Positions 1-64,000 of a stretch of 64,000 bases of DNA are shown here, piece by piece. The notes under the pieces are model-generated. The model saw only the letters and a program-made list of their open reading frames with translations. It was not told where the DNA came from and did not search any database. The translations under genes and the position numbers were made by a program. Position 1 is the first letter of the stretch, and the number at the start of each line of letters is the position of its first letter. The stretch is taken from assembly GCA_949286725.1 (NCBI GenBank), contig CASECZ010000002.1, positions 420,632 to 484,631 of the forward strand. The letters run 5' to 3'. The DNA comes from an uncultured Clostridia bacterium (GTDB taxonomy: Bacteria > Bacillota > Clostridia > Christensenellales > CAG-917).

Positions 1-234
1 GCCGATGCGGAAGACCTCGCCGCTTATTTGGGCGTCGAGCACGGGTCGGTAAGTCCTCTGGGCTATATGAACGACACGGGCAAGAAGGTCAAGTTCGTGC
101 TGGATGCCGAGTTCAAAGGACAGACGATAGGCGTGCATCCCAACGACAACACCGCCACGGTGTGGCTTGCGGCGGACGACGTGATATCTCTCATCCGCAA
201 GCACGGCAACTTCGTTTATTATCTTAGGTTTTAG
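1..234 (+). CDS. YbaK/ProX-type aminoacyl-tRNA editing domain protein, C-terminal fragment (5' end outside window)
   Basis: Frame 1 is open from the window edge to TAG at 232-234. The translation (..GSVSPLGYMND..IGVHPNDNTATVW..) resembles the C-terminal half of prolyl-tRNA-synthetase-associated editing domains. Confidence 0.55.
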   Translation, partial: ADAEDLAAYLGVEHGSVSPLGYMNDTGKKVKFVLDAEFKGQTIGVHPNDNTATVWLAADDVISLIRKHGNFVYYLRF

Positions 235-243
235 GGGGAAACA

Positions 244-1203
244 ATGGGATTGAACGGCTTCGAAAGATTTGAAGTCAAAACCATGGAAATCTGCGCCAAC
301 GGCGTGGAACATATTTATTATCCGCTGTTGTACAAACGCTTTAAGAATATCGACAAACAACGCAATATACGTTATGCACCGAATGGCAAGCGGGCAAAAC
401 TCGACATCTTTACCCGCGCCGATGGCAAAAAGAAAAAACCGCTGTTCATTTACGTTCACGGTGGCGGCTGGGTTTCGGGCGTGCGTGGCGTAAGAAGGTT
501 TTATTGTTACAATTACGTAGATAAAGGGTATGTTTCGGTCAATATCGATTACGATTACGCGCTTGCCGCGACGCACCCCGAACACCTGAGACAGATCTTC
601 AAAGGCATAGAATACGTCCTCGACCGCGCGGACGAACTGGACATAGACACGTCGCGCATCGTCGTTGCGGGCGAGTCGTCGGGCGGATTTTTTGCGGGGT
701 TCATAGGCGCGATTGCTTCGCATAAGGAACTCTATGACAAACTCGGCATCGAGTTCAGATACAAGGACGAATTTATGCCCGCGGCGTGCCTTTTGATATG
801 CGGAATTTACGACCCCGAAAAATGCGCGGCAATCAAGTTCCCGTTCATCGGTATTTATCTTCGCGCGCTGGTCGGACAAGGCAGAAAGGATTTTTCGAAG
901 ATGTTTACCGACGAATACAATTCACTCGTCGCTCCTCTGAGATACGCCGACGGCGATTATCCTCCCTCGTTCGTCATTGCGGGTGACAAGGACCCCTTGC
1001 GCGTTCAGAGCGAGACATTCGCCGAGAATTTGCGCGCGGCAGGGGTGGACTGCGACTATTTTCTGTGCACGGGCATAAACGGTCTGCACGCGGCGGCGCT
1101 TGATTTTTCGCACGGGAAATCGGGCAAAGAGTGCTTCAAACGCGCATTCTCTTTCGTTGACGGGAAGATAAATCCCGCAGCGGAGAAACGAGCGGAAATA
1201 TAA
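244..1203 (+). CDS. alpha/beta hydrolase (esterase/lipase, fold-3 type)
   Basis: 319 aa ORF. HGGGW oxyanion-hole motif and GESSGG nucleophile elbow (GxSxG). Confidence 0.85.
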   Translation: MGLNGFERFEVKTMEICANGVEHIYYPLLYKRFKNIDKQRNIRYAPNGKRAKLDIFTRADGKKKKPLFIYVHGGGWVSGVRGVRRFYCYNYVDKGYVSVNIDYDYALAATHPEHLRQIFKGIEYVLDRADELDIDTSRIVVAGESSGGFFAGFIGAIASHKELYDKLGIEFRYKDEFMPAACLLICGIYDPEKCAAIKFPFIGIYLRALVGQGRKDFSKMFTDEYNSLVAPLRYADGDYPPSFVIAGDKDPLRVQSETFAENLRAAGVDCDYFLCTGINGLHAAALDFSHGKSGKECFKRAFSFVDGKINPAAEKRAEI

Positions 1204-1234
1204 CGGCGGCGGTTCGTCGCAAAAGGAGGGGAAT

Positions 1235-2044
1235 ATGTTGTTTTCCGTTTTGTCGGCAAAAGTGCCCGGCACCACTACTCCCGAAATGCTGGAAGAAGTG
1301 ATGCAGGATCCGAGCACTCTCAAATGGTACGTTGTACCGCTTTTCCTCGTCGTACTGTACATTCTCATAACCGAAATCAGAAAACGCAACTACAACGTAA
1401 TTTTCGGTGCGGCGGCATTCTGGCTTATGGACGTTTTCAACGAGACGTGGAACGCAATGGTCTATGCAACGACGGGGCAACCCGTATGGGGCACAACCGC
1501 GGCGGGCGGAAGCGCGTTGCAAATACTTGTCGGTTACAACATAGAGATTTCCTTTATGTTCTTCATACTCGGCGTGGTGGCGTGCAAGTTTCTGAAAGTG
1601 TCGCCCGACAGTATAGGCGAGAGGTTCTGGGAGGGCAACGCCAACTGGCTCAACGACCCGAACAATATGTACTATATGGCAAACGTGCCCAACAAACAGC
1701 TGACCGTTTCCGAGCGGAAAATCAAGACGAAAGCCGTGTTGGGCAGAATAATTCCCGCCGTGTTCGGCGCGGTGTGCGCGGTGGTCATCGAAATCCTGCT
1801 CAACGCCTGCAACGTGCTGACGTGGGAGAAATCCTGGTGGCAACCTTCCATGCCGATAATTCTCTTCCTCATCGGGTATTGTCCTTTCTATTTTGCAGCA
1901 TACGTCGTGCACGATCTGCCGCGCAAAAAGCAGCTTGTCGTGCTGGGGTGCATATTCGGCGTAACCCTGCTTCTGCTCATCATAGCGGGCAGTCTGGGTA
2001 TGCTCGGCAAGCAGATACCCGACGGCTTCCCGTATATGAAATAG
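1235..2044 (+). CDS. hypothetical polytopic membrane protein
   Basis: 269 aa ORF with several hydrophobic helices. AAGGAGGGG lies just upstream of the ATG. A terminator follows at 2117-2143. Confidence 0.7.
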   Translation: MLFSVLSAKVPGTTTPEMLEEVMQDPSTLKWYVVPLFLVVLYILITEIRKRNYNVIFGAAAFWLMDVFNETWNAMVYATTGQPVWGTTAAGGSALQILVGYNIEISFMFFILGVVACKFLKVSPDSIGERFWEGNANWLNDPNNMYYMANVPNKQLTVSERKIKTKAVLGRIIPAVFGAVCAVVIEILLNACNVLTWEKSWWQPSMPIILFLIGYCPFYFAAYVVHDLPRKKQLVVLGCIFGVTLLLLIIAGSLGMLGKQIPDGFPYMK

Positions 2045-2116
2045 CAACCGATTGAACACGGTACCGCGCATCCGCTCCCGTAACAAGCGGGCGCGCGGAT
2101 AACGCGCATTTTATTG

Positions 2117-2143
2117 AACCGACGCCTCGGCGTCGGTTTTTTT
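2117..2143 (+). terminator. rho-independent terminator
   Basis: GC-rich hairpin CCGACGC..GCGTCGG followed by a T run. Confidence 0.75.
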
Positions 2144-2217
2144 GTAATGAATTTGTAAGGTTTTCGTCAAGACGCGGTAAGAAACGGGGGGTATCCTGTT
2201 ATTGTCAGGAGGTGGCT

Positions 2218-3789
2218 ATGAAAGTCATTATAGCTCTTACCGGAGCAAGCGGAAATATGGGCAGAGAATGTCTCAGGGAACTGTTGAACCTGCCCGAAGT
2301 GGAAAAAGTCAAAATCCTTGTCAGGAAAATCCGCGGGGACAGAGCGTTCGTCGCGAACGCGAAACGCGCGTACGGCAAACGCGTACAGCCCGTTTACGGC
2401 GATCTTGCCGACGCACAAAGCTGCGCCGAGCTAGTCAAGGACACCGATTACGTGTTCCACGTCGGTGCGGTCATACCTCCTCTTTCGGACCATAATTTCG
2501 CAAACACCAAAGCCGCAAACCTCATCGGTACCTGCAATATGGTTGACGCGGTCTGCGCGCTCGGCGACAAACAGCCCAAGTTCGTGCACGTGTCCACGGT
2601 TGCGCTGTACGGTCACCGCAATTATCTGCACCCCTGGGGCAGAGTCGGCGACCCGTTGCTTCCCAGTGTGTACGACGTCTATGCCGCAACAAAACTCCGC
2701 GGCGAGCGTTACGTGCTTGACAGCGATTTGAAGTGCTGGGCAATTCTGCGGCAGACGGCAATGTTGCACTACAATATGATGAAGGACAATATGAGCGACG
2801 GACTGATGTTCCACACCTGTGTCAACGTTCCTCTGGAATGGTCGACCTCACGCGACAGCGGCTTGCTCATCCGCCGTATTGTGGAACGCGACCTGCGCGG
2901 CGAAGTCGACGAATTCTGGAAGAAATGCTACAACATAGGCGGCGGCGAAAAGAACCGCGTGACGGGCTACGACTCCTACGACAAACTGCTTCACACCATA
3001 GGCGCGGAGACGGAAAAGGTGATGAAACCGGGCTGGCATTCCATACGCAATTTCCACGGTCTGTGGTTTGCCGACGGCGATGAACTCAACAATCTGTTCG
3101 ACTTCCAGCACGATACCTACGACGAGTTCTGCGACGAGATAGTGCGCAAGCACCCGATATACAAAGCAGCGTGTCTGGTGCCGTCCAAAGTCATTTCGCA
3201 GGTGGGCTTCAAACGCTTGCTTAAACACTTCAATTCACCACTTGAATGGGTAAAAATCAAAGATAAAGGGCGTGTTCGTGCATTTTTCGGCAGTCCTGAC
3301 AACCTGCGTTGCATGGCGAAAAGCTGGCAGGAATTTCCCGTGCTCGCCAAGGGCGAAGTCGCCGACGGCAACGTGGATTACGACGCGATAAGAAAGACCG
3401 AAAACCTCAAAAAGTACGGTTTTTTGCTCAATCACGGCTATGACGAAAGTAAGCCCGACAGCGAACTGGACATCGAGGATATGCGCGAGGCGGCGGCGTA
3501 CCGCGGCGGTAAGTGCCTGAGTCCGTCGATGACCAAGGGCGACCTTTATACCAAACTCGAATGGGAGTGCCACGACGGACACAAGTTCATGGCGTCGCCT
3601 TATACCGCACTCAAAGCGGGGCATTGGTGCCCCGTGTGCTGTCAGCCCGAACCGTGGGATTTTGACAGGCTTGCCAAATTTATGCCTTTTTACGCGCAGG
3701 TGTGGTACGACACCCACGCCGTGGAGGAGAATACCGAGTATTTCTTCGGCGGCGAGAAAGGCGACGTCGCAATGTACAGGAGGTTCTGA
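2218..3789 (+). CDS. NAD-dependent epimerase/dehydratase (SDR) family protein with a C-terminal Cys/His zinc-ribbon-like tail
   Basis: AGGAGG at 2207-2212 with ATG at 2218. N-terminal GASGNMG Rossmann motif and YAATK (YxxxK). C-terminal CHDGH..HWCPVCC. Confidence 0.8.
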   Translation: MKVIIALTGASGNMGRECLRELLNLPEVEKVKILVRKIRGDRAFVANAKRAYGKRVQPVYGDLADAQSCAELVKDTDYVFHVGAVIPPLSDHNFANTKAANLIGTCNMVDAVCALGDKQPKFVHVSTVALYGHRNYLHPWGRVGDPLLPSVYDVYAATKLRGERYVLDSDLKCWAILRQTAMLHYNMMKDNMSDGLMFHTCVNVPLEWSTSRDSGLLIRRIVERDLRGEVDEFWKKCYNIGGGEKNRVTGYDSYDKLLHTIGAETEKVMKPGWHSIRNFHGLWFADGDELNNLFDFQHDTYDEFCDEIVRKHPIYKAACLVPSKVISQVGFKRLLKHFNSPLEWVKIKDKGRVRAFFGSPDNLRCMAKSWQEFPVLAKGEVADGNVDYDAIRKTENLKKYGFLLNHGYDESKPDSELDIEDMREAAAYRGGKCLSPSMTKGDLYTKLEWECHDGHKFMASPYTALKAGHWCPVCCQPEPWDFDRLAKFMPFYAQVWYDTHAVEENTEYFFGGEKGDVAMYRRF

Positions 3790-4649
3790 TGAAACGTGTG
3801 GCGTTTTTCGTGTTCTCCGCGAGCGGGAATACGCAGAAGATATGCAACCTGTTTGCCGAGAATTTGCAGAGCTCGGGGCTCACAACGGACAACTTCCGCA
3901 TACGCAAAGATATGGAAATGCCCGACGTGTCGGCGTACGACACCGTAATCGTCGCGTACCCCGTGCACGGGTTTAACGCTCCTCAAATCGTGTTGGATTT
4001 CGCAAAAAACTTGCAAGAAGGACAGAATAAGAGTTATTATATTATAAAGACCAGCGGCGAGCCGCTCAGGCTGAACGACGCGTCGTCGCGCAAGCTCGAA
4101 CGGATAATGAAAAAGCGCGGTTACCGTTTCAAAGGGGAGTTCCATTACGTGATGCCTTACAATATGATTTTCAGGCATACGGACCAGATGGCGGCGCTGA
4201 TGTGGAAAGCCGCAAACAATACTGTGCCCGCCGACGCGGCAGTCATCGCCGAAAACAAATTTCGTCCGAACGACATAGGCGTCAAGGCGAAACTGACAAG
4301 ATTTTTGGTGTCCGTCGAAAGGCGCGGCATTGCGCTCATAGGCAGAGGGTTTACGGTCGACAAGGACAAGTGCGTGATGTGCGGCAAGTGCGAAAAGGCG
4401 TGTCCCGTCGGCAACATCACCGTCAAGGACGGCAAAATCACTTTCGGATGGCATTGCCTCGGGTGCACGGCTTGCTCCTTCAACTGCCCGAAAAACGCAA
4501 TAAATCTCGGTATGCTCAACAGCTGGAAAGTCAACGGCGCATATGATTTCGGAGCGTCCGCCGAGGGACTGACCGAAAAGGACGTGTGCAGGTACTGGCA
4601 TAAATCGTATATGCGTTATTTCAAAGAGCACGGGATAAATCTCGACTGA
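3789..4649 (+). CDS. EFR1-family flavodoxin-like / 4Fe-4S dicluster ferredoxin fusion
   Basis: Start overlaps the upstream stop (TGATG). N-terminal flavodoxin-like VAFFVFSASGNTQK. Two CxxCxxCxxxCP motifs (CVMCGKCEKACP, CLGCTACSFNCP). Confidence 0.8.
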   Translation: MKRVAFFVFSASGNTQKICNLFAENLQSSGLTTDNFRIRKDMEMPDVSAYDTVIVAYPVHGFNAPQIVLDFAKNLQEGQNKSYYIIKTSGEPLRLNDASSRKLERIMKKRGYRFKGEFHYVMPYNMIFRHTDQMAALMWKAANNTVPADAAVIAENKFRPNDIGVKAKLTRFLVSVERRGIALIGRGFTVDKDKCVMCGKCEKACPVGNITVKDGKITFGWHCLGCTACSFNCPKNAINLGMLNSWKVNGAYDFGASAEGLTEKDVCRYWHKSYMRYFKEHGINLD

Positions 4650-4672
4650 CAGGATTATAAAGCGAGGATTAT

Positions 4673-5347
4673 ATGAGAAAGATACTCATTGCCGAAGACA
4701 ATACCGAACTCAACGATATGATGAGGAACTACCTCATAAAAGCGGGACACGAGGTCTATCAGGCTTTCAACGGCGCGCAGGCGCTCGAATACGCAAAGAG
4801 CATGCAGCCCGACCTTGTGCTGCTCGACATCATGATGCCCGTCATCGACGGCTACGAAGTGTGCAGGTCCCTGCGCCGCGAGATGAGCATTCCCGTCATA
4901 GTCGTGTCGGCAATCGTCGGCGAGGACGAGAAACTCAAAATGTTCGAACTCGGCGCCGACGACTATATGACAAAGCCCTTTTCTTTCAAGGAAATGGTAG
5001 GCAGGGTCAATGCCCAGCTGCGCCGCTACTACGAGTTCAACACACAGGAAAAGGCGGAGCGCGTCTACGGCAAGATGAAGATTTCGTCCACGCGTCACGA
5101 AGTGAAGGTGGACGGCGAAACCGTAAATCTCACACTCAAAGAGTTCAATCTGCTCGATTTTCTGACCAAGAACGCCAATCAGATTTTCAGCAAGCAGAAG
5201 CTCATCGACGTGGTGTGGGGTTACGACGAGTACATCGACGAAAATACCGTCGCCGTCACGGTCGCCAGACTGCGCGAGAAACTCGCTAAGTTCGGCGTGG
5301 AAAACGTGGTGACGGTGTGGGGCTTCGGCTATAAATGGCAGGATTGA
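4673..5347 (+). CDS. OmpR-family response regulator
   Basis: Receiver domain (LVLLDIMMP, KPF) plus a winged-helix C-terminus (VWGFGYKW). Confidence 0.9.
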   Translation: MRKILIAEDNTELNDMMRNYLIKAGHEVYQAFNGAQALEYAKSMQPDLVLLDIMMPVIDGYEVCRSLRREMSIPVIVVSAIVGEDEKLKMFELGADDYMTKPFSFKEMVGRVNAQLRRYYEFNTQEKAERVYGKMKISSTRHEVKVDGETVNLTLKEFNLLDFLTKNANQIFSKQKLIDVVWGYDEYIDENTVAVTVARLREKLAKFGVENVVTVWGFGYKWQD

Positions 5348-6408
5348 GAAAGAAAAATTACGTTCAGGACGCAGTCGCCGCACTCAACGCCGGCGATTTC
5401 GCCACGCCCATACAGATACGCGGCGGCGTGGCGCAGAAACGTATTCTCAGACAACTGGAAAAACTGCGCGGGTTCATTATGGAGCGCGAGTTTGCGGAAG
5501 CCAGAATGGTGGAGCAGAACAAACTCGCGATAGCGAGCGTTGCCCATGATATAAAGACCCCGCTTGCGCTCATTTCGGGGTATGCCGAGTGTTTGCAGGA
5601 CGGTATGGACGATAAGGATTACCTTTCGCTCATCTCCGAAAAGACGGAACAGCTCAACAACCTCGTGCTCAAACTGGTGGAGACCTCGCAGCACGAAATA
5701 GACGAAATTCCCAAACTGCGCGACCTCGTGGACACTAAGCTGTTCTTCGGCAACCTTCTCGGAAAGTTCGAACCCGTGGTCAAACAGAAGAACATCCGTT
5801 TCAAGGTGCGCAAAATTCCTTCGGCACACATCTACGTCGACACGCGCGAAATGGAGCGCGTGGTGCAGAACCTCATCTCGAACGCAGTCAAGTACACCGA
5901 CGAGGGCGGGAGCATAGAGGTGTTCTGCAAGCGCGAAGGCGAATTTTTCGTGCTCAACGTCAAGGATACGGGCAGAGGAATCGAGAAAAAGAATCTGCCT
6001 TTCGTCTTCGACAAATTCTATATGGAAGAGTCGTCGCGCACGGATTCCAAGAGTTCGGGGCTCGGACTGTACGTCACGAGGCACATCGTCGAACGCCACG
6101 GCGGCAACATACGCGTCAAGAGCAAAAAGGGCAAGGGGTCGAGGTTTATCGTGAGTCTCCCCGAAGTCGCCGACACCCAGACGCCGACCCAGCGTTTCGA
6201 ACGCAACTCCAAGTCCGTCAAACTGCTGATGTTCTTCTTTTTCGGATGGATAATGCCTTTCGTCTTGCGCATTATGCGCTATTTCGAAAGCCGCCGTCTC
6301 AGCACATTGGTGCTCGGGTTGCTGGCGTTTCCGTTTTTCATGTTCATGTTCCCCGTGGATTTCATCTCGGAGATTCTCTACAACAAGATGACTTTTGCAA
6401 TGGACTGA
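5335..6408 (+). CDS. sensor histidine kinase (no N-terminal TM segments; two C-terminal TM helices)
   Basis: H box SVAHDIKTPL, N box QNLISNAVKYT, G1 DTGRGI, G2 GLGLYV. The start overlaps the response-regulator stop. The hydrophobic C-terminal tail is LLMFFFFGWIMPFVL / LVLGLLAFPFFMFMF. Confidence 0.85.
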   Translation: MAGLRKKNYVQDAVAALNAGDFATPIQIRGGVAQKRILRQLEKLRGFIMEREFAEARMVEQNKLAIASVAHDIKTPLALISGYAECLQDGMDDKDYLSLISEKTEQLNNLVLKLVETSQHEIDEIPKLRDLVDTKLFFGNLLGKFEPVVKQKNIRFKVRKIPSAHIYVDTREMERVVQNLISNAVKYTDEGGSIEVFCKREGEFFVLNVKDTGRGIEKKNLPFVFDKFYMEESSRTDSKSSGLGLYVTRHIVERHGGNIRVKSKKGKGSRFIVSLPEVADTQTPTQRFERNSKSVKLLMFFFFGWIMPFVLRIMRYFESRRLSTLVLGLLAFPFFMFMFPVDFISEILYNKMTFAMD

Positions 6409-6574
6409 CCTTCGATTCGCAAACTCGCACACCGCAGGGCGTGCTTTTTTCGTTATCGGGCGTTTTCGGCGCGGAGCGCATCGGGGAGTGCGGAATATTT
6501 CTCTTGAAATAATGATTGACGGTATTATATAATATATCCGAACACATGCGGCTTTTGCCGCAAAGGAGATTTTT

Positions 6575-8107
6575 ATGAAAAGTTACGACGCTGTTGTAAT
6601 CGGCGCGGGCAACGGCGGCTTGACCGCCGCAATCCGTATTTTGCAGAAGGGCAAAAGCGTGCTCGTGCTCGAAAGATGGAACGTACCCGGCGGATTTGCT
6701 ACCAGTTTCCGCAGAGGAAGATTCGAGTTCGAAGCGTCTTTGCACGAACTCAACGATTTCGGACCGGCAGACAGCCCCGGCGACGTCAGGACGCTCTTCC
6801 GCGATTTGGGTGTGGAGAACAAAATCGAATGGATACAAAGCGACGACGCGTACCGCGTCATCACTCTTGACGGAAAGTACGACGTGAGGGTCAAACTCGG
6901 CAAGGAGAACTTCAAAAAGTCCGTCGAGGCGGCGTGTCCCGGTTCCGGAAAATATATCGACCGTTTCTTCGACATTGCCGAGGAAATAAGGCAGGCGCAG
7001 GCTTATACGATGAGCGTGAACGGCGTGACCGACAAGGATTATATGATAAAGCATTTTCCCAACTTCATCCGCGTCGGGTCTTACAGCGTCAACGAGGTGT
7101 TCCGCACGATGGGTATGCCGCAGAAACTCATCGACATTCTTTGCGCCTACTGGTGCTATCTCGGAGCACATTGCGAGGATCTGAGTTTCATTCACTATTG
7201 CTCTATGGTGTACCGCTACATCACGAAGTATGCGTATATGCCAAAGTCCCGCTCGCACGAGATTTCTCTCGCGTTCGACGAGAGAATAAGGGAACTCGGC
7301 GGCGAAATCTGGTATAACAGCACAGTCACCAGGATACTCACGGACGCAGACAAACGCATATGCGGCGTACGGCTTGCCGACGGTACGGAAGTCGCCACCC
7401 GCTATATCGTGGCGAACTGTTCCCCCCATGTGGTCTACGGACAGCTTATGGATCCGTCCGCGGTGCCCGAAGCCGCGCTTAAAAACTGCAACGCACGTAA
7501 ATTCGCCGGGCGCGGGTTCTGTATGTTCCTCGGCCTCAACAAGTCGCCCGAAGAACTGGGCATCAAGGACCACAGCTTCTTCATCTACGACACAATGGAC
7601 ACCGTCAAACAGTACGACCTTGCCAAGGACATCGAGACAAACGACGTCCAGGCGACGTGCTGCCTCAACATAGCCAACCCCGACTGCTCCCCCGCGGGCA
7701 CCACGATTATGTATTTCACCACGCTCTTTATGAGCGACGCATGGGCAAAGGTCTCCGAAAAGGACTACGTGAAGGTGAAAGAGCAGGTCGGCAGTCGCAT
7801 GATAGACGTGTTCGAGAAAGCCACGGGCATAAAAATCCGCGACAGCATAGAGGAAGTATCCATCGCGACGCCCATGACCTATGCCAGATACTGCGGACAC
7901 CCCGAAGGGACGATTTACGGCTATGAGTCACAGTACTGGGACGGACTTATGCCCAGATTGCAGATGATGAACGAGGAAGTCTACGTCAAAGGACTGCGCT
8001 TTGCGGGCGGCTATTCGATGCGCCTGTCGGGGTATTCCAGCGCGTACAATTCCGGTGATATTGTCGGTCGCCAGACGGCGGGCGAAATCGCAAGGGAGGG
8101 TAAATAA
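6575..8107 (+). CDS. FAD-dependent oxidoreductase, phytoene-desaturase (CrtI)-like family
   Basis: N-terminal YDAVVIGAGNGGLTAA dinucleotide-binding motif. 510 aa, a typical CrtI-like length. AAGGAG upstream. Confidence 0.85.
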   Translation: MKSYDAVVIGAGNGGLTAAIRILQKGKSVLVLERWNVPGGFATSFRRGRFEFEASLHELNDFGPADSPGDVRTLFRDLGVENKIEWIQSDDAYRVITLDGKYDVRVKLGKENFKKSVEAACPGSGKYIDRFFDIAEEIRQAQAYTMSVNGVTDKDYMIKHFPNFIRVGSYSVNEVFRTMGMPQKLIDILCAYWCYLGAHCEDLSFIHYCSMVYRYITKYAYMPKSRSHEISLAFDERIRELGGEIWYNSTVTRILTDADKRICGVRLADGTEVATRYIVANCSPHVVYGQLMDPSAVPEAALKNCNARKFAGRGFCMFLGLNKSPEELGIKDHSFFIYDTMDTVKQYDLAKDIETNDVQATCCLNIANPDCSPAGTTIMYFTTLFMSDAWAKVSEKDYVKVKEQVGSRMIDVFEKATGIKIRDSIEEVSIATPMTYARYCGHPEGTIYGYESQYWDGLMPRLQMMNEEVYVKGLRFAGGYSMRLSGYSSAYNSGDIVGRQTAGEIAREGK

Positions 8108-8108
8108 T

Positions 8109-9278
8109 ATGGCTTACAACTTCAAAAAACACATTTTCGGCTTTATGGATATGTTGCGGTTCTCAAAAATGGTGCCGCGCCGCAGGGAAATTTTCGCCGA
8201 GTCTCCCGCCACGCCTTTGCCTTCGTCGTATAAGGTGAACGAGACCGCGCAAGCCCTGCACCCGTCCAAGATGTTCGTCAAAGTGGCGCAGATTATCGAA
8301 CACGCGCCTGACGTCAAGACCTTCGTTTTCGTGCCCGACGGCGAAAGAACGAAACGGCTCGCAGGGTTCAGAGCGGGGCAGTACATCACGATAACCGCCG
8401 AGGTGGGTGGCAGTCGCGTGACGCGTGCGTATACGCTTGCGTCCTCGCCGCTCGACGCTTTCGACCGCAACTTCTACAAGGTGGCGGTGAAGAGCGCGGG
8501 TATCTTGTCCGACTACCTCTGCACGCAGGTCAGGGTGGGCGACGTGCTCGAAATAGGCGAACCTTCGGGCGATTTCTATTACGAACCCCTGCGCGACAGG
8601 AAACACGTCGTCGCAATCGCGGGCGGCGTCGGAATCACCTCGCTGCTGTCCATGGCGAAATCCGTTGCCGAAGGCACCGAGCCCTGCACGATGACTTTCT
8701 TCTACTGCGTGCCCAAGGCAGAGGACAGAATGTTCACCGACGAACTCGACGCCCTGAACGGCGACAAAATCAAGGTCGTTTACGTGGTGGAGAAGGGCAA
8801 AGCCGAGGGCTGCGAAAAGGGTCTTATGACCGCCGACCTCGTCCGTAAATACGTGGATTGCCCCTTCACGCTGTTTATGTGCGGTTCGGACGGAATGTAC
8901 GGTTACGTCAAAAAGGAGTTTGAGCCCTTCGGTCTGCGCATCAAGGACGTCCACTCCTCGCCCAACGGCGTGACGGACAGAAAAGTCACCGCCGAAAAGA
9001 CGTTCACGCTCACCGTGCATATGCGCGACAAGGTCTATACGGTGCCTTGCCGCAACAACGAAACCCTGCTTGTGGCAATGGAGCGCGCGGGCATTCACGC
9101 CCCCTCCAAATGCCGTGCGGGCGGTTGCGGTTTCTGCCGCAGCAAACTGATTTCCGGCGAATATACCGCCGCCGAAAACCGTGACAAAAGGAGGATAGCG
9201 GACTTCCGCTTCGGCTGGGTGCATCCTTGCTGCATCTATCCCGAAAGCGACGTGACTCTCGAAGTTCCGCAAGGCTGA
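8109..9278 (+). CDS. ferredoxin-NAD(P) reductase-like flavoprotein with a C-terminal 2Fe-2S ferredoxin domain (Hcr/PDR-like)
   Basis: RAYTLAS (RxYS/T FAD motif), GGVGITS NAD motif, CRAGGCGFC (Cx4Cx2C). ATG lies 2 nt after the upstream stop. Confidence 0.8.
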   Translation: MAYNFKKHIFGFMDMLRFSKMVPRRREIFAESPATPLPSSYKVNETAQALHPSKMFVKVAQIIEHAPDVKTFVFVPDGERTKRLAGFRAGQYITITAEVGGSRVTRAYTLASSPLDAFDRNFYKVAVKSAGILSDYLCTQVRVGDVLEIGEPSGDFYYEPLRDRKHVVAIAGGVGITSLLSMAKSVAEGTEPCTMTFFYCVPKAEDRMFTDELDALNGDKIKVVYVVEKGKAEGCEKGLMTADLVRKYVDCPFTLFMCGSDGMYGYVKKEFEPFGLRIKDVHSSPNGVTDRKVTAEKTFTLTVHMRDKVYTVPCRNNETLLVAMERAGIHAPSKCRAGGCGFCRSKLISGEYTAAENRDKRRIADFRFGWVHPCCIYPESDVTLEVPQG

Positions 9279-9760
9279 TGAAAGTATTGTTCGTTTGTTC
9301 AAGCAACGTGTGCCGCAGTCCGTATGCGGAGTACGTCTTTCGCCGTATGGTGAAAGAGAGCCCCGTGTTGTCCGCGGCGGGGATAGAGGTTTCGTCCTCC
9401 GCCGTGTTCAACAAGAGCAGGGAGATATTTCCGCGCGCGCTGATAAGCCTGGAAAAGGAAGGGTTTTCGCGCGAAGAGATACTCGCGCACAAGCCCTCTT
9501 TCAAGTGGTGCGACAAGGAGCGCTTCCGCGACGCCGACGTCATCATCGGAATGTCCAAATTGCATAAGTTGCTTACGCCTTGCAAGTACCGCAAGAAGTT
9601 CGTCACTCTGTCGGAGGCCGCCGAAGGGAAATATACGCCTTTGCCCGACCCCTTCCTCTACAAAACGCAGGAGGAGTACGACAAGGTTATGGCGCAGATT
9701 AAATTTTACGTGGGGGAGTACGTCAAAAAGCTCGAAGAGCGGTTTGCGACGCGCGGCTGA
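9278..9760 (+). CDS. low-molecular-weight protein-tyrosine phosphatase / arsenate-reductase-like
   Basis: CX5R(S) P-loop VCSSNVCRS near the N-terminus. The start overlaps the upstream stop (TGATG). Confidence 0.8.
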   Translation: MKVLFVCSSNVCRSPYAEYVFRRMVKESPVLSAAGIEVSSSAVFNKSREIFPRALISLEKEGFSREEILAHKPSFKWCDKERFRDADVIIGMSKLHKLLTPCKYRKKFVTLSEAAEGKYTPLPDPFLYKTQEEYDKVMAQIKFYVGEYVKKLEERFATRG

Positions 9761-9798
9761 CGTTCCGCGCCGAAACCGAGAAAAAACGGATAAAATAT

Positions 9799-9826
9799 AA
9801 GCCGCGCAAAAGCGCGGCTTTATTTT
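9799..9826. terminator. bidirectional rho-independent terminator
   Basis: AAGCCGCGC-AAAA-GCGCGGCTT hairpin flanked by A-rich and T-rich tracts on both sides. Confidence 0.7.
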
Positions 9827-9887
9827 CGTGTTTTGGTGGGAAAAACGTCAATTCGGGCGTTTTTCTTTTCTGCAATGCGGCGCAGAG

Positions 9888-9974
9888 TTACTTGCGCGTC
9901 GCCCAGAAGAGGGCTTGGCTTATGCGACTTGCCGCGGTTTGCTGTTTGCTACGGATTTTGACGTTGGCTTTCAT
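9888..9974 (-). CDS. candidate 28-aa basic small protein (MKANVKIRSKQQTAASRISQALFWATRK)
   Basis: ATG at 9974-9972 is preceded by AAGGAGG (reverse complement of 9981-9987) at 6-nt spacing. TAA at 9890-9888. It is divergent from the AraC gene. No family was recognised. Confidence 0.35.
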   Translation of the reverse strand: MKANVKIRSKQQTAASRISQALFWATRK

Positions 9975-10119
9975 AAAGCACCTCCTTGAAATTTCTTGTT
10001 GATTTATTTTCGACTGTATTGTATTATCAAAAGATGATAAAAGCATTAAAATTTTGATTGCGGGCTTCTCAATTATTGCCATATTAAAACGTATTATGCA
10101 GCCCGCAGGGGGGGGGATT

Positions 10120-10893
10120 ATGCTTGCCGAATACGAACTCAACCGCGAACGCGACGAAAACGTCTTCGTACTCTCCGAGGCGGACGGTGTGTGCCCGATG
10201 CATTTCCACAGGAAAATCGAGGTGATGTACGTGCTCGAAGGCAACAAGAAAATCGTTGCCGCAGGCAAGGAAATCACGCTCGGTGCCGACAACGTCTTTT
10301 TCGCCAACAGTTACGAGATGCACTCCTATGCCGATTGCCCCGACAGCAAACAGATAATCATCGTCTTCCCAAACCGTATGCTGGGGGCGTTTTACGACGA
10401 GTTCGGCGACAAACTGCCGCTCGGAAACGTCATCGACGACACGGAGTTTTGCCGCGGCATTCTGCCTTACTTCCGCGCCTTCTGCGAGGAAAAGGACAGC
10501 AAATTGATTGCCCAGGGCTATTGCGACCTTCTGCTCGGCAGCGTCATGAAAAAAATCGGCGTGAGAGAGGGCACGAAGGACAGACAGAATTTCGTCGATT
10601 CGCTGCTGGCGTACATAAACGAGAACTACGCCGAGGACATCACCCTGGAGAGTATGGCGGAGCATTTCGGGTACAGCAAGTATTATTTCTCGCGTATGTT
10701 CAACGACGCGTTGGGGACTTCGCTTACGGACTACGTATCCGCCGTCCGTCTCATGCATGCGCTGGACATAATGCGGCGCACGGGTTGCACCGTGTCCGAG
10801 GCGGCGTTGGAAAGCGGATTCTCGAGTCTGCCTACTTTTTATCGCGTACTGAAAAAAAACTACGACTACAAGTCGGTCAAGGAACTGCTGTGA
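10120..10893 (+). CDS. AraC-family transcriptional regulator (cupin plus HTH)
   Basis: The C-terminus is a typical AraC double HTH (..YSKYYFSRMFNDALG..LPTFYRVLKK). A G-rich RBS precedes the ATG at 10120. Confidence 0.85.
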   Translation: MLAEYELNRERDENVFVLSEADGVCPMHFHRKIEVMYVLEGNKKIVAAGKEITLGADNVFFANSYEMHSYADCPDSKQIIIVFPNRMLGAFYDEFGDKLPLGNVIDDTEFCRGILPYFRAFCEEKDSKLIAQGYCDLLLGSVMKKIGVREGTKDRQNFVDSLLAYINENYAEDITLESMAEHFGYSKYYFSRMFNDALGTSLTDYVSAVRLMHALDIMRRTGCTVSEAALESGFSSLPTFYRVLKKNYDYKSVKELL

Positions 10894-11006
10894 ACGCTTT
10901 TTCCTGCGCGCCGCACTTGCGGCGCGTTTTTCGTATCCGAAATTTACGCTTGACAAACCGCGCGCGTTCGGAGTAAAACATTTGAGATAAACGAGAAGAG
11001 GCACTT

Positions 11007-11807
11007 ATGGTAATCGACTTTCACACTCACATTTTCACCGACGCTCTGGCACCCAAGGCCAGGGAAGTTCTCATCAAAAACGCAGGGAATGCGTATACCC
11101 ATTGCACGGATATGACAAAGGGCGGGTTGCTCGCTTATATGGACGCGCACGGCATCGACAAGTCCGTCGTGTTGCCCATCGTCACGAAACAGCACCAGAC
11201 CGTCACCATCAACGAATGGGCGCGTTCGATATGCGACGACAGAATCACGGCTTTCGGTAGTATCTTTCCCCATACCGACGACTATAAACGCGACATCGAC
11301 CTCGTGTGCTCCCTCGGGCTGAAAGGCATCAAACTGCACCCCGAATATCAATATTTCGACGTCGACGACGAACATATGATGCCGATTTACGAATACGCGC
11401 TGAAAAAAGGGCTGATGATTGTCTGGCACGCGGGTTACGACCCCATAGGCACGCCTCCGTACAGGAGCAACCCGGCAATGTTCGCTTACGTTGCGGACAG
11501 AATGCAGGGCGGCGTGATGATTGCGGCGCATCTCGGCGGACAGTCGCAGTGGGAGGACGTTTTGCGCAATCTCGTCGGCAAGAACATATATCTCGACACG
11601 TCAATGGCGTCCAAATTCTGCCCGCGCGAGCTTTTCGAACAAATTGTCAAAGCGCACGGCGCCGACAATGTGCTGTTTGCCTCCGACTCCCCGTGGAGCG
11701 AGGCTGGCGTGGAAGTCGAAAGACTGAAAAGCTACGACTTCACCGACGAGGAAAAAGAGATGATTTTCCACGGCAATGCGGAGAGATTGCTCGGTCTTGC
11801 GGAATAA
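11007..11807 (+). CDS. metal-dependent amidohydrolase (TIM-barrel, Amidohydro_2-like)
   Basis: N-terminal VIDFHTHIF metal-binding motif. 266 aa. Confidence 0.8.
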   Translation: MVIDFHTHIFTDALAPKAREVLIKNAGNAYTHCTDMTKGGLLAYMDAHGIDKSVVLPIVTKQHQTVTINEWARSICDDRITAFGSIFPHTDDYKRDIDLVCSLGLKGIKLHPEYQYFDVDDEHMMPIYEYALKKGLMIVWHAGYDPIGTPPYRSNPAMFAYVADRMQGGVMIAAHLGGQSQWEDVLRNLVGKNIYLDTSMASKFCPRELFEQIVKAHGADNVLFASDSPWSEAGVEVERLKSYDFTDEEKEMIFHGNAERLLGLAE

Positions 11808-11835
11808 AAACGCGGTGCAGGGCAATAAATCGGGT

Positions 11836-12144
11836 ATGAGCTTTTACGACAAGGTTTACGAACAGGTCAGAAAAATCCCCGCCGGCAAGGTTGCAACCTA
11901 TGGACAGATAGCGGCGATGTGCGGCTCGCCCAAAGCGTCCAGAGCGGTGGGGTATGCCTTGCATTTCAATCCCATGCCCGGCGTCATTCCCTGCCACAGG
12001 ATAGTCAACCGCTTCGGCGGACTTGCGCCCGCGTTCGCGTTCGGGGGCATAGAAGTGCAGGCTGAACTGCTGCGTGCGGAAGGCGTGGAAGTCGGCGCGG
12101 ACCACTCCGTCGACCTCGATAAATACCGCTATCGCGGCAATTAG
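11836..12144 (+). CDS. MGMT-family protein (O6-alkylguanine-DNA alkyltransferase DNA-binding/active-site domain only)
   Basis: IPCHRIV active-site motif and KVATYGQIA helix. Only 102 aa, so this is the single C-terminal domain. Confidence 0.8.
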   Translation: MSFYDKVYEQVRKIPAGKVATYGQIAAMCGSPKASRAVGYALHFNPMPGVIPCHRIVNRFGGLAPAFAFGGIEVQAELLRAEGVEVGADHSVDLDKYRYRGN

Positions 12145-12208
12145 CGTCACACCTCGCCCCATATGGGCAATAACATACATTTTTGTCGATTTGTGCGTAA
12201 AACCGCTC

Positions 12209-12236
12209 TTGAAATCCGCGCAACAAGGTGTATAAT
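12209..12236 (+). promoter_or_regulatory. sigma-70/SigA-type promoter (TTGAAA - 16 nt - TATAAT, TG immediately upstream of the -10)
   Basis: TTGAAA at 12209-12214 and TATAAT at 12231-12236. Confidence 0.55.
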
Positions 12237-12242
12237 GTAGGC

Positions 12243-12421
12243 GTAAAGTCCCGAGGAACAGTTGCGCCGAAAAGCAACAACGGTTTCCGCAAGGCGGGTC
12301 ATTTGCGCCGAGGTCGAGTATATTTCACGGAGAGGGAACAATAACCGACAGACGCAAATGGCACTTGAAATTCGTCGCGGCAACGCGTGGAACTCCCGCT
12401 TACAGGCGGGAGTTTTCGTTT
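12243..12421 (+). ncRNA. candidate orphan small RNA (class not identified)
   Basis: It lies between the promoter above and a terminator: AACTCCCGC-TTACAG-GCGGGAGTT plus a T-rich tail at 12391-12421. There is no credible ORF or RBS and no downstream same-strand gene. Internal stems include ATTTGCG (12301-07) paired with CGCAAAT (12352-58). Confidence 0.35.
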
Positions 12422-12427
12422 GCACGC

Positions 12428-12459
12428 AACCCGAGCCGAACGGAACCCGAGCCGAACGG
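12428..12459. repeat. perfect 16-nt tandem duplication (AACCCGAGCCGAACGG x2)
   Basis: Read directly: 12428-12443 equals 12444-12459. Confidence 0.95.
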
Positions 12460-12479
12460 AACGCAAACCCGACCTTATG

Positions 12480-12511
12480 AAAAAGACGCCCCGAAAAGGG
12501 CGTCTTTTTTT
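12480..12511. terminator. bidirectional rho-independent terminator (serves the minus-strand lipoprotein operon)
   Basis: AAAAA-GACGCCC-CGAAAA-GGGCGTC-TTTTTTT. Confidence 0.8.
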
Positions 12512-12529
12512 ATCGTCGATTTGTGACGT

Positions 12530-13330
12530 TTATTTCTTGACGGGATACTTGCGGTTCCATTCGAAGATATCGGTGGGGTAGGTGTCGGTGTCGTCGAGAG
12601 GATTGTCGAAGGTGTAGCCCATCGTCGTCGTGTTGGTGTAACCGTTCTCGGAATAGGTTATGCCCGTGAGTTTGCCGTTTTCTGCCGTGACCGTCATCGT
12701 GCCGCGGGTGGGCGTGCCTTCGAGTGCGCCGTCATCGTATTTGAAGGAGTACTCGGTCTTGTAGACGGTGTCGCCCTTCTTGTAGTCCTTGCAGGCCACT
12801 TCGGAGAAGGTGTAGTTGTCGATGTTGCCGAGTTTGGTGATGGCTTCGTTGACTTTGCTCTGCTCTTTGAGCGCGTTTATACCGATGAATTGGTCTTTGT
12901 TTACTGCCGAGGTGCAGCCGAGACTCGCGGTGTAGGTTTCGCTGTTGTCGGCGAACGTCAGGCAACCGTAGAATTCCTCGTTGGAATTGAATTTGATATA
13001 GCGCGTCACTTCGCCGTCGGCGGTGGTCACATTATAGTCCCAGAAGAAATCGCGTTTGGAACTGGTCGAGGTCGTGGTGTTGACGACGTACGCTTTGCCT
13101 TCGTATATCTCGTTGCCGCCTTCCGCGGGAGATACCGTGCGGACGGTGTTGACATAACTTTGCGTGTTGTTGCTGAAATCGCCCTGCAAAGTCGAAAGGA
13201 CGGTTTTCAGTTCGGTTTCGGAAAGGGAGTATTCTTCCACGGTTTCCTTGTTTTTGTTGCAGGCGGTCAGTGCGAATGCGAAACACACGACGAGCAAGCA
13301 TACAGCCAGTACGGATACGAATTTTTTCAT
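12530..13330 (-). CDS. hypothetical lipoprotein
   Basis: Signal peptide with a lipobox (..FALTAC|NKN). 266 aa, Thr/Tyr-rich. No family recognised. Confidence 0.75.
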   Translation of the reverse strand: MKKFVSVLAVCLLVVCFAFALTACNKNKETVEEYSLSETELKTVLSTLQGDFSNNTQSYVNTVRTVSPAEGGNEIYEGKAYVVNTTTSTSSKRDFFWDYNVTTADGEVTRYIKFNSNEEFYGCLTFADNSETYTASLGCTSAVNKDQFIGINALKEQSKVNEAITKLGNIDNYTFSEVACKDYKKGDTVYKTEYSFKYDDGALEGTPTRGTMTVTAENGKLTGITYSENGYTNTTTMGYTFDNPLDDTDTYPTDIFEWNRKYPVKK

Positions 13331-13348
13331 ATTACTCCTTGCGAAGGC

Positions 13349-14584
13349 TCACTCGGGTGCGCCTTCTCTGTCGAATATTTCCGCCGCTTCGATTGCAATA
13401 TCGACGCCGAGAGAGAAAGTCTTGCGGTCCATATTGTCAGCGGTGTCTTTTACGTTGTGATAGTAGTCGGCGGGCGTGGGATCCATACCCGCGAGGCAGG
13501 TCGCGCGCAGTCCGCTCTTGGTGATTGCGGCGGCGTCCGACGCTCCGAAAAAAACGGAGAAGTGTTTGAGGGGTCTGCCGCAAGCCGCTGAGGCTTTGTC
13601 CAGCAGTTTGACCGCGCCCGCGTCGTGGGCTATCGTGCCGGTCAGGTCGCGGTTGTAGATGTTGAGATAATCCCAGTCGCGCAGGGTTTCGAGCCCGATG
13701 AACACGGTCTCGACGTCGCTAGACAGAATTTCGTCACGGTGTTTCTTCGCCCACGCGAACGCACCGCGCAGCCCCGCTTCCTCCGAGCCTGTGAGCACGA
13801 GGTCGACCTCGGTGTGCTCGAAGCGTATGCCGCTCTCTTTCAGGCATTTCAGCACCGCAACCGAAGCGAGTACGCCCGTCAGGTTGTCGTTTGCGCCCGG
13901 GACGACCACTTTGAAGTTGCAGAAGAAAAAGAGCAGAATGTAGAAGGGAATGAACAGCGACGTCACGAGCAGGCTCCACCAGCTCATCTCGCCGCGCACG
14001 ATGTTGAGGATGCAGAGCGCGACGGACGCGAGCACTCCGACCACGCAGAATACGATCGTCACGATCATGAATGCGGGCTTGATTTTCATCAGCGTCCATT
14101 CGTATGCCGAGTCGCAGTGCCCCGAGAACACGATTCTGCGACGGGTTTCGCCCGAACTCTTATATTTTGCGTAGACGTTGCCCGACGTGGTCTTCGGAAG
14201 CAACGGGTCGATGAAAGGTTTGTAGAGCAGAAACTCCATTATCGTGATGAGCAACGATATCGCCGCAAGTACGACAGTCACGATGTGGCAGGCGAGTGCC
14301 GCCTCGGCGACGAGCAGTGCGACGAACTGCATCGCGGCTGCAATGACGAGCAGCACGGACACGATTTTGGTGAATCCGACCAGCCCGTGGCGGGACACCG
14401 TGAAGTCCTCGATTTCGGCTTCGTCCGCCCATTGATTGTCGAGGAGCTGGCTTTTCAGCCATTCCTGTGCCTTTCTTTCGTTGGGCATGCCGGACTCTCT
14501 CGGACCTATCTCTTCGCAGATGTACTTGATGGCACCGAGGCTGTAATCGACAGCGTCGTCCCTTATTTTCTGTGATACGCGCAT
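13349..14584 (-). CDS. M28-family metallopeptidase with membrane-spanning insert
   Basis: GANDNLTGV and GSEEAGLRGA motifs typical of M28 aminopeptidases, plus several TM helices. The start was chosen at MRVSQK (ATG at 14584). Confidence 0.75.
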   Translation of the reverse strand: MRVSQKIRDDAVDYSLGAIKYICEEIGPRESGMPNERKAQEWLKSQLLDNQWADEAEIEDFTVSRHGLVGFTKIVSVLLVIAAAMQFVALLVAEAALACHIVTVVLAAISLLITIMEFLLYKPFIDPLLPKTTSGNVYAKYKSSGETRRRIVFSGHCDSAYEWTLMKIKPAFMIVTIVFCVVGVLASVALCILNIVRGEMSWWSLLVTSLFIPFYILLFFFCNFKVVVPGANDNLTGVLASVAVLKCLKESGIRFEHTEVDLVLTGSEEAGLRGAFAWAKKHRDEILSSDVETVFIGLETLRDWDYLNIYNRDLTGTIAHDAGAVKLLDKASAACGRPLKHFSVFFGASDAAAITKSGLRATCLAGMDPTPADYYHNVKDTADNMDRKTFSLGVDIAIEAAEIFDREGAPE

Positions 14585-14657
14585 TTGCCGCTCCCGTTGC
14601 GCACGTTCGTGCGTTGTTACAATCAATATATCACAGGAAAAGAAATATTACAACACT

Positions 14658-14677
14658 TTACCGTCGGTTACCGTCGG
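14658..14677. repeat. perfect 10-nt tandem duplication (TTACCGTCGG x2)
   Basis: Read directly in the intergenic region between the M28 peptidase and TetR genes. Confidence 0.95.
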
Positions 14678-14873
14678 TTGATGGGTTGAAAGGGCGGGGT
14701 GCGGTCGCCGCGGTCGGAAAATGACGTGCACGGAAAGTATGCCGATAAACCACACAATGCGCGGATTACGCAGAAAAGTATGTCGGAGATACATTAAATA
14801 TACTCGTGTATGATATGTTGACAAAGGGTGCCATCTGTGACATAATTATACCAAACCGAGGAGGAACTCCGTT

Positions 14874-15443
14874 ATGGAATACAAGGAAGACCTGCGCATC
14901 GTGCGCACGAGAAAACTGCTCAGTTCGACGTTGCTTGATATGATGCAGGAGTGCTCCATAGAAAAAATAAGCGTCATCGACCTGTGCAACCGCGCAATGG
15001 TCAACCGCGCCACGTTTTACGCGCATTTCGAAGATAAGTATCATTTGCTGTCATTTGCGCTCGAAGAACTCAAAGACGGCATATATGCCAATTTCACGCG
15101 CGAAGTGCCCGCCACGACTCCCAAGGAGATGTTGCGACAACTCATTATGATGGCGGTGGAGTATCTTTCGGACAAACACAACCATATTGCGCAGGTGGTG
15201 AAATACAACCGCAACGAAAAAGTGGTGCAGACGCTGACCGACTCGCTCGCGCAGTCCGTGAAATATCAGCTGAGCAAGTTTCGTAATACGCGTCCCACAA
15301 TCGTGCCTTCGCAGATGACGGCGGTGTGTTACGCGGGCGCTTTGGTCAATCTTTTGTTGCTGCTCATCGACAATCCTTCAATGCTTGCCGATCCGCAACT
15401 TAACGACCAACTCAACGCGCTGGTGGACGAAAACCTGCGCTGA
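14874..15443 (+). CDS. TetR/AcrR-family transcriptional regulator
   Basis: N-terminal HTH (..IEKISVIDLCNRAMVNRATFYAHFEDK..). GAGGAGG RBS. Confidence 0.85.
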   Translation: MEYKEDLRIVRTRKLLSSTLLDMMQECSIEKISVIDLCNRAMVNRATFYAHFEDKYHLLSFALEELKDGIYANFTREVPATTPKEMLRQLIMMAVEYLSDKHNHIAQVVKYNRNEKVVQTLTDSLAQSVKYQLSKFRNTRPTIVPSQMTAVCYAGALVNLLLLLIDNPSMLADPQLNDQLNALVDENLR

Positions 15444-15461
15444 CGCAGACGCAAAACAAAC

Positions 15462-15488
15462 AAAAAACGGCGGAAACGCCGTTTTTTT
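15462..15488. terminator. bidirectional rho-independent terminator
   Basis: AAAAAACGGCG-GAAA-CGCCGTTTTTTT between convergent genes. Confidence 0.8.
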
Positions 15489-15552
15489 GTACCTTTTTCC
15501 GAATCGTTCTTAGGACATATGCCGAGGTCGAACGGTGCGAGGACGTCGTTCG

Positions 15553-16599
15553 TCACACGCCCACGACGAGCAAAGCTATGTAGGCGACGTATCCCGCAAG
15601 CATAACCGCACCTTGCCAACGGTGGAACCTGCCCGTGACGAGAGAAGGAATGAGAGCAAACGCCGCCACTGCCAGACAGAAAGGCATATCCAGCGTCAGC
15701 GTTTGTCCTCCGACGGGCAGAGAGCCGCCCGAAATCATAGAACAAAGCGGCAGAATGAGAGCGATGTCTATTACGTTTGCACCTATTATGTTGCCCACCG
15801 AAAGTTCGGATTTCTTTTTGGCTATTGCGGTTATCGTGGTGACAAGTTCGGGCAATGAAGTGCCCACGGCTATTATCGTGACGCCGATAATGCTGGAAGG
15901 AACGCCGAGCATAAGGGCGAGTTTTTCGCCGTATTCGACAAGCAGAAAGGCGCCGCCGACTATACCGCCCGCTCCGAGCAGGAACATAGGAATGTATTTG
16001 GCGAGCTCTTTGGGTTCGACGCGTGCGCGTCTGCGCTTGCGGGTGACTGTGCCGTCGGGGTTGACGTTGACGTCGGGGTTGTCGTGCACACAGTTATATT
16101 CGTCCACAATAATCGCGTCCGCAAGCGTAAGCGACCTGTCGTTGTGCTTTTTCGCGCTTATCAGGTTTTCCACTATGAAGAGTACGAACACGGCAAGCAC
16201 GATGAAGGAGTAGCCGAGGTCGAGCGAGCCGCCCGAGGAAAGACCCCACAGCAAGGTTATCGCGGCAAGCAGCATTATGTCCTTGGCAAGGTAGTCCTTG
16301 CGGTTGATTTTCGCGGGGATGAAGAGCAGGCTGATTGACATTATGAGCCCGATGTTCGCGTTGACGGAGCCTATGGCGTTGCCGATTGCCATGCCCACGT
16401 CGTTCTGCGCCGCGGCGATGGACGACACGAGAATCTCGGGCAGAGTGGTGGCGAGAGAAACTATCGTTGCGCCTATTATGAAAGAGGGAATGCCCGATAC
16501 GGACGCAATCCAGCTTGCGGCGTCCACGAACCAGTCTCCGCCCTTGATGATGAGAAAGAGCCCGATGGCAAGCAGTAGTATCGTTATAAACCATTCCAT
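15553..16599 (-). CDS. Ca2+/Na+ antiporter (CaCA / YrbG family)
   Basis: Two alpha-repeat regions (GNAIGSVNANIGL.. and GNIIGANVIDIAL..). About 10 TM helices. Confidence 0.85.
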   Translation of the reverse strand: MEWFITILLLAIGLFLIIKGGDWFVDAASWIASVSGIPSFIIGATIVSLATTLPEILVSSIAAAQNDVGMAIGNAIGSVNANIGLIMSISLLFIPAKINRKDYLAKDIMLLAAITLLWGLSSGGSLDLGYSFIVLAVFVLFIVENLISAKKHNDRSLTLADAIIVDEYNCVHDNPDVNVNPDGTVTRKRRRARVEPKELAKYIPMFLLGAGGIVGGAFLLVEYGEKLALMLGVPSSIIGVTIIAVGTSLPELVTTITAIAKKKSELSVGNIIGANVIDIALILPLCSMISGGSLPVGGQTLTLDMPFCLAVAAFALIPSLVTGRFHRWQGAVMLAGYVAYIALLVVGV

Positions 16600-16754
16600 A
16601 CGAAAAAAACTATCATCATTGCGACCCGCTGTCAACGGTTGAGGGACAAAAAGGAACAATAAAGTTTCCCGCGGCTAACGAACGCGGCTGCGGGAATGAA
16701 TGTGCGCGCTTGACTTGCTCCCGCGGCGTTTGTATAATCGTTGAAGAGGTGCTT

Positions 16755-18401
16755 ATGACGGAATTGCTTTTGAAAGGCGGCAAAGTCGCAGACGGCGAAA
16801 AGGCAACGCTCCACAACGCGGACGTTCTGATATCCGACGGCAAAATCGTCGCGGTCGGCGAGGGGATTTCCGCTCCCGACGTACCCGTCGTCGATTGCGA
16901 AGGACTTATCGTAACCGCGGGTTTCATCGACGCGCACGTGCACATCGAATCAGGCATGGTGTTGCCCGACGAATTCGGCAAAGCCGTGTTGCCGCACGGC
17001 ACGACCGCGGTGATTGCCGACCCGCACGAAATCGTCAACGTAGCGGGCGCGAAAGGGTTGAGGGAGTTCCTCGACGACATACACGACGCGCCCATAGACA
17101 TATTCGCGGTGGTGCCTTCCTGCGTTCCCGCCACTCCGCTGGACACCAACGGCGCGGGCAAGTTCCTTGCCGAGGACATGAAGGAATTCGTCGGACGCAA
17201 AGAAGTCGTGGGGCTCGGCGAGGTCATGAGTTTCTACGACGTTGTCGACGGTGACAAAGAGATGGCGGACAAACTGGCGTTGTTTGCCGACAGAACCATA
17301 GACGGGCACACTTCGGGTATGCCCGAGGAACTGCTGGACGCCTACGTTGCCGCGGGCATAAGCGACGACCACGAATGCACAGACGCGCACTCCCTTTACG
17401 AACGCTACAAGCGCGGAATGAAGGTGTACATAAGAGAAGGCAGCGCGGCGCACAACGCCCGCGACCTGCTCGCCGCCGTAAGGGACATGAAACTCGACAC
17501 CCGTCGTTTTGCCTTCTGTACGGACGACAAACATCTCGGCGCGGTCAAGAAGGAAGGACACATCTCCCGCATAGCGCAGATAGCCCGCGAAGAAGGCTTC
17601 GAATGGGGCGAAATCGCAAGAATGGCGGCATACAACCCCGCAAGGTATTACGGGTTGGAAAAGCGCGGCAACATCAAGGAAGGATACCTTGCCGACATAG
17701 CCGTCGTGAGCGACGACGCGACCCGCGTCGCCTACGTCGTAAAGAGCGGCAGACTGGTGGCGCAAAACGCAGAACTGTGCGATGAAGTGTCTAAAACGAG
17801 AGTTGAACACAGGAGTTTTGAAAATACCGTGAAATTCAGAGAGTTTACGGAAAAGGATTTCGAAGTTCCCGAAAGGCTCAGAAACATCGCGCTTGAACTG
17901 GTGGACGGGCAACTCGTTACGCTGAAAGCGGAGCTTGCGGACGGGGAGTGGAAGTCCCTCGACATGCTTGCCACGGCGGAGCGTTTCGGCAAGAACGGCA
18001 ACCTGTCCGTCTGCGTGTTGAAGAACTACGGCATAAAGGGCGGCGCGGTGGCGACGAGCGTATCGCACGACTCGCACAACGCCGTGTGTGCGGGCGACAA
18101 CGCGCGCGACATGGCGGTTGCGCTCAACAGGCTGAAAGAACTGGGCGGCGGTTACGTCGTCGCGGCACAGGGCAAGGTGGCGGGCGAACTGCCTCTGCCC
18201 GCATACGGGCTGATGTCCGTCACGGACGCCGAAAGCACGGAGGAGTGCATAGCGCGGTTGGAGAAACTCGCGCACTCGATGGGCGTCAACGCAAACGTGG
18301 ACGTGTTCACCACGCTGTCCTTCGTCGCGTTGCCCGTCATTCCGTTCGTAAGGCTGCTCGATACGGGGCTTTACGACACGCAGGAAAGACGCTTTCTGTA
18401 A
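16755..18401 (+). CDS. ade: adenine deaminase
   Basis: GFIDAHVHIESGMV metal-binding motif. About 548 aa with the two-domain architecture typical of Ade. Upstream promoter is TTGACT-17-TATAAT. Confidence 0.85.
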   Translation: MTELLLKGGKVADGEKATLHNADVLISDGKIVAVGEGISAPDVPVVDCEGLIVTAGFIDAHVHIESGMVLPDEFGKAVLPHGTTAVIADPHEIVNVAGAKGLREFLDDIHDAPIDIFAVVPSCVPATPLDTNGAGKFLAEDMKEFVGRKEVVGLGEVMSFYDVVDGDKEMADKLALFADRTIDGHTSGMPEELLDAYVAAGISDDHECTDAHSLYERYKRGMKVYIREGSAAHNARDLLAAVRDMKLDTRRFAFCTDDKHLGAVKKEGHISRIAQIAREEGFEWGEIARMAAYNPARYYGLEKRGNIKEGYLADIAVVSDDATRVAYVVKSGRLVAQNAELCDEVSKTRVEHRSFENTVKFREFTEKDFEVPERLRNIALELVDGQLVTLKAELADGEWKSLDMLATAERFGKNGNLSVCVLKNYGIKGGAVATSVSHDSHNAVCAGDNARDMAVALNRLKELGGGYVVAAQGKVAGELPLPAYGLMSVTDAESTEECIARLEKLAHSMGVNANVDVFTTLSFVALPVIPFVRLLDTGLYDTQERRFL

Positions 18402-18448
18402 AGCGCACCGCGCGAATTTTACGGGAGAGCGGCGTAAAACGACAAAAG

Positions 18449-18476
18449 AAAACGACGGCGTTTGCCGTCGTTTTTT
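18449..18476. terminator. bidirectional rho-independent terminator
   Basis: AACGACGGC-GTTT-GCCGTCGTT plus a T run, between convergent ade and ktrA. Confidence 0.8.
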
Positions 18477-18492
18477 CGTTGTCCGGTTCGGG

Positions 18493-19137
18493 TCAGTCTT
18501 TCAGTTTGTCCACGGCTTTGAACGCGCCCGCGACGATGACGTGGTCGCCCTCTTCGAAGATGTAGTCCGCCGCCGCGAAGACCGCGGAGGTGCCGCCCTT
18601 CTTGACGGCGAGCACGTTGAGGTCGTACTCCTTGCGGATGTTGGCGCGGACGACGTCTTTGCCCACCCATTCGCGCGGGACCTTGATTTCGAATATGCCG
18701 TAGTCGTTGCCCAGTTTGATAAAGTCGAAGATGTTGTCGGCGTTGTATTTGATTGCCGCTTTGTACGCCATATCCATTTGCGGATAGATGACTTCGTCCG
18801 CACCGTTGCGCAGCAGGAATTTGCTCTGGATTTCGCTTGCCGACATGGACACGACATGTTTTGCGCCCATATCTTTGAGCAGAGCGGTGACTTCGAGCGA
18901 GGGCTGGAAACTGTCGCCCATGGTGACGAAGCAGATGTCGAAGTTGTTCACGCCGATTTCGGACAGCACTTCTTCGCAGCTGCAATCGCCTATTATGGCG
19001 TCTGTAAAGTGGTGGGAAAGGCGGTTGACGGTTTCCTCGTCCTTGTCGGCTATCATCACCTGATTGCCGAGTTCCGCAAGTCTTTTTGCAAGGTAGGTGC
19101 CGAACCTTCCCATACCTATTACCAGAATGGATTTCAT
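18493..19137 (-). CDS. ktrA: K+ uptake system peripheral NAD-binding subunit (KtrA/TrkA-N/C)
   Basis: MKSILVIGMGRFG Rossmann motif plus a TrkA-C domain. AAGGAG RBS. Confidence 0.85.
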   Translation of the reverse strand: MKSILVIGMGRFGTYLAKRLAELGNQVMIADKDEETVNRLSHHFTDAIIGDCSCEEVLSEIGVNNFDICFVTMGDSFQPSLEVTALLKDMGAKHVVSMSASEIQSKFLLRNGADEVIYPQMDMAYKAAIKYNADNIFDFIKLGNDYGIFEIKVPREWVGKDVVRANIRKEYDLNVLAVKKGGTSAVFAAADYIFEEGDHVIVAGAFKAVDKLKD

Positions 19138-19148
19138 ATATTACTCCT

Positions 19149-20555
19149 TTATCCTATAAGGATTTTTTCCGCAGGACGCTTCGTGAGCTGTTTGGTCTTG
19201 CTCTCCATCATCGCGGTTGCGAGGGTGAGCACGCCGAGTCTGCCTGCGAACATCAGCAGCGTGATTATGAATTTCGACCCCGCGTGCAGGGCGGGGGTTA
19301 TTCCCGTTGTAAGTCCGACGGTGGCGATTGCCGATACGCACTCGAAGGATATCTGCGTCAGCGAATAGGGTTCGATTGCGCAGATAATCAGCGTGGCGAG
19401 CAACACGAACCCGAAGTATATCGTCAACAGGGACATCGCCTGTTTTGCGAGCGACAGGTCGAGGGAGCGTTTGCCGATGACGATGTCGCGGTGGTTGCGC
19501 ACGGAAGAGTACAGACCGAACAGTATGACCACTACGGTGGTGACCTTGATACCGCCTGCCGTCGAACCGCTGTTGCCGCCGATGAACATCAGTATTTCCG
19601 TCATAAGAATACTGCTGTCACTCATTGATGAGATATTGACAGTGTTGAACCCTGCCGTACGCGGAGTGACGGACTGGAACAGGCAGATAAGGAATTGCTC
19701 CCAGGAATTTTTGCCCGCAAGGACGCCATTGTGTTCGAACGCAAAAAAGAGCAGTGCGGGCACAAAAATGAGTATCAGCGTTGCCCACAGTACGATGCGG
19801 GTGTGCAGACGGAAGTTTTTGTAATTGAATTTCTTGTCCCAAATGTCGCTCCATACGACGTAACCCATACCGCCCATAACGATGAGAGCGCAGACGGTGA
19901 GGTTGACGAGTGCGTCGCCGCTGTACGCAGTCAGGGAGGAGAAGGCGGTGCCGCTTATGCCCATGAGGTCGAAGCCCGCGTTGCAGAACGCCGTTATCGA
20001 GTGGAATATGGCAAAGTATATGCCCGTGCCCGCGCCGAAGTCCTGACAGAAGCGGATTGCGAGCAACCCCGCGCCGACGAGTTCGGTGGCGAAAGTGAAT
20101 ATCAGTATTCGCTTTATCAGCACCACTATGCCCGCTTTGGTGAAGGTGCCTGCGGAATGCGCCATAACCGTGCGTTCGAACAGTCCTATTCTGCGTCCGA
20201 GAGCGAACGACACCAGCGTTATGAAGGTCATGAAACCTATGCCGCCTATCTGTATGAGCAGCATTATGACGATTTGCCCGAACAGGTTCCAGTACTGGAA
20301 GGTGTCGTAGACGACGAGACCCGTGACGCAGGTCGCGGAAGTCGAAGTCAGCAGGGCGTCGATGTAGGGCGTCCATTGACCGCTTCGGTTGGCAAAGGGG
20401 AGAGAGAGCAGAAAACTGCCGAAGAGGATTATGCCGAGATAGCCGAGCACAAGTACCTGTGTCGGCGACGGTTTGCGCAGAAACTTGGGTTTTCGCGCTT
20501 TTTCGTCGGGTTTGGAAAGCGAACCTTCCGTGTCTGTAAGATTTGTTTCGGTCAT
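19149..20555 (-). CDS. ktrB: K+ transporter membrane subunit (KtrB/TrkH family)
   Basis: Polytopic protein with repeated selectivity-filter-like segments (..TGLTTG..,..NAGFD..,..TAGFN..) lying upstream of ktrA. The start was chosen at MTETN. Confidence 0.85.
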   Translation of the reverse strand: MTETNLTDTEGSLSKPDEKARKPKFLRKPSPTQVLVLGYLGIILFGSFLLSLPFANRSGQWTPYIDALLTSTSATCVTGLVVYDTFQYWNLFGQIVIMLLIQIGGIGFMTFITLVSFALGRRIGLFERTVMAHSAGTFTKAGIVVLIKRILIFTFATELVGAGLLAIRFCQDFGAGTGIYFAIFHSITAFCNAGFDLMGISGTAFSSLTAYSGDALVNLTVCALIVMGGMGYVVWSDIWDKKFNYKNFRLHTRIVLWATLILIFVPALLFFAFEHNGVLAGKNSWEQFLICLFQSVTPRTAGFNTVNISSMSDSSILMTEILMFIGGNSGSTAGGIKVTTVVVILFGLYSSVRNHRDIVIGKRSLDLSLAKQAMSLLTIYFGFVLLATLIICAIEPYSLTQISFECVSAIATVGLTTGITPALHAGSKFIITLLMFAGRLGVLTLATAMMESKTKQLTKRPAEKILIG

Positions 20556-20790
20556 AATCGCTCCGGTGCGCGTGCGCACCTTTTTAGTATTCTATCATAT
20601 TTTGAGCGCAAACGACAACAAAATTTGTCTTTGCGCCCGAAATGTGCAAATCGGAAGTGCGGATTATCCACTGATTACAGGCAAATTTGCATTGATTTGC
20701 TTTCGGGAATTTTTTTTGTCGAATTGTGCCGAAATTCTCTTTTTCCTTGCTTTTTCTCCTTGACAGCGAGGGCGGGCGGTGTTACTATTT

Positions 20791-20865
20791 TCTCGCTAGG
20801 GGTGCCGAAAGGCTGAGATTATACCCTTCAACTTGTGAGATAATGCTCGCGTAAGGAAGCGTTTT
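20791..20865 (+). promoter_or_regulatory. TPP (THI-box) riboswitch
   Basis: CTAGGGGTGCC..GGCTGAGA..ACCCTT.AACTTG..GATAATGC..GCGTAAGGAAGCG matches the conserved THI-box cores (GGGGUGC, CUGAGA, ACCC, UAAUGC/GCG.AGGGAA). Confidence 0.85.
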
Positions 20866-20884
20866 TTCATTTCCGAATGTTGTA

Positions 20885-20909
20885 CCTCTGGCGTGCCGGA
20901 GGTTTTTTT
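20885..20909 (+). terminator. riboswitch expression-platform terminator
   Basis: CCTCTGGC-GT-GCCGGAGG followed by TTTTTTT, between the aptamer and the AGGAGG RBS of the ThiT gene. Confidence 0.7.
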
Positions 20910-20950
20910 GTTCCTCCGCTCGGTAAGAACTTTTTTAGGAGGATATACCT

Positions 20951-22198
20951 ATGTTGTTCAACTTGTTGTCGTCTGCGGAGGAACTCACTCCCGACGAAAT
21001 CATTAACGGCGCAGGCGATCAGGTCGTCGGCGCGGTTTCCGACAAAATCGAAGAAGTTACCGACGCAATCTTCGACGGATTGTTCAACGGAATGGGCTTC
21101 GCCATTCTGTACACGGTCGTGGCACTCGCCGTACTCGGCTTCGTCGTCGGGCTGCTGATTTACCGCTTCAAGCGCGAAAATCTCAAAGATTACGCCAAAG
21201 TCTGCTTCGGCGTGGTCGCAGGTCTTGCCATAACCGCAACCGTGCTTATGGCGTACACCACGTTCTACGAAATCAATTACGGCGGCGGTTCTCCCGACGC
21301 GCTGTTCAAACCCATACTGTCGCTTGTCTGCATAGCACTCATAGGCGGCTGCCTTATGGGCGTTGCGTCCTTCTTCAACAAGTTCGCCGTCAAAGTGGCG
21401 GCGGTCATCACGGGCGCGGGTCTGCTTGCCGCATTCATCGCGACGATGGTGTTCATGACCCGTTACTATAACGAGGTCTACCAGGCGGACGGTTACTACT
21501 CCGAGTATTTCGAGGGCAACGGGCTCATCGTCTCCGTCGTCATCGGGCTGATCGTTCTTATCGTGGCTTACATCTTCGGCAAGAAGAAGGAAGTCAACGA
21601 CACCAAAGCAATCGTCTACGGCGCGGTGTGCATCGCCATGGCGTTCGCGCTGTCTTACGCGCGTCTGTTCAAGTTGCCGCAGGGCGGTTCCGTCACCTTC
21701 GCAAGTCTGTTGCCCCTCATGGTGTACTGCGCGATGTTCGGCACCCGCAGAGGCATCATCGTGTGCGTGATTTACGGCTTCCTGCAAGCCTTGCAGGACA
21801 CCTACATCATTCACCCGTTGCAGTTCCTGCTCGACTATCCGCTCGCGTTCGGCATGATAGGTCTCAGCGGCATATTCTTCGAGCGTACCCCGCTCAAAAA
21901 GAAACCCGTCATCGCATTCGTGTGCGGTGCCGTAATCGCGGTCGTGCTGCGTTACGCCTGCCACATCTGCTCGGGCACCTTTGCTTTCGGTGCGGACGCG
22001 GCGTACTACGGTTTCGAGGGCAAATTCTTCTACTATTCTCTCGCGTACAACTCCTTTACCATCGTCGACCTCGCAATCGACATCGCGGCGGGCGTGCTTC
22101 TCTTCCTCTCCAAAGCCTTCCGCAACCAGATGACGCTTGCAACGCAGATGGTGAACGGCGTGGAAGAAGACGAGGAAACCGACGCAACCGAGGAATGA
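20951..22198 (+). CDS. thiT: thiamine transporter, ThiT-like C-terminal half fused to an extra N-terminal multi-TM domain
   Basis: It lies downstream of the TPP riboswitch. The C-terminal ~200 aa resemble the ECF S-component ThiT. The total of 415 aa is about twice the usual length. Confidence 0.7.
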   Translation: MLFNLLSSAEELTPDEIINGAGDQVVGAVSDKIEEVTDAIFDGLFNGMGFAILYTVVALAVLGFVVGLLIYRFKRENLKDYAKVCFGVVAGLAITATVLMAYTTFYEINYGGGSPDALFKPILSLVCIALIGGCLMGVASFFNKFAVKVAAVITGAGLLAAFIATMVFMTRYYNEVYQADGYYSEYFEGNGLIVSVVIGLIVLIVAYIFGKKKEVNDTKAIVYGAVCIAMAFALSYARLFKLPQGGSVTFASLLPLMVYCAMFGTRRGIIVCVIYGFLQALQDTYIIHPLQFLLDYPLAFGMIGLSGIFFERTPLKKKPVIAFVCGAVIAVVLRYACHICSGTFAFGADAAYYGFEGKFFYYSLAYNSFTIVDLAIDIAAGVLLFLSKAFRNQMTLATQMVNGVEEDEETDATEE

Positions 22199-22235
22199 CA
22201 AGACCCAAATGCAGTTTTTGCATATCCTACAAGAC

Positions 22236-22270
22236 AAGACGAACGCCGCGGACTGCGGCGTTCGTCTTTT
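22236..22270 (+). terminator. rho-independent terminator
   Basis: 14-bp stem AAGACGAACGCCGC/GCGGCGTTCGTCTT plus Ts. Confidence 0.8.
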
Positions 22271-22359
22271 CAAAACAAAAGCCCCTTGTCGGGGCGGTGC
22301 GGTCGGCGGTCGTCGGACGGGAAAGGGGAGCGGACGACAGCGTCGGCAAGAAAGTAAAA

Positions 22360-22962
22360 TCAAAAGTTGCGAATTACGAAAACCAGCCCGTCGGTCACGC
22401 GCAGTTTTATGTGCGGCGACGTGGCGCGGTTGGACACGCCGCGCGTGTCGCAGGGCGTGAGCGTCAGATTGTGCAGGGGATATTCCAGTCCATCGGAGTC
22501 CGTCACCGTGGCGTTGCCGCCGTGAGGTATGACCGAAAGCGTGTCGCCGACCGCGACGTCGAGCGAAAAATCGGGGTTGAGGCGAGCCGACACGCAGAAT
22601 ATGTCCGAGTCTTCTTCTTCGGCACGGGCGCGCATTCCGAGTTTGTCCGCAAGCGCCATAACGGCAAGATTGCCGAGAGTGTGGTCGTAACGGCCGCCAG
22701 TCACGCCGTAGTACACGATTTCGTCCGCGCCCTTCTCCTTCGCAAAATGCGTCGCCGACTCTCCGTCCGTGAAATTCTTGTGCGAGTCGTGGCGCAGAAC
22801 GGGCACGCCGTCGGGCGCACTTGCGGCCGAATCGAAGTCGCCCACAAAGTAATCGGGACGTACGGGAGAGCAGTTCACGCCGCCGTCGGCGCATATGACG
22901 AAGTCGGCGGTTACGGCGCGCGTTATTTTTCTTCCGCAGTTGAGAATTACGGCTGCTTTCAT
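22360..22962 (-). CDS. thiN: thiamine diphosphokinase
   Basis: N-terminal ..FVICADGG..GDFDS.. motif and a C-terminal thiamine-binding beta domain. 200 aa. Confidence 0.8.
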   Translation of the reverse strand: MKAAVILNCGRKITRAVTADFVICADGGVNCSPVRPDYFVGDFDSAASAPDGVPVLRHDSHKNFTDGESATHFAKEKGADEIVYYGVTGGRYDHTLGNLAVMALADKLGMRARAEEEDSDIFCVSARLNPDFSLDVAVGDTLSVIPHGGNATVTDSDGLEYPLHNLTLTPCDTRGVSNRATSPHIKLRVTDGLVFVIRNF

Positions 22963-22980
22963 ACGGCAGAGTCGTCCTTG

Positions 22981-23940
22981 TCAGTCACATTGCCACGTAT
23001 CGGTGGCAGGGTCGGTTTCGTCGAACAGCACGGTGTAGTCGACGCTTTCTTTCACGGCGTTGAGTATGGCGCCCTCGGTGGCTTGCGCCGCCGCAGTCTG
23101 CAATAACAGAGTGTTGAGCACGGGACGGTGTCCGCTTGCCATACAGAACATAGTGTCGCCATCGTAGTCGGTGTGCACGGGGCGTATGGCGCGCGCCATT
23201 CCGTCGTGCGACGCAGAAGCGAGTTTGTTTGCCGTCACCTTGTCGATTTTCGCGTCGGTGAGAATGCACCCTATCGTAGTGTTGGTGCCTATCATCATTT
23301 TGAGGATTTCCCCGTCGGCGATGCGTTTTTGTACGTCGACGAAAGACCCGTCGTTTGCCTTGGTGCCCGCGACTATTTTACCCGTCGAGGGGTCGACGAC
23401 GTCACCGAGCGCGTTGACGGCGACGATTGCCGTTACGGTCACCCCCGTGACTTTTACGGTGCATGCGCCGACGCCGGATTTGCAAGCGTATTTCATACCG
23501 CGCAGTTTGCCGACGGTTGCACCCTTTCCGACGCCGTTTTGACCGAAAACGGGGTTTTTGTCTGCATTTTTGCACGCGTCAAACCCCATTTCTGCGCTAG
23601 GGTAGTGATATTCTTTTTGGTTGAGGTCGAAGATTACCGCGCCCGTAACGATGGGTATGACCTTGCCTGCGGTGCGGTAGCCGCAACCCTTTTCGAGCAG
23701 ATATTCCATCACGCCGTTGCAGGCGGCAAGCCCGTACGCCGAGCCCCCCGCGAGTACTACCGCGTTGATTTTGTCCATCATTTTTTCGGGACGCAACAGG
23801 TCGGTTTCGCGCGTGCCGGGTGCGCCGCCGCGGCAGTCCGCACCGCCGACGGCACCCTTTTCGGCGAGTATAACCGTGACGCCCGTGAAGGCGTCCTGTG
23901 CCTGTCCTATTCTGAAACCTTTGGGGATTGTTACGTTCAT
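22981..23940 (-). CDS. P1/S58-family peptidase (DmpA-like aminopeptidase)
   Basis: PKGFRIGQAQD..TGVTVIL..GGAPGTRETDLL and the self-cleaving G|T-type region. GGAG lies 5 nt upstream of the ATG at 23940. Confidence 0.8.
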   Translation of the reverse strand: MNVTIPKGFRIGQAQDAFTGVTVILAEKGAVGGADCRGGAPGTRETDLLRPEKMMDKINAVVLAGGSAYGLAACNGVMEYLLEKGCGYRTAGKVIPIVTGAVIFDLNQKEYHYPSAEMGFDACKNADKNPVFGQNGVGKGATVGKLRGMKYACKSGVGACTVKVTGVTVTAIVAVNALGDVVDPSTGKIVAGTKANDGSFVDVQKRIADGEILKMMIGTNTTIGCILTDAKIDKVTANKLASASHDGMARAIRPVHTDYDGDTMFCMASGHRPVLNTLLLQTAAAQATEGAILNAVKESVDYTVLFDETDPATDTWQCD

Positions 23941-24106
23941 ACGCACTCCGTTTCCGTTTATTGCCGCATTGCGGCACGGTGTACTGGAATTATATCATCG
24001 AAGCATTGCTTTTGCAAGTGTTGCGCCGTGCGCCGATACTCGCGTTGTCGGTTGATTTTTCGTTGCGTTGTGGTATAATAACTGTATCAATTGCGGAGAA
24101 AACCAT

Positions 24107-25054
24107 ATGGAAGCTTTCATACAGCAGATAAAAGACTTTTTCTCGAATGCGGGATTAAACATTCTCTTCGGCATCGTCATTTTGGTTGTCGGACTGATTT
24201 TATGCAAACTGATAAAAGTCATACTGCGTAAAATTTTGCGCCGCACCAAGCGCGACGAAGCAATGATAAATTTCGTCGTTTCCTTTGCCGACGTGGTGCT
24301 GAAAATAGTCGTGATGATTACCGCGCTCGCGACTATGGGCGTAAATACTGCGTCGATTATCGCCGTCGTGGGCACTTGCGGCGTCGCCATCGGTCTTGCC
24401 TTGAAGGACAGCCTCGGCAACCTTGCGAGCGGCATTATCATTCTCTACAACAAGCCTTTCAAAAAGGACGATTACGTCGAGATTGCAGGGCGCGAAGGGC
24501 AGATTGCAAAAATCAATCTGTTTAACACCACGCTCGTGACCTACGACAATACCGTCATCGTAGTGCCAAATTCCGAGGCGGTCAACAACCCCATCGTCAA
24601 TTACGACGGTCGTCCGTTGCGCCGCGTGGTGGTGGACATCGTCGTCGCAAAAGGCACCGATATCGAGTATGTGAAGGAACTTGCCCTGCGCGTTGCGGAA
24701 GGCGAGCCGCTCGTCAGCCGCGAAGTTGATACTACCGTGCGGCTTGAAGAGCAGACGACCGACTGCGTGAAACTCAAACTCAAAGCGTATGCCGCGACAC
24801 CCGATTACTGGGACGCGAAATACAATCTTGCCGAAAAGCTGTACGCCGCGTTCAAAGATGAGGATTTGCTGCCTCCCAACGAGCAGATTGACGTGCATAT
24901 CGAGATGCCCGAAGAAAAGGAAGCGACTGCGGTGCGGCAGACTTTGCAGAAGGGAAAACCGCGCAAACTCGACGTGGTGCATCTGAAATCCACGGGTGCG
25001 CCCACCGCGGCGGACGGCGTGTCACGGGCAGACGACGACGGCGACTCCGACTGA
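24107..25054 (+). CDS. small-conductance mechanosensitive channel (MscS family)
   Basis: Three TM helices followed by ..GNLASGIIILYNKPFKKDDYVEI..VVPNS... Confidence 0.85.
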   Translation: MEAFIQQIKDFFSNAGLNILFGIVILVVGLILCKLIKVILRKILRRTKRDEAMINFVVSFADVVLKIVVMITALATMGVNTASIIAVVGTCGVAIGLALKDSLGNLASGIIILYNKPFKKDDYVEIAGREGQIAKINLFNTTLVTYDNTVIVVPNSEAVNNPIVNYDGRPLRRVVVDIVVAKGTDIEYVKELALRVAEGEPLVSREVDTTVRLEEQTTDCVKLKLKAYAATPDYWDAKYNLAEKLYAAFKDEDLLPPNEQIDVHIEMPEEKEATAVRQTLQKGKPRKLDVVHLKSTGAPTAADGVSRADDDGDSD

Positions 25055-25157
25055 AACCAAACAAAAAGAAAAACCGTCCGAGAGGGCGGTTTTCCTTTCC
25101 GAGAGGTCAAACGCGTAAGAACCGTAAGATAATTCGCAGGATGACTTCGGTTTCTCC

Positions 25158-25301
25158 TTACGCTTCGGTGAACTCGTTGTTGGAGCACGAAGGGCAGGGA
25201 GGAAGTTTGTCGTATTCGCCGACGCTGACCTGTGTATGGCATCTGGTGCAACAATAAGTGCCTCTGCCGGGTTTTTCGCCCGTTTTGCAAATGTGCTTCA
25301 T
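25158..25301 (-). CDS. 47-aa zinc-ribbon protein (MKHICKTGEKPGRGTYCCTRCHTQVSVGEYDKLPPCPSCSNNEFTEA)
   Basis: ORF below the 60-aa track cutoff. AAAGGAGGT RBS at about 7-nt spacing. CxxC...CxxC pairs. Confidence 0.6.
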   Translation of the reverse strand: MKHICKTGEKPGRGTYCCTRCHTQVSVGEYDKLPPCPSCSNNEFTEA

Positions 25302-25505
25302 AAATTACCTCCTTTGGGGTTTTGTCGTAGTTTGCGCAGGTGGGGACGGGCTATGCGGGATTTAGGGGTGTAAAAAACTGGGGACGCGCGATACTTTCGT
25401 TTGCCGTTAGTTGCGTTTTCGCAACTATTGTGATATTATTGTTTGAAAGTTTTTCGCGGGCGCGTTTGCGCGTTCGCATTGCCGCAGTATGCGGACGGAG
25501 GTGTT

Positions 25506-25967
25506 ATGACCAGAGCGGAAAGAGCGGAAGCGAATTTTACGGCGGGGTACAACTGTGCCCAATCCGTTGTTCTTGCGTTTGCCGACCTGCTCGACGTCGA
25601 CGAAGAAACGCTGAAAGCGGTTTCCGCGCCGTTCGGTGGCGGAATGGGCAGACTGCGCGAGGTTTGCGGCGCCGTCAGCGGTATGTTTATGGTGGCGGGG
25701 CTCGCCCGTAAGTGGGACACGCTTGAACGCGGGAGCAAAAACGCGCTTTACGCGCTGGAACGCGAAATGGCGGCTATGTTTGCCGAGCAGACGGGCGGCA
25801 GTATAGTGTGCCGCGAACTGCTTGCGACGCGTCCGCACGGCGACGAACACAATTCGCTCAAACCCAAGTGCCGCGAACTGGTGGGCATTGCCGCGCGTAT
25901 AGTGGAAGAAAAACTGTTTGCGACCGGCGAGGGTGACGCGACCTGTCCGCCTGTTGTGGAGGAATAA
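25506..25967 (+). CDS. C_GCAxxG_C_C-family protein
   Basis: GYNCAQSVV, CGAVSG and the later Cys residues match the family signature. GGAGGTG RBS before the ATG at 25506. Confidence 0.75.
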   Translation: MTRAERAEANFTAGYNCAQSVVLAFADLLDVDEETLKAVSAPFGGGMGRLREVCGAVSGMFMVAGLARKWDTLERGSKNALYALEREMAAMFAEQTGGSIVCRELLATRPHGDEHNSLKPKCRELVGIAARIVEEKLFATGEGDATCPPVVEE

Positions 25968-26261
25968 ATGTCGGAAGGAAAGAGAAGAGCGCGTCTGCGC
26001 GCTTTGGCAAACGGAATAGACCCCTGTTTTCAGATAGGCAAAGGCGGAATAAACGAAAATATGTTGGCGGATCTTTCCGCCGCGCTCGACGCGCACGAAC
26101 TCATCAAAATCACCGTGTTGAGAAACGCGGCGGGTGACGCGCGCGAGTTTATGCACGAGTTGTCGTCCGCACTCGGCGCGGAAGAGGTCGCCGTCATCGG
26201 CAATCGCATAGTGCTGTACAGAAGGAGCACCCGCGAGGGCGTTAAGCATATCGAGATATGA
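25968..26261 (+). CDS. yhbY: YhbY-family (CRM domain) RNA-binding protein
   Basis: ..IGKGGINENMLADLSAALDAHELIKITV.. is the typical YhbY core. 97 aa. Confidence 0.8.
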   Translation: MSEGKRRARLRALANGIDPCFQIGKGGINENMLADLSAALDAHELIKITVLRNAAGDAREFMHELSSALGAEEVAVIGNRIVLYRRSTREGVKHIEI

Positions 26262-26437
26262 GAGACGACAAGACCAGACTTACGCCCGAAAATCTGCCCG
26301 CGGACGAGCCGTCCAACGAGGCCGAAAAGGCGGCGCGCGAAGCGTTGAAACGCCGCCGCGCGGAAACGCAGAAATTCAAAAAGCAATACTTTGACTATTA
26401 CGACGACGTGAAAATTTCGCATCGCGAGGATTGGTAA
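26258..26437 (+). CDS. 59-aa charged hypothetical protein, translationally coupled on both sides
   Basis: ATGA overlap with the yhbY stop and TAATG overlap with the CDF start. Sequence MRDDKTRLTPENLP..KKQYFDYYDDVKISHREDW. Below the ORF-track cutoff. Confidence 0.5.
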   Translation: MRDDKTRLTPENLPADEPSNEAEKAAREALKRRRAETQKFKKQYFDYYDDVKISHREDW

Positions 26438-27600
26438 TGAAGTGGTTTAAGAAACTGTTCGTAAAGGATTACAAATCTACCGACAAACCCGAGGTAAGGT
26501 TCCGTTACGGAGCGACCGCGGGTATTTTCGGGTTGATTACGAACGCCGTTTTGTTCGGGCTCAAACTCGCCGTCGGTCTCGTCGGCGGCAGCATAACCAT
26601 CATCGCGGACGCGGTCAACAACCTGTCCGACGCGGGCAGCAGCGTTGTCACGCTCGCAGGGTTCAAACTCGCGTCGCGCCCCGCCGACAAGGAACACCCT
26701 TACGGGCACGCGCGTTACGAGTACATAACCGCGCTAGTCATATCCGTCATAATTCTTATTATCGGCGTTCTGCTGTGCAAGTCGTCGGTGGAGAAGATAA
26801 TTTCGCCTTCCGAGGTCACAGTCAACGTCTACACCTACGTTGTTCTCGGAGTGGCAATCGCGCTCAAAATCATTCAGATGCTGGTGTATCTGGATTTCTC
26901 CAAGAGCATCTCGTCCGCCGCACTCAAAGCGTCGGCAATGGACAGTCGCAACGACGTCATCGCAACGTCGGCGGTTCTGATAAGCACCATTGTCATGGGC
27001 GCGGCGCAGGTGAACATCGACGGTTATATGGGCGTCGCGGTGTCGCTGTTCATCGTCGTGTCCAGCGTCAAGTTCATGGCGGAAGCGGCAAATCCGCTCA
27101 TCGGTACGCCTCCTCCCAAGGAACTCGTGGACAAAATCAAGGACATAATCATGTCGCACGACGGCGTCATCGGCATGCACGACCTTGCCGTCCACAATTA
27201 CGGCGAAGGCAGATATTTCGCTGTCGTGCACGTCGAAGTGCCCGCGAAGGTGCCCATTATGATAACGCACGACCTTGTCGACAATATAGAACACGACGTC
27301 GAGCGCGAAACGGGCGCAAGCATCACCATTCACATGGATCCCGTCGACACGGAGGACGAGGAACTGGAAGCGCTGAAAGCACGCGCCGAAAAGGTGCTTG
27401 CAGAAATGGGCGACGGGCTGACCCTGCACGATTTCAGACTGGTGCGCGGCGCGACGCACACCAACGTGCTGTTCGACGTGACGATACCTTTCGACAGCAA
27501 GTACAAGCTCGCCGACGTCACGGGACGCATGCAGGACGAGTTCGACGCCGACGATACCGTTTATTATTTCGTAATCAACGTCGACCGCGCGAGAGTATAG
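26437..27600 (+). CDS. cation diffusion facilitator (CDF) family metal efflux transporter
   Basis: IIADAVNNLSDAGSS (TM2) and the HxxxD-type TM5 region, plus a C-terminal cytoplasmic domain. Confidence 0.85.
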   Translation: MKWFKKLFVKDYKSTDKPEVRFRYGATAGIFGLITNAVLFGLKLAVGLVGGSITIIADAVNNLSDAGSSVVTLAGFKLASRPADKEHPYGHARYEYITALVISVIILIIGVLLCKSSVEKIISPSEVTVNVYTYVVLGVAIALKIIQMLVYLDFSKSISSAALKASAMDSRNDVIATSAVLISTIVMGAAQVNIDGYMGVAVSLFIVVSSVKFMAEAANPLIGTPPPKELVDKIKDIIMSHDGVIGMHDLAVHNYGEGRYFAVVHVEVPAKVPIMITHDLVDNIEHDVERETGASITIHMDPVDTEDEELEALKARAEKVLAEMGDGLTLHDFRLVRGATHTNVLFDVTIPFDSKYKLADVTGRMQDEFDADDTVYYFVINVDRARV

Positions 27601-27651
27601 CGCGGCAGAGTATATTCGGGCGGAATTCCGCCTGCCAAAGAAGAGGATTTT

Positions 27652-29490
27652 ATGATACGTGAAGACCTGAGAAACGTCGCCATCATCGCACACGTCGACC
27701 ACGGCAAAACCACGCTCGTCGACGGTATGCTCCGTCAGGCGGGCACTTTCCGCGACAATCAGCAGGTGCAAACCTGCGTCATGGACAGCGGCGACCTCGA
27801 ACGCGAGAGAGGCATAACCATTCTCGCCAAAAATACTTCCGTGCACTGGAAGAACGTCAAAATCAACATCATCGACACCCCCGGACATGCCGACTTCTCG
27901 GGAGAGGTCGAACGCGTGCTCAAAATGGTCAGCGGCGTGCTGTTGCTCGTCGACGCGGCGGAAGGCCCCATGCCGCAGACCCGTTTCGTCGTCGAAAAGG
28001 CGCTCGAACTGGGACTGAAAATCATCATCGTCGTCAACAAAATCGACCGTCCCGACGCGCGTACGTCCGAAGTGGGCGACGAAGTGCTGGAACTTTTGCT
28101 CGACCTCAACGCCACGGACGAACAGCTTATGAGCCCGATAATCTACTGCTCGGGCAAGAACGCGACCGCAACGCTGGATTACAACGTGCCCGGCAAGGAC
28201 CTGCAACCCCTGTTCGAAACCATACTGAACTACATCGAGCCGCCCGAGGGTGACCCCGACGGTCCGTTGCAGTTGCTCGTGTCCGCAATCGACTACAACG
28301 ATTACGTCGGACGTATCGGCATAGGCAAAATCGAACGCGGAGCCGTCAACGTGGGACAAGAAGTTATGGTGTGCGACTACGAAGGACTGTCGCCGTACAA
28401 AAGCAAGGTTGTCACCCTGTTCCAGATAGAAGGGCTGAAACGCCAGTCCGTCGAAAGGGCGGAAGTAGGCGACATAGTCTGTTTCAGCGGCATTGAAAAC
28501 ATAACGATAGGCAACACGCTTTGCGCGGTCAACAAAATCGAACCCGTGCCCTTCGTCAAAATCGGAGAACCCACGATAGAGATGAACTTCTCCGTCAACG
28601 ACAGCCCCTTCGCGGGCAGAGAGGGCAAGTTTGTGACGTCGCGTCAGCTCCGTGACAGACTGTTCCGCGAACTGTTGAAAGACGTCTCTCTGCGCGTGTA
28701 TCAGACGGACAGCCCCGACACCTTCAAAGTGTGCGGCAGAGGCGAAATGCACCTCAGCATTCTCATAGAAACCATGCGCCGTGAAGGTTACGAGTTCGGC
28801 GTCGGCACTCCGCAGGTCATATTCAGAACCATAAACGGCGTCAAATGCGAGCCTATGGAAAGACTGTTTGTCGACGTGCCCTCCGAATGCGTGGGCTCGG
28901 TCATGGAGCGTATGGGCGTGAGGAAAGGCGAACTTGTTTCGATGAACCCGCACGGCAGCCGTATCAGAATGGAATTCACCATTCCCGCACGCGGACTGTT
29001 CGGTTTCAAAAACGAATTTCTGACGGACACCAAAGGCGAGGGCGTCATGAACCAGCTCTTCGACGGATACGCGCCCTACAAGGGGCCGATAATGCGTAGG
29101 TTCACGGGGTCGCTCGTCGCGTTCGAAACGGGCGAAGCCGCAACTTACGGTCTGTTCAACGCGCAGGACCGCGGCACTCTGTTCATCGACCCGCAGACTC
29201 CCGTCTACGAGGGTATGGTGGTGGGTATGTCCCCGAAAGCCGAGGATATACGCGTCAACGTCTGCAAACGCAAGCATGTCACCAACATGCGTGCGGCGGG
29301 GTCGGACGAAGCGTTGCGCCTCGTCACGCCCAGGAAGTTCAGCCTGGAAGAAAGTCTGGAATTCATCAACGACGACGAAATGTTGGAAGTCACGCCCAAG
29401 AATATCCGCATTCGCAAAGTGGTGCTGTCGGGCAGTATGCGTATGAAAATGCTGTCCAAGGAAAAGGAAGAAAAACAGCAGGAAAAATAA
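27652..29490 (+). CDS. typA: translational GTPase TypA/BipA
   Basis: AHVDHGKTTLVD, DTPGHADF, NKID G-motifs. 612 aa with the EF-G-like domain order. Confidence 0.95.
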   Translation: MIREDLRNVAIIAHVDHGKTTLVDGMLRQAGTFRDNQQVQTCVMDSGDLERERGITILAKNTSVHWKNVKINIIDTPGHADFSGEVERVLKMVSGVLLLVDAAEGPMPQTRFVVEKALELGLKIIIVVNKIDRPDARTSEVGDEVLELLLDLNATDEQLMSPIIYCSGKNATATLDYNVPGKDLQPLFETILNYIEPPEGDPDGPLQLLVSAIDYNDYVGRIGIGKIERGAVNVGQEVMVCDYEGLSPYKSKVVTLFQIEGLKRQSVERAEVGDIVCFSGIENITIGNTLCAVNKIEPVPFVKIGEPTIEMNFSVNDSPFAGREGKFVTSRQLRDRLFRELLKDVSLRVYQTDSPDTFKVCGRGEMHLSILIETMRREGYEFGVGTPQVIFRTINGVKCEPMERLFVDVPSECVGSVMERMGVRKGELVSMNPHGSRIRMEFTIPARGLFGFKNEFLTDTKGEGVMNQLFDGYAPYKGPIMRRFTGSLVAFETGEAATYGLFNAQDRGTLFIDPQTPVYEGMVVGMSPKAEDIRVNVCKRKHVTNMRAAGSDEALRLVTPRKFSLEESLEFINDDEMLEVTPKNIRIRKVVLSGSMRMKMLSKEKEEKQQEK

Positions 29491-29555
29491 CCGCGAGAGC
29501 GGCGCCGCAATGTGCGGATTGTCCGAACATTGCGGTTATATAAGCAAAACGTATG

Positions 29556-29590
29556 AATAAACGCCGCATTTCGCGGCGTTTATTGTTTTG
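29556..29590. terminator. bidirectional rho-independent terminator
   Basis: AATAAACGCCGC-ATTTC-GCGGCGTTTATT between convergent genes. Confidence 0.8.
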
Positions 29591-29671
29591 TAGCTGTGAT
29601 TTTGCCGCGGCTTTTCTGTGTGTTCGGCGTTTTGACTTCGCACTTCGTCCGCATTCCGCACTTCGCCCGCG

Positions 29672-31306
29672 TCAATGGCGGACGTTTGTTTTCACGAGTT
29701 GCAGCAATTCTTCCGCCGAGACGAGTTCGATATGTTCGTCGAGCAGGGATACGAAATAGTCCACGTCCGCAATCGTCATCGACCACGGGTGAATGTTGAT
29801 GTAGGAATATCCGTTTTCCGACGTCGGGTCGGTGGGCAACGAGTTGATTTCGTCCGCAACACCTTGCAGCCACTCGGACATCGGCTGTCCGTCGTCCGAC
29901 GAGTACCACAGCGATTTCCTGACGCTGATGAAGGGCTTGTCGCCGCACCACACGATTTTGCCGTTCAAAGACTGATACCTGTCGGCAATCTGCATGAATC
30001 CGCCTTGCAGACCGTCGATGTCGGCGTACGTCTTCATGGCTCTTTTGAGCTTGAACGTCGAGGTGCTGTTGTCGAGTATCGCAAGGGTGGACAGCCCCGC
30101 GTAACCCATGGCTTCGACGGATTTGCGGGCAAAATCTTTGAGATATCCCCGCGGGTATGCCGTGGGATTGATGTAACCCATACCCGATACGCCGCTTATG
30201 AAGGAGTCGTTCGGGTTGGCGTTGGCGTAAAGGTATTTCAACGCTTCGGGCGCAAGTTTCGCCATAAGCGGGGGCACCGTCCACGTCATTCTGTAATCGA
30301 ACGCGGAATTCTGTCTGTCGATGTAGTGGTGCGTGAAGGGCAGGTTCTGACACCATTGCAGGTTGTCGCCGTCGCTCATAATCAGTGCGACGTAGTGTTT
30401 TGACCCGTCGGGGGTTATGTCCCTCTGTGCGTATTTCTGTCGGAAGGGGGTGTCGCGGTTGCAGCCCGCAAGATAGCTCAGGTTGGAACTGTGGTCGGAC
30501 GCGATGATGAAAAGCCCGTTTTCGCTGGCTTGTTCCACATAGCCCAGTTCGTCCGTACTCCACCCGAGGACGGGGGCGTTCAGGTTCGCCCAGGAATAGA
30601 CCTTTTGTCGGAAGTCGAAAGCCTGTTGGCTGTTCTCGTCGGTGTAGAAGCAGAACGCCGACGTCGCTATGCCGTAGTCGCGCAGAGTGACGAGGTCGGG
30701 GCTTTGGTGAATTATCACGTTCTTGTTGAGGACGTCCTTGTAGCGGTCGAAAAGAGAGGAGTACGTGTGAACGTAACTGCCGTCGGCGTTTTTCGCCGTC
30801 ATATCCGCTTTGAGCACAAGCCCGTACAGTTGCGCCTCGTCCTGTGCCGATTTCGGGACGGACAGCCACTTCTCCACGCCCGATACCGTGGCGGCGGTGT
30901 TGATTGTGAAGCTGCCCGCGGTTTCGAAAAGGACGTAACCGTCGTCGGCGAGACAGTCTCTGCACGCGTCTATCAGTTCCCACGGGTCGGAAAATTCCGT
31001 TACCGCTATGTTGTGGTCGGCGACGAACCCTTCGACGTAAACGTAATTGTCGGAATTTTCAATGTAAATTTTCGACTCCGTCTGCGCGACGATGCCTTGC
31101 AACGATACGACCATCGCGTACTCGTCGTCGGAGAGTACGCTGCCGTCGATTATGTAGATTTCACTTTCGGAAGCTTTGAGAACGGGCAGAACGGATACGT
31201 CTCTGTTCACCAGCAACGCCAGCGCCGCAATCGACGTCGCGGCGGCAAGCAGAAAGAGCAGAAGCAATGCCAGACATACGGCTTTTTGTGCCTTTTCGAT
31301 ATTCAT
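29672..31306 (-). CDS. membrane-anchored GxGYxYP-like putative glycoside hydrolase
   Basis: N-terminal TM anchor. Contains GMGYINP, close to the GxGYxYP family motif. The start was chosen at MNIEKAQK. Confidence 0.6.
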   Translation of the reverse strand: MNIEKAQKAVCLALLLLFLLAAATSIAALALLVNRDVSVLPVLKASESEIYIIDGSVLSDDEYAMVVSLQGIVAQTESKIYIENSDNYVYVEGFVADHNIAVTEFSDPWELIDACRDCLADDGYVLFETAGSFTINTAATVSGVEKWLSVPKSAQDEAQLYGLVLKADMTAKNADGSYVHTYSSLFDRYKDVLNKNVIIHQSPDLVTLRDYGIATSAFCFYTDENSQQAFDFRQKVYSWANLNAPVLGWSTDELGYVEQASENGLFIIASDHSSNLSYLAGCNRDTPFRQKYAQRDITPDGSKHYVALIMSDGDNLQWCQNLPFTHHYIDRQNSAFDYRMTWTVPPLMAKLAPEALKYLYANANPNDSFISGVSGMGYINPTAYPRGYLKDFARKSVEAMGYAGLSTLAILDNSTSTFKLKRAMKTYADIDGLQGGFMQIADRYQSLNGKIVWCGDKPFISVRKSLWYSSDDGQPMSEWLQGVADEINSLPTDPTSENGYSYINIHPWSMTIADVDYFVSLLDEHIELVSAEELLQLVKTNVRH

Positions 31307-31370
31307 TTTCACACCATCGCAAACGGAGTTGCCCGTCGGCGTTCCGCCCTCGGGACGGGGGTGCGACGGG

Positions 31371-31889
31371 TCATTTTTCTTTTTTGGGTTCGGGCAGAGC
31401 GCATCCGCAGTAGGGGCATTTGGCGCCTTTGCCGAAGCTTGTGACATACGCGCCGCAATGGCTGCATTCGACGGAATATTCCTTGGGACCGAGTGCGACG
31501 TTTTCGTTGAGGACGACGCTGTCGCCTTCGAGCAGATAGCCCGTAAGGTATCCTTTTTGCATGCACTCTCTCAGTGCGGCGGAAGCCTCTTTTTCCGAGA
31601 CGTTGAGCCTTACCGCAAGTTCCTTCACGGTGTAGAGATGTTCCTCGTTTACCGCACGGACGATGTTTGCGCGGCGGGATGCCGCTCCCACCTGCACCCA
31701 CGCCACGGGAGTGCCGTAAAAGCCGAGCACGACAAACACTATGCCGATGACCAGCATCGCCACGAAGCCGCCGTTTTGGTGCAGGCGCGTCGCGCCGACA
31801 ATCAGTATCGGTAAGCCCGCAACGAACATTATCGAGAGGACGATGGCGATGATTTTACGTTTTTCGAGGTCTGCAAGAGCCTGTTTCAT
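31371..31889 (-). CDS. hypothetical membrane protein with winged-helix-like and C-terminal zinc-ribbon segments
   Basis: Two TM helices, then ..YTVKELAVRLNVSEKEASAALREC.., then CSHCG..CPYCG. AAGGTGGA RBS. Confidence 0.6.
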   Translation of the reverse strand: MKQALADLEKRKIIAIVLSIMFVAGLPILIVGATRLHQNGGFVAMLVIGIVFVVLGFYGTPVAWVQVGAASRRANIVRAVNEEHLYTVKELAVRLNVSEKEASAALRECMQKGYLTGYLLEGDSVVLNENVALGPKEYSVECSHCGAYVTSFGKGAKCPYCGCALPEPKKEK

Positions 31890-31905
31890 AGTCCACCTTT
31901 GCCTT

Positions 31906-33465
31906 TTAGGCGTAAATTACGTATTGAGCCAGCATCAGTATGCCGATTGTGGCGAGAAGAAGCGTAAACTGGATTCTGCCGCTCCATCTGAACCACTTGG
32001 GGTAGTTGACCGTCGTCATGCCGAGAATGAGCAGCAGACCCGCATTGGTGGGCAGCAGGACGTTGGCGAACCCGTCGCCGAAGGAGAACGCGAGCACCGC
32101 GACCTGTCCGTCAACGCCGAGTTGCGAGCACATCGCGCCTATCATCGGCATCAACAGGAATGCCTTTGCCGAGCCCGACGGAATGAACATTTCGAATATG
32201 AAGATGACAAGGTATATCAGAAGAATTATGACCGCGGGGGACTGACCTTTGCAAGCCTCGATGACGTTGTAGAGTATGGTGTCCATCACGTTGCCCGCTT
32301 CCATTATGTAGCGCACGCCGCTCGCAATCAGTATCATCGCGACGGCGGGCAACAGGGTCAGAAGTCCTTTGCCCAGTTGGCGGAAAAGTTCCTTGCCTTT
32401 CAGACCGCACATGAGGCAGGCGCCTATGCCCGCTATCACGTATATCGCAACGGTTATGTACAGCACGTAGTCGGCAAGAGAGAAGTCGCCGAGGGCGGGT
32501 ATGTAGTGCGGTTGTATGAATATGGAAAGCACGGCGAAGAATACGACGACGAGCATCCAGCAGGCGAACCATTTGAGAGCCTTGGATTTGCCTGCGTCGT
32601 AGACGAACTGCGCCGCGCGGAAGTCGAAGCCGTGTTTTTTGTGGGTGTCTTCGAGATAGACGAGGGATTTCTGCGGGCGTTTCTCTATTTTTCTGGCGTA
32701 CGGGAAGACGAAAGCCATGAGGATGAGATACGCAACGACGAAGGTCAGAAGGCGCATGGAAATGCCCGAGAACATCGGCAGACCGATGAGGTTCTGGGAT
32801 ATGCCGACCGTAAAGGGATTGACCACGCCCGCCGCAAAGCCGAAACAGGCGGCGAGGACGGATATGCCAAGCCCCGTCAGCGCGTCCCAGCCGAAGGCGT
32901 AACACAACAGAACGACGACGGGCACGAGGGGTATCAGTTCCTCGAACATTCCCGCCGACGAGCCCAGGAACATGAACGCGAAGGGCAGGACGAAAAGCAG
33001 AACGTATTTGCGCGACGAAAACCTGTTGCGCAGTGCTTCGACCATATAGATGAGCACTCCCGTGTTGTCGAGGGCGGTGAACACCGCGCCTATGACGAGC
33101 AGCAGGGCTATCAGCGCCCACACCATGAGCGCGCCGTCCTGCGCGGGGTCGAGCACGAGGAAGGGCGCGAAAATCGCCTGCCACCATTGCAGGGAGGGCA
33201 GGTCGGGATTCTCGGCGTAGGAATCGGGCACGAGTTGCGTGTTGCCGTCGGCGTCGATTGTGCGTTGGTATTCGCCGCGGGGAAGCACTTGCGTGAGAGT
33301 TATCGCCGCAAGCACGAGAACAAGCACTATGACAATCGAAATGATGATTGCCTTCTTTGAAATTTCAATTGTTTTCGGCGGGGCTTTCGCGTCGCCTTCG
33401 CGCACAAACGGCGCGGGATTTTTGCGAACAAACCCCTCGAAAATTCCGCTCTCTGTATTCAACAT
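31906..33465 (-). CDS. YfcC-family (DcuC/AbgT-like fold) transporter
   Basis: 519 aa polytopic protein with sequence typical of YfcC-family putative amino-acid/C4 carriers. Confidence 0.75.
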   Translation of the reverse strand: MLNTESGIFEGFVRKNPAPFVREGDAKAPPKTIEISKKAIIISIVIVLVLVLAAITLTQVLPRGEYQRTIDADGNTQLVPDSYAENPDLPSLQWWQAIFAPFLVLDPAQDGALMVWALIALLLVIGAVFTALDNTGVLIYMVEALRNRFSSRKYVLLFVLPFAFMFLGSSAGMFEELIPLVPVVVLLCYAFGWDALTGLGISVLAACFGFAAGVVNPFTVGISQNLIGLPMFSGISMRLLTFVVAYLILMAFVFPYARKIEKRPQKSLVYLEDTHKKHGFDFRAAQFVYDAGKSKALKWFACWMLVVVFFAVLSIFIQPHYIPALGDFSLADYVLYITVAIYVIAGIGACLMCGLKGKELFRQLGKGLLTLLPAVAMILIASGVRYIMEAGNVMDTILYNVIEACKGQSPAVIILLIYLVIFIFEMFIPSGSAKAFLLMPMIGAMCSQLGVDGQVAVLAFSFGDGFANVLLPTNAGLLLILGMTTVNYPKWFRWSGRIQFTLLLATIGILMLAQYVIYA

Positions 33466-33655
33466 ATTTTTATATTAAAATAAAAGACATTCAAAATCAA
33501 GGTTATGCCGCTCGATTTTTAAGTATTTTTTAAGGCTGCATACCTTACTTTCCCCGCCGAATGCCGTCTGCGCGCGGCGCGCGCGTCCCTGCGCCGCATA
33601 AAAAAACAAAACCGCAAAGTGCGGTTTTGTCCGACGGTACGTGTCTTGAACGCGA

Positions 33656-36067
33656 TTACACCGCCACCTGTTTTTTCAGGCGCTTGTTCAGCGAAAGGTC
33701 GATTTTTGTGTGCACGTTCCGCGTCGTTACGCTGAGTAACGTATATATTGCCGTCATAACCGCAGCGATTGCCGAAAGCGCCTTTATCATTTCCGTAGTG
33801 ACGTTGTGTTCGATGCCGAAGAAGTCCAGTAGGAAAGGAACGTCGACAAGATAGCACCCAACGAATATGCCGACCATCAGAACAAAGACTATCCCGTGCA
33901 GCCAGTTGAAGGGCAGGCACACGCGGAAGAGGTACATCAGACCTATGAACATCGTGATGATGACGTACATCGTGCGCAGTTGCTCGATGGGCAGATTGAG
34001 GAAGTACTTTTGCGCAATTATGACTGCCGCCGCACCCAGCATTACCGTTACGCCGCCGGGTATCGCCATGCACAGCACTTTGGTGAGGAAACGCCCCTTG
34101 ACCAGTTCGTCGTTGGGCTCCAGCGCTATGACTATGGAAGGCATTCCGATTGTCAGCCCGCCGATGAAAGTGAGGTTCTTGGGTTCGAAGGGCAGGGGTT
34201 GATTGACAATCATGAACAGTATGGCGAGCAGGACGTTGTACACCGTCTTCATGATGTACAGCGACGCGCTGCGTTCGAGGTTGTTTATGCTGCGTCTGCC
34301 CTCGGCGACAATGCGGGGCATGGCAGAGAAGTTGGAGTCCATCAGCACGAGGGAGCTGACGTTCTTTGCCGCGTCGGAGCCAGACGCCATTGCCACGGAG
34401 CAGTCCGCCTCTTTGAGGGCGAGCACGTCGTTGACGCCGTCGCCCGTCATAGCAACCGTGTTGCCCGCGGCTTTGAGAGCCTTGACAAGTTGCAGTTTCT
34501 GGTCGGGAAGCACGCGTCCGAAAATCGTGTATTTCGTCGCGGCGGCGGCGACTTCCTCCTCCGTGGACAGAGTGGACATGTCGATGACGCTGTCGCAGTT
34601 TTCCAGACCTGCGCGCAGTGCCACCGCCCGCACCGTCGCGGGGTTGTCGCCGGATATGATTTTGACGTCGACGCCCTGTTTGCGGAAGAAGGCGAGAGTG
34701 TCGGGAGCCTCGGCGCGAATTTTGTCGGTGATGAACACAAATCCCTCAAAACGCAGTTCAGACGGCAGTTTCGAGTTGTTGAAGTCGGCTTTCGAGGAAA
34801 CGAGCGCGAGCACGCGATAGCCTTTTTCCGCCATTTCCGCGGCGTATGCGTGTTCGGGAGTGTCGCCGTGACCGAGCGTGAACTCCACCGCGCCGAGGGC
34901 ATAACTCACGCCGTTTATTCTGGCTCCGCTCCATTTTCTCGCCGAGGAGAAGGGCACGGTGACGTCCGCCACGTCGCGCACTTGCAGGCCTTCGAGGTAC
35001 AGCGCGAGAGCCTGCGCCGTCGCGTTTTCGTCGCCGATTGCCGTGACGACGTCTTTGAGTATCTGACGGAATTCGGCCTCGTCAAGGTTTTCACGCGGCG
35101 ATAAGCCGTTGACTTCCATCGAGCCTTCCGTGATGGTGCCCGTCTTGTCGAGGCAGAGCACGTTGACGCGGGCGAGCGTTTCGACGCAGTACAGGTCCTG
35201 CGCTATGGTCTTGTGTTTGGAAAGGCGGATTACGCTTATGCAGAACACGGTGGAAGCGAGCGCAACGAGCCCCGAGGGTATCATGCCGATTACGGAGGCT
35301 ATCGTGGTGATCGCGGTGTCGTTGAGGTCCTTGAATCCGCTTGCGAAATATTTGATGCAGAAGAGGGCGATGCCCACGGGCAGAATGACGAAGGACATTA
35401 TCTTGACTATCCACATAAGGGAGCGCCAGATTTCGGACGTCGGTTTCTTGAAATACTTTGCGCCCGCCGAAATCTTCATCACGAAGTTGTCCATTCCGAT
35501 GTGTTCCACCTGGCACTTCGCTTTGCCCGAAACGACGAAACTGCCCGACATCACGTGGTCGCCCGCCGTTTTGAGAATGGCGTCGGGTTCGCCCGTTATG
35601 AGCGACTCGTTGACTTCGCAGCTGCCTTCCACGATGACGCCGTCGGCGCATATCTGTCTGCCTGCCGCAAGTTCCGTTATGTCGTCGAGCACTATTTGTT
35701 CGATGGCGATTTCCTCCGCCTTGCCGTCACGTATGACGGTGGCTTTGGGGGCGGAGAGCAGGGCGAGCCTGTCCATCGTGCGTTTGGCGCGCAGTTCCTG
35801 GAAGATGCCCACCGCGGTGTTGAAAACGATGAGTATCATAAAGCCGAAATTGCCCAGTCCGCCTATGCCTTTGGGAACGAAGAATGCGAGAATGACCGCA
35901 AGTACGACGAAAACGAAGTTGAAGAAGGTGAGAATGTTGGAACGCAGAATCTGCGCCACGCTTTTGGTGCGCACGGTTTGTTCGCCGTTGATTTTGCCTT
36001 CTTTGACGCGTTCTTCGACTTCCTGCGAAGTGAGACCGACGTCGGGAGGGGTGATGTGTTCCGACAT
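33656..36067 (-). CDS. cation-translocating P-type ATPase (P2-like)
   Basis: DKTGTITEG phosphorylation site, TGDN-like ISGDNP, GDGVNDVLALKEADCSVAM hinge. 803 aa. A terminator hairpin plus T7 lies downstream at about 33603-33640 (minus strand). Confidence 0.9.
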   Translation of the reverse strand: MSEHITPPDVGLTSQEVEERVKEGKINGEQTVRTKSVAQILRSNILTFFNFVFVVLAVILAFFVPKGIGGLGNFGFMILIVFNTAVGIFQELRAKRTMDRLALLSAPKATVIRDGKAEEIAIEQIVLDDITELAAGRQICADGVIVEGSCEVNESLITGEPDAILKTAGDHVMSGSFVVSGKAKCQVEHIGMDNFVMKISAGAKYFKKPTSEIWRSLMWIVKIMSFVILPVGIALFCIKYFASGFKDLNDTAITTIASVIGMIPSGLVALASTVFCISVIRLSKHKTIAQDLYCVETLARVNVLCLDKTGTITEGSMEVNGLSPRENLDEAEFRQILKDVVTAIGDENATAQALALYLEGLQVRDVADVTVPFSSARKWSGARINGVSYALGAVEFTLGHGDTPEHAYAAEMAEKGYRVLALVSSKADFNNSKLPSELRFEGFVFITDKIRAEAPDTLAFFRKQGVDVKIISGDNPATVRAVALRAGLENCDSVIDMSTLSTEEEVAAAATKYTIFGRVLPDQKLQLVKALKAAGNTVAMTGDGVNDVLALKEADCSVAMASGSDAAKNVSSLVLMDSNFSAMPRIVAEGRRSINNLERSASLYIMKTVYNVLLAILFMIVNQPLPFEPKNLTFIGGLTIGMPSIVIALEPNDELVKGRFLTKVLCMAIPGGVTVMLGAAAVIIAQKYFLNLPIEQLRTMYVIITMFIGLMYLFRVCLPFNWLHGIVFVLMVGIFVGCYLVDVPFLLDFFGIEHNVTTEMIKALSAIAAVMTAIYTLLSVTTRNVHTKIDLSLNKRLKKQVAV

Positions 36068-36239
36068 TGTCCACCAGATTTTCTTAATAAAATCAATATA
36101 TCATAAACGTGCGGCGGGCGCAAGAAAAATAAACCATGCGACCGCCTCCGATTTCGGGAAGGCGGCCGCGGGTTCGAAGCGGGAAAATATAATAGCGTTT
36201 GCGTGCATAGCGCGCGCTACGCGCAGGCGCGACGCGCGT

Positions 36240-36902
36240 CTATTTTTTGGATACGACGTCGCCCGTTGCGGGGTCGACGAGCATTGCCCAGTAGTCCACG
36301 CCTTCGCCGATGAAGGACACGTAGTAATAATAGGTTTCGCGGTCGCCGCTTATCAGTTTGACGTAGATTTCGCGCGAGGGCTTGCCGTCCGCGCTTTCGG
36401 CGGCGATTCTGTCGGCGAACTCCTTGCGCGCTATGTTGACGACGTCGGAGGAGGAGAGTTTGCCCGCAAGCACGTCGGCGAGTTGTATTTCCTCCGTCGT
36501 TCCGTTTGCGGTCACGGACACGGAAACGGGGGCGAAGTCAAGCGTCAGCGTCTGGCGGAATTCGCCGAAATTGTTGCCCGTCAGCGTGCCCGACAGATTG
36601 GTGTTTTCCGCGTTCAGAAAATAGGAAATCTCCTCGAAATCGTTGGAGGTCAGGGGAGTGACGGTGATTTCCGCAAACTCCGCGACGTCGGTCGCTTTGC
36701 CGTCCGCTATGAATGGGTCTTCGCGCATTCCCTTTTCCACGGACACGGCGAAATTCTCGCTTTCACCCGTATAGAGTGCGGATACCGACCGCGAAACGTC
36801 GGAGGGCGTTTTGTCCGTGTCGGACTTGTTGCAGGCGGTCATCGCCACCGCAAGTACAAGGACCGTTATTGCTGCGAACACGATAAGGATTTTTCTTTTC
36901 AT
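36240..36902 (-). CDS. hypothetical lipoprotein
   Basis: Signal peptide with lipobox (..VAMTAC|NKSD). No family recognised. Confidence 0.7.
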   Translation of the reverse strand: MKRKILIVFAAITVLVLAVAMTACNKSDTDKTPSDVSRSVSALYTGESENFAVSVEKGMREDPFIADGKATDVAEFAEITVTPLTSNDFEEISYFLNAENTNLSGTLTGNNFGEFRQTLTLDFAPVSVSVTANGTTEEIQLADVLAGKLSSSDVVNIARKEFADRIAAESADGKPSREIYVKLISGDRETYYYYVSFIGEGVDYWAMLVDPATGDVVSKK

Positions 36903-37135
36903 ACCCAAAAACTATGACGTTTTGCCCGTATTTATGACTGTTTCGAGCCCCACGACAAAAAAATATTCGCTTTCGGTTAATTGCCCGTCTATTATCAAGT
37001 TTTCATTTTACGCGTGCCCGAGGAGGACCGTCGGGGCAAATTTGGTGTTGATTTTTCTTGCGTAATTGGTTATACTTACATTGCAAATCGACCGACTCGG
37101 CTCCGAGCGGACGACATAACACCTAGGAGGTAATT

Positions 37136-37408
37136 ATGAACAAGAACGATTTTGTGAAAGCAGTCGCCTGCAAAGCAGACCTCTCCATCAAGGACGCCAC
37201 CGCAGCGGTGGAAGCATTCTCCGATGTCATCGCAGACGCGCTTAAAGCCGGCGACAAAGTTGCCATCGCAGGTTTCGGAACTTTCGAACTCAAAAAGAAA
37301 GCGGAAAGAAGCGGCTTCAACCCCATCAAGAAAGAAGTCATCGTCATCCCCGCCAGCAATTCTCCCGTTCTTAAATTCGGCAAGGCGTTCAAGGATATGT
37401 TCAACTGA
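37136..37408 (+). CDS. hup: HU-family DNA-binding protein
   Basis: MNKNDFV..GFGTFELKKKAERSGFNP.. is a canonical HU. AGGAGG RBS. Terminator at 37422-37451. Confidence 0.95.
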   Translation: MNKNDFVKAVACKADLSIKDATAAVEAFSDVIADALKAGDKVAIAGFGTFELKKKAERSGFNPIKKEVIVIPASNSPVLKFGKAFKDMFN

Positions 37409-37545
37409 GCGAAACCACAATAAAAAGAGCACCCGCACAAGGGCGCTTTTTTTATGTCCTTTTCTGTCGCAACACTTTTCGAAAGTCTGTATTTTTGGAG
37501 AAACAAAACGACGGATTTGTATATATTTTTAAGGTCGGACAAGTG

Positions 37546-37574
37546 TTTACAAAGCGCGTCGGGGTTGGTATAAT
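37546..37574 (+). promoter_or_regulatory. promoter of the aminotransferase-kinase-aldolase operon (TTTACA-17-TATAAT)
   Basis: TTTACA at 37546-51 and TATAAT at 37569-74. Confidence 0.55.
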
Positions 37575-37607
37575 TTCAGTAATGATAAAAATTATGGGAG
37601 GCATTTT

Positions 37608-39110
37608 ATGTCAAACGGTTACGCAATATCAAACTGGCAGGACGCCAAGACCATCTACAAGGAACTGGCAGAACTGACCTCTAAACCCATTTACTGCATT
37701 TCCGACGAGGAACTCAAACGCGTCCTCGAACATTTCGACACCAAGTGTGCCAAGTCCAAGGAGATTATTTCCGAAGCGAAGAAGTACATCCCCGGCGGCG
37801 TTCAGCACAACCTCGCCTTCAACTTCCCCTTCCCGATTTGCATTACCAAGGCGGACGGCGCTTATCTCTACGACATCGACGGCAACAAGTACATCGACTT
37901 CCTGCAAGCGGGCGGTCCCACCGTTCTCGGCAGCAACTATCCCGCCGTCAGAGAAAAGGTGTTTGAACTGCTCAACGATTGCGGCCCCGTCACGGGTCTT
38001 TTCCACGAAGCCGAACTCCTGCTTGCGAAAGAAGTCAACAAGCATATGCCTGCTTGCGAAAAATTCCGTATGCTCGGTTCCGGCACCGAGTCCGTCATGG
38101 CGGCAATCCGCGTCGCAAGATGCGTCACCCGCAACAAGCGCGTCATCAAGATCGGCGGCGCATATCACGGCTGGTCCGATCAGATGGTCTACGGTCTGAA
38201 AATTCCCGGAAGCCGCAACTTCCTCGAATCTCACGGCATCCCCGGCGGTTGCTTCGCGAAGACGGACGAAGTTCGCCCCAACGACCTCAACATGCTGGAA
38301 GCCATGCTCCGTAAGAACAAAATGCGCGGCGGCACCGCGGCGGTCATCGTCGAACCCGTCGGTCCCGAAAGCGGCACCCGTCCCGTCGACTTTGATTACA
38401 ACAAGAAAGCCCTCGAACTGGCTCACAAATACGACGCGCTGTTCATCTTCGACGAAGTCGTTACCGGCTTCCGCGTAGGTCTCGGCGGCGCGCAGGGCTA
38501 CTTTGGCATCAAACCCGACCTCACCATCTTCGGCAAGGTCATCGCGGGCGGCTATCCCTCTGCGGGCGGCGTCGGCGGCAAGAAAGAGTATATCGACCAC
38601 ATGGCGGCAGGCGTTGCGGGCATGGGCAAGCGCGCTTACGTCGGCGGCACTCTCGCTGCAAACCCCCTCTCCGCATATGCAGGATACTGCTGCATCAAGG
38701 AAATCGAACGCACCGACGCTTGCGCCAAGGCAGGCAAAGCGGGCGACAGAATCACCCAGGGTCTCAAACAACTCATCGCAAAATACAATCTGCCTTTCGT
38801 GGCATACAACCAGGGTTCCATCGTTCACCTCGAATGCACGGGCGCAATGAGCTATGATTTCAGTTCCATGAGCGTGCTCGGCTCCGTCATCCCGATGCTC
38901 AAAGCCAAGGACGAGATGATGAACAGAAAGGTCGCAATGGAACAGATGGGTGCCGCGTATATGGCAAACGGCATCGTGACGCTCGCCGGCAGCAGACTTT
39001 ACACCTCCATGGCAGACACGGACGAAGTCATCGACGACGCACTTGCCCGTTTCGAGAACGTGTTCAAGACGGTTGTTCCCGTCACGCGCGAACTCAACAA
39101 AAAAGGTTGA
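37608..39110 (+). CDS. class-III PLP aminotransferase / glutamate-1-semialdehyde aminomutase-like enzyme (long form, 500 aa)
   Basis: GSGTESVMAAIRVAR, FDEVVTGFR, and FGKVIAGGYP with the PLP lysine. N- and C-terminal extensions relative to HemL-size proteins. Confidence 0.85.
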   Translation: MSNGYAISNWQDAKTIYKELAELTSKPIYCISDEELKRVLEHFDTKCAKSKEIISEAKKYIPGGVQHNLAFNFPFPICITKADGAYLYDIDGNKYIDFLQAGGPTVLGSNYPAVREKVFELLNDCGPVTGLFHEAELLLAKEVNKHMPACEKFRMLGSGTESVMAAIRVARCVTRNKRVIKIGGAYHGWSDQMVYGLKIPGSRNFLESHGIPGGCFAKTDEVRPNDLNMLEAMLRKNKMRGGTAAVIVEPVGPESGTRPVDFDYNKKALELAHKYDALFIFDEVVTGFRVGLGGAQGYFGIKPDLTIFGKVIAGGYPSAGGVGGKKEYIDHMAAGVAGMGKRAYVGGTLAANPLSAYAGYCCIKEIERTDACAKAGKAGDRITQGLKQLIAKYNLPFVAYNQGSIVHLECTGAMSYDFSSMSVLGSVIPMLKAKDEMMNRKVAMEQMGAAYMANGIVTLAGSRLYTSMADTDEVIDDALARFENVFKTVVPVTRELNKKG

Positions 39111-39119
39111 GAAATTATG

Positions 39120-39149
39120 ACACGAGCGAGCGTTTTTGCTCGCTCGTGT
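39120..39149 (+). other. 12-bp perfect intercistronic stem-loop
   Basis: ACACGAGCGAGC-GTTTTT-GCTCGCTCGTGT with no T tail, followed by a second CCCCG..CGGGG hairpin. Confidence 0.6.
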
Positions 39150-39214
39150 GCTATAATGTCTTCGCAAGCCCCGTTATGCGGGGATTTGCCACATTCCGTA
39201 TGAAGGGGTAAACT

Positions 39215-40747
39215 ATGAATTACATCATTTCACACGACATCGGCACCAGTTCCGACAAGGCCGTTCTGGTCGATTTCAACGGGACCATCATCACCACGGT
39301 CGCCGAACCGTATCCGACCTATTATCCCGCACCCGCTCACGTCGAGCAGGACCCCAACGATTACTGGAAAGCGGTCTGCATCACGACCAAAGCCATAATC
39401 AAGAAGGCGGGCATTCAACCCGAGGACGTAAAAGGCATCGTTTTCTCCACGCAGGCGCAGGGCGTCATTCCCGTGGACGAGAACGGCAACAACCTCATGA
39501 ACAACATCACCTGGGTTGACGGCAGAGCGGAGAAGCAGGCGCAGGCGATTATGAACCGTCTCGGCGGCAAGAAGCTGTTCACGATGTTGGTCGGCACTCC
39601 CATTATGGGCAAGGACTGCATCGCAAAAATGGCGTGGGTCCGCGACGAGAAACCCGAAGTTTTCGCCAAGACCAAATACTTCCTCGACGTCAACGGCTGG
39701 CTCAAATTCAAGTGCACGGGCAAGATGTACGCGGAACTCTCCGGCGCGTCCTCTTACGGTCTCGACCTCAAAAAGAAGACCTGGATGAGCGCGTTCCCGC
39801 TTGTCGGCGTCGATATGAAGAAGTTGCCGCCTCTCTGCAAGAGCACCGATATGATAGGCGATGGTCTGACCGCGCTTGCCGCGGCGGAAACCGGGCTCGT
39901 CAAGGGCACGCCCGTTTTCGGCGGTTGCGACGACGTTCAGTCCGCGGTCGTCGGCAGCGGTATGACGGGTGACGGCGAAATTCACATTTACCTCGGCACT
40001 TCCGCGTGGGTTGCCGCTCCTTCCAGAAACGCGACCAAGTTCATGCACGGCGCAGCGGCGATTCAGTCCGCCGACCCCGAAATGAACCTCATTGCGGGCA
40101 TCACCGAAGCCGCGGGCAGCAACATTCAGTGGATTTGCGACCAGTTCTTCAAACACGAGAAGGAACAGCTGGGCGACGGTATATACGCGTATATGGACAG
40201 CGTCATCGACGACGTCCCCGCGGGCTCCGACCACCTCATCTGCACTCCGTGGATGCAGGGCGAAAGATGCCCCGTATCCAGCACCACGACCCGTTCCACG
40301 CTGTTCAACATCAACCCCATTCATACCCGTGAACATCTTATGCGCGCGGTTTACGAGGGCGTTGCTTACAACCTGCGCTGGATACTCGAAAATTACCGTA
40401 AGGACTACGGTTTCGAGGGCAACAACTTCCGCATCATAGGCGGCGGTGCGCTGGACAAGGGCTGGATGCAGATCATCGCAGACGTCACGGGTTGCAATTT
40501 CTCCGTCGTGAAGAACCCCAGAAACGCGGGCGCACTCGGTTGCGCGATCGTCGCGCTCATCGGCCTCGGAGAACTCAAGAACTTCTCCTGTGCCAAAGAT
40601 TTCGTGCAGATTGAGGCGAGTTACAAGCCCAATCCCGCAAACAAAGCAATATACGACAAACTTTTCGCCGATTACAAGACTTTGTATCTGGCGCTCAAAC
40701 GGCCGTACATAACGGCAAATGCCAAGAGATTCGAGGGGATGGAATGA
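39215..40747 (+). CDS. FGGY-family carbohydrate kinase
   Basis: N-terminal HDIGTSSDKAVLVD and the later GGGALD motifs typical of FGGY (xylulo-/glycerol-kinase-like) enzymes. Confidence 0.85.
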   Translation: MNYIISHDIGTSSDKAVLVDFNGTIITTVAEPYPTYYPAPAHVEQDPNDYWKAVCITTKAIIKKAGIQPEDVKGIVFSTQAQGVIPVDENGNNLMNNITWVDGRAEKQAQAIMNRLGGKKLFTMLVGTPIMGKDCIAKMAWVRDEKPEVFAKTKYFLDVNGWLKFKCTGKMYAELSGASSYGLDLKKKTWMSAFPLVGVDMKKLPPLCKSTDMIGDGLTALAAAETGLVKGTPVFGGCDDVQSAVVGSGMTGDGEIHIYLGTSAWVAAPSRNATKFMHGAAAIQSADPEMNLIAGITEAAGSNIQWICDQFFKHEKEQLGDGIYAYMDSVIDDVPAGSDHLICTPWMQGERCPVSSTTTRSTLFNINPIHTREHLMRAVYEGVAYNLRWILENYRKDYGFEGNNFRIIGGGALDKGWMQIIADVTGCNFSVVKNPRNAGALGCAIVALIGLGELKNFSCAKDFVQIEASYKPNPANKAIYDKLFADYKTLYLALKRPYITANAKRFEGME

Positions 40748-41991
40748 AAAACGAACACATTTACGCAAGTATGAAGAAGTACGCCGCCGAGCTGTTCGCC
40801 GACGGTTATATCGAGAGCGGCTACATCGCCGCCAAAGCCGACGAGGGTATGTACATCACCACGCCCGACGCCGACTTCGCCGACCTCAAAGAAGAGCAGG
40901 TCGCATTCGTTACGGACAAGACCGTGGAGCAACTCGAAGGCAACTTCCGTGCGGCGGCGGTCGTGTTGCTGTGCGCGCTCAAAGCCAAAAAGGACGCGGG
41001 TGCCGCGGCGATAGTCGACAGTAAGAGCATTCTCGAATTCTCCCGGAAGAGAATGACTTTGCCTCCCGTCCTCGAAGACATGTCTCAGATTTGCGGCATC
41101 AGCGTGCGCGCGGCGAAGAAAAACACCGCAGCCGAAACCGTTGCCGCGCTTGCCGGACTCAGAAACGCGTGCTTCCTTCCCGAAGCGGGCGCGGTTGTCA
41201 CGGGACGCACCCTTGCGGAAATCTATACGGGGACGCTCGTTCTCGACAAATCCGCAAACGGTTATCTGCTCGCCGAAAAGAAGGGCGGCATCAAACACCT
41301 CAACGCATTCGAAGCCAGCGTAGAGCACATTGTGTATAAGCTGAAATATTCCAAGAAGAACCAGGACAGCCAGAAGGCGGCGGAAGCGGGCAAGGAAGTA
41401 GACCTCGCCGAAAAACCCTCCGCAATCGTCACCGACGAGCTTAAAAAGGTCGCGCAGGACATAAAAGACGCCGGCGTCAAACTGCTGGAAGAGAACCTCG
41501 TGCAGGGCACCTGGGGCAACATCGCGGTCAGACTCGGCGACAAGGAGATGATGGCGACGCCTTCCGCGCTCGACTACATCATGCTAAAACCCGAACAGAT
41601 GGCAATAGTCGATATGGAGACGATGGAGTGGAAAGGCTCCAATAAGCCCACCAGCGAAAAGGGCGTGCACGCCAAAATCCTGCTTGCACACCCCGAAACC
41701 AACGCAACGGTGCACACTCATCCCTTCTACGGCAGCATACTTGCCGCAATGAGACAGCCTTTGCCCGTCCCCGAGAAATACCGCGACATACTTGGCGACG
41801 TCGTGCCCGTCAGCAAGTTCGGTCCTTCCGGCACGGGTATGCTGGTCAAGAACACTGCCGAAGCAATCGGCAACGCGCCCTGCTGCTTTATGGCAAGCCA
41901 CGGCGTCATCGCCCGCGGCAAGGACCTCGAAGAGGCGTTTGCAATCTGCCGTGCGCTCGAAGACGCGTGCAAGGATTATCTCCTCGGCTGA
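40744..41991 (+). CDS. tandem class-II aldolase/adducin-domain protein
   Basis: Two aldolase_II-like halves. The C-terminal half keeps the metal ligands (..HAKILLAHPETNATVHTHPFYG..). The start overlaps the kinase stop. Confidence 0.8.
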   Translation: MKNEHIYASMKKYAAELFADGYIESGYIAAKADEGMYITTPDADFADLKEEQVAFVTDKTVEQLEGNFRAAAVVLLCALKAKKDAGAAAIVDSKSILEFSRKRMTLPPVLEDMSQICGISVRAAKKNTAAETVAALAGLRNACFLPEAGAVVTGRTLAEIYTGTLVLDKSANGYLLAEKKGGIKHLNAFEASVEHIVYKLKYSKKNQDSQKAAEAGKEVDLAEKPSAIVTDELKKVAQDIKDAGVKLLEENLVQGTWGNIAVRLGDKEMMATPSALDYIMLKPEQMAIVDMETMEWKGSNKPTSEKGVHAKILLAHPETNATVHTHPFYGSILAAMRQPLPVPEKYRDILGDVVPVSKFGPSGTGMLVKNTAEAIGNAPCCFMASHGVIARGKDLEEAFAICRALEDACKDYLLG

Positions 41992-42011
41992 CGGCTTTTT
42001 AACGTATTCGG

Positions 42012-42046
42012 AGCGGAAGACCGCGTTGCGGTTTTCCGCTTTTTTG
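42012..42046 (+). terminator. rho-independent terminator
   Basis: AGCGGAAGACCGC-GTT-GCGGTTTTCCGCT plus TTTTT. Confidence 0.8.
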
Positions 42047-42220
42047 TTGCTTTGAGAGCTGCTTTTCGCCCGCACGCGAAAAATGTCTCATTATGTCGTA
42101 CTCCCAAGGGGCTATGCGTACTTTAAGGGGGAGCTTTTATTTATAATGTGAATATGTTTTTCGTACGGGCGGCCGCGTGCGCATATCCGCGTCGGCGCGT
42201 CGTGCGTATAAGGAGCGCGA

Positions 42221-42793
42221 ATGAAACTTTTGGAAGAGCGCATCCTCAGGGACGGCAAAGTCTATCCCGGAGAGGTGCTGAAAGTAGGCGGGTTTCTCAA
42301 TCATCTCATCGATGACGCTTTACTTGAGCAAATCGGCACGGAGATTTACGCGCTTTTCAAGGACGACAACGTCACCAAAATTATGACCATAGAAGCATCG
42401 GGTATCGCAATCGCCTGCTACGCAGCACGCCATTTCCACGCCCCGGTGCTTTTTGCTAAGAAATCCAAAACCGCAAACATCTCGTCCGATTGCTTCACCG
42501 CACAGGTCAAAAGCTATACCCACGGCAACACCAGCACCGTTTTCGTCGAGAAGGAATATCTTCGTCCCGAGGACAGAATACTCATTATAGACGACTTCCT
42601 CGCTCACGGAGAGGCGTTGCGCGGGCTCATCTCGCTCACCGACCAGGCGGGGGCGCATCTCGTGGGCTGCGCAATCGCCATCGAGAAGGGTTTTCAGGGC
42701 GGAGGAGACGCTCTGCGTGCGCAAGGTGTCAAAGTCTGTTCGCTCGCGGTTGTGGACAGTATGGAGGGCGGCAAGGTGACTTTCAGGGAGTAG
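42221..42793 (+). CDS. xpt: xanthine phosphoribosyltransferase
   Basis: MKLLEERI..DGKV..LKV..FLNH.. and the PRPP loop ILIIDDFLAHGEA. 190 aa. Confidence 0.9.
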   Translation: MKLLEERILRDGKVYPGEVLKVGGFLNHLIDDALLEQIGTEIYALFKDDNVTKIMTIEASGIAIACYAARHFHAPVLFAKKSKTANISSDCFTAQVKSYTHGNTSTVFVEKEYLRPEDRILIIDDFLAHGEALRGLISLTDQAGAHLVGCAIAIEKGFQGGGDALRAQGVKVCSLAVVDSMEGGKVTFRE

Positions 42794-42850
42794 TCACTCC
42801 GCCTTTTTTGGTTGTCAATAAGCCGAAAGGCATAAAATACGGAGGTTTCT

Positions 42851-44128
42851 ATGAAGAAAAAAATCTTGGCACTTGTGCTCGTACTCGCACTTGTGGCATC
42901 TCTCGCGGTCGCTCTGGTTGCCTGCAACCCCGAAACGCCCGCGGAAACGACCATTTCCTTCAAGCCCATTGCTGCGGAAAACATCAAGTTCGGTCTTATC
43001 TGCCTGCACGACGAGAACAGCACCTATGACAAGAACTTTATCGACGCGGCGAAAAACGCCATCAAGGCTTGCGGTCTCAGCGATAGCCAACTCGTCATCA
43101 CGACCGGTATCCCCGAATCCAACGCTTGCTACGAAGCCGCAATCGAACTCGTCGACCAAGGCTGCAACATCATTTTCGCAAACAGCTTCGGTCACGAATC
43201 GTACTTGCTCCAGGCTGCAAAAGAGAACCCCAATGTTCGTTTTGCACACGCCACCGGCACGACGGCTCACACCGAATTGCAGGCAAACTTCTACAACGCC
43301 TTTGCGTCCATCTATGAAGGCCGTTATCTTGCAGGCGTTGCCGCAGGTCTGAAACTTCTCGAATCGAAACCCGGTAACGAATCTTACAAACTTGGTTACG
43401 TCGGTGCATACACTTATGCGGAAGTCGTTTCCGGTTACACCTCCTTCTATCTCGGTGCAAAATCCGTCATTGAAGAAGCAGGCAAAACCGTGACGATGGA
43501 CGTCACCTTCACGGGCAGCTGGTATGACGAAACTGCGGAAAAGAACGCGGCAATCAAACTTATTGATCCCAATGGCGCGACCAAAGCCGATCTCGTGAGC
43601 CAGCACGCGGACAGTATGGGCGCACCTATTGCTTGCGAAGAAGCGGGTATCCCCAACGTCACCTACAACATCAGCACTCAGAGTGCTTGCTCCAAAACTT
43701 ACGTCATCGGTTCCAGAGTCAACTGGGAGCCTTACTTCGAATACCTCATCAACTGCACCGAGAATGGTGTTACCGCGGTCGGTTTTGACTGGTGCGGCGG
43801 TCTTGGCAACAATCCCGAGAACTACCTTGTAGGCGGTTCCGTCGAAGTCCTCGAAATCGGTACGGCAGCAGCAGCAGGCACTGCCGAAAAACTTGCCGAA
43901 GTCGCGGCACAGCTCAAAGCAGGCACGCTCAACGTGTTTGACACCGCAAACTTCACCGTCGGCGGCAAGGCTCTCACCGAGTACCTTGCAGACGTTGACA
44001 CCGACGCAAACTACGAGAAAGACACCCAGGTCATCTCCAACGGTGTGTTCCTCGAATCCGTTTACCGTTCTGCACCTTACTTCGATCTGCAGATAGACGG
44101 CATCACTCTTCTCGACACTGCTTTCTAA
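42851..44128 (+). CDS. BMP-family (PnrA/Med-like) ABC substrate-binding lipoprotein
   Basis: Lipobox LVAC|NPE and BMP-like sequence. It is followed by a 14-15 bp stem-loop at 44140-44174. Confidence 0.85.
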   Translation: MKKKILALVLVLALVASLAVALVACNPETPAETTISFKPIAAENIKFGLICLHDENSTYDKNFIDAAKNAIKACGLSDSQLVITTGIPESNACYEAAIELVDQGCNIIFANSFGHESYLLQAAKENPNVRFAHATGTTAHTELQANFYNAFASIYEGRYLAGVAAGLKLLESKPGNESYKLGYVGAYTYAEVVSGYTSFYLGAKSVIEEAGKTVTMDVTFTGSWYDETAEKNAAIKLIDPNGATKADLVSQHADSMGAPIACEEAGIPNVTYNISTQSACSKTYVIGSRVNWEPYFEYLINCTENGVTAVGFDWCGGLGNNPENYLVGGSVEVLEIGTAAAAGTAEKLAEVAAQLKAGTLNVFDTANFTVGGKALTEYLADVDTDANYEKDTQVISNGVFLESVYRSAPYFDLQIDGITLLDTAF

Positions 44129-44206
44129 GCAAAAACTTTCGTTTATCGGCGGGGAGCAATCCCCGCCGATAACGAACACTCGTTGTTCAATTACGGAGGG
44201 AACTGT

Positions 44207-46070
44207 ATGGCAAGCTCCGTTGCCGTTCAGCTGAAAGGCATTTCAAAATACTTCGGCGAAGTTGTTGCCAACAAAAATGTGGACCTCACCGTTTATCGCG
44301 GTGAGATTTTGTCTGTTCTCGGAGAGAACGGCAGCGGCAAAACCACGCTGCAAAACCACGCTTATGAATATGTTGTCGGGCATTTATTTCCCCGACGAAG
44401 GCGAGATTTCCGTCAACGGCGAGCCCGTCGTCATCCGTTCGCCCCGCGACGCATACGAATGCGGCATAGGAATGGTGCACCAGCATTTCAAACTCGTTGA
44501 CGTTTTCACCGCAATCGACAATATTATCCTCGGCGAGCACGCTCCGCGCTATTCGGTGAGCGAGCACGCTGCGGCATTGCGCGAAAAGGCGAACGCACCC
44601 CGTTACGTCGTCGACAATGACGACGCCGAGGCACCCGTAAAGACCGTGCGCGACACCGATACGCAGATGGGCAGAGCAATGCTCAAACTCAAAATTGCGG
44701 CGTTGCCTCTTGCCAAATTCGCCTACAAAGCCAAATTCAACTGGTTGCCCAGAAAACGCGGCGCGCGTGTGCGCGAAGTTGCCGCAAAATACGGCTTCGA
44801 TATCGACCTCAACAAGAAAATATACGATATGTCTGTCAGCGAAAAGCAGACTGTCGAAATCATAAAAGTACTTTATCGCGGTGCGGATATCCTCATTCTC
44901 GACGAGCCCACTGCCGTGCTAACCCCGCAGGAAACGGAAAAACTCTTCAACGTCATACGCAATATGCGCGACGACGGCAAGAGTATCATCATCATAACCC
45001 ACAAACTCAACGAGGTTATGGCAATCAGCGACCGCGTTGCCGTTCTGCGCAAAGGCGAGCACGTCGCCACCGTTAAGACCGCCGAAACCACGATTCCGCA
45101 ACTCACGGAAATGATGGTGGGGCACAAGACTGACCTCAACATACACCGTGCCGAGCCGCACGACTCCGAGGACAGATTGCTTGTCAGCGGCGTGTCGCTC
45201 ACCAACCACGAAGGAGTCAAGGTGCTTGACGATGTGTCCTTTGTGGCACGCTCGGGCGAGATACTCGGCATAGCGGGCATTGCGGGCAGCGGACAGCGCG
45301 AATTGCTGGAAACCATTGCGGGACTTATTCGTCCCAATGCGGGTACAATTACGTACAACGACCCCAACACAGGTTTTCAGGAAAATCTCGTGCGCAAATC
45401 GCCCGCGCAGATTCGCGAACTCGGCGTCAGATTGTCATTCGTGCCCGAAGACAGACTGGGTATGGGACTTGTCGGCAATATGGACATCATCGACAATATG
45501 ATGTTGCGCAGTTACAAACGCGGCAAGGTTCTGTACGTTGACGGCAAAAAAGTCAAAAACGACAAAAAAGGCGGTTCATCTGTACAAAATGATAGCGTAA
45601 AGCCCGCCTTGAAGCCGAAATCCAGTTCTCATTTCGACGGATTTTTCCTCGACAGAAAGCGCCCGAAACAGCTTGCCGAGGACATAATACGCGACCTCGA
45701 AGTCGTTACGCCCAGTTCTCACACCCCCGTACGCAGACTGTCGGGCGGCAACATTCAGAAGGTGCTGGTCGGACGTGAAATCGCGTCCGCGCCTACCGTG
45801 CTTATGGCGGCGTATCCCGTCAGAGGTCTGGATATCAACAGTTCTTACACCATATACAATCTGCTCAACGCCCAGAAGGAAAAGGGCGTGGCAGTCATTT
45901 ACGTCGGCGAAGACCTTGACGTCCTCATCGAACTCTGTGACCGCATTATGGTCATCTGCGCAGGCAAGATAACCGGCATTGTGGACGGAAGGTCCGTCCG
46001 TAAAGAGGAAATCGGTCTTTTGATGACTGCCGCTTCCGCAAACGCAAAGGAGGTGCCCGATGCTGAATAG
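44207..46070 (+). pseudogene. double-NBD ABC ATPase of the BMP-type importer, frameshifted by a 13-bp tandem duplication in Walker A
   Basis: Frame A reads MASSVAVQLKGISKYF..GENGSGKTTL and then runs into nonsense. Frame B resumes KTTLMNMLSGIYFPDEGEI.. through to the stop at 46070. Removing one copy of GCAAAACCACGCT restores GENGSGKTTLMNMLSG. Confidence 0.85.
44337..44362. repeat. perfect 13-bp tandem duplication (GCAAAACCACGCT x2)
   Basis: Read directly: 44337-44349 equals 44350-44362. Confidence 0.95.
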
Positions 46071-47262
46071 AAAGAGCGAAAGAGAGCCGTTGTTCCGCAT
46101 AGTCAAGCGCGACAATCTGCCCAAGTGGCAGGCTTGGATTATACGCATTGTTGCCGTGTTCGTAGCGCTCGGCATAAGTGCGGCGGTCAGCGCTATTCTT
46201 ACCGACGGGGCAAGCGTAGGACAATTCTTCAAAGGATTGTTCGAAGGCGTTTTCAGTACGAAGAACACCATCCTCAAATTCTTCCAGAATACGGCGATTA
46301 TGCTCATCATCGCGCTCGCGCTCGCGCCTGCGTTCAAAATGAAGTTCTGGAATATCGGCGCCGAAGGGCAGGTGCTTGTCGGCGGACTTGCGTGTATCGT
46401 TTGCATCAAGTCCTTCGGACCTTCCCTCAACAACTGGGCGCTGCTCATAATAATGCTTGCTTTGAGCATCGGGTTCAGCGTCGTGTGGGCTGTCATACCC
46501 GCTATTTTCAAGGCAAAATGGAAGACCAACGAAACTCTGTTCACGCTGATGATGAACTACGTTGCTATGCAACTCGTCGCGGTCTGCATTTACCTATGGG
46601 TTCCCAACGGCTCGGCGGTGCTCGGAACTTTGCCTTATGGACACCTGCCTAAACTCGGTGGCGTAAATTATATTTTCAACATCATAATCGTGGCCGCCAT
46701 AATGGTGCTGATATTCATATACTTCCGTTTCAGCAAGCACGGTTACGAACTGTCCGTCGTCGGCGAGAGCGAAAATACCGCGAAATACGTCGGTATCAAC
46801 GTCAAGAAAGTCATCATCCGCACAATGATACTTTCGGGCGTGCTGTGTGGCGTTGCGGGTTGGCTGCTGGTCGCAGGCACCGACCACTCCCTTACGACCA
46901 ATACCGTCGACAGCAGGGGATTTACGGCAATCCTCGTCGCGTGGCTCGGAAAGTTCAATCCGTTCTTTATGGGTTTCACTTCTATGCTTTACGTGTTCAT
47001 AGATCAGGGCGCCGCGCGTCTTGCAAGCAACTACGGAATGGGAGATTCGTTCTCGGACATCATCACGGGTATATTCTTCTTCTTCGTCATAGGGTGCGAG
47101 TTCTTCATCAACTATAAGATAAAGTTCCGCTCCTTCGGAAAACACCGCGGCACAGTATCACCCGAACCCGAAACGACGGTTGAGGGTGAAATTTCCGCCG
47201 ACGCCTTTGCAGACGATGAAGCGGTTCCCGCCGTCAACGTCACAGAGGAGGTAAATGCGTAA
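46060..47262 (+). CDS. ABC transporter permease (BMP-type system, first permease)
   Basis: Polytopic, 400 aa. The start overlaps the ATPase stop. Confidence 0.85.
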   Translation: MLNRKSEREPLFRIVKRDNLPKWQAWIIRIVAVFVALGISAAVSAILTDGASVGQFFKGLFEGVFSTKNTILKFFQNTAIMLIIALALAPAFKMKFWNIGAEGQVLVGGLACIVCIKSFGPSLNNWALLIIMLALSIGFSVVWAVIPAIFKAKWKTNETLFTLMMNYVAMQLVAVCIYLWVPNGSAVLGTLPYGHLPKLGGVNYIFNIIIVAAIMVLIFIYFRFSKHGYELSVVGESENTAKYVGINVKKVIIRTMILSGVLCGVAGWLLVAGTDHSLTTNTVDSRGFTAILVAWLGKFNPFFMGFTSMLYVFIDQGAARLASNYGMGDSFSDIITGIFFFFVIGCEFFINYKIKFRSFGKHRGTVSPEPETTVEGEISADAFADDEAVPAVNVTEEVNA

Positions 47263-48218
47263 TGTTTCTGACCTTCCTTCAAAGTTCCATTCGTTTCAGT
47301 GCCATATTCCTGTTCGGCTCTGTAGGCGAAACCCTGACGGAAAAGTCCGGTAACCTCAACCTCGGCATTCCCGGCATTATGTGTATGGGCGCCGCAGGCG
47401 GCATAATCGGCGAGGCGGCCTATATCAAATCCCTTTCCGACCTAAGCGAGATGACGGGAGCCGGAGCTACATTATCGGCAATTCTTATGGCTATGTTGTT
47501 CGCAGCGATAGGCGGTTTGATTTATTGTTTCCTTACAACGTCGCTCCGTTGCAATCAGAACGTCACGGGTCTTGCCCTTACCACTTTCGGCGTGGGCATA
47601 CTCAGTTTCTTCGGCGGTCGTGCAACCACGACGGGTTTCAGCGCGGCAAGTCTTTACTTCAAACAAACGTTCTCGTTTGCGCAGGACCTTGGATGGTTCA
47701 GTCAACTGTTCTTCTCTTATGGTTCGTTGGTCTACATTGCGTTTTTCATAGCGATTATTGCGGCAATAGTACTGAAAAAGACGCGCATTGGTCTTAACCT
47801 GCGCGCCGTCGGCGAAAATCCCGCCACTGCGGACGCTGCGGGTATCTCCGTCACCAATTACAAGTACGCTGCAACGCTCATAGGCAGTATGATTGCGGGT
47901 CTCGGCGGTCTGTTCTACATTATGGATTACCTCGGCGGCAGTGTAGAATATTCCATTGACAAGTTCGGATGGATGGCGGTCGCGCTCGTCATATTCACCG
48001 TGTGGCGTCCCAACTGGGCAATCCTCGGTTCCATTCTGTTCAGTATGCTGTATCTGTTGCCGAACTATATCTCGGTGTCGTTCGCGCAAAAGGAAATCAT
48101 CAAAATGGTGCCGTATCTCGTCACGATTATAGTTCTTGTTCTGACCAGCATTTTGAGCCGCAGGGAAAGCCAGCCGCCCGCGTCGCTCGGCGTCACGTAT
48201 TTCCGAGAAGAACGATAG
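47262..48218 (+). CDS. ABC transporter permease (BMP-type system, second permease)
   Basis: Polytopic, 318 aa. TAATG overlap with the upstream gene. Terminator at 48236-48262. Confidence 0.85.
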   Translation: MFLTFLQSSIRFSAIFLFGSVGETLTEKSGNLNLGIPGIMCMGAAGGIIGEAAYIKSLSDLSEMTGAGATLSAILMAMLFAAIGGLIYCFLTTSLRCNQNVTGLALTTFGVGILSFFGGRATTTGFSAASLYFKQTFSFAQDLGWFSQLFFSYGSLVYIAFFIAIIAAIVLKKTRIGLNLRAVGENPATADAAGISVTNYKYAATLIGSMIAGLGGLFYIMDYLGGSVEYSIDKFGWMAVALVIFTVWRPNWAILGSILFSMLYLLPNYISVSFAQKEIIKMVPYLVTIIVLVLTSILSRRESQPPASLGVTYFREER

Positions 48219-48235
48219 CGATTAAGAACGAAAAC

Positions 48236-48262
48236 AAAAGGCACGCCCCCGCGTGCCTTTTT
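48236..48262 (+). terminator. rho-independent terminator
   Basis: GGCACGC-CCCC-GCGTGCC plus TTTTT. Confidence 0.8.
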
Positions 48263-48288
48263 CGTATGTATTCCTTATTTATGTTCGC

Positions 48289-48299
48289 AGTACCGTTAA
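48289..48299. repeat. left copy of an 11-bp inverted repeat (AGTACCGTTAA) bracketing the low-GC block
   Basis: Its reverse complement TTAACGGTACT occurs at 59351-59361. Confidence 0.4.
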
Positions 48300-48383
48300 T
48301 ATCGAAGTCGGATTTGGAAAATGTATTGTAACCACAGTCAATTTATGATAATATAAAGGCAAAATAAAAGAGGGTTTGTCTGT

Positions 48384-49385
48384 ATGCGTGCGACATTGAA
48401 GTTTTTGAGTGAAAAGAGCGGTTTGTCCATTACCGCCATTTCTCTTATTCTGAACGATAAGCCTGTACGCGTTGCCCCCGAAAAGAAAAAACTGGTAAAA
48501 GAGCTTGCGGCAAAATACAACTATAAACCCAATATGACTGCGGTTGCCTTGGTAACAAGGAAAACAAAAACCATAGGACTGATTTTGCCTGATATCGTGA
48601 ATCCGTTTTTTGCCGTTGTCGCCAGTGAAATCGACAAAAAGTTTCACGACGCAGGATACAATATCATCTTGTGCAATACAAACAGCGATACGTCGCTCGA
48701 AAACCAATACGTGGAGATGCTGGACGAAAAGCGCGTGGAAGCTCTTGTGATTTGTGCGTCGGACGAAAGAAAACCGTGCGATTTGAGCGGATTTTACGAG
48801 CAGGGTATACCTGTTATATTTTTTGACAGATATTACGAAGATTCAAAACTGGTTGTTTCTATTGACAATGCCGAAGGTGCGAGGCAAGCCGTAAAATATC
48901 TTATCGATAACGGACACAGAAATATTGCAATGATTACCGGTCCGTTGAATTACCGTTCGGCGCAAGCACGACTTGACGGTTACAAATGTGCGTTTGAAAA
49001 CTCCGGCATAGAGATAAACGACAACCACATCGTGGTCGGCGACTATACGTTTGCGGGTGGAAAGGCAGCCGCCGAAAAAATATTGAAGTATAAAGAGGTC
49101 AGTGCGATTTTCGCAAGCAACGACCTTATGGCATACGGCGTTATCAAAGAACTTTCCGACAAGGGGAAGAAAATCCCCGACGACATTTCTGTTGTCGGTT
49201 TTGACGATTTGAATTTTTCGCAGATGCTTCGAACTCCGTTGACGTCCGTAAAGCAAAATCTCAAAGAACTCGCCGAAAGCGTGTTCGAGTTGACAATGAA
49301 GGCAATGAGCGGTCATATTGCGCCTGTGCATAAAGTCATAAAAACAAGACTTGTCGAAAGAGAAAGCGTGAAAAATCTGTCCTGA
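48384..49385 (+). CDS. LacI-family transcriptional repressor
   Basis: N-terminal HTH (..TLKFLSEKSGLSITAISLILND..) plus a periplasmic-binding-protein-like effector domain. Confidence 0.9.
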   Translation: MRATLKFLSEKSGLSITAISLILNDKPVRVAPEKKKLVKELAAKYNYKPNMTAVALVTRKTKTIGLILPDIVNPFFAVVASEIDKKFHDAGYNIILCNTNSDTSLENQYVEMLDEKRVEALVICASDERKPCDLSGFYEQGIPVIFFDRYYEDSKLVVSIDNAEGARQAVKYLIDNGHRNIAMITGPLNYRSAQARLDGYKCAFENSGIEINDNHIVVGDYTFAGGKAAAEKILKYKEVSAIFASNDLMAYGVIKELSDKGKKIPDDISVVGFDDLNFSQMLRTPLTSVKQNLKELAESVFELTMKAMSGHIAPVHKVIKTRLVERESVKNLS

Positions 49386-49487
49386 ACCTCGGTATATACT
49401 TTCCAAACGCACGATTGCAGGGCGGCAATCGGTCTGAAAGCGAGTGCTTTGTATGTCGTTTATTTTCCGTTAATTCGATTTTGGGTA

Positions 49488-49516
49488 TTGACAAACTTAT
49501 GGCGGCATTTTATAAT
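49488..49516 (+). promoter_or_regulatory. promoter (TTGACA-17-TATAAT) of the PHP-hydrolase/ABC/ribokinase operon
   Basis: TTGACA at 49488-93 and TATAAT at 49511-16. Confidence 0.65.
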
Positions 49517-49521
49517 GAACC

Positions 49522-49541
49522 CAGATAAAACCTTTTATCAG
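49522..49541. promoter_or_regulatory. LacI-type operator O1 (imperfect palindrome CAGATAAAAC|CTTTTATCAG)
   Basis: 8 of 10 half-site symmetry. It starts 6 nt after the -10 box. Confidence 0.55.
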
Positions 49542-49586
49542 TTCAAAAATTTGCACGAGATGATGGCTTTATTATTTTTTTTGGGC

Positions 49587-49604
49587 TGATAAAACGTTTT
49601 ATCA
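49587..49604. promoter_or_regulatory. LacI-type operator O2 (perfect 18-bp palindrome TGATAAAACGTTTTATCA)
   Basis: Perfect dyad with a central CG, as in LacI/CcpA-type sites. It lies about 30 nt before the start codon. The centre-to-centre distance to O1 is 64 bp. Confidence 0.65.
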
Positions 49605-49634
49605 AAAGATTTATGTTAAGGGGGTACGAAAGAG

Positions 49635-51095
49635 TTGAAAAAGTCAAAGTTTTTCATTTTTGTCGTAGTTCTCGTGTTGCTGTGTTCTCTGTCTTTTGCG
49701 CTTGTCGCTTGTAACGGAAACGAAAACGAAGTCGCACCGGACAGCGACACCGATAAACAGGAAAAACCTCAATATACCGCGTCGGTCGCTTATACGGGCA
49801 GTGGTATAGAAATTATGCCCGGCAAGGACCGTCCCGTGTATACGGCCACAGTTCGCGGCGTGGTTGTCGACGAGGATACGGGCGAACCTTTGATTTCTCA
49901 GTTGAAAATCTGGGATAAGACGGAAAACCTCGTTTATCGTACGGTCACGGACTATCTGGGGCGTTACGAACTGGTTTTGCCGGACGGCAACTACGACATC
50001 GAATTCAGTCACGGCAGCGAATACGAAATCGAAACGCTGTCCGATTACAGCGTTTACACAAACGGTTATTTCAAAATGCCCGATATTTCTTTGAAAAGAC
50101 TTTATTCGCTGGGGAACTGGTACGCGGGCGATATTCATCAACACAGCACATACAGCGACGGCACGGATTTGCCTAGTGAAGTGCTTAAATCCAATATTGC
50201 CGTCGGACTGTCCTACGGCATTCTTTCGGACCACAACAGCGTGTATCAGGTTAAGGAATGGCTTGCCGGAAATAATTTCTATATCGGAGGCGGGAAGAAT
50301 TTCATTGCAATGCAAGGTTGGGAGGTAACAACGTCGAGAGGACATTATCAGGCTATAAATTGCAGCGAAATTTTCAATGCCACCGCATATTCGTCCAGCG
50401 ACATTCTGCGAATAGTCAACGATATACGTTTGCAGCCCGACACCATCGCTCAGATAAATCACCCCGGACGCAGCGACGATATGGGCTTCAAGGATTGGAA
50501 TCTTGCGGGACGTTTCGACACAATCGAGGTTTGGAACGGCGTGTATGCTCCTCCTTCTCTCAGCGGTACAAACAAAAACAGTTATGCGAAATGGGTTGAA
50601 CTTATGAACAAGGGCACGCGACTTGCCATTGTCGGAGGAACTGACAATCATAACATTTACGGCACGCCCTATGCACCCGACGGAAACGACCTCGATTGGA
50701 TAAAGCGAAATACTTATTCCGGCAGCCCGAGAACGTATGTGTTCACCGACGAATATTCGTCGGACGGCGTATTGAATGCCATTAAGCAGGGTAATTCGTT
50801 CATAACCAACGGTCCGTTGGTGTTTGCCGACATCGCAGGCAAAAAATACGGTGAAACCGTAGCGCTGGACGACAGTATGGTGCTCAATTTCGACCTCAAA
50901 TCCAACGAAGAACTCAGACAGTTGAAGATATTCGTCAACGGCGCGCTTGTCGAGACCATAGACATCGCGGACGGCACGTTGACTTATCAGGGTACGTTCA
51001 AGCTGGAAAATCTGAAATCGGGTGATTGGGTCAATTTGCAACTGTCGGGGGATTTCGGAGGATTTGCAGTGACAAACCCCATTTTTATCGGTTGA
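49635..51095 (+). CDS. surface lipoprotein: carboxypeptidase-regulatory-like domain plus PHP-type (CehA/McbA-family) metallohydrolase
   Basis: TTG start. Lipobox LVAC|NGN. PHP metal motifs GDIHQHSTYSDG, SDHN, INHPGR, GGTDNHN. Confidence 0.8.
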   Translation: MKKSKFFIFVVVLVLLCSLSFALVACNGNENEVAPDSDTDKQEKPQYTASVAYTGSGIEIMPGKDRPVYTATVRGVVVDEDTGEPLISQLKIWDKTENLVYRTVTDYLGRYELVLPDGNYDIEFSHGSEYEIETLSDYSVYTNGYFKMPDISLKRLYSLGNWYAGDIHQHSTYSDGTDLPSEVLKSNIAVGLSYGILSDHNSVYQVKEWLAGNNFYIGGGKNFIAMQGWEVTTSRGHYQAINCSEIFNATAYSSSDILRIVNDIRLQPDTIAQINHPGRSDDMGFKDWNLAGRFDTIEVWNGVYAPPSLSGTNKNSYAKWVELMNKGTRLAIVGGTDNHNIYGTPYAPDGNDLDWIKRNTYSGSPRTYVFTDEYSSDGVLNAIKQGNSFITNGPLVFADIAGKKYGETVALDDSMVLNFDLKSNEELRQLKIFVNGALVETIDIADGTLTYQGTFKLENLKSGDWVNLQLSGDFGGFAVTNPIFIG

Positions 51096-51134
51096 ACAAA
51101 ATGTAATGAAAATTACATAAAACGGAGGTAAATT

Positions 51135-52022
51135 ATGAAAAAATTTGCAATTTTACTGATTGTGATTATGGTTGTCGCCGGTGTGCTCGTGGCTTGCAAC
51201 GACAGCGGTTCCGCAAGCAACGACAACACTCCCAAAGCCGATATCGTAGTCAACAATATCAAAACGCTGAATGCGGGAATTACGGCGGTTTATCAGAATG
51301 AAGACGGAGAATTCATCGCGACGCACCGTTCGAAATTCAAGGTCGTGGACGATGACTTTACGGTAAACGAACTCGTTCAGTTATTCTTCGATAAGTCCTA
51401 CGGCGTGACCGCACTCGACGCAGACGGGAACGGCTCCATCGACCAGCTCACTCTTTCATACGGCAATTGGCCCGATATTACCGACATTACTTTGCCCAAT
51501 ACCGACGAGATGCAGTGGGTTATACGTGACAGTTCTTATAAGATTGTTGCCGATACCACAGCTTCGGTTGTCGACAATGCGGAGTATTACTACAGCTACG
51601 AAAAGATTGACAATCCCGTTCCTTTTACGGCAGCCGACCTTTCGCAGATTGCCGATGCCGACAATAAACCCAATTTTTACATCAACAACGTCAGCACAAA
51701 AACCGTAAAACTTGTCCTCACCGCACAAAAAGCCGACAAATCCGTTGAAACTATGTTTGACGGGACGCTTCAGATTACCGATGACGATTTGACCTTCGAA
51801 GAAGTCATCAAAGCGGCTTGCGATGCAAGAGGAATTCTTTACAGTATCAGTGCCGGCTTTGTCAATTCTATCGGCGTGTACGCAAACGATATGACCGTGT
51901 CTGCCTGGTGGACGGGTGGATTTACGGTCGACGGTGTCGAATACGGCAACTATTCCGGCATTCACGTGATTCCGGTCGGTGACGGCGCCGAACTTTATAT
52001 GAGTTACAGATACAACGCGTAA
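51135..52022 (+). CDS. lipoprotein with two DUF4430-like (transcobalamin beta-domain-like) repeats
   Basis: Lipobox LVAC|NDS. Both halves follow the DUF4430 pattern (..TV.ELV......G........G.V.SI.G......W...V.G.......DG......Y). Assigned by eye only. Confidence 0.55.
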   Translation: MKKFAILLIVIMVVAGVLVACNDSGSASNDNTPKADIVVNNIKTLNAGITAVYQNEDGEFIATHRSKFKVVDDDFTVNELVQLFFDKSYGVTALDADGNGSIDQLTLSYGNWPDITDITLPNTDEMQWVIRDSSYKIVADTTASVVDNAEYYYSYEKIDNPVPFTAADLSQIADADNKPNFYINNVSTKTVKLVLTAQKADKSVETMFDGTLQITDDDLTFEEVIKAACDARGILYSISAGFVNSIGVYANDMTVSAWWTGGFTVDGVEYGNYSGIHVIPVGDGAELYMSYRYNA

Positions 52023-52110
52023 GCGGTATGTAACCGATAAACCGATATCGGTTTGAGCAGTCGCATCCGCCGCGAGTTCGTTGCGGATGCGGTTGCAACG
52101 GAGACTGACT

Positions 52111-53274
52111 ATGAAAAAATCAAAATTTATTTCGATTATACTGGTGCTGTGCGTGATAGTTTCGTGCGTTTTTGCACTGACTGCGTGCCTTGACAGTGAC
52201 GACGGCGGCGAATTCGACCCCGAAACCGCCAGAATTGCGTTGTTGGTAAACGGTACCCTCGGGGATAAGTCGTTTTTCGATTCGGCGAACGAGGGACTTC
52301 AAAAAATCAAAGCCGCTTATCCCAACACAACCGTCAAAGCCATCGAAATGGGCACGGACAGCACAAAATTCCGCAATTTTGTGGATGACGCTTGCGAAGA
52401 GTACGATATCATAATTATGGGTACTTGGCAGATGTATAACCATATGGCGTATGCAACCGTCGAATATCCCGACAAGAAATTTATTCTCTTCGATTACGCA
52501 GGCGACTTTTCCGACGGTAAGGGCGCAAATAACCTTTACTCGATAGAATTCAAACAGAATCAGGTCGCATTCCTCGGCGGAGTGCTTGCGGCACAGATTG
52601 CCAACGACCCGAGCCTTCCTCTGTCGAACGGGAGCAAACAGCTTGGTTTCATAGGTGGGGCGGACTCTCCGATTATCAAGGATTTTCTTGTCGGATTTAT
52701 CGAAGGTGTGCATTATGCGGACCCCAATTTCGATGCATCGAAACCCGCAAACGACCCTGCCAATGCAAACAAGATAACCGTTCAGAGCAGCTTTATCGGC
52801 ACCTTCCTTGACCCGACGCGTGCAAAGGACCAGGCGAATATCCTTTACGACAGGGGTTGTGACCTCGTTTTTGCGGCGGCTTCTCAGGCAGGACTCGGAG
52901 CGCTGGACGCGGCAGTCGATAACAATAAATATTATCTCGCCTGCGACTCGGACCAAATCAGACTTTTTGCCGACCAGCCCGCAAAACAACGTTATATTGT
53001 CGGCAGTGTTTTGAAAAAAGTCGACGTTGCTCTTTTCCGTGCTTTCGAAAAAATCGTGAACGACGAAATGCAGTGGGGCACCAACGAAAGAGTGGGCTTC
53101 GATGAGGATTGTATAGGATTTATCGGCTACAACAGCGACATTCCTCAGAATATGATTGATTTTGTCGAAGAGACGGAAGCAAAACTCAGAGCGGGGCAAA
53201 TCACCGTTACCACCGCAATCGGAAGCGGTGCGGAGATGTCCATTGTGGACGGCATTATAGCTGCGGCAAAATAG
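52111..53274 (+). CDS. BMP-family ABC substrate-binding lipoprotein
   Basis: Lipobox LTAC|LDS and BMP-like sequence (..IGFIGGADSPIIKDF..GF..G). Confidence 0.85.
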   Translation: MKKSKFISIILVLCVIVSCVFALTACLDSDDGGEFDPETARIALLVNGTLGDKSFFDSANEGLQKIKAAYPNTTVKAIEMGTDSTKFRNFVDDACEEYDIIIMGTWQMYNHMAYATVEYPDKKFILFDYAGDFSDGKGANNLYSIEFKQNQVAFLGGVLAAQIANDPSLPLSNGSKQLGFIGGADSPIIKDFLVGFIEGVHYADPNFDASKPANDPANANKITVQSSFIGTFLDPTRAKDQANILYDRGCDLVFAAASQAGLGALDAAVDNNKYYLACDSDQIRLFADQPAKQRYIVGSVLKKVDVALFRAFEKIVNDEMQWGTNERVGFDEDCIGFIGYNSDIPQNMIDFVEETEAKLRAGQITVTTAIGSGAEMSIVDGIIAAAK

Positions 53275-53331
53275 AACGAATCAATCCGACGGTGCTGTGT
53301 CCGTGCGGCACGGCACCGTCAAGGAGCTTAT

Positions 53332-54867
53332 ATGGACAACGTCTTGCAACTGGTCGGAATCGGGAGGGTTTACGGCAACGGTATTGTTGCCAACCACGAC
53401 ATAAACCTGGAAGTTCGCAGAGGAGAAATCCACGCAATCGTCGGGGAGAACGGTGCCGGAAAGTCAACGTTGATGAAGATAATTTACGGAATGGAAAAGC
53501 CCAATTCCGGACAGATGTTCGTCAACGGACAGGAAGTGAAGTTTTCTTCTTCTATGGACGCCATCAAAATGAATATCGGTATGGTGCACCAGCACTTTAT
53601 GCTCGTCAATTCGCTGACGGTCGGCGAGAATCTCATTTTGAATATGCCGAAGCGTTTTTTCATCAACAAACGCAAAATCGCGAAACTGACGGAGGAACTG
53701 TGCCAAACGTACGGTTTCAATCTGGACGGAAACGCCGTGGTAAGGGATTTGTCCGTAGGAAATCAACAGCAACTCGAAATACTCAAAGCGCTGTACAGGG
53801 GTGCTCAGATTCTGATACTTGACGAACCCACGGCGGTTTTGACGCCCCAGGAAACGGAAAAACTGTTCGAACAGCTCAAACGCTTGAAAGAGTCGGGACA
53901 TACGATTTTGTTCATCTCACACAAACTCAACGAGATTATCGGCATTTCAGACAGGATTTCCATACTTCGTCAAGGAACGATAGTGGACACTTTCGATACG
54001 TCCGACGTTGACGTAACTCAATTGTCGAATCTGATAGTAGGCAAAGAATTCTGTGAAAAAATCGACAAGCCGGAAATCGAACGCGGTGACGTCGTTCTTG
54101 AAATCGAAGGGTTGTCATATGTGAATTCTTTGAAGAAAAAATTGCTCGACGATATCAGTTTTACGGTTTCGCAAGGTGAAATCGTCGGTATTTGCGGCGT
54201 TGAGGGTAACGGGCAGCGGGAGCTGATACAGTCGGTAGCCGGCAGTATAAAGAATTTTACGGGAAAAATAGAAATCGATAATAACCCCGTCAAAGGAATT
54301 CAGCGCAAAAAGTTGCGTGAAATGGGCGTCGTTCACGTACCCGAAGACAGAATTGCTGAAGGGCTGAGCAAGGATTCGTCCATAGCGGACAATCTTATAT
54401 CCACTTTGTATATCAACGGTAAGTTCGTGAAACACAAATTTTTCCTTGACCGCAAAGCCATCAGGGAATTTTCGGACGAACAGATAGCGAAATACGAAAT
54501 AAAAGCCAACGATTGCGACGATGTGGTGGGAATGTTGTCGGGTGGCAATATGCAGAAGGTGGTCGTGGCAAGAGAATTCGAGGACGCTCCCAAACTGGCA
54601 ATTGTCGACCAGCCCACACGAGGCGTAGACATAGGCGCGTCAAAAATAATCCGCGACAAAATCGTCGAGTTGCGCAACAACGGGTGTGCCGTTTTGCTCA
54701 ACTCGGCGGATTTGTCGGAACTGTTGAGTATCAGCGACAGAATACTGGTCTTTTACAGCGGCAAAATCGTTGCCGATTTTAACAGACCTAAAGAAATAAA
54801 CGAGGAAACGCTGGGCAGATATATGCTTGGGTTGGACAATATGTTCGGCGATAAAGACGATGAATAA
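53332..54867 (+). CDS. double-NBD ABC transporter ATP-binding protein (intact)
   Basis: Walker A GENGAGKST and GVEGNGQRE. Signatures LSVGNQQ and LSGGNMQK. 511 aa. Confidence 0.9.
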   Translation: MDNVLQLVGIGRVYGNGIVANHDINLEVRRGEIHAIVGENGAGKSTLMKIIYGMEKPNSGQMFVNGQEVKFSSSMDAIKMNIGMVHQHFMLVNSLTVGENLILNMPKRFFINKRKIAKLTEELCQTYGFNLDGNAVVRDLSVGNQQQLEILKALYRGAQILILDEPTAVLTPQETEKLFEQLKRLKESGHTILFISHKLNEIIGISDRISILRQGTIVDTFDTSDVDVTQLSNLIVGKEFCEKIDKPEIERGDVVLEIEGLSYVNSLKKKLLDDISFTVSQGEIVGICGVEGNGQRELIQSVAGSIKNFTGKIEIDNNPVKGIQRKKLREMGVVHVPEDRIAEGLSKDSSIADNLISTLYINGKFVKHKFFLDRKAIREFSDEQIAKYEIKANDCDDVVGMLSGGNMQKVVVAREFEDAPKLAIVDQPTRGVDIGASKIIRDKIVELRNNGCAVLLNSADLSELLSISDRILVFYSGKIVADFNRPKEINEETLGRYMLGLDNMFGDKDDE

Positions 54868-56002
54868 AATTGATATCAAGAGTGCATTTTCCAATGCATA
54901 CCAAAAATTCAAAACAAAACGTGACGCCAGAAGTATGTCCAAAAAGGTCGAGTCGATAAAGATTCAGACCGAATTGCTCCGTACCGCCGTAGCCATCGTA
55001 GCGGCTTTCTGCGTGGCGCTCATCATCATTCTTTGCGTAAGCGACCAGCCGATGGAAGCGTTTGAATATCTGGTTCTCGGACCGCTTATGAAACCGAGAT
55101 ATTTCAATCAGGTACTTGTGCAGATGGTTCCCATTGCGCTGACGGGGCTGGCTCTTGCGCTAATGCTGAAAGCGGGGCAATTCAATCTTGCCACGGAAGG
55201 CGCGTTCATACTCGGAGGGGTTTTTGCCGCGTTGGTTGCTATAAGAGTGGCTCTCCCTCTCGGCATACATCCCATTCTTGCCATTGTCTTCGGCATAATC
55301 GGCGGTGTGATTATATGCGTTATACCCGCAATTTTGAAAATATCTTTCAAAATATCCGAAATGGTGGTTTCGCTTATGATGAATTACATTGCACTGCGAA
55401 TAGGCAATGTAATCATAAGAGGCGCGCTGTTGGACGAAACCGCGGGAATACTTACGACCAAGGAATTTCTCGATTCCGCAAAGATGTCGGTAATACCCGT
55501 CGGCGAACTCGAAATACAGGTTGCGCTTGTCATTATGATAATCGTCGTCGTCGGTTTCTATATTTATCTAAGCAAAACGAGAAACGGATACGCGTTGCAA
55601 TTGAGCGGGTTGAACGGACGCTTCCTTGCCTTTTCGGGTATAGGCGTGAGCGGCTTGGTGTTGACGTCGCAAATTATGGGCGGTGCGGTCGCAGGCGGTG
55701 CGGGCGCTATGTATACGCTCAGCAACCTCGAAAGGTACGACCTGGTGAATACTTTTCCGAACAAGGGCTTCGACGGAATGATAGTGACAATCCTTGCCCG
55801 CAACAATCCCTTGCTTGTTCCGGTTGCGGCATTCTTTATCGCCTATGTGAGAGAAGGGGCGGAAATAATGTCGAGGCATACCGACGTTTCGGTCGAAATT
55901 ATGTCCATAATTCAGGGCATAATCATCATTCTGGTCGCAGGACAGGCCCTGTTCTCCAATATGCAGAACAAACGCATTATAAAGGAGGTCGCAAATGGAT
56001 GA
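54860..56002 (+). CDS. ABC transporter permease
   Basis: Polytopic. The start overlaps the ATPase stop. Confidence 0.85.
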   Translation: MNKIDIKSAFSNAYQKFKTKRDARSMSKKVESIKIQTELLRTAVAIVAAFCVALIIILCVSDQPMEAFEYLVLGPLMKPRYFNQVLVQMVPIALTGLALALMLKAGQFNLATEGAFILGGVFAALVAIRVALPLGIHPILAIVFGIIGGVIICVIPAILKISFKISEMVVSLMMNYIALRIGNVIIRGALLDETAGILTTKEFLDSAKMSVIPVGELEIQVALVIMIIVVVGFYIYLSKTRNGYALQLSGLNGRFLAFSGIGVSGLVLTSQIMGGAVAGGAGAMYTLSNLERYDLVNTFPNKGFDGMIVTILARNNPLLVPVAAFFIAYVREGAEIMSRHTDVSVEIMSIIQGIIIILVAGQALFSNMQNKRIIKEVANG

Positions 56003-56999
56003 TTTCTTCAATATAATCTTTTCAAACGAATTCATCGTTTCCGTATTGCGCTTGTCAACGCCTATACTGTTTGCGGCTCTCGGTGCGCTTATTTCGAATA
56101 AGGCCGGGGTAGTCAATATCGGACTTGAAGGAATAATGCTGTTTTCGGCGCTGTTCGGAGTGTTGGGCAGTTTCTGGACGGGCGATTTGTTCACGGGCGG
56201 ACTCATAGGTGTGCTGATAGGTGCTCTGGTAAGCGCGGTGCTGGCGTTTTCCACCCTGTATTTGAAATCGGACATAATACTGACCGGTGTTGTGATAAAC
56301 CTTATCGGAGCAGGAGGAACCATATTCTTTCTGGAAGTATTTACGGGCGACAAAAACGTTTCGACGTCCATAGTCAGTCAGGTGTTTCCTAACATCGATT
56401 TTCCTGCCATAAGCAACGTTCCGTTTATAGGAGGATTGCTCAGCGGACACAACGTGCTAACCTGGGTTGCCGTGGCGCTCGCCGTAATACTGTGGTTTGT
56501 AATCAACAAAACTCATTTCGGACTTAAACTCCGTGCCGTGGGCGAAAATCCGCTTGCCGCAAGCAGCCTCGGCATTTCCGTCAAAAAGCATAAATTCGTT
56601 GCGATAGTGCTCAGCGGAGTTCTGGCATCCGTAGGCGGTATTTTTCTGTCGATGGGATACGTTTCATTCTTTGCCGCAAATATGACAGCAGGGAGAGGGT
56701 TTATCGCATTGGCGGCAGAGGCAATGGCAATGGGCAATCCGTTGTGGACGATGTTGAGCAGTTTGCTGTTCGGTTTTATGTCGGCAATTGCCATTGCTTT
56801 CGGGTCCAGCGGCTTTCTTGCCATATTCAACGAAATATTCGAAATGTTGCCTTACGTGGCAACCATTGTCGCTCTCATCATATATGCGGTGATAGCGAAG
56901 CAAAGAATTAAAATGTTAGAGGTAAAAAATGGAAAAGGCTTGGGAAAGAGAATACAGGATGATGTGCGCCGCCGTCCCTCGTGTTTTAGAAGAAGATGA
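55995..56999 (+). CDS. ABC transporter permease
   Basis: Polytopic. AAGGAGG RBS. Its 3' end overlaps the next gene by 71 nt. Confidence 0.8.
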   Translation: MDDFFNIIFSNEFIVSVLRLSTPILFAALGALISNKAGVVNIGLEGIMLFSALFGVLGSFWTGDLFTGGLIGVLIGALVSAVLAFSTLYLKSDIILTGVVINLIGAGGTIFFLEVFTGDKNVSTSIVSQVFPNIDFPAISNVPFIGGLLSGHNVLTWVAVALAVILWFVINKTHFGLKLRAVGENPLAASSLGISVKKHKFVAIVLSGVLASVGGIFLSMGYVSFFAANMTAGRGFIALAAEAMAMGNPLWTMLSSLLFGFMSAIAIAFGSSGFLAIFNEIFEMLPYVATIVALIIYAVIAKQRIKMLEVKNGKGLGKRIQDDVRRRPSCFRRR

Positions 57000-58320
57000 A
57001 CAGGGATGGTTGTTTGCCGAAACCATAGAAAAACTCGATGATACGTTGCTCAAAATGAAATGGAAGAGTAACGTGCCCGGTTCCAATGCACCGGAAAGAG
57101 TGATTATAGGCGCGATAGCCGATATGGGAAATATGGGTTACGACGTGTCCGAAGCGGAAAAACTCATCGACGAAGGGCTTTCGTGTTACGACAAAAACGA
57201 TATGCCGGGACTGAATCGTGTGACCTGGCGTATATGGAACGCACTCAACAATGCTCCGAAAATCGAAGGGCACGAATATTTTTCGTACGAAGTGTACGAT
57301 TCCTTCGAAAAGTACAAACGTACCGTCGACACCAAACTGAAATTCGACGAACCCGACAAGTACGGTAAGGATTTTTCGGAAAGGACCTATTACGGTTGGG
57401 TTGCACAGATTGTCGGAGGCGCAATAGGTACCGCAATCGAAGGTTATGTGACCGAACAAATCGAAAAAGCTTTCGGAAACGTTGACGGTTATGTGCGTGA
57501 GCCGAACACTTACAACGACGATATCACATACGAAATTGCGTTTCTGATTGCGGCGTCCCGCAAGGGTAAGAACGTGACATCCGCGGATATAGCAGAGGAG
57601 TGGGCTGCGCTGGTTCCTTTCGGTTGGTCTGCGGAAGAGTGGGCGTTGAAAAACATAAAAAGCGGCATATATCCTCCTGAAAGCGGTTATATGAACAATC
57701 CGTACAGGGAGTGGATTGGTGCGCAAATGCGCGGGGCGGTGTGCGGAATGGTTGCCCCGGGCAATCCCGTGCTGGCCGCCGATTACGCTTTCAGAGACGG
57801 AGTCGTTTCGCATCACAACAACGGCGTTCTGGGTGAGATTTTCAATGCGGTTATGGTGTCGTTGGCTTACGTCAAAAAGGACGTGAGGGAAATACTGGAA
57901 CTTGCAATAGACAAATACCTGCCGCACGACAGCGAATATTACAGCGTAGTAAAATTCGCTCTCGACCGTTGCAAAGAATACGGAAGTTGGAAACAGGCGT
58001 GGGAAAAAGCACGTGAAAAGTACAAAAAGTATAACTGGGTGCACGCATATCCCAATGCGGCGTCGGAAGTCATATCACTGTGGTACGGAAACGGTGATTT
58101 CGATTACACAATGAATATTTCTTCTATGATAGGGTATGACGTTGACTGCAATGCGGCGCAGATTGCAACCGTTCTCGGTATAATCGGCAAAGAACGCACC
58201 GTAAGCGAAAGGTGGACGGCACCGATAGGGGACAAGCTGAAAACTTATCTCAGACAGTATAAAGAAATAAGCATAAAGAAACTTGCGGAATATACTGTCG
58301 ACATCAGCAAAAAAATGTAA
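56929..58320 (+). CDS. ADP-ribosylglycohydrolase-fold protein with a ~160-aa N-terminal extension
   Basis: IVGGAIGTAIEG, NDDITYE, and GYDVDCNAAQIATVLGII match the conserved metal-site segments of the DraG/ARH family. AGAGGT RBS before 56929. Confidence 0.75.
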   Translation: MEKAWEREYRMMCAAVPRVLEEDEQGWLFAETIEKLDDTLLKMKWKSNVPGSNAPERVIIGAIADMGNMGYDVSEAEKLIDEGLSCYDKNDMPGLNRVTWRIWNALNNAPKIEGHEYFSYEVYDSFEKYKRTVDTKLKFDEPDKYGKDFSERTYYGWVAQIVGGAIGTAIEGYVTEQIEKAFGNVDGYVREPNTYNDDITYEIAFLIAASRKGKNVTSADIAEEWAALVPFGWSAEEWALKNIKSGIYPPESGYMNNPYREWIGAQMRGAVCGMVAPGNPVLAADYAFRDGVVSHHNNGVLGEIFNAVMVSLAYVKKDVREILELAIDKYLPHDSEYYSVVKFALDRCKEYGSWKQAWEKAREKYKKYNWVHAYPNAASEVISLWYGNGDFDYTMNISSMIGYDVDCNAAQIATVLGIIGKERTVSERWTAPIGDKLKTYLRQYKEISIKKLAEYTVDISKKM

Positions 58321-58334
58321 GATAAGGTAATGCT

Positions 58335-59291
58335 ATGAAAACGATTTTTGTTATGGGTAGCTTGAATATGGACGTTTCTTTCGACGTCGATAATTTGCCT
58401 AAAAACGGCGAAACCGTGAATTCGCGCAATCTGCTTGTCAATCTGGGAGGTAAAGGCGCGAATCAGGCCGTTGCTGCCGCAAAACAGAACGCTAACGTAG
58501 TTATGTTAGGTGCAGTCGGCAACGACCAATTCGGAGAACAATTGCTCAAAAGTCTGAAAGAGACCGGTATTGCGTCTGAGTTGGTAATAAGAAAAGAATG
58601 CGGCACGGGAGTTGCGGGAATTTTGTTGCATAACGGCGACAATCGTATAATCATACACGGAGGGGCAAATTCTTCTTACGAATACGACGATTTTGCTCAG
58701 ATACTTTCCAAACAGGCAAAGCGCGGAGATATATTCGTTACGCAGCTGGAAACCAGAAACGATACCGTGATAAACGGTCTGAAACTGGCGAAAAGGTTGG
58801 GAATGCTCACCATTCTTAACCCCGCACCGGCGTCGTCGGACGCCACGGTTGCGTTGCAGTACAGCGATATTCTCATTCCCAACGAAACGGAGACCGAGAT
58901 ACTTGTCGGCATTTATCCTCATCGCGACAATTATGCCGAACTCAAAAAACGTTTTCGTCAAATGGGAGCCGACAAAATCATTATAACTTGCGGCGATAAA
59001 GGCTGTGTTTTGCTGGACGAAGAAATCAAAGTCTACAACGCTTACAAGGTCAAGGCAGTCGACACAACGGCAGCGGGAGATACGTTTATAGGTGCGCTTG
59101 CGGCGGTTTTGGCAAAAGGACGCAATATAGGCGAGGCAATCGAATATGCGACGGCTGCTTCCGCAATTGCCGTGACGCGCAAAGGCGCGCAATGTTCGAT
59201 TCCCGTTGAAAAAGAAGTGTCGGAATTTTTGAAACGCACCGATTCACCGTGTGAAAACGGTGTTACAGTCAGAACGGCAATGGCAATTTAG
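58335..59291 (+). CDS. rbsK: ribokinase (PfkB family)
   Basis: GSLNMD..GGKGANQAVAAAK, the NE motif, DTTAAGDTFIGAL. Confidence 0.85.
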   Translation: MKTIFVMGSLNMDVSFDVDNLPKNGETVNSRNLLVNLGGKGANQAVAAAKQNANVVMLGAVGNDQFGEQLLKSLKETGIASELVIRKECGTGVAGILLHNGDNRIIIHGGANSSYEYDDFAQILSKQAKRGDIFVTQLETRNDTVINGLKLAKRLGMLTILNPAPASSDATVALQYSDILIPNETETEILVGIYPHRDNYAELKKRFRQMGADKIIITCGDKGCVLLDEEIKVYNAYKVKAVDTTAAGDTFIGALAAVLAKGRNIGEAIEYATAASAIAVTRKGAQCSIPVEKEVSEFLKRTDSPCENGVTVRTAMAI

Positions 59292-59316
59292 AACCGTTTC
59301 TTCATACAAACCCCTT

Positions 59317-59350
59317 GATGAATTCGCCCGCATTTGCGGGCGAATTCATC
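59317..59350 (+). terminator. 15-bp stem hairpin after rbsK (weak T tail)
   Basis: GATGAATTCGCCCGC-ATTT-GCGGGCGAATTCATC. Confidence 0.6.
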
Positions 59351-59361
59351 TTAACGGTACT
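59351..59361. repeat. right copy of the 11-bp inverted repeat (TTAACGGTACT)
   Basis: Reverse complement of 48289-48299. Confidence 0.4.
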
Positions 59362-59597
59362 CGGTTTATAAGCGAATTGCTGGTGCGAACGTTCGGAGCG
59401 TTTCATCATCGGAAAACCCCGCGGATTATTTATTGCGGGCAATGATTTTTGCGATTGCGACGATGTTCGCAACGAGGAAGGCCGAAACAGAAAAAAACTA
59501 TCCGAGGTGTTCGGATAGTTTCGTTATGGTGGAGCAAATGCACACAAATTCGAATAAAACAAAAACCTAAACCGATTTATTCGATTTAGGTTTGATT

Positions 59598-59674
59598 TGG
59601 TGGAGCTTAGGGGATTCGAACCCCTGACCCCTTGACTGCCAGTCAAGTACTCTAGCCAACTGAGCTAAAGCCCC
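59598..59674 (-). tRNA. tRNA-Ala (anticodon GGC), CCA encoded
   Basis: The reverse complement folds as a cloverleaf: acceptor GGGGCTT/AAGCTCC with the G3:U70 alanine identity pair, anticodon loop CT-GGC-AG, T-loop TTCGAAT. A TTGTGC-17-TAATAT promoter and a downstream terminator lie on the minus strand. Confidence 0.9.
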
Positions 59675-59921
59675 TTGTCGCTTTGTTATATTAACGCAAA
59701 AATTCGTTTTGCACAAGCAATTTGCGCAAATTCGCGGGCGGGCGGGGCATTTTTTTTCAGAGGGACGGCGTTGAGCCGCGTCGCCCGACAGAATTTCTTA
59801 ATGATGGAGTTATATTTTTTCAACATTCTTGACAAATCGTTCGGAATAGTGTTTACTTTATATATAATGTAATTATATATCGACCGTTTTTGGCGATAAA
59901 AAATTGTGTAAGGCGGGTATT

Positions 59922-61820
59922 ATGGAAGATTTGAACGTTTCGTCCGTACAAGCAACCGACGCCGCCGTGGCGGAGCCCAAACGAACAATATGGCATAAAT
60001 TGTTCGGTTCCGTTCCCGGTGACGGTGAAATGCAACCCAAAGAGGGCATCTGCTATTCGCTGTGCGGGTTCGGTCAGAACCTTATCTGCACGGTAATCGG
60101 CTCTTACCTTACGGTGTTTATGACAGACGCCATAGGGTACAGCGCGATAGCGGTTGCTCTTTTGATGTTGTTCGCGCGCATTTACGACGCTTTGAACGAC
60201 CCGATTATGGGTTCCATTGTTGACAGAACGCGCACGAAATGGGGCAAATGCCGTCCTTATCTCAAATGGATGGCTTTGCCGATTGCGGGTATGACGATAC
60301 TGTGTTTCATGCCCGTTTACGGAAGCGATTGGGGCAGCTTTGCGGCGATATCCATCGTCTACATAATCTGGGGTATGGTGTACACCGTTGCCGACGTTCC
60401 TTACTGGGGACTGTCCACGGCAATGTCCAACGACACTTACCGCCGCGGCAATCTGCTCACCATAGCGCGACTGTTGTGCACGGCAGGTGCCGGTCTTGTC
60501 ACCATCATCGTTCCTCAGATTACTTCCAATATGACGGCTGACGCTGCCGAACAGGTCAAGGCATATCAGACGCTCATAACCGCCATTCACCAGTCCGGGT
60601 TCAACCTCGACGAGAACGCGCTCAGCTCTTTGGGCAGCATTCAGGCGTACGTGGCACAGCTCATCAACTCCAATCAGGGTGCGGGCGTTGCCTCCATACT
60701 TGCCGCTCTCGCAGGCGTAACGGCACTCAAGAATCCGCTTTACACGGGCGCAATCGTCACCGGCGCGGATTTGCAGAATGCAATCGACGCGACCCGCGGC
60801 GACATGCAGAACGAACTCAGCTGGATTTATTTTGTCATTGCAATCGTCTGTGTCGTGGTGGCGGTGCCTCTGTTCTATCTCGGTTTCAAGAACACCCGCG
60901 AAAGAAACCAGACGATGGAAAAACCCCCGTCTTTGAAACACAACCTCCAACTCCTGTTCAAGAACAAGCCTCTTATGCTCATCGTCATATCGGGCGTGCT
61001 CGGCGCGGCGAGAATGGTGTTCACCTATACGGGCGGTCTGTACTTTGCGAAATACGTGCTCGCGGACGTCAACTTCCTCGGCATGCAGGGCGAAGGTCTT
61101 TACACTCTGATAACCCTCGCCGTCGTTCCCGGCGGTCTGGTCGCATCTCTCATGGTGCCGTATCTCACGAAGAAAATCGGCAAGAAACAGTCCTATATCT
61201 GGTCGCACATCGTCGGCGGTATCGCGTTGCTCATCGCGTTCATCATCGGTATGGCAATCGACAAGGGCAACTACACCTCCACCGCGACGCTGGTCATCGC
61301 GTTTATCGCGCTGGTCATTGCGGGCGTGCCGTCCGGTCTCAGCAACATCGTGTCTTACGCAATGATAGGCGACACGGTCGAATATCTCGAGCTCAAGACG
61401 GGCGAACGTGCGGAAGGCATATGCTTTGCAATGCAGACCTTCATCAACAAAATCGGTATGGCGGTCGGCGCGTTCATCGGCGTTCTCGGCTACTACATGG
61501 CAGGCGTAACGGCGAACAACCCCGGCGCACTCGACTCCGACGGCAAAGACGTCATGTGGATTATGCTGATGCTGGTCGCGGCAATAAGCTTCATCGCGGC
61601 GGCAATCCCGATTTTCTTCTACAAGTTCAACGAAAAAGAACAGGTTGAAGCGGCGGCGGAAATCAAGCGTCGTAAAGAGGCGGCGGCAGGTGAAATCACC
61701 GTGACCGACACCGTCGAAACCGTAGAGAACGGCGATACGGTCGAAACCGTTGAAACAATCGAAATCACCGAGGTCGAGGAAACGGCAACAACGCCCGAAG
61801 AGGACGACGACAAAGAGTAA
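59922..61820 (+). CDS. MFS transporter, glycoside-pentoside-hexuronide (GPH) family-like, with a central insert and an acidic repeat tail
   Basis: ..DALNDPIMGSIVDRTRTKWGKCRPY.. is the typical GPH loop 2-3 motif. About 633 aa. Confidence 0.8.
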   Translation: MEDLNVSSVQATDAAVAEPKRTIWHKLFGSVPGDGEMQPKEGICYSLCGFGQNLICTVIGSYLTVFMTDAIGYSAIAVALLMLFARIYDALNDPIMGSIVDRTRTKWGKCRPYLKWMALPIAGMTILCFMPVYGSDWGSFAAISIVYIIWGMVYTVADVPYWGLSTAMSNDTYRRGNLLTIARLLCTAGAGLVTIIVPQITSNMTADAAEQVKAYQTLITAIHQSGFNLDENALSSLGSIQAYVAQLINSNQGAGVASILAALAGVTALKNPLYTGAIVTGADLQNAIDATRGDMQNELSWIYFVIAIVCVVVAVPLFYLGFKNTRERNQTMEKPPSLKHNLQLLFKNKPLMLIVISGVLGAARMVFTYTGGLYFAKYVLADVNFLGMQGEGLYTLITLAVVPGGLVASLMVPYLTKKIGKKQSYIWSHIVGGIALLIAFIIGMAIDKGNYTSTATLVIAFIALVIAGVPSGLSNIVSYAMIGDTVEYLELKTGERAEGICFAMQTFINKIGMAVGAFIGVLGYYMAGVTANNPGALDSDGKDVMWIMLMLVAAISFIAAAIPIFFYKFNEKEQVEAAAEIKRRKEAAAGEITVTDTVETVENGDTVETVETIEITEVEETATTPEEDDDKE

Positions 61821-61833
61821 TATCATCTGAATC

Positions 61834-61864
61834 AAAGCCCCTTGTTTGACGCAAGGGGCTTTTT
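61834..61864 (+). terminator. rho-independent terminator
   Basis: AAAGCCCCTTG-TTTGACG-CAAGGGGCTTT plus Ts. Confidence 0.8.
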
Positions 61865-61878
61865 GTAACCTGCGACAT

Positions 61879-62355
61879 ATGGAAAAGACGACGATAGGAG
61901 TCAAGAGCAAGAACAGCAACCGGGATTTTATAGGCGGCGAAATCGTGTTCGGATTGATGTTCGTTACGGCGGTTTTGCTTACCGCGCTCATTCCTTTGGA
62001 GGCGGACGCTGCATACGTGCGCTATATTTTCGCAGGGTTGGCGGTTGTTTTTTTCGTGCCGCTTTTACTCATCGTCGTTGCTCACGTGAGGTTTTCCAAA
62101 GCACCCGAAATTATGTTGGAACTCGTCGACGAAACAAACCTGTTCAACCGTTGCGACAATGTGATGATAAGACTTAAAGACGTTGACGATATCAACGTTA
62201 AAACCGACAAGAACAAATACGGCAAACCTTATTCTTACGGAACGTTGAAACTTACCGTCGGGAGCAAAGTGTACGTGTTGAAACGAATATCGCACCCCGA
62301 CGATGTCAAGAACGCTTTGCTTGAATGTAAAGAAAGGGCAGAGAGGCAGTCGTAA
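61879..62355 (+). CDS. hypothetical 2-TM protein with a PH-like C-terminal domain
   Basis: ORF with two hydrophobic helices. No clear RBS, so the start is uncertain. Confidence 0.5.
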   Translation: MEKTTIGVKSKNSNRDFIGGEIVFGLMFVTAVLLTALIPLEADAAYVRYIFAGLAVVFFVPLLLIVVAHVRFSKAPEIMLELVDETNLFNRCDNVMIRLKDVDDINVKTDKNKYGKPYSYGTLKLTVGSKVYVLKRISHPDDVKNALLECKERAERQS

Positions 62356-62360
62356 AAACA

Positions 62361-62392
62361 AAACAACCGAAGTCGAACGACTTCGGTTGTTT
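62361..62392. terminator. bidirectional terminator hairpin
   Basis: AAACAACCGAAGTCG..CGACTTCGGTTGTTT. Confidence 0.75.
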
Positions 62393-62393
62393 G

Positions 62394-62470
<77 letters not shown>

Positions 62471-62656
62471 GTAAGCAAAAGATATATTACACTAAAATGA
62501 GAGCCGTGGCAAGCGTTTTGCCACATTTTTTGCCGCTGCCGGCACTTTTCCGTTGACGGGGGCGGAATACCGTTGCGCAGAGTGACGAAAGACAGTATTC
62601 CGACATCTCTTTCGTGTGCACGTATATTTGTCGGCAAAATCAGATACCATTATGGT

Positions 62657-63211
62657 ATGGCAGATGTTCGCAAACGCAAACTGTTGACGTTTTGTATAGT
62701 CGGATTCTTTTTCGTGTGCGGACTGGGCGCGGCGTCGCATTTCTTTTACGAGTGGTCGGGATATGCGACGGCGGCGGGGATTTTGTTCCCCGCGAACGAA
62801 AGCGTGTGGGAACACCTGAAACTTGTGTTTTTCCCGACGCTGGTTTATTTCCTTGTTGCGGCGCCTTTTATGCACGGAGAAAACAACTATCTTTTTGCTG
62901 CGTTCATAGCAAACGCGCTTGCAGCTCTGTTTATACCGCTCGTATTTTATACCTACACGGCGTTTACGGGCGAGGCGATACTTGCGGTGGATATCGCGTC
63001 TTTTGCGGTCGGGGTGCTCATCGGCTTCGTTGCGGCGTACGGCGCGATGCGAAGGGAAGTTTCGCCTTTTATGCAAGTGGTGGGCGGATTGGGACTTGCT
63101 CTGATTGTCGCGGCGTATCTCACGCTCACGGCGTATGCCCCAGAATTGCCGTTGTTTTGCGACCCGACGACGGGCGGATACGGACTGAAAGGTATTGCCG
63201 AGGGATTATAA
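62657..63211 (+). CDS. hypothetical polytopic membrane protein (DUF6512-like, ESVWEHLK motif)
   Basis: 184 aa with about 5 TM helices. The family assignment is from memory of the motif only. Confidence 0.55.
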   Translation: MADVRKRKLLTFCIVGFFFVCGLGAASHFFYEWSGYATAAGILFPANESVWEHLKLVFFPTLVYFLVAAPFMHGENNYLFAAFIANALAALFIPLVFYTYTAFTGEAILAVDIASFAVGVLIGFVAAYGAMRREVSPFMQVVGGLGLALIVAAYLTLTAYAPELPLFCDPTTGGYGLKGIAEGL

Positions 63212-63339
63212 CACCGGAAAATGAATAAAATGCATAAACTTATTGCATAAAATGAATAACTTTTTTCCGTGTTTGTTGACAACGACTTTTTTGTCGGGTA
63301 TTATATCTATATTGCTAGAAAAAGTGACGGGAGTACTTT

Positions 63340-63609
63340 ATGGAAGAAAAATCTTACTGTAACATTTGCAAGGCACTCAGCGACAGCAACCGAATGATGA
63401 TTTTCAATCTGTTGCGTAAAAATACGATGTGCGCGTTTGAAATTCTGGAACATTTGCAATGCAGTCAACCGACCCTGAGCTATCATATGAAACAATTGTG
63501 CGATTGCGGACTGGTTGATGCGACGAAGAAGGGACTTTGGGTTCATTACAGCGTGAACGAGAAGTGTCTTAAAGAGTTTTCGGAGTACTTTGCTTCGAAA
63601 TCCGAGTGA
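63340..63609 (+). CDS. ArsR/SmtB-family metalloregulator
   Basis: ..CAFEILEHLQCSQPTLSYHMKQL.. is a typical ArsR HTH with Cys residues. TTGACA-17-TATTAT promoter. Terminator at 63627-63653. Confidence 0.85.
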   Translation: MEEKSYCNICKALSDSNRMMIFNLLRKNTMCAFEILEHLQCSQPTLSYHMKQLCDCGLVDATKKGLWVHYSVNEKCLKEFSEYFASKSE

Positions 63610-63699
63610 CCCCTTCAAACGCAGTTAAAGCCCTTCGAGGGCTTTATTTTTTTATCGGGCGTGCTTGCGTATTCCATCGGAGGATGTTAAACTCTGCGT

Positions 63700-64000
63700 A
63701 TGAAAAACTCTTTCGACGTTGTGATTATCGGCGGCGGCGCGGCGGGATTGTTTCTCGCGGCGCGGCTTGAGGGTGTCTCGGTTGCGATAGCCGAGAGCAA
63801 TTCGCGCGTGGGCAAAAAACTGCTCGCCACGGGCAACGGCAAATGCAACCTGACCAACGACGATTGCCGCGCGGACAAGTACAACGACCCTCGCGTCGGA
63901 GCGTTTCTCGCGCGTTACGGAGCCTCGGACGCCAAACGCGATTTCGCGGCAATGGGCTTGCCCGTGAAATCCGTCGAAGGCAGGGCGTATCCCTACTCGG
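63700..64000 (+). CDS. HI0933-family NAD(P)/FAD-dependent flavoprotein, N-terminal fragment (3' end outside window)
   Basis: FDVVIIGGGAAGLF..GKKLLATGNGKCNLTN is the family signature. The frame stays open to the window edge. Confidence 0.75.
   Translation, partial: MKNSFDVVIIGGGAAGLFLAARLEGVSVAIAESNSRVGKKLLATGNGKCNLTNDDCRADKYNDPRVGAFLARYGASDAKRDFAAMGLPVKSVEGRAYPYS

Follow-up and report, generated by a model that had tools for sequence, protein, structure and literature searches.

We found that the genes for a class-III aminotransferase (AT), an FGGY-family kinase (KIN) and a tandem class-II aldolase form a real gene set that is conserved in three bacterial phyla. The module is widespread and mobile; uncultured Clostridia of the gut have the trio, as do a Butyrivibrio fibrisolvens plasmid, a Burkholderia ambifaria plasmid and ~80 loci in soil metagenomes. 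The "orphan" label that the original prediction gave to the unit is therefore not borne out; a lack of co-conservation outside this genome had been named beforehand as refuting the prediction, but the three genes are co-conserved far beyond it, and two of them are even fused. We tentatively propose, with a probability of about 0.45, that the trio encodes the central enzymes of a conserved module, catabolic or detoxifying, that deaminates, phosphorylates and cleaves a 2-amino-1,3,4-triol compound. No published pathway or function for the trio was found in the literature searched, in line with the earlier statement that no route of this composition has been described.

The three-gene unit and its products

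The window, the whole 64,000-nucleotide stretch of DNA that was analysed, carries the unit on its forward strand behind a sigma-70-type promoter at 37546–37574 (TTTACA-17-TATAAT with a TG extension, 11 of 12 positions matched). Sequence comparison showed that the hexamers and their spacing are kept in the two nearest congeners, G006 and G004, while the flanks have diverged. The AT gene (37608–39110) starts with an ATG at 37608 downstream of a GGGAGG ribosome-binding site, and is followed by KIN (39215–40747), whose stop codon overlaps the start of the aldolase gene (40744–41991) as ATGA. The unit ends in an intrinsic terminator at about 42010–42052, with a 15-pair stem (42010–42042, 8 G-C pairs) followed by a T run (fold z = −3.8). 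This confirmed the predicted promoter, three co-directional genes and strong terminator, and equally the lack of a transporter or regulator inside the unit. On the 5′ side the unit is preceded by an HU gene, which has a terminator of its own, and on the 3′ side it is followed by xpt.

AT is a 500-aa, GSAM-like enzyme of class III (PF00202, E = 2e-53) with the PLP lysine K310 in FGKVIAGG, Asp282, and a family motif, GGVQHNLAFNFPFP, that starts at residue 63. It shares the class-III PLP subgroup, including the conserved lysine and aspartate, with HemL and with GSAM-like transaminases such as GntE, D-phenylglycine aminotransferase and the NRPS-associated aldehyde transaminases. HemL gives the top NCBIfam and PDB matches, and several sources label relatives glutamate-1-semialdehyde aminomutase, which would make AT an enzyme of haem or corrin synthesis whose gene happens to neighbour an ordinary kinase-aldolase pair for pentulose or fuculose. 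However, AT scores 292 and 274 bits against HemL models with curated cut-offs of 398 and 527, and alignment with GSAM structures shows that the carboxylate-binding arginine of SPVRAF is absent. AT also carries an N-terminal extension of ~45 aa, common to the fused Thermoleophilia-type forms described below. Neither hemA and hemB, nor other tetrapyrrole genes, nor FucI and RhaA were found in this genome (97.8% complete), and other phyla have AT and aldolase as one fusion protein. As far as sequence goes, the HemL assignment is already refuted, and we regard it as extremely improbable. The class-III assignment and PLP lysine of the original prediction hold, but its aminomutase option is unlikely.

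KIN (510 aa) is xylulokinase-like and contains both FGGY domains (FGGY_N, E = 3e-50; FGGY_C, E = 3e-26), as expected of the predicted FGGY-type kinase. It falls under every curated cut-off, including that of XylB (302 bits against 380), and by model scores is closer to the 5-kinases XylB, GntK and LsrK than to the 1-kinases FucK and RhaB. Orthologues of KIN (69–95% identity) are confined to sites beside AT and the aldolase.

The 415-aa aldolase comprises two Aldolase_II stretches that form an internal repeat (26% identity over 163 aa, E = 2e-6). The C-terminal half (41416–41991; Aldolase_II, E = 2.5e-46) is FucA-like, with GTWGN (255), TSE305, H324-T-H326 and H386, and its catalytic columns show little or no variation across 20 homologues. 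E305, H324, H326 and H386 are kept only in this half, as predicted for the histidine metal triad; the N-terminal half (40744–41388) has AAIVDS (residues 88–93) at the corresponding site and lacks a metal site. The best PDB matches of the catalytic half are FucA and DrdA structures (6btd and 6btg for DrdA). It retains the phosphate-binding residues, glutamate and three histidines of FucA and stops short of the FucA C-terminal lid. The N-terminal half nevertheless has strongly conserved columns in the homologue alignment, is modelled with a FucA fold (pLDDT 91), and occurs as a separate gene in relatives. Judged from these features, it is predicted to be a non-catalytic partner domain.

Linkage of the genes in other lineages

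AT and aldolase genes are adjacent in ~55 of 89 Clostridia loci, and in 27 the kinase gene stands between the two or flanks them. All five AT-only genomes tested encode a tandem aldolase and a 36–38% identical kinase elsewhere; in four, a TetR gene precedes the lone AT, and in the one context examined the separate kinase has a TetR of its own. In Thermoleophilia-type and other uncultured bacteria, aldolase and AT form a single polypeptide (>120 protein clusters), with an FGGY kinase gene that overlaps the fused gene or lies 1–4 genes off. The Butyrivibrio fibrisolvens plasmid has the order FGGY-aldolase-GtrA-AT, and the Burkholderia ambifaria plasmid carries a tight operon, TetR / FGGY-aldolase-AT-degenerate aldolase-SDR-ALDH.

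The soil proteobacterial versions are TetR-controlled operons whose additional genes encode DUF2147, an outer-membrane barrel and an MFS transporter, frequently joined by an aldehyde dehydrogenase (ALDH). Among soil loci with sufficient flank, we counted the kinase in 35/36, TetR in 29/36, DUF2147 and the outer-membrane barrel in 23/36 each, MFS in 37/40 and ALDH in 16/40. For the module-linked ALDHs, the top-scoring model is that of the benzaldehyde dehydrogenase MdlD. DUF2147 resembles lipocalins, whose fold serves as a carrier of small hydrophobic molecules (bioRxiv 10.1101/2025.07.29.667474).

A proposed route for amino-polyol breakdown and its alternatives

We infer the substrate, step order and direction as follows. 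AT would convert a C2 amine to a ketone, in place of the aldose-ketose isomerase of sugar pathways, the kinase would phosphorylate the adjacent primary hydroxyl, and the zinc aldolase would split the resulting ketose-1-phosphate analogue into DHAP and an aldehyde, using the active site on its C-terminal half with the degenerate N-terminal half as a built-in partner subunit. The kinase and AT could act in either order; were the kinase first, AT and aldolase would be consecutive, in keeping with their fusion elsewhere. The cell would gain DHAP and the amino group, and other enzymes would oxidise or reduce the aldehyde. Since an ALDH acts downstream in the operons of other lineages, the aldehyde would be a product rather than the substrate of AT. 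EutB, like FucI, RhaA, hemA and hemB, was not found in this genome, so no isomerase appears to supply the kinase and aldolase.

The conversion of amine to carbonyl, phosphorylation and retro-aldol cleavage had been proposed in the original prediction, and this chemistry best fits the comparative evidence, but the amino-deoxy sugar named there is less likely than a lipophilic amino-polyol because of the accessory genes found elsewhere (DUF2147, outer-membrane barrel, TetR, GtrA and MdlD-like ALDH). A sphingoid-type substrate is a still more tentative suggestion within this proposal. The leading candidate, a base of the phytosphingosine type derived from lipids of plants, fungi or the host, would fit: it is lipophilic, would require no importer of its own to enter a Gram-positive cell, and is toxic to Gram-positive bacteria. 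Several observations speak against amino-polyol breakdown. KIN resembles 5-kinases, and we know of no FGGY kinase demonstrated to act on a lipid. No transporter, regulator, ALDH or small membrane protein lies beside the trio in the window, and a search of the genome that lacked a working positive control turned up no neutral ceramidase. In two relatives at family level, the syntenic site holds a tandem aldolase but neither AT nor a related kinase.

The relatives of AT favour an aldehyde as its substrate: those at 39–47% identity adjoin other aldehyde-forming enzymes, namely an NRPS terminal reductase domain and TPP enzymes, and GSAM and GntE, its best-scoring characterised families, act at aldehyde carbons. 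The kinase could then make a ketose 1-phosphate, the aldolase release DHAP and a reactive aldehyde, and AT turn the latter into a primary amine, with the aldolase-AT fusion channelling it; run backwards, the route would turn an amine (ethanolamine, for instance) into an aldehyde for condensation with DHAP by the aldolase. We consider a shared aldehyde, the main rival reading, rather unlikely in either direction. This genome shows no isomerase or free-ketose source, an ALDH would be redundant in an operon that has AT, the proteobacterial uptake genes (lipocalin-like DUF2147 and outer-membrane barrel) do not point to a sugar, and the amine-to-sugar direction leaves the kinase without an obvious role. 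Doubts are stronger for the same chemistry on a small polar amino-sugar, amino-alditol or ketoamine, for example through a GSAM-like shift of a 2-amino-aldose to a 1-amino-ketose before phosphorylation and cleavage. This was the idea of the original prediction, and it suits the normal substrates of FGGY kinases (sugars and polyols), the MFS_2 (glycoside-pentoside type) transporter located after the genes in one lineage of Clostridia, and the fructosamine-kinase-like gene and low-molecular-weight phosphatase upstream of one fused version. A 1-amino ketose, however, cannot yield DHAP, yet the catalytic half keeps the FucA residues for the DHAP phosphate; 2-amino-2-deoxy-alditols are, to our knowledge, rare in nature, and the accessory genes suggest a hydrophobic compound.

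The module might also run towards synthesis, the aldolase coupling DHAP to a fatty aldehyde and AT aminating C2 to give a phytosphingosine-type base phosphate without oxygen or serine palmitoyltransferase. Aldolase equilibria favour condensation, the module is retained in reduced genomes of 1.1–1.8 Mb, and the trio here has a near-consensus promoter and no repressor for it was found in the genome. Flavonifractor plautii, an anaerobic Clostridia species, is reported to make phytosphingosine by genes that were not named (PMC11914097). We judge synthesis improbable, as the kinase, together with the TetR repressors, uptake genes and ALDH of other lineages, suggests catabolism.

Several known systems come close to the proposed amino-polyol breakdown by the trio. 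With L-fucose, L-rhamnose and D-arabinose catabolism (FucI-FucK-FucA, RhaA-RhaB-RhaD) the trio shares an FGGY kinase and a zinc aldolase of class II (Aldolase_II) yielding DHAP plus an aldehyde, and the catalytic half has the fold and residues of FucA. The module differs in having no isomerase and a class-III aminotransferase as the conserved third partner, a kinase that is XylB-like rather than FucK- or RhaB-like, and an aldolase with an obligatory degenerate partner domain and no C-terminal lid. In the DHAP shunt and 5-deoxyribose salvage (MtnK-MtnA-Ald2; DrdK-DrdI-DrdA), a FucA-like aldolase likewise splits a phosphorylated ketose analogue into DHAP and a non-sugar aldehyde, but the kinase belongs to another family, an isomerase takes the place of the aminotransferase, and no amine is involved.

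Eukaryotes degrade sphingoid bases through a long-chain base (LCB) kinase, sphingosine-1-phosphate lyase and fatty aldehyde dehydrogenase, with C1 phosphorylation, a PLP enzyme and oxidation of a fatty aldehyde in common with our proposal. There the PLP enzyme itself cuts C2–C3 to give phosphoethanolamine, whereas the module would cut C3–C4 by transaminase and metal aldolase to give DHAP. The enzymes belong to unrelated families, and a search of this genome yielded no PF00282 protein. A precedent for C2 deamination by AT is FumI, the class-III aminopentol aminotransferase of fumonisin degradation, which removes the C2 amine from a sphingoid-like amino-polyol and is not known to be followed by a kinase or aldolase. 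FumI is not close in sequence, being absent among the 49 PDB sequences that match AT at E ≤ 1e-20. The sphingosine-induced SphR regulon of Pseudomonas aeruginosa (sphA, sphBCD, cerN) includes a predicted outer-membrane porin and is predicted to act by oxidation and then aldol cleavage (PMC3900636). Its AraC regulator, cytochrome c, oxidase and protein of the threonine aldolase family set it apart, as does the lack of any FGGY kinase, class-II aldolase or class-III aminotransferase.

A conserved hairpin between the AT and kinase genes

Directly downstream of the AT stop codon, on the forward strand, lies a stem-loop of 12–13 bp (39120–39149) that is terminator-like but lacks a proper U tail. 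The 116-nt intergenic region (39105–39220) folds at −51 kcal/mol (z = −6.0), which upholds the stem-loop described in the original prediction. The hairpin is real and conserved with compensatory changes: its position is shared by G006, G004, G001, G005 and G020, while the stem sequence differs, and the sequence at 39120–39149 occurs once in the genome. The longer pairing that the minimum-free-energy fold draws around the second hairpin (~39168–39183) was not recovered in the nearest relative. Abutting the hairpin on the same strand is an extended −10 box, TGCTATAAT (39149–39157), with the counterpart TGTTATAAT at the same place in G006. We regard TGCTATAAT as a candidate internal promoter for the kinase-aldolase pair, and the succession of a conserved terminator-like hairpin and this box suggests that the unit may be expressed as two transcripts.

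Operon layout and transcription signals

We observed by ORF listing and family scans that the unit consists of three co-directional genes on the + strand, encoding a class-III aminotransferase (AT; 37608-39110, 500 aa), an FGGY kinase (KIN; 39215-40747, 510 aa) and a protein with two Aldolase_II stretches (ALD; 40744-41991, 415 aa), and that the ALD start overlaps the KIN stop as ATGA. The original prediction of an operon bounded by a TTTACA-17-TATAAT promoter and a strong terminator, and lacking a transporter or regulator of its own, agrees with what we found. The promoter (37546-37574, + strand) matches at 11 of 12 positions, has a TG extension and persists in the two closest congeners despite diverged surrounding DNA, and the terminator lies 3' of ALD on the same strand (42010-42042). 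Upstream of the unit is a separately terminated HU gene, with genes for a PepSY protein and for a P-type ATPase farther out, and downstream are xpt and a BMP-type ABC system. The HU gene (37136-37408) shares the strand of AT here and in the congeners; most other members of the family have it on the other strand (16 loci versus 6). A ATTTGTAT motif is located ~25-30 bp 5' of the -35 box and is kept in all three close genomes (window ~37513-37525; congener loci L123 and L124). The TetR repressor that accompanies related operons has no orthologue in the window's genome, and the motif may be a candidate operator of another regulator.

Folding bore out the predicted stem-loop between AT and KIN (39120-39149). 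This hairpin occurs once in the genome, which rules out a REP-like repeated element. Five relatives have a hairpin at the equivalent place with different stem sequences, followed in some by a T run. An extended -10 box, TGCTATAAT (39149-39157), abuts the hairpin in the window, and the hairpin of the close congener G006 likewise abuts an extended -10 box. The simplest reading is that the hairpin would act as a partial terminator or 3'-end protector of the AT message and that the KIN-ALD pair would have an entry point of its own. The minimum-free-energy fold also pairs a second stem with the KIN ribosome-binding site, a pairing not seen in G006. The leader and intergenic stretches gave no Rfam match at E ≤ 1, and a riboswitch or other known RNA was rejected there.

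Properties of the three proteins

Both FGGY domains were detected in KIN (FGGY_N, 171.5 bits; FGGY_C, 92.9 bits), as expected of the predicted FGGY-type kinase. Its nearest characterized family is XylB, yet KIN scores below the XylB cut-offs (TIGR01312, 302.5 vs 380.25; NF011601, 152 vs 912), and FucK and RhaB are much more distant.

ALD arose by internal duplication, its halves being 26% identical (E 2e-6), and the His metal triad is confined to the second half as predicted. This C-terminal half contains GTWGN, ATPS, TSE305, H324-T-H326 and H386, each strictly invariant or conserved to at least 90% across 20 homologues, and thus has the three histidines, glutamate and phosphate motifs of a class-II, FucA-type aldolase. 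The N-terminal half reads AAIVDS in place of the histidines and has no metal ligands, yet is strongly conserved, D92, S93, D112, Q115 and R155 being among its conserved positions without a catalytic role. The L-fuculose-phosphate aldolase cut-off was not reached (best model NF005302, 116.6 vs 264), and alignment to FucA stops near residue 182-188, at the end of the protein, so that the C-terminal lid (F206 and Y209 in E. coli FucA) is missing. The AlphaFold model is confident (pLDDT 91, pTM 0.87); each modelled half matches FucA, AraD, DrdA or YgbL at 1.3-2.5 Å, and none of the structure matches was a solved chain spanning both halves.

In relatives, the aldolase is either fused or encoded by two genes, of which the degenerate one comes first. 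Acutalibacteraceae-type genomes have a tandem class-II aldolase with the active half first, alone among housekeeping genes (L111:7182-8297 and L112:2989-4188). The two half orders indicate that active and degenerate aldolase genes were fused independently, and the fused and tandem forms would be natural examples of class-II aldolases that require a catalytically dead paralogue. Two genomes of the window's family, G021 and G022, have a tandem aldolase of 32-35% identity at a syntenic site beside the P-type ATPase gene, in one case also by xpt (L028:726-2006 and L029:5003-6253); neither has an AT orthologue or a related kinase.

AT is a class-III enzyme with a PLP lysine, as first described: it scores 182 bits against PF00202 (cut-off 30.5), and K310 and the cofactor-binding aspartate D282 align with the lysine and aspartate of glutamate-1-semialdehyde aminomutase (GSAM, HemL). 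Its top matches are glutamate-1-semialdehyde aminomutases, GntE and D-phenylglycine aminotransferase, and the database label for the aminotransferase of this type of operon is HemL; ESM Atlas returned 'class III aminotransferase' only. Judged from its sequence, AT is not HemL, because it falls below the cut-off of every curated HemL model (NF000818, 292 vs 398; TIGR00713, 274 vs 527; NF009055, 231 vs 637), has lost the GSAM arginine and is encoded in a 97.8% complete genome where hemA (PF05201, glutamyl-tRNA reductase) and hemB (PF00490, porphobilinogen synthase) were not found, although controls matched. In GSAM, the arginine of GGVNSPVRAF binds the substrate carboxylate; the corresponding AT sequence is GGVQHNL-AF, and four alignments to GSAM place a gap or leucine opposite the arginine. 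When 1.8 billion cluster representatives were searched, AT proved to belong to a distinct family down to ~40% identity, below which it merges into HemL-level scores. Genes for relatives at 39-47% identity immediately follow an NRPS gene with a terminal reductase domain or adjoin a gene for a TPP-dependent enzyme (L115:2665-8452, L119:3982-7158 and L130:115-3235), neighbours that would fit aldehyde-to-amine transaminases of natural-product or other pathways.

Within the genus, the AT of the window and of the congeners G004 and G006 forms a lineage apart, being 70-72% identical to the AT of the other genomes (window 37608-39110, L123 and L124 compared with L016-L018, L105 and L125-L127). It is 500 aa long in this lineage vs ~555 aa in the others, and a tree places the two in different clades, that of the window being well supported. 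The adjacent KIN (86-95%) and ALD (75-90%) follow the genus. This looks like replacement in place of a single gene, AT. The longer congener type (L125, L126 and L027) ends in a Lys-rich C-terminal tail of ~50 aa (KKRDKKIKKAEK...) that is missing in the window AT and could serve in membrane or nucleic-acid binding.

Distribution in Clostridia and beyond

The window's genome (1.5 Mb, 8 contigs) has uncultured gut and rumen Clostridia of the Christensenellales type as its relatives, and the trio travels together among 41 of these. The three genes had been called an orphan operon, a status that did not hold, since the trio recurs in relatives, on plasmids and in soil loci; neighbourhood analysis thus showed co-conservation outside this genome. 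The 89 loci with an AT orthologue show three arrangements: AT-KIN-ALD, AT-ALD, and TetR-AT alone. In all five AT-alone genomes tested, a tandem aldolase with reversed halves is encoded elsewhere, together with a kinase of 36-38% identity, which had its own TetR in the single context examined and whose best counterpart in the window's genome is KIN. The adjacent kinase and this paralogue were mutually exclusive among the relatives' genomes examined. In Stercoripulliclostridium-type genomes (L103:4185-7940 and 14150-17482; L118), Big_3/MBG_2 surface proteins of 1100-3900 aa flank an AT-aldolase pair and an MFS_2 transporter.

All four parts of a recurrent module are present in the window, namely AT with the GGVQHNLAFN motif, the FGGY kinase, and an active and a degenerate Aldolase_II. 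The same set was found in Clostridia, on a Burkholderia plasmid and in soil loci. Fusions of ~720-760 aa, with the active aldolase domain followed by AT, make up more than 120 clusters, and the few that name an organism are all labelled Thermoleophilia. An FGGY kinase recurs by the fusions, overlapping in a TetR-fusion-kinase operon in one genome and elsewhere lying a few genes off beside an MFS transporter. In GCA_026002915.1, a TetR-aldolase::AT-FGGY operon is closely preceded by genes for a low-molecular-weight phosphatase and a fructosamine-kinase-like protein (L128/L129:6807-8191).

Plasmid pNP243 of Butyrivibrio fibrisolvens D1 carries FGGY-aldolase-GtrA-AT, and plasmid plas1 of Burkholderia ambifaria CF3 carries TetR and FGGY-aldolase-AT-215-aa protein-SDR-ALDH, flanked on both sides by IS5 transposase genes. 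Given these plasmids and adjacent IS elements, the module is probably mobile. The Burkholderia 215-aa protein has no Pfam match and reads as a degenerate aldolase: a profile of its family aligned with the degenerate domain of a Clostridia tandem aldolase (hhalign E 2e-6), and against the window N-terminal half alone the proteobacterial partner aligned in register without reaching significance (E 0.04). Eighty soil and rhizosphere loci related to the Burkholderia gene gave the consensus TetR < DUF2147 > outer-membrane barrel (Gcw_chp/TorF) > KIN > ALD > AT > degenerate ALD > MFS > (SDR) > ALDH. Counting only loci with enough flank, we found the kinase in 35 of 36, TetR in 29 of 36, DUF2147 and the barrel each in 23 of 36, MFS in 37 of 40 and ALDH in 16 of 40; counts of the aldolase and its degenerate partner in high-GC soil loci are lower bounds, as ORF calling sometimes merged the aldolase into AT. 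This distribution and the richer operons elsewhere indicate that the window trio is the pared-down core of a very widespread module, which ranges over gut and rumen Clostridia, soil Actinomycetota-type bacteria and rhizosphere Proteobacteria. It is wholly unannotated, and B. fibrisolvens D1 and B. ambifaria CF3 are cultured carriers.

Proposed function and substrate

Closest in logic among described pathways are the isomerase-kinase-aldolase scheme for fucose and rhamnose and the DHAP shunt, from which the module differs in having a transaminase for the isomerase and an aldolase that appears to need a dead paralogue. Fucose, rhamnose and ethanolamine-lyase pathways were ruled out, as searches of the genome recovered none of FucI, RhaA and EutB (the Fucose_iso_N1 and RhaA families gave no match, while controls did), and anti-phage defence was dismissed for want of a PADLOC match. 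In keeping with the original prediction, the literature searched held no description of the trio. We propose, with a probability of roughly 0.45, that amine removal is combined with phosphorylation and aldol cleavage: AT would convert the C2 amine of a 2-amino-1,3,4-triol to a ketone, the kinase would phosphorylate C1, and the aldolase would release DHAP and an aldehyde. We favour this scheme because each conserved gene is used once and no missing isomerase is required. Were the kinase to act first, AT and the aldolase would catalyse consecutive steps, which fits the AT-aldolase fusion. If true, sugar-pathway enzymes are newly combined here, with a transaminase where an isomerase normally stands.

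Alternatively, in a model that likewise fits the enzyme families, the substrate of AT might be the aldehyde produced or consumed by the aldolase. Aldehyde carbons are the site of action of GSAM and GntE, and AT relatives adjoin the NRPS terminal reductase and TPP enzymes. However, the ALDH that closes many operons would be superfluous were AT to use up the aldehyde, whereas amine removal at C2 accounts for it, and we regard the aldehyde-directed role as unlikely.

Under the amine-removal scheme, the substrate is probably hydrophobic, as suggested by the operon partners and by the lidless aldolase. The ligands of TetR repressors are often lipophilic, the module-linked ALDHs score highest against the MdlD model, GtrA at the B. 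fibrisolvens D1 locus is a small membrane protein, and DUF2147 is lipocalin-like (bioRxiv 10.1101/2025.07.29.667474). These features point, tentatively and with considerable doubt, to a sphingoid-type compound. To our knowledge, phytosphingosine is the sole abundant natural 2-amino-1,3,4-triol, and it is a candidate substrate that suits the rumen, herbivore and human gut, and rhizosphere habitats. Its cleavage would yield DHAP and a fatty aldehyde three carbons shorter, pentadecanal in the case of C18 phytosphingosine, which an AdhE-like protein could handle in this fermenter. The neutral ceramidase family had no match in the genome, but the positive control matched nowhere either, so that this negative carries no weight. 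Plant, fungal and host membranes are rich in sphingoid bases, which also serve as gut signals and are toxic to Gram-positive bacteria, and degradation by the module, if true, would supply a missing bacterial route to break down or disarm them. The known sphingoid routes, the eukaryotic S1P lyase route and the Pseudomonas SphR regulon (PMC3900636), use enzymes unrelated to those of the module.

A synthetic direction in strict anaerobes, which we consider highly improbable, would have the aldolase join DHAP and a fatty aldehyde and AT aminate C2 to give phytosphingosine-type bases. If true, 3,4-diol bases would be made without oxygen and without serine palmitoyltransferase, and this would account for the phytosphingosine production reported for an anaerobic gut Clostridia species (PMC11914097).

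Follow-up and report, generated by a model that had tools for sequence, protein, structure and literature searches.

We identified a LacI-gated locus (positions 48384-59291 of the window, by which we mean the whole 64-kb stretch of DNA analysed) with a conserved core made up of a BMP/PnrA-type lipoprotein with its ABC importer, an ADP-ribosylglycohydrolase (ARH)-fold enzyme and a ribokinase. We propose, with moderate confidence, that the locus serves to import a riboside from which the ARH-fold enzyme would release free ribose for the ribokinase, and that the substrate of the ARH-fold enzyme is probably one that IUNH-type nucleoside hydrolases handle poorly. The nine genes are close-packed, all on the forward strand: a LacI-family repressor gene is followed by a consensus promoter with two palindromic operators and then by eight co-directional genes, which encode, in order, a PHP/CehA-McbA protein, a double DUF4430-like protein, the BMP protein, the ABC ATPase, two permeases, the ARH-fold enzyme and the ribokinase (Table 1). 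The three lipoboxes, read off the translations, are LVAC, LVAC and LTAC. The terminator scan placed the hairpin at the left boundary on the reverse strand; its stem is palindromic, and the T-run lies 3′ on the forward strand. A preliminary description of this DNA had proposed the same gene content, and profile searches confirmed it from the repressor to the ribokinase; a motif search confirmed the two operators just 3′ of the promoter.

Table 1 Features of the locus and its boundaries
Feature	Positions	Strand	Evidence or remark
Hairpin and T-run	48236..48261	+	End of a separate upstream BMP-ABC operon; left boundary of the locus
LacI-family repressor, 333 aa	48384..49385	+	Peripla_BP_1 E 6.9e-36, Peripla_BP_3 E 5.6e-32 (Pfam)
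Sigma-70-type promoter, TTGACA-17 nt-TATAAT	49488..49516	+	12/12 consensus positions
Operator 1, AGATAAAACCTTTTATCA	49523..49540	+	Directly 3′ of the -10 box; 2 mismatches to a perfect palindrome
Operator 2, TGATAAAACGTTTTATCA	49587..49604	+	Perfect 18-bp palindrome, 31 nt 5′ of the first gene
PHP/CehA-McbA surface lipoprotein, 486 aa	49635..51095	+	NF038032, 180 bits versus cut-off 80
Surface lipoprotein, 295 aa, two divergent DUF4430-like repeats	51135..52022	+	Profile from same-position relatives
BMP/PnrA-family substrate-binding lipoprotein	52111..53274	+	Pfam Bmp 140 bits
ABC ATPase, 511 aa, two fused nucleotide-binding domains	53332..54867	+	ABC_tran 174.6 bits, two stretches
ABC permease 1	54860..56002	+	BPD_transp_2 106.8 bits
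ABC permease 2	55995..56999	+	BPD_transp_2 119.4 bits
Cytoplasmic ARH-fold metalloenzyme, 463 aa	56929..58320	+	PF03747 (ADP_ribosyl_GH) 133 bits, residues 156-419
Ribokinase, 318 aa	58335..59291	+	TIGR02152 313.7 bits, above cut-off 299.65; PfkB 203.6 bits
Terminator-like hairpin after the ribokinase gene	59418..59439	+	Terminator scan; right boundary of the locus
tRNA-Ala	59598-59674	opposite	Beyond the right-boundary hairpin

The LacI HTH of the repressor scored 19.7 bits, under the Pfam cut-off of 27, and the nearest NCBIfam models are RbsR (243 bits), UriR (203 bits), PurR and CytR, each of which was matched below its own cut-off. The promoter is the best-scoring site in the region. Matches to the operator motif have a chance expectation of 0.03, and the motif recurs ahead of the leading operon gene in related loci, for each of the two architectures described below. 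The repressor would occupy these operators until an effector appears, which may be ribose, a ribose phosphate or the riboside itself.

The first two structural genes encode surface proteins. From N to C terminus, the PHP/CehA-McbA protein consists of a lipobox, a flexible linker, a carboxypeptidase-regulatory-like β-sandwich, a PHP/CehA-McbA metallo-phosphoesterase domain and a β-sandwich; the regulatory-like domain scored 27.8 bits, under its cut-off of 32.3, but the AF2 model (pLDDT 85) has a β-sandwich there. The metal-ligand motifs D166/H168/H170, D199/H200, E230, H237, H276 and D337/H339 are invariant in 21 homologues. Foldseek matched the protein to BVU_3505, TM0559, RNase AM and the Cv1693 pAp phosphatase, the last two of which are the nearest solved folds of known activity and both act on nucleotides. 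CehA/McbA relatives include carbamate hydrolases, so the protein may instead act on a substrate that carries no phosphate. The 295-aa lipoprotein matches no Pfam or NCBIfam model directly and has only 3 close homologues in a large database. Its positional counterparts in related loci are DUF4430 proteins above the Pfam cut-off, and a profile built from them matched residues 186-291 (E 1.7e-14), while the N-terminal half of the protein weakly repeats its C-terminal half (E 0.002). PHP homologues keep a lipobox or a membrane anchor, and the surface placement of the PHP, DUF4430 and BMP proteins, as first described, is kept across relatives. For the PHP and DUF4430 proteins, the roles proposed below derive from fold and location only.

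The importer is of the BMP-ABC type. The BMP open reading frame begins at 52081, with a likely start (MKKSKF) at 52111, and the PDB relatives of its product are BmpD, BmpA, TmpC/PnrA and pneumococcal PnrA (E 2e-18 to 2e-11). The closest NCBIfam models of the ATPase are CUT2-type sugar and 'B6' ABC ATPases. The frame of permease 1 opens at 54827 and its likely start is 54860 or later; gene calls on identical contigs range from 355 to 380 aa.

The ARH protein, in which a family-specific helical N-terminal domain (approximately residues 1-150) precedes the ADP-ribosylglycohydrolase core, is proposed to be the ribose-releasing hydrolase. The 463-aa start finds support in the conservation of residues K3, A4 and E8 among homologues. 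Structure prediction returned the ARH fold (AF2 pLDDT 91.8), and Foldseek matched it to MJ1187, ARH3 and DraG with a probability of 1.0 and TM-scores to target of 0.65-0.73, at 11-18% identity. E171, N196-D197-D198, D404 and D406-C407-N408 are invariant, with the metal and catalytic residues unchanged across 74 sequences. The acidic ligands of the di-metal motif are intact, but N196 and C407 stand where two of the classical Thr ligands would be, and for this reason the chemistry may differ. To our knowledge, the ARH-fold enzymes characterised so far all use ADP-ribosyl conjugates as substrates, and none takes a simple riboside. The family is strongly conserved and comprises 1601 database clusters, with at least 590 matches in species-representative genomes, and our literature search found no paper on it.

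To place the locus among its relatives, we surveyed the 80 closest of at least 590 loci at species level, with about 21 kb visible per locus. The predicted linkage is strongly conserved: the same BMP-ABC importer accompanies the ARH gene in 71 of the 80 loci, a ribokinase in 58 and a LacI gene in 45. These loci come in two versions that are never mixed, with either the PHP and DUF4430 genes upstream, as in the window (PHP with adjoining DUF4430 in 29 of the 80), or two IUNH nucleoside hydrolase genes beside the ARH gene (37 of the 80). The IUNH pair is RihA-like and RihC-like, the RihA-like member scoring 461 bits against a cut-off of 433, and this sister architecture sometimes adds a deaminase-like amidohydrolase (MTA/SAH-deaminase-like). 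No IUNH gene was found within 10 kb of any PHP/DUF4430 locus in the survey. The 64-kb window likewise lacks an IUNH homologue, as previously noted, although an IUNH or nucleoside phosphorylase elsewhere in the genome is possible; in window-type loci the ARH protein is the only glycosidic hydrolase adjoining the ribokinase. The BMP proteins of both versions share 64 columns that are at least 90% invariant and differ at only six group-specific positions, all conservative. They form a distinct subfamily, which accompanies the ARH gene in either architecture and has a riboside as its predicted ligand.

IUNH is missing from the window and from all loci of the PHP/DUF4430 type, which could mean that the ARH protein simply replaces IUNH there as a non-orthologous enzyme, that is, as a broad hydrolase of canonical β-ribonucleosides in an ordinary nucleoside or RNA scavenging operon. 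This is possible but doubtful. It would agree with the relationship of the BMP protein to the nucleoside-binding BmpD and PnrA/TmpC, with the affinity of the repressor to the RbsR, UriR, PurR and CytR models, and with the window transporter genes being closer to those of IUNH-containing loci (38-52% versus 32-49% identity). On the other hand, such an activity would be redundant in the 37 loci where the ARH gene stands beside two IUNH genes, and known ARH-fold chemistry targets α-configured C1″ linkages, not β-N-ribosides. The ARH enzymes of both versions share 100 columns that are at least 97% invariant, and in the alignment of 74 sequences no group-specific residues separated those with neighbouring IUNH from those without. 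The preliminary description had the ARH gene standing in the place of an IUNH gene, a view that these comparisons do not support in that simple form: the lack of version-specific residues argues that the ARH protein is an extra activity coexisting with IUNH and not merely its stand-in.

We also considered whether the ARH protein might not be catabolic at all, its place in the operon reflecting regulation through DraG-like removal of ADP-ribose from protein or nucleic acid, or its catalysis having been lost. Every characterised relative that we know of (DraG, ARH1, ARH3 and Tri1, reported by Foldseek as its closest folds) reverses ADP-ribosylation of macromolecules. However, no ADP-ribosyltransferase occurs among the annotated recurrent gene families of the 80 loci, a count that covers recurrent neighbours only, and the linkage of the ARH gene to importer and ribokinase is very tight. 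A distant relative even carries a natural ARH::ribokinase-like fusion (P0306; TIGR02152 264 bits), itself part of another LacI and ABC operon. Together with the invariance of the metal and catalytic residues, which speaks against lost catalysis, these observations make a non-catabolic role very unlikely.

Two more specific substrates can be weighed against the neighbourhoods. In NAD scavenging, the surface PHP protein would act on NAD or NMN, leaving nicotinamide riboside (and adenosine) for uptake by the BMP-ABC system, and the ARH protein would split the nicotinamide riboside into nicotinamide and ribose. Historically, the ARH superfamily has been linked with ribosyl compounds that derive from NAD, and in the sister architecture the adenosine half of NAD would fall to the adenosine-type deaminase and IUNH. 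An isochorismatase-family gene, nicotinamidase/pyrazinamidase-like (PDB 1ILW E 1.8e-9; NCBIfam PncA E 1.6e-9, under cut-off), lies directly 5′ of the ARH gene in three Clostridium/Hathewaya loci, but these are just 3 of the 80 and all are without an ABC transporter. Moreover, cleavage of nicotinamide riboside is already within the range of IUNH-type enzymes, there is no NAD-related regulator or riboswitch, and the LacI and ribokinase design points to carbon or ribose catabolism, not vitamin salvage; we consider NAD scavenging unlikely. More improbable still is a cobamide route, in which DUF4430 would bind a corrinoid, the PHP protein would cut its nucleotide loop and the imported α-riboside (α-ribazole, α-adenosine and similar) would be cleaved by the ARH protein. 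DUF4430, which we take to be the transcobalamin/intrinsic-factor β-domain family, is indeed conserved beside PHP in the 29 loci, and cobamide lower-ligand nucleosides are α-ribosides of the configuration on which the ARH fold acts. Yet there is no cobalamin or other riboswitch in the window, no cobalamin riboswitch in seven related loci and no corrinoid transport or remodelling gene in the locus; half of the ARH family loci lack PHP and DUF4430 and carry ordinary IUNH genes instead, and an RbsR-like repressor paired with a ribokinase would fit a bulk carbon source better than corrinoids, which are scarce.

We return to LacI-gated riboside uptake and ribose salvage, the reading first put forward, which is supported by the conserved linkage, the invariant acidic ligands and the fusion. 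Outside the cell, the lipid-anchored PHP phosphoesterase would take phosphate or phosphodiester groups off a phosphorylated precursor, for which nucleotides, short oligonucleotides and dinucleotide cofactors are candidates, with the double DUF4430 lipoprotein as a putative accessory surface binder. The BMP protein would capture the resulting riboside for import by the ABC transporter, the ARH-fold enzyme would hydrolyse the ribosyl C1 bond to give free D-ribose, and the ribokinase would convert this to ribose-5-phosphate. Because the same ARH enzyme occurs beside RihA-like and RihC-like IUNH, its substrate is probably a riboside that IUNH cleaves poorly (α-linked, O-linked or with an unusual base), possibly one derived from NAD, ADP-ribose or modified RNA. 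The ARH-fold enzyme belongs to a widespread family, and the locus offers a good biochemical lead.

Several known systems resemble parts of this locus. The uri operon of Corynebacterium glutamicum (UriR-RbsK1-UriT-UriH), which takes imported nucleoside to ribose-5-phosphate, comprises a LacI-type repressor, a nucleoside transporter, a nucleoside-cleaving hydrolase and a ribokinase, and NCBIfam carries UriR and UriH models. The window shares its LacI-gated transporter, hydrolase and ribokinase, but the 203-bit UriR score of its repressor is far under the 550-bit equivalog cut-off, its hydrolase has the ARH fold where uri has an IUNH, its BMP-type ABC system takes the place of a secondary carrier, and it adds the two surface lipoproteins (PHP and DUF4430). 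The transporter has the architecture of the BMP/PnrA-type nucleoside importers (T. pallidum TmpC/PnrA, S. pneumoniae PnrA, Borrelia BmpD and B. subtilis NupNOPQ), namely a Bmp lipoprotein, a fused double ATPase and two BPD_transp_2 permeases, although its likeness to the BmpD, TmpC and PnrA structures is distant. With DraG, ARH1, ARH3 and the MJ1187 structure, the ARH protein shares the fold and the Glu/Asp metal and catalytic motifs; it differs in the Asn196 and Cys407 substitutions, in its extra 150-aa N-terminal domain and in a context that is catabolic, not ADP-ribosyltransferase-linked.

The rus loci of Bacteroidetes are ribokinase-centred, often under LacI-type regulators, and carry variable 'nucleoside-cleaving' enzymes, with ADP-ribosylglycohydrolases among those listed; they are proposed to free ribose from diverse ribose-containing nutrients (bioRxiv 10.1101/574913). 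Those loci are SusC/D-based and Gram-negative, whereas the window locus combines lipoproteins with an ABC system and is of the Firmicutes type, and the rus ADP-ribosylglycohydrolases are likened to the 463-aa family by description. E. coli yegTUV encodes a nucleoside-type transporter, an ARH-superfamily protein and a PfkB kinase, is repressed by GgaR/YegW and has been tied in a published proposal to ADP-glucose and glycogen (PMC10819704). The preliminary description had called the window locus its ABC-type counterpart. The resemblance is confined to the three-part logic: YegU, which lacks the N-terminal domain of the window ARH protein, matches it at superfamily level only (BLASTP E 0.015, hhalign probability 18%), and YegV shares 20% identity with the window ribokinase. 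For transport and regulation, yegTUV uses an MFS carrier and a GntR-type protein. Because YegU and YegV are only superfamily-level relatives, yegTUV is, on these comparisons, best described as an analogue of the window locus, not as its homologous counterpart.

Nine co-directional open reading frames make up the locus, and family profile searches agreed with the gene string that a preliminary description had read from the DNA (see table). The three proteins that follow the LacI-family regulator are lipoproteins, because their signal peptides end in LVAC, LVAC and LTAC. That description had reported no nucleoside hydrolase of the IUNH family, and this was borne out: the IU_nuc_hydro profile (PF01156) matched none of the nine proteins, and tblastn found no IUNH homologue in the whole 64-kb window. 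Directly upstream lies a second, separate BMP-type ABC operon, in which the genes for a Bmp binding protein, a 602-aa ATPase with a long insertion and two permeases are preceded by those for a class-III aminotransferase, an FGGY sugar kinase and a class-II aldolase-domain protein; its substrate is probably not a nucleoside. Downstream, beyond the tRNA gene and outside the operon, the same strand encodes a 638-aa sugar-type transporter (MFS_2), and the splitting of its Pfam match into two stretches suggests a large insertion.

Features of the locus and its surroundings, with positions in the window
Feature	Position	Evidence or sequence
TPP riboswitch	20788-20874	
Upstream BMP-type ABC operon	37608-48218	
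Bmp binding protein of the upstream operon	42851-44128	
Left border	48236-48261	hairpin and T-run closing the upstream operon
Whole locus, + strand	48384-59291	nine co-directional open reading frames
LacI-family regulator		Peripla_BP_1, E 6.9e-36; Peripla_BP_3, E 5.6e-32 (profile search)
Promoter	49488-49516	TTGACA-17-TATAAT
Candidate operator, 18-bp palindrome	49523-49540	AGATAAAACCTTTTATCA
Candidate operator, 18-bp palindrome	49587-49604	TGATAAAACGTTTTATCA
CehA/McbA-type PHP metallohydrolase, 486 aa	49635-51095	NF038032, 180.2 bits (cut-off 80)
295-aa lipoprotein	51135-52022	
Bmp/PnrA-type binding protein	52111-53274	PF02608, 140.2 bits (cut-off 24.1); LTAC lipobox
ABC importer genes		double ABC ATPase and two BPD_transp_2 permeases (profile search)
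ADP_ribosyl_GH protein, 463 aa	56929-58320	PF03747, 133.4 bits (cut-off 26.2), residues 156-419
Ribokinase	58335-59291	TIGR02152, 313.7 bits (exceeds the equivalog cut-off of 299.65)
Right border		terminator-like hairpin, then a tRNA-Ala gene downstream
MFS_2 sugar-type transporter	59904-61820	

The preliminary description had also called the locus LacI-gated. The 250-bp gap between the regulator gene and the first lipoprotein gene contains a perfect consensus promoter, and 3' of it lie two 18-bp palindromes with a central CG, an arrangement typical of LacI/GalR operators; 0.03 such matches were expected by chance. In related loci of the two architectures defined below, the first operon gene is likewise closely preceded by the motif, with up to three mismatches; examples are PHP in L002-L004, L017 and L042 and BMP in L028, L029 and L037. 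Because the palindromes exceed chance expectation and the motif is kept in both architectures, predicted gating of the operon by the LacI protein is well supported. The regulator itself is nearest to the NCBIfam models RbsR, UriR, PurR and CytR but falls under the equivalog cut-off of each (243 bits against 382 for RbsR and 203 against 550 for UriR); its helix-turn-helix match (PF00356) scores 19.7 bits, below the cut-off of 27, and its full-length alignment to the RbsR model spans residues 2-331. No riboswitch that could hint at the substrate was found in the window or in seven related loci. The TPP riboswitch of the window, which at 56.3 bits is barely over the gathering score, is distant from the locus and unrelated to it.

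At the centre of the system is a large, well-defined orphan family of ADP-ribosylglycohydrolase (ARH)-fold enzymes. The ARH-fold protein of the window has 1601 homologous clusters in a large protein database (clustered at 90% identity); the best 120 of these are all 437-474 aa long, and the most specific name among them is 'ADP-ribosylglycohydrolase family protein'. A library clustered at 50% identity contained 391 ARH-family clusters at E ≤ 1e-30, and an alignment of 18 sequences with 55-69% identity had a mean column identity of 69%. Sequence searches of the PDB gave no match for either the ARH-fold or the PHP protein, and the ARH family profile retrieved MJ1187 alone (E 0.0027); because these searches were uninformative, we compared folds. 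The AF2 model of the ARH-fold protein (pLDDT 91.8) has the all-helical ARH fold, and Foldseek matched it to MJ1187, ARH3, DraG, ARH1 and Tri1 at probability 1.0, with just 11-18% identity.

The di-metal motifs of ARH3 and DraG, which we take to be Glu, Thr-Asp-Asp and Asp-x-Asp-Thr, were placed on the protein from its hhalign alignment with Escherichia coli YegU. The corresponding motifs, GTAIE171G, N196-D197-D198-I-T200 and D404-V-D406-C407-N408, are invariant in 74 family members. Conservation of the metal-binding Asp and Thr residues had been named as a check on the original proposal. The acidic ligands (E171, D197, D198, D404 and D406) are invariant and the catalytic Glu is kept, but the two classical Thr positions are Asn196 and Cys407 throughout the family. 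The first 150 residues make up a helical domain that has invariant positions of its own and is absent from more distant relatives, whose alignment begins only near residue 147 or 196. On identical contigs, gene-calling software places the start 10-11 codons later, giving 452-453 aa; with the start at 56929, the last 71 nt of the permease gene (56929-56999) are shared with the ARH gene. The N-terminus (MxKAWE...) is conserved in the family, however, which shows that the predicted 463-aa start is correct.

To place the enzyme in its gene context, we scanned GTDB, with one genome per species, and found at least 590 places that encode an ARH relative; the best 80 of these were analysed together with 10 kb on either side, as far as the contig extended. 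A BMP-type ABC importer was present in 71 of the 80 loci and a ribokinase in 58, so the linkage of these genes to ARH is conserved, a point on which the preliminary description had called for a gene-neighbourhood survey. LacI genes were found in 45 loci, IUNH genes in 37, DUF4430 genes in 29 and PHP genes in 24, and in none of the 80 did IUNH occur together with PHP or DUF4430. Two architectures could be distinguished. Type A, that of the window, reads (AraC or LacI) - PHP - DUF4430 - BMP - ABC - ARH - RbsK and occurs in Bacilli, Acholeplasmatales, Izemoplasmatales, Christensenellales and similar lineages. Type B reads BMP - ABC - IUNH - IUNH - (amidohydrolase) - ARH - LacI - RbsK, and its hosts include Clostridium, Cohnella, Paenibacillus, Caproiciproducens, Caldanaerobacter and Tindallia. 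The first type B IUNH is RihA-like (461 bits, above the cut-off of 433), and the amidohydrolase, found directly 5' of ARH in 15 loci, resembles deaminases of MTA, SAH and 5'-deoxyadenosine such as Tm0936 and PDB 4F0R. Further genes near ARH, among them RecJ, MutS/MutL/MiaA, RNase R, NTP-transferase and HypD, seem to be housekeeping genes unrelated to it. The contig of L002 (CAYPLR010000008.1) is labelled 'uncultured Bacteroidales', and its gene order and flanking genes match those of the Bacilli MAGs L004 and L017; its bin assignment is probably wrong.

The absence of IUNH from the window, with an ARH gene in the place where one would be expected, had been read as replacement of one enzyme by the other. 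In that simple form the reading is not supported, because 37 of the 80 loci have both ARH and IUNH. No type-specific ARH positions separate loci with IUNH from those without, and on this ground we rejected the idea that the window-type ARH was altered to take over the IUNH role. ARH proteins are 53% identical between the types and 57-58% within a type, with 100 alignment columns at least 97% invariant across both; in the BMP proteins, invariance reaches at least 90% in 64 columns, and only six positions, all conservative, separate the types. BMP-ABC, ARH and ribokinase (with or without LacI) thus form one conserved core, to which is added either the PHP/DUF4430 module at the surface or the IUNH/deaminase module in the cytoplasm. 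The affinities of the window's own copy are mixed. Type A relatives are the nearest to its ARH (66-69% identity), ribokinase (47-52%) and LacI (44-49%) proteins, the closest ARH proteins being those of Bacilli and Acholeplasmatales MAGs, and its transporter genes are nearer to type B, IUNH-type relatives. The locus has a G+C content of 47.1%, against 54.0% for the remaining window sequence, and at third codon positions the values are 50-58% and 62-69%; this suggests horizontal transfer. The locus thus looks horizontally acquired and mosaic.

Among the surface proteins, the 486-aa lipoprotein scored 16.9 bits with the Pfam PHP model, below the cut-off, and its carboxypeptidase-regulatory-like domain was also sub-threshold. 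The PHP ligands D166, H168, H170, D199, H200, E230, H237, H276, D337 and H339 are invariant in 21 homologues, and homologues retain a lipobox or a membrane anchor. The AF2 model (pLDDT 85) consists of a disordered linker, an N-terminal beta-sandwich, a PHP barrel and a C-terminal beta-sandwich. Its nearest solved folds are BVU_3505 and TM0559, both uncharacterised PHP phosphoesterases, followed by RNase AM and the 3',5'-bisphosphate nucleotidase Cv1693 with bound AMP. Our best guess, and only a guess, is that the PHP protein may be an extracellular nucleotide or oligonucleotide phosphoesterase. The 295-aa lipoprotein is fast-evolving, with only three close homologues in the large database; it matched no Pfam or NCBIfam family, and none in Pfam even at E 1. 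Because the direct search was empty, it was assigned by way of the genes that occupy its place in related loci; these belong to DUF4430 (PF14478; 32-92 bits, cut-off 23.8). A profile of these proteins matched residues 186-291 at E 1.7e-14, and the two halves of the lipoprotein are weakly similar to each other, so the earlier reading of two DUF4430-like repeats was probably right. We assume that it binds a ligand at the cell surface; a literature search on DUF4430 yielded nothing functional. A sequence search of the PDB related the BMP protein to BmpD, TmpC and PnrA, in keeping with its predicted role as a Bmp/PnrA substrate-binding lipoprotein.

What, then, might the ARH enzyme do? Type A loci have no other glycosidic hydrolase beside their ribokinase, an enzyme that needs free ribose. 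In P0306 (L086, 6460-8820), a protein distantly related to the ARH enzyme, an ARH core is naturally fused to a ribokinase-like PfkB domain (TIGR02152, 264 bits). From this fusion, the co-occurrence with ribokinase and the type A gene content, we infer that the enzyme releases ribose from a riboside, presumably by hydrolysing the ribosyl C1 bond. The P0306 operon also encodes LacI, a CUT1-type ABC transporter, a second ARH and a protein with an FGE-sulfatase domain; because the fusion sits in a CUT1-type operon, ARH and ribokinase modules may serve several transporter types. Other candidate fusions among distant ARH relatives, which may be gene-calling read-throughs, join ARH to a LacI-family regulator, an HTH_3 domain or a 3-keto-disaccharide-hydrolase-like domain (P0287, P0219 and P0266).

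We think that the substrate lies outside the IUNH range, because type B loci encode the same ARH enzyme alongside RihA-like and RihC-like hydrolases. The bonds cleaved by characterised ARH enzymes join an alpha-configured C1'' to N, O or another ribose. The most economical guess is therefore an alpha- or O-linked riboside, or a riboside with an unusual base, and the catabolic gene context suggests a smaller riboside rather than an ADP-ribosyl conjugate. Two kinds of neighbour directly 5' of ARH give weak hints. One is a nicotinamidase/pyrazinamidase-like gene of the isochorismatase family (L045, 9267-9923, with equivalents in L049 and L051) in Clostridium collagenovorans, Hathewaya limosa and a Clostridium MAG, all without the BMP-ABC importer. 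The other is an amidohydrolase gene, present at this place in the 15 type B loci mentioned above and, in a cyclic-amidohydrolase-like form (PRK09061-like, 252-268 bits, below cut-off), in two Clostridiaceae MAGs without the transporter (L059, 8623-9972; L071, 8626-9984). A much broader reading, to which we give a low probability, is that such ARH proteins form an unrecognised class of catabolic 'ribosidases'. These would free ribose from IUNH-resistant alpha- or O-linked ribosides (2'-O-ribosyl-nucleosides from poly(ADP-ribose), ribosylated amino acids or alpha-nucleosides of cobamide lower ligands) and always pass it to a partner ribokinase. The type A PHP and transcobalamin-like DUF4430 proteins would then be a new extracellular module that trims and captures a phosphorylated precursor, and the same principle would hold for yegTUV, the ADP-ribosylglycohydrolase genes of rus loci and the ARH::ribokinase fusions.

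Nucleoside and ribose scavenging is important to gut and sediment bacteria, many of which are unable to make nucleotides, and the ARH family is large (1601 clusters, at least 590 places), strongly conserved and nearly always tied to an importer and a ribokinase. Identifying its substrate would give riboside catabolism a further enzyme class, reveal the role of the surface PHP and DUF4430 proteins, and probably explain yegTUV and the ADP-ribosylglycohydrolase genes of Bacteroides ribose-utilisation loci. Literature searches that paired ADP-ribosylglycohydrolase or ADP-ribosylhydrolase with ribokinase, nucleoside hydrolase, nucleosidase or catabolism returned only the Bacteroides rus preprint (bioRxiv 10.1101/574913) and incidental mentions. 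That preprint counts ADP-ribosylglycohydrolases among the 'nucleoside-cleaving' enzymes of ribokinase-centred Bacteroidetes loci and proposes that rus loci liberate ribose from varied nutrients, so the general idea of ARH genes in ribose-freeing loci is not new. E. coli yegTUV, of which the window locus had been called the counterpart, has been linked to glycogen and ADP-glucose (PMC10819704). YegU matches the window ARH at a BLASTP E of 0.015 and an hhalign probability of 18%, and YegV is 20% identical to the window ribokinase. We therefore rejected orthology: both are relatives at the superfamily level only, and yegTUV is an analogue of the locus rather than its counterpart. This claim and IUNH replacement are the parts of the original interpretation that needed correction; its scheme of import, de-ribosylation and phosphorylation, with trimming at the surface, stays plausible. 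Closest in logic are the uriR-rbsK1-uriT-uriH operon of Corynebacterium glutamicum and the Bmp/PnrA nucleoside importers, from which the window locus differs by its ARH-fold enzyme and its surface module.
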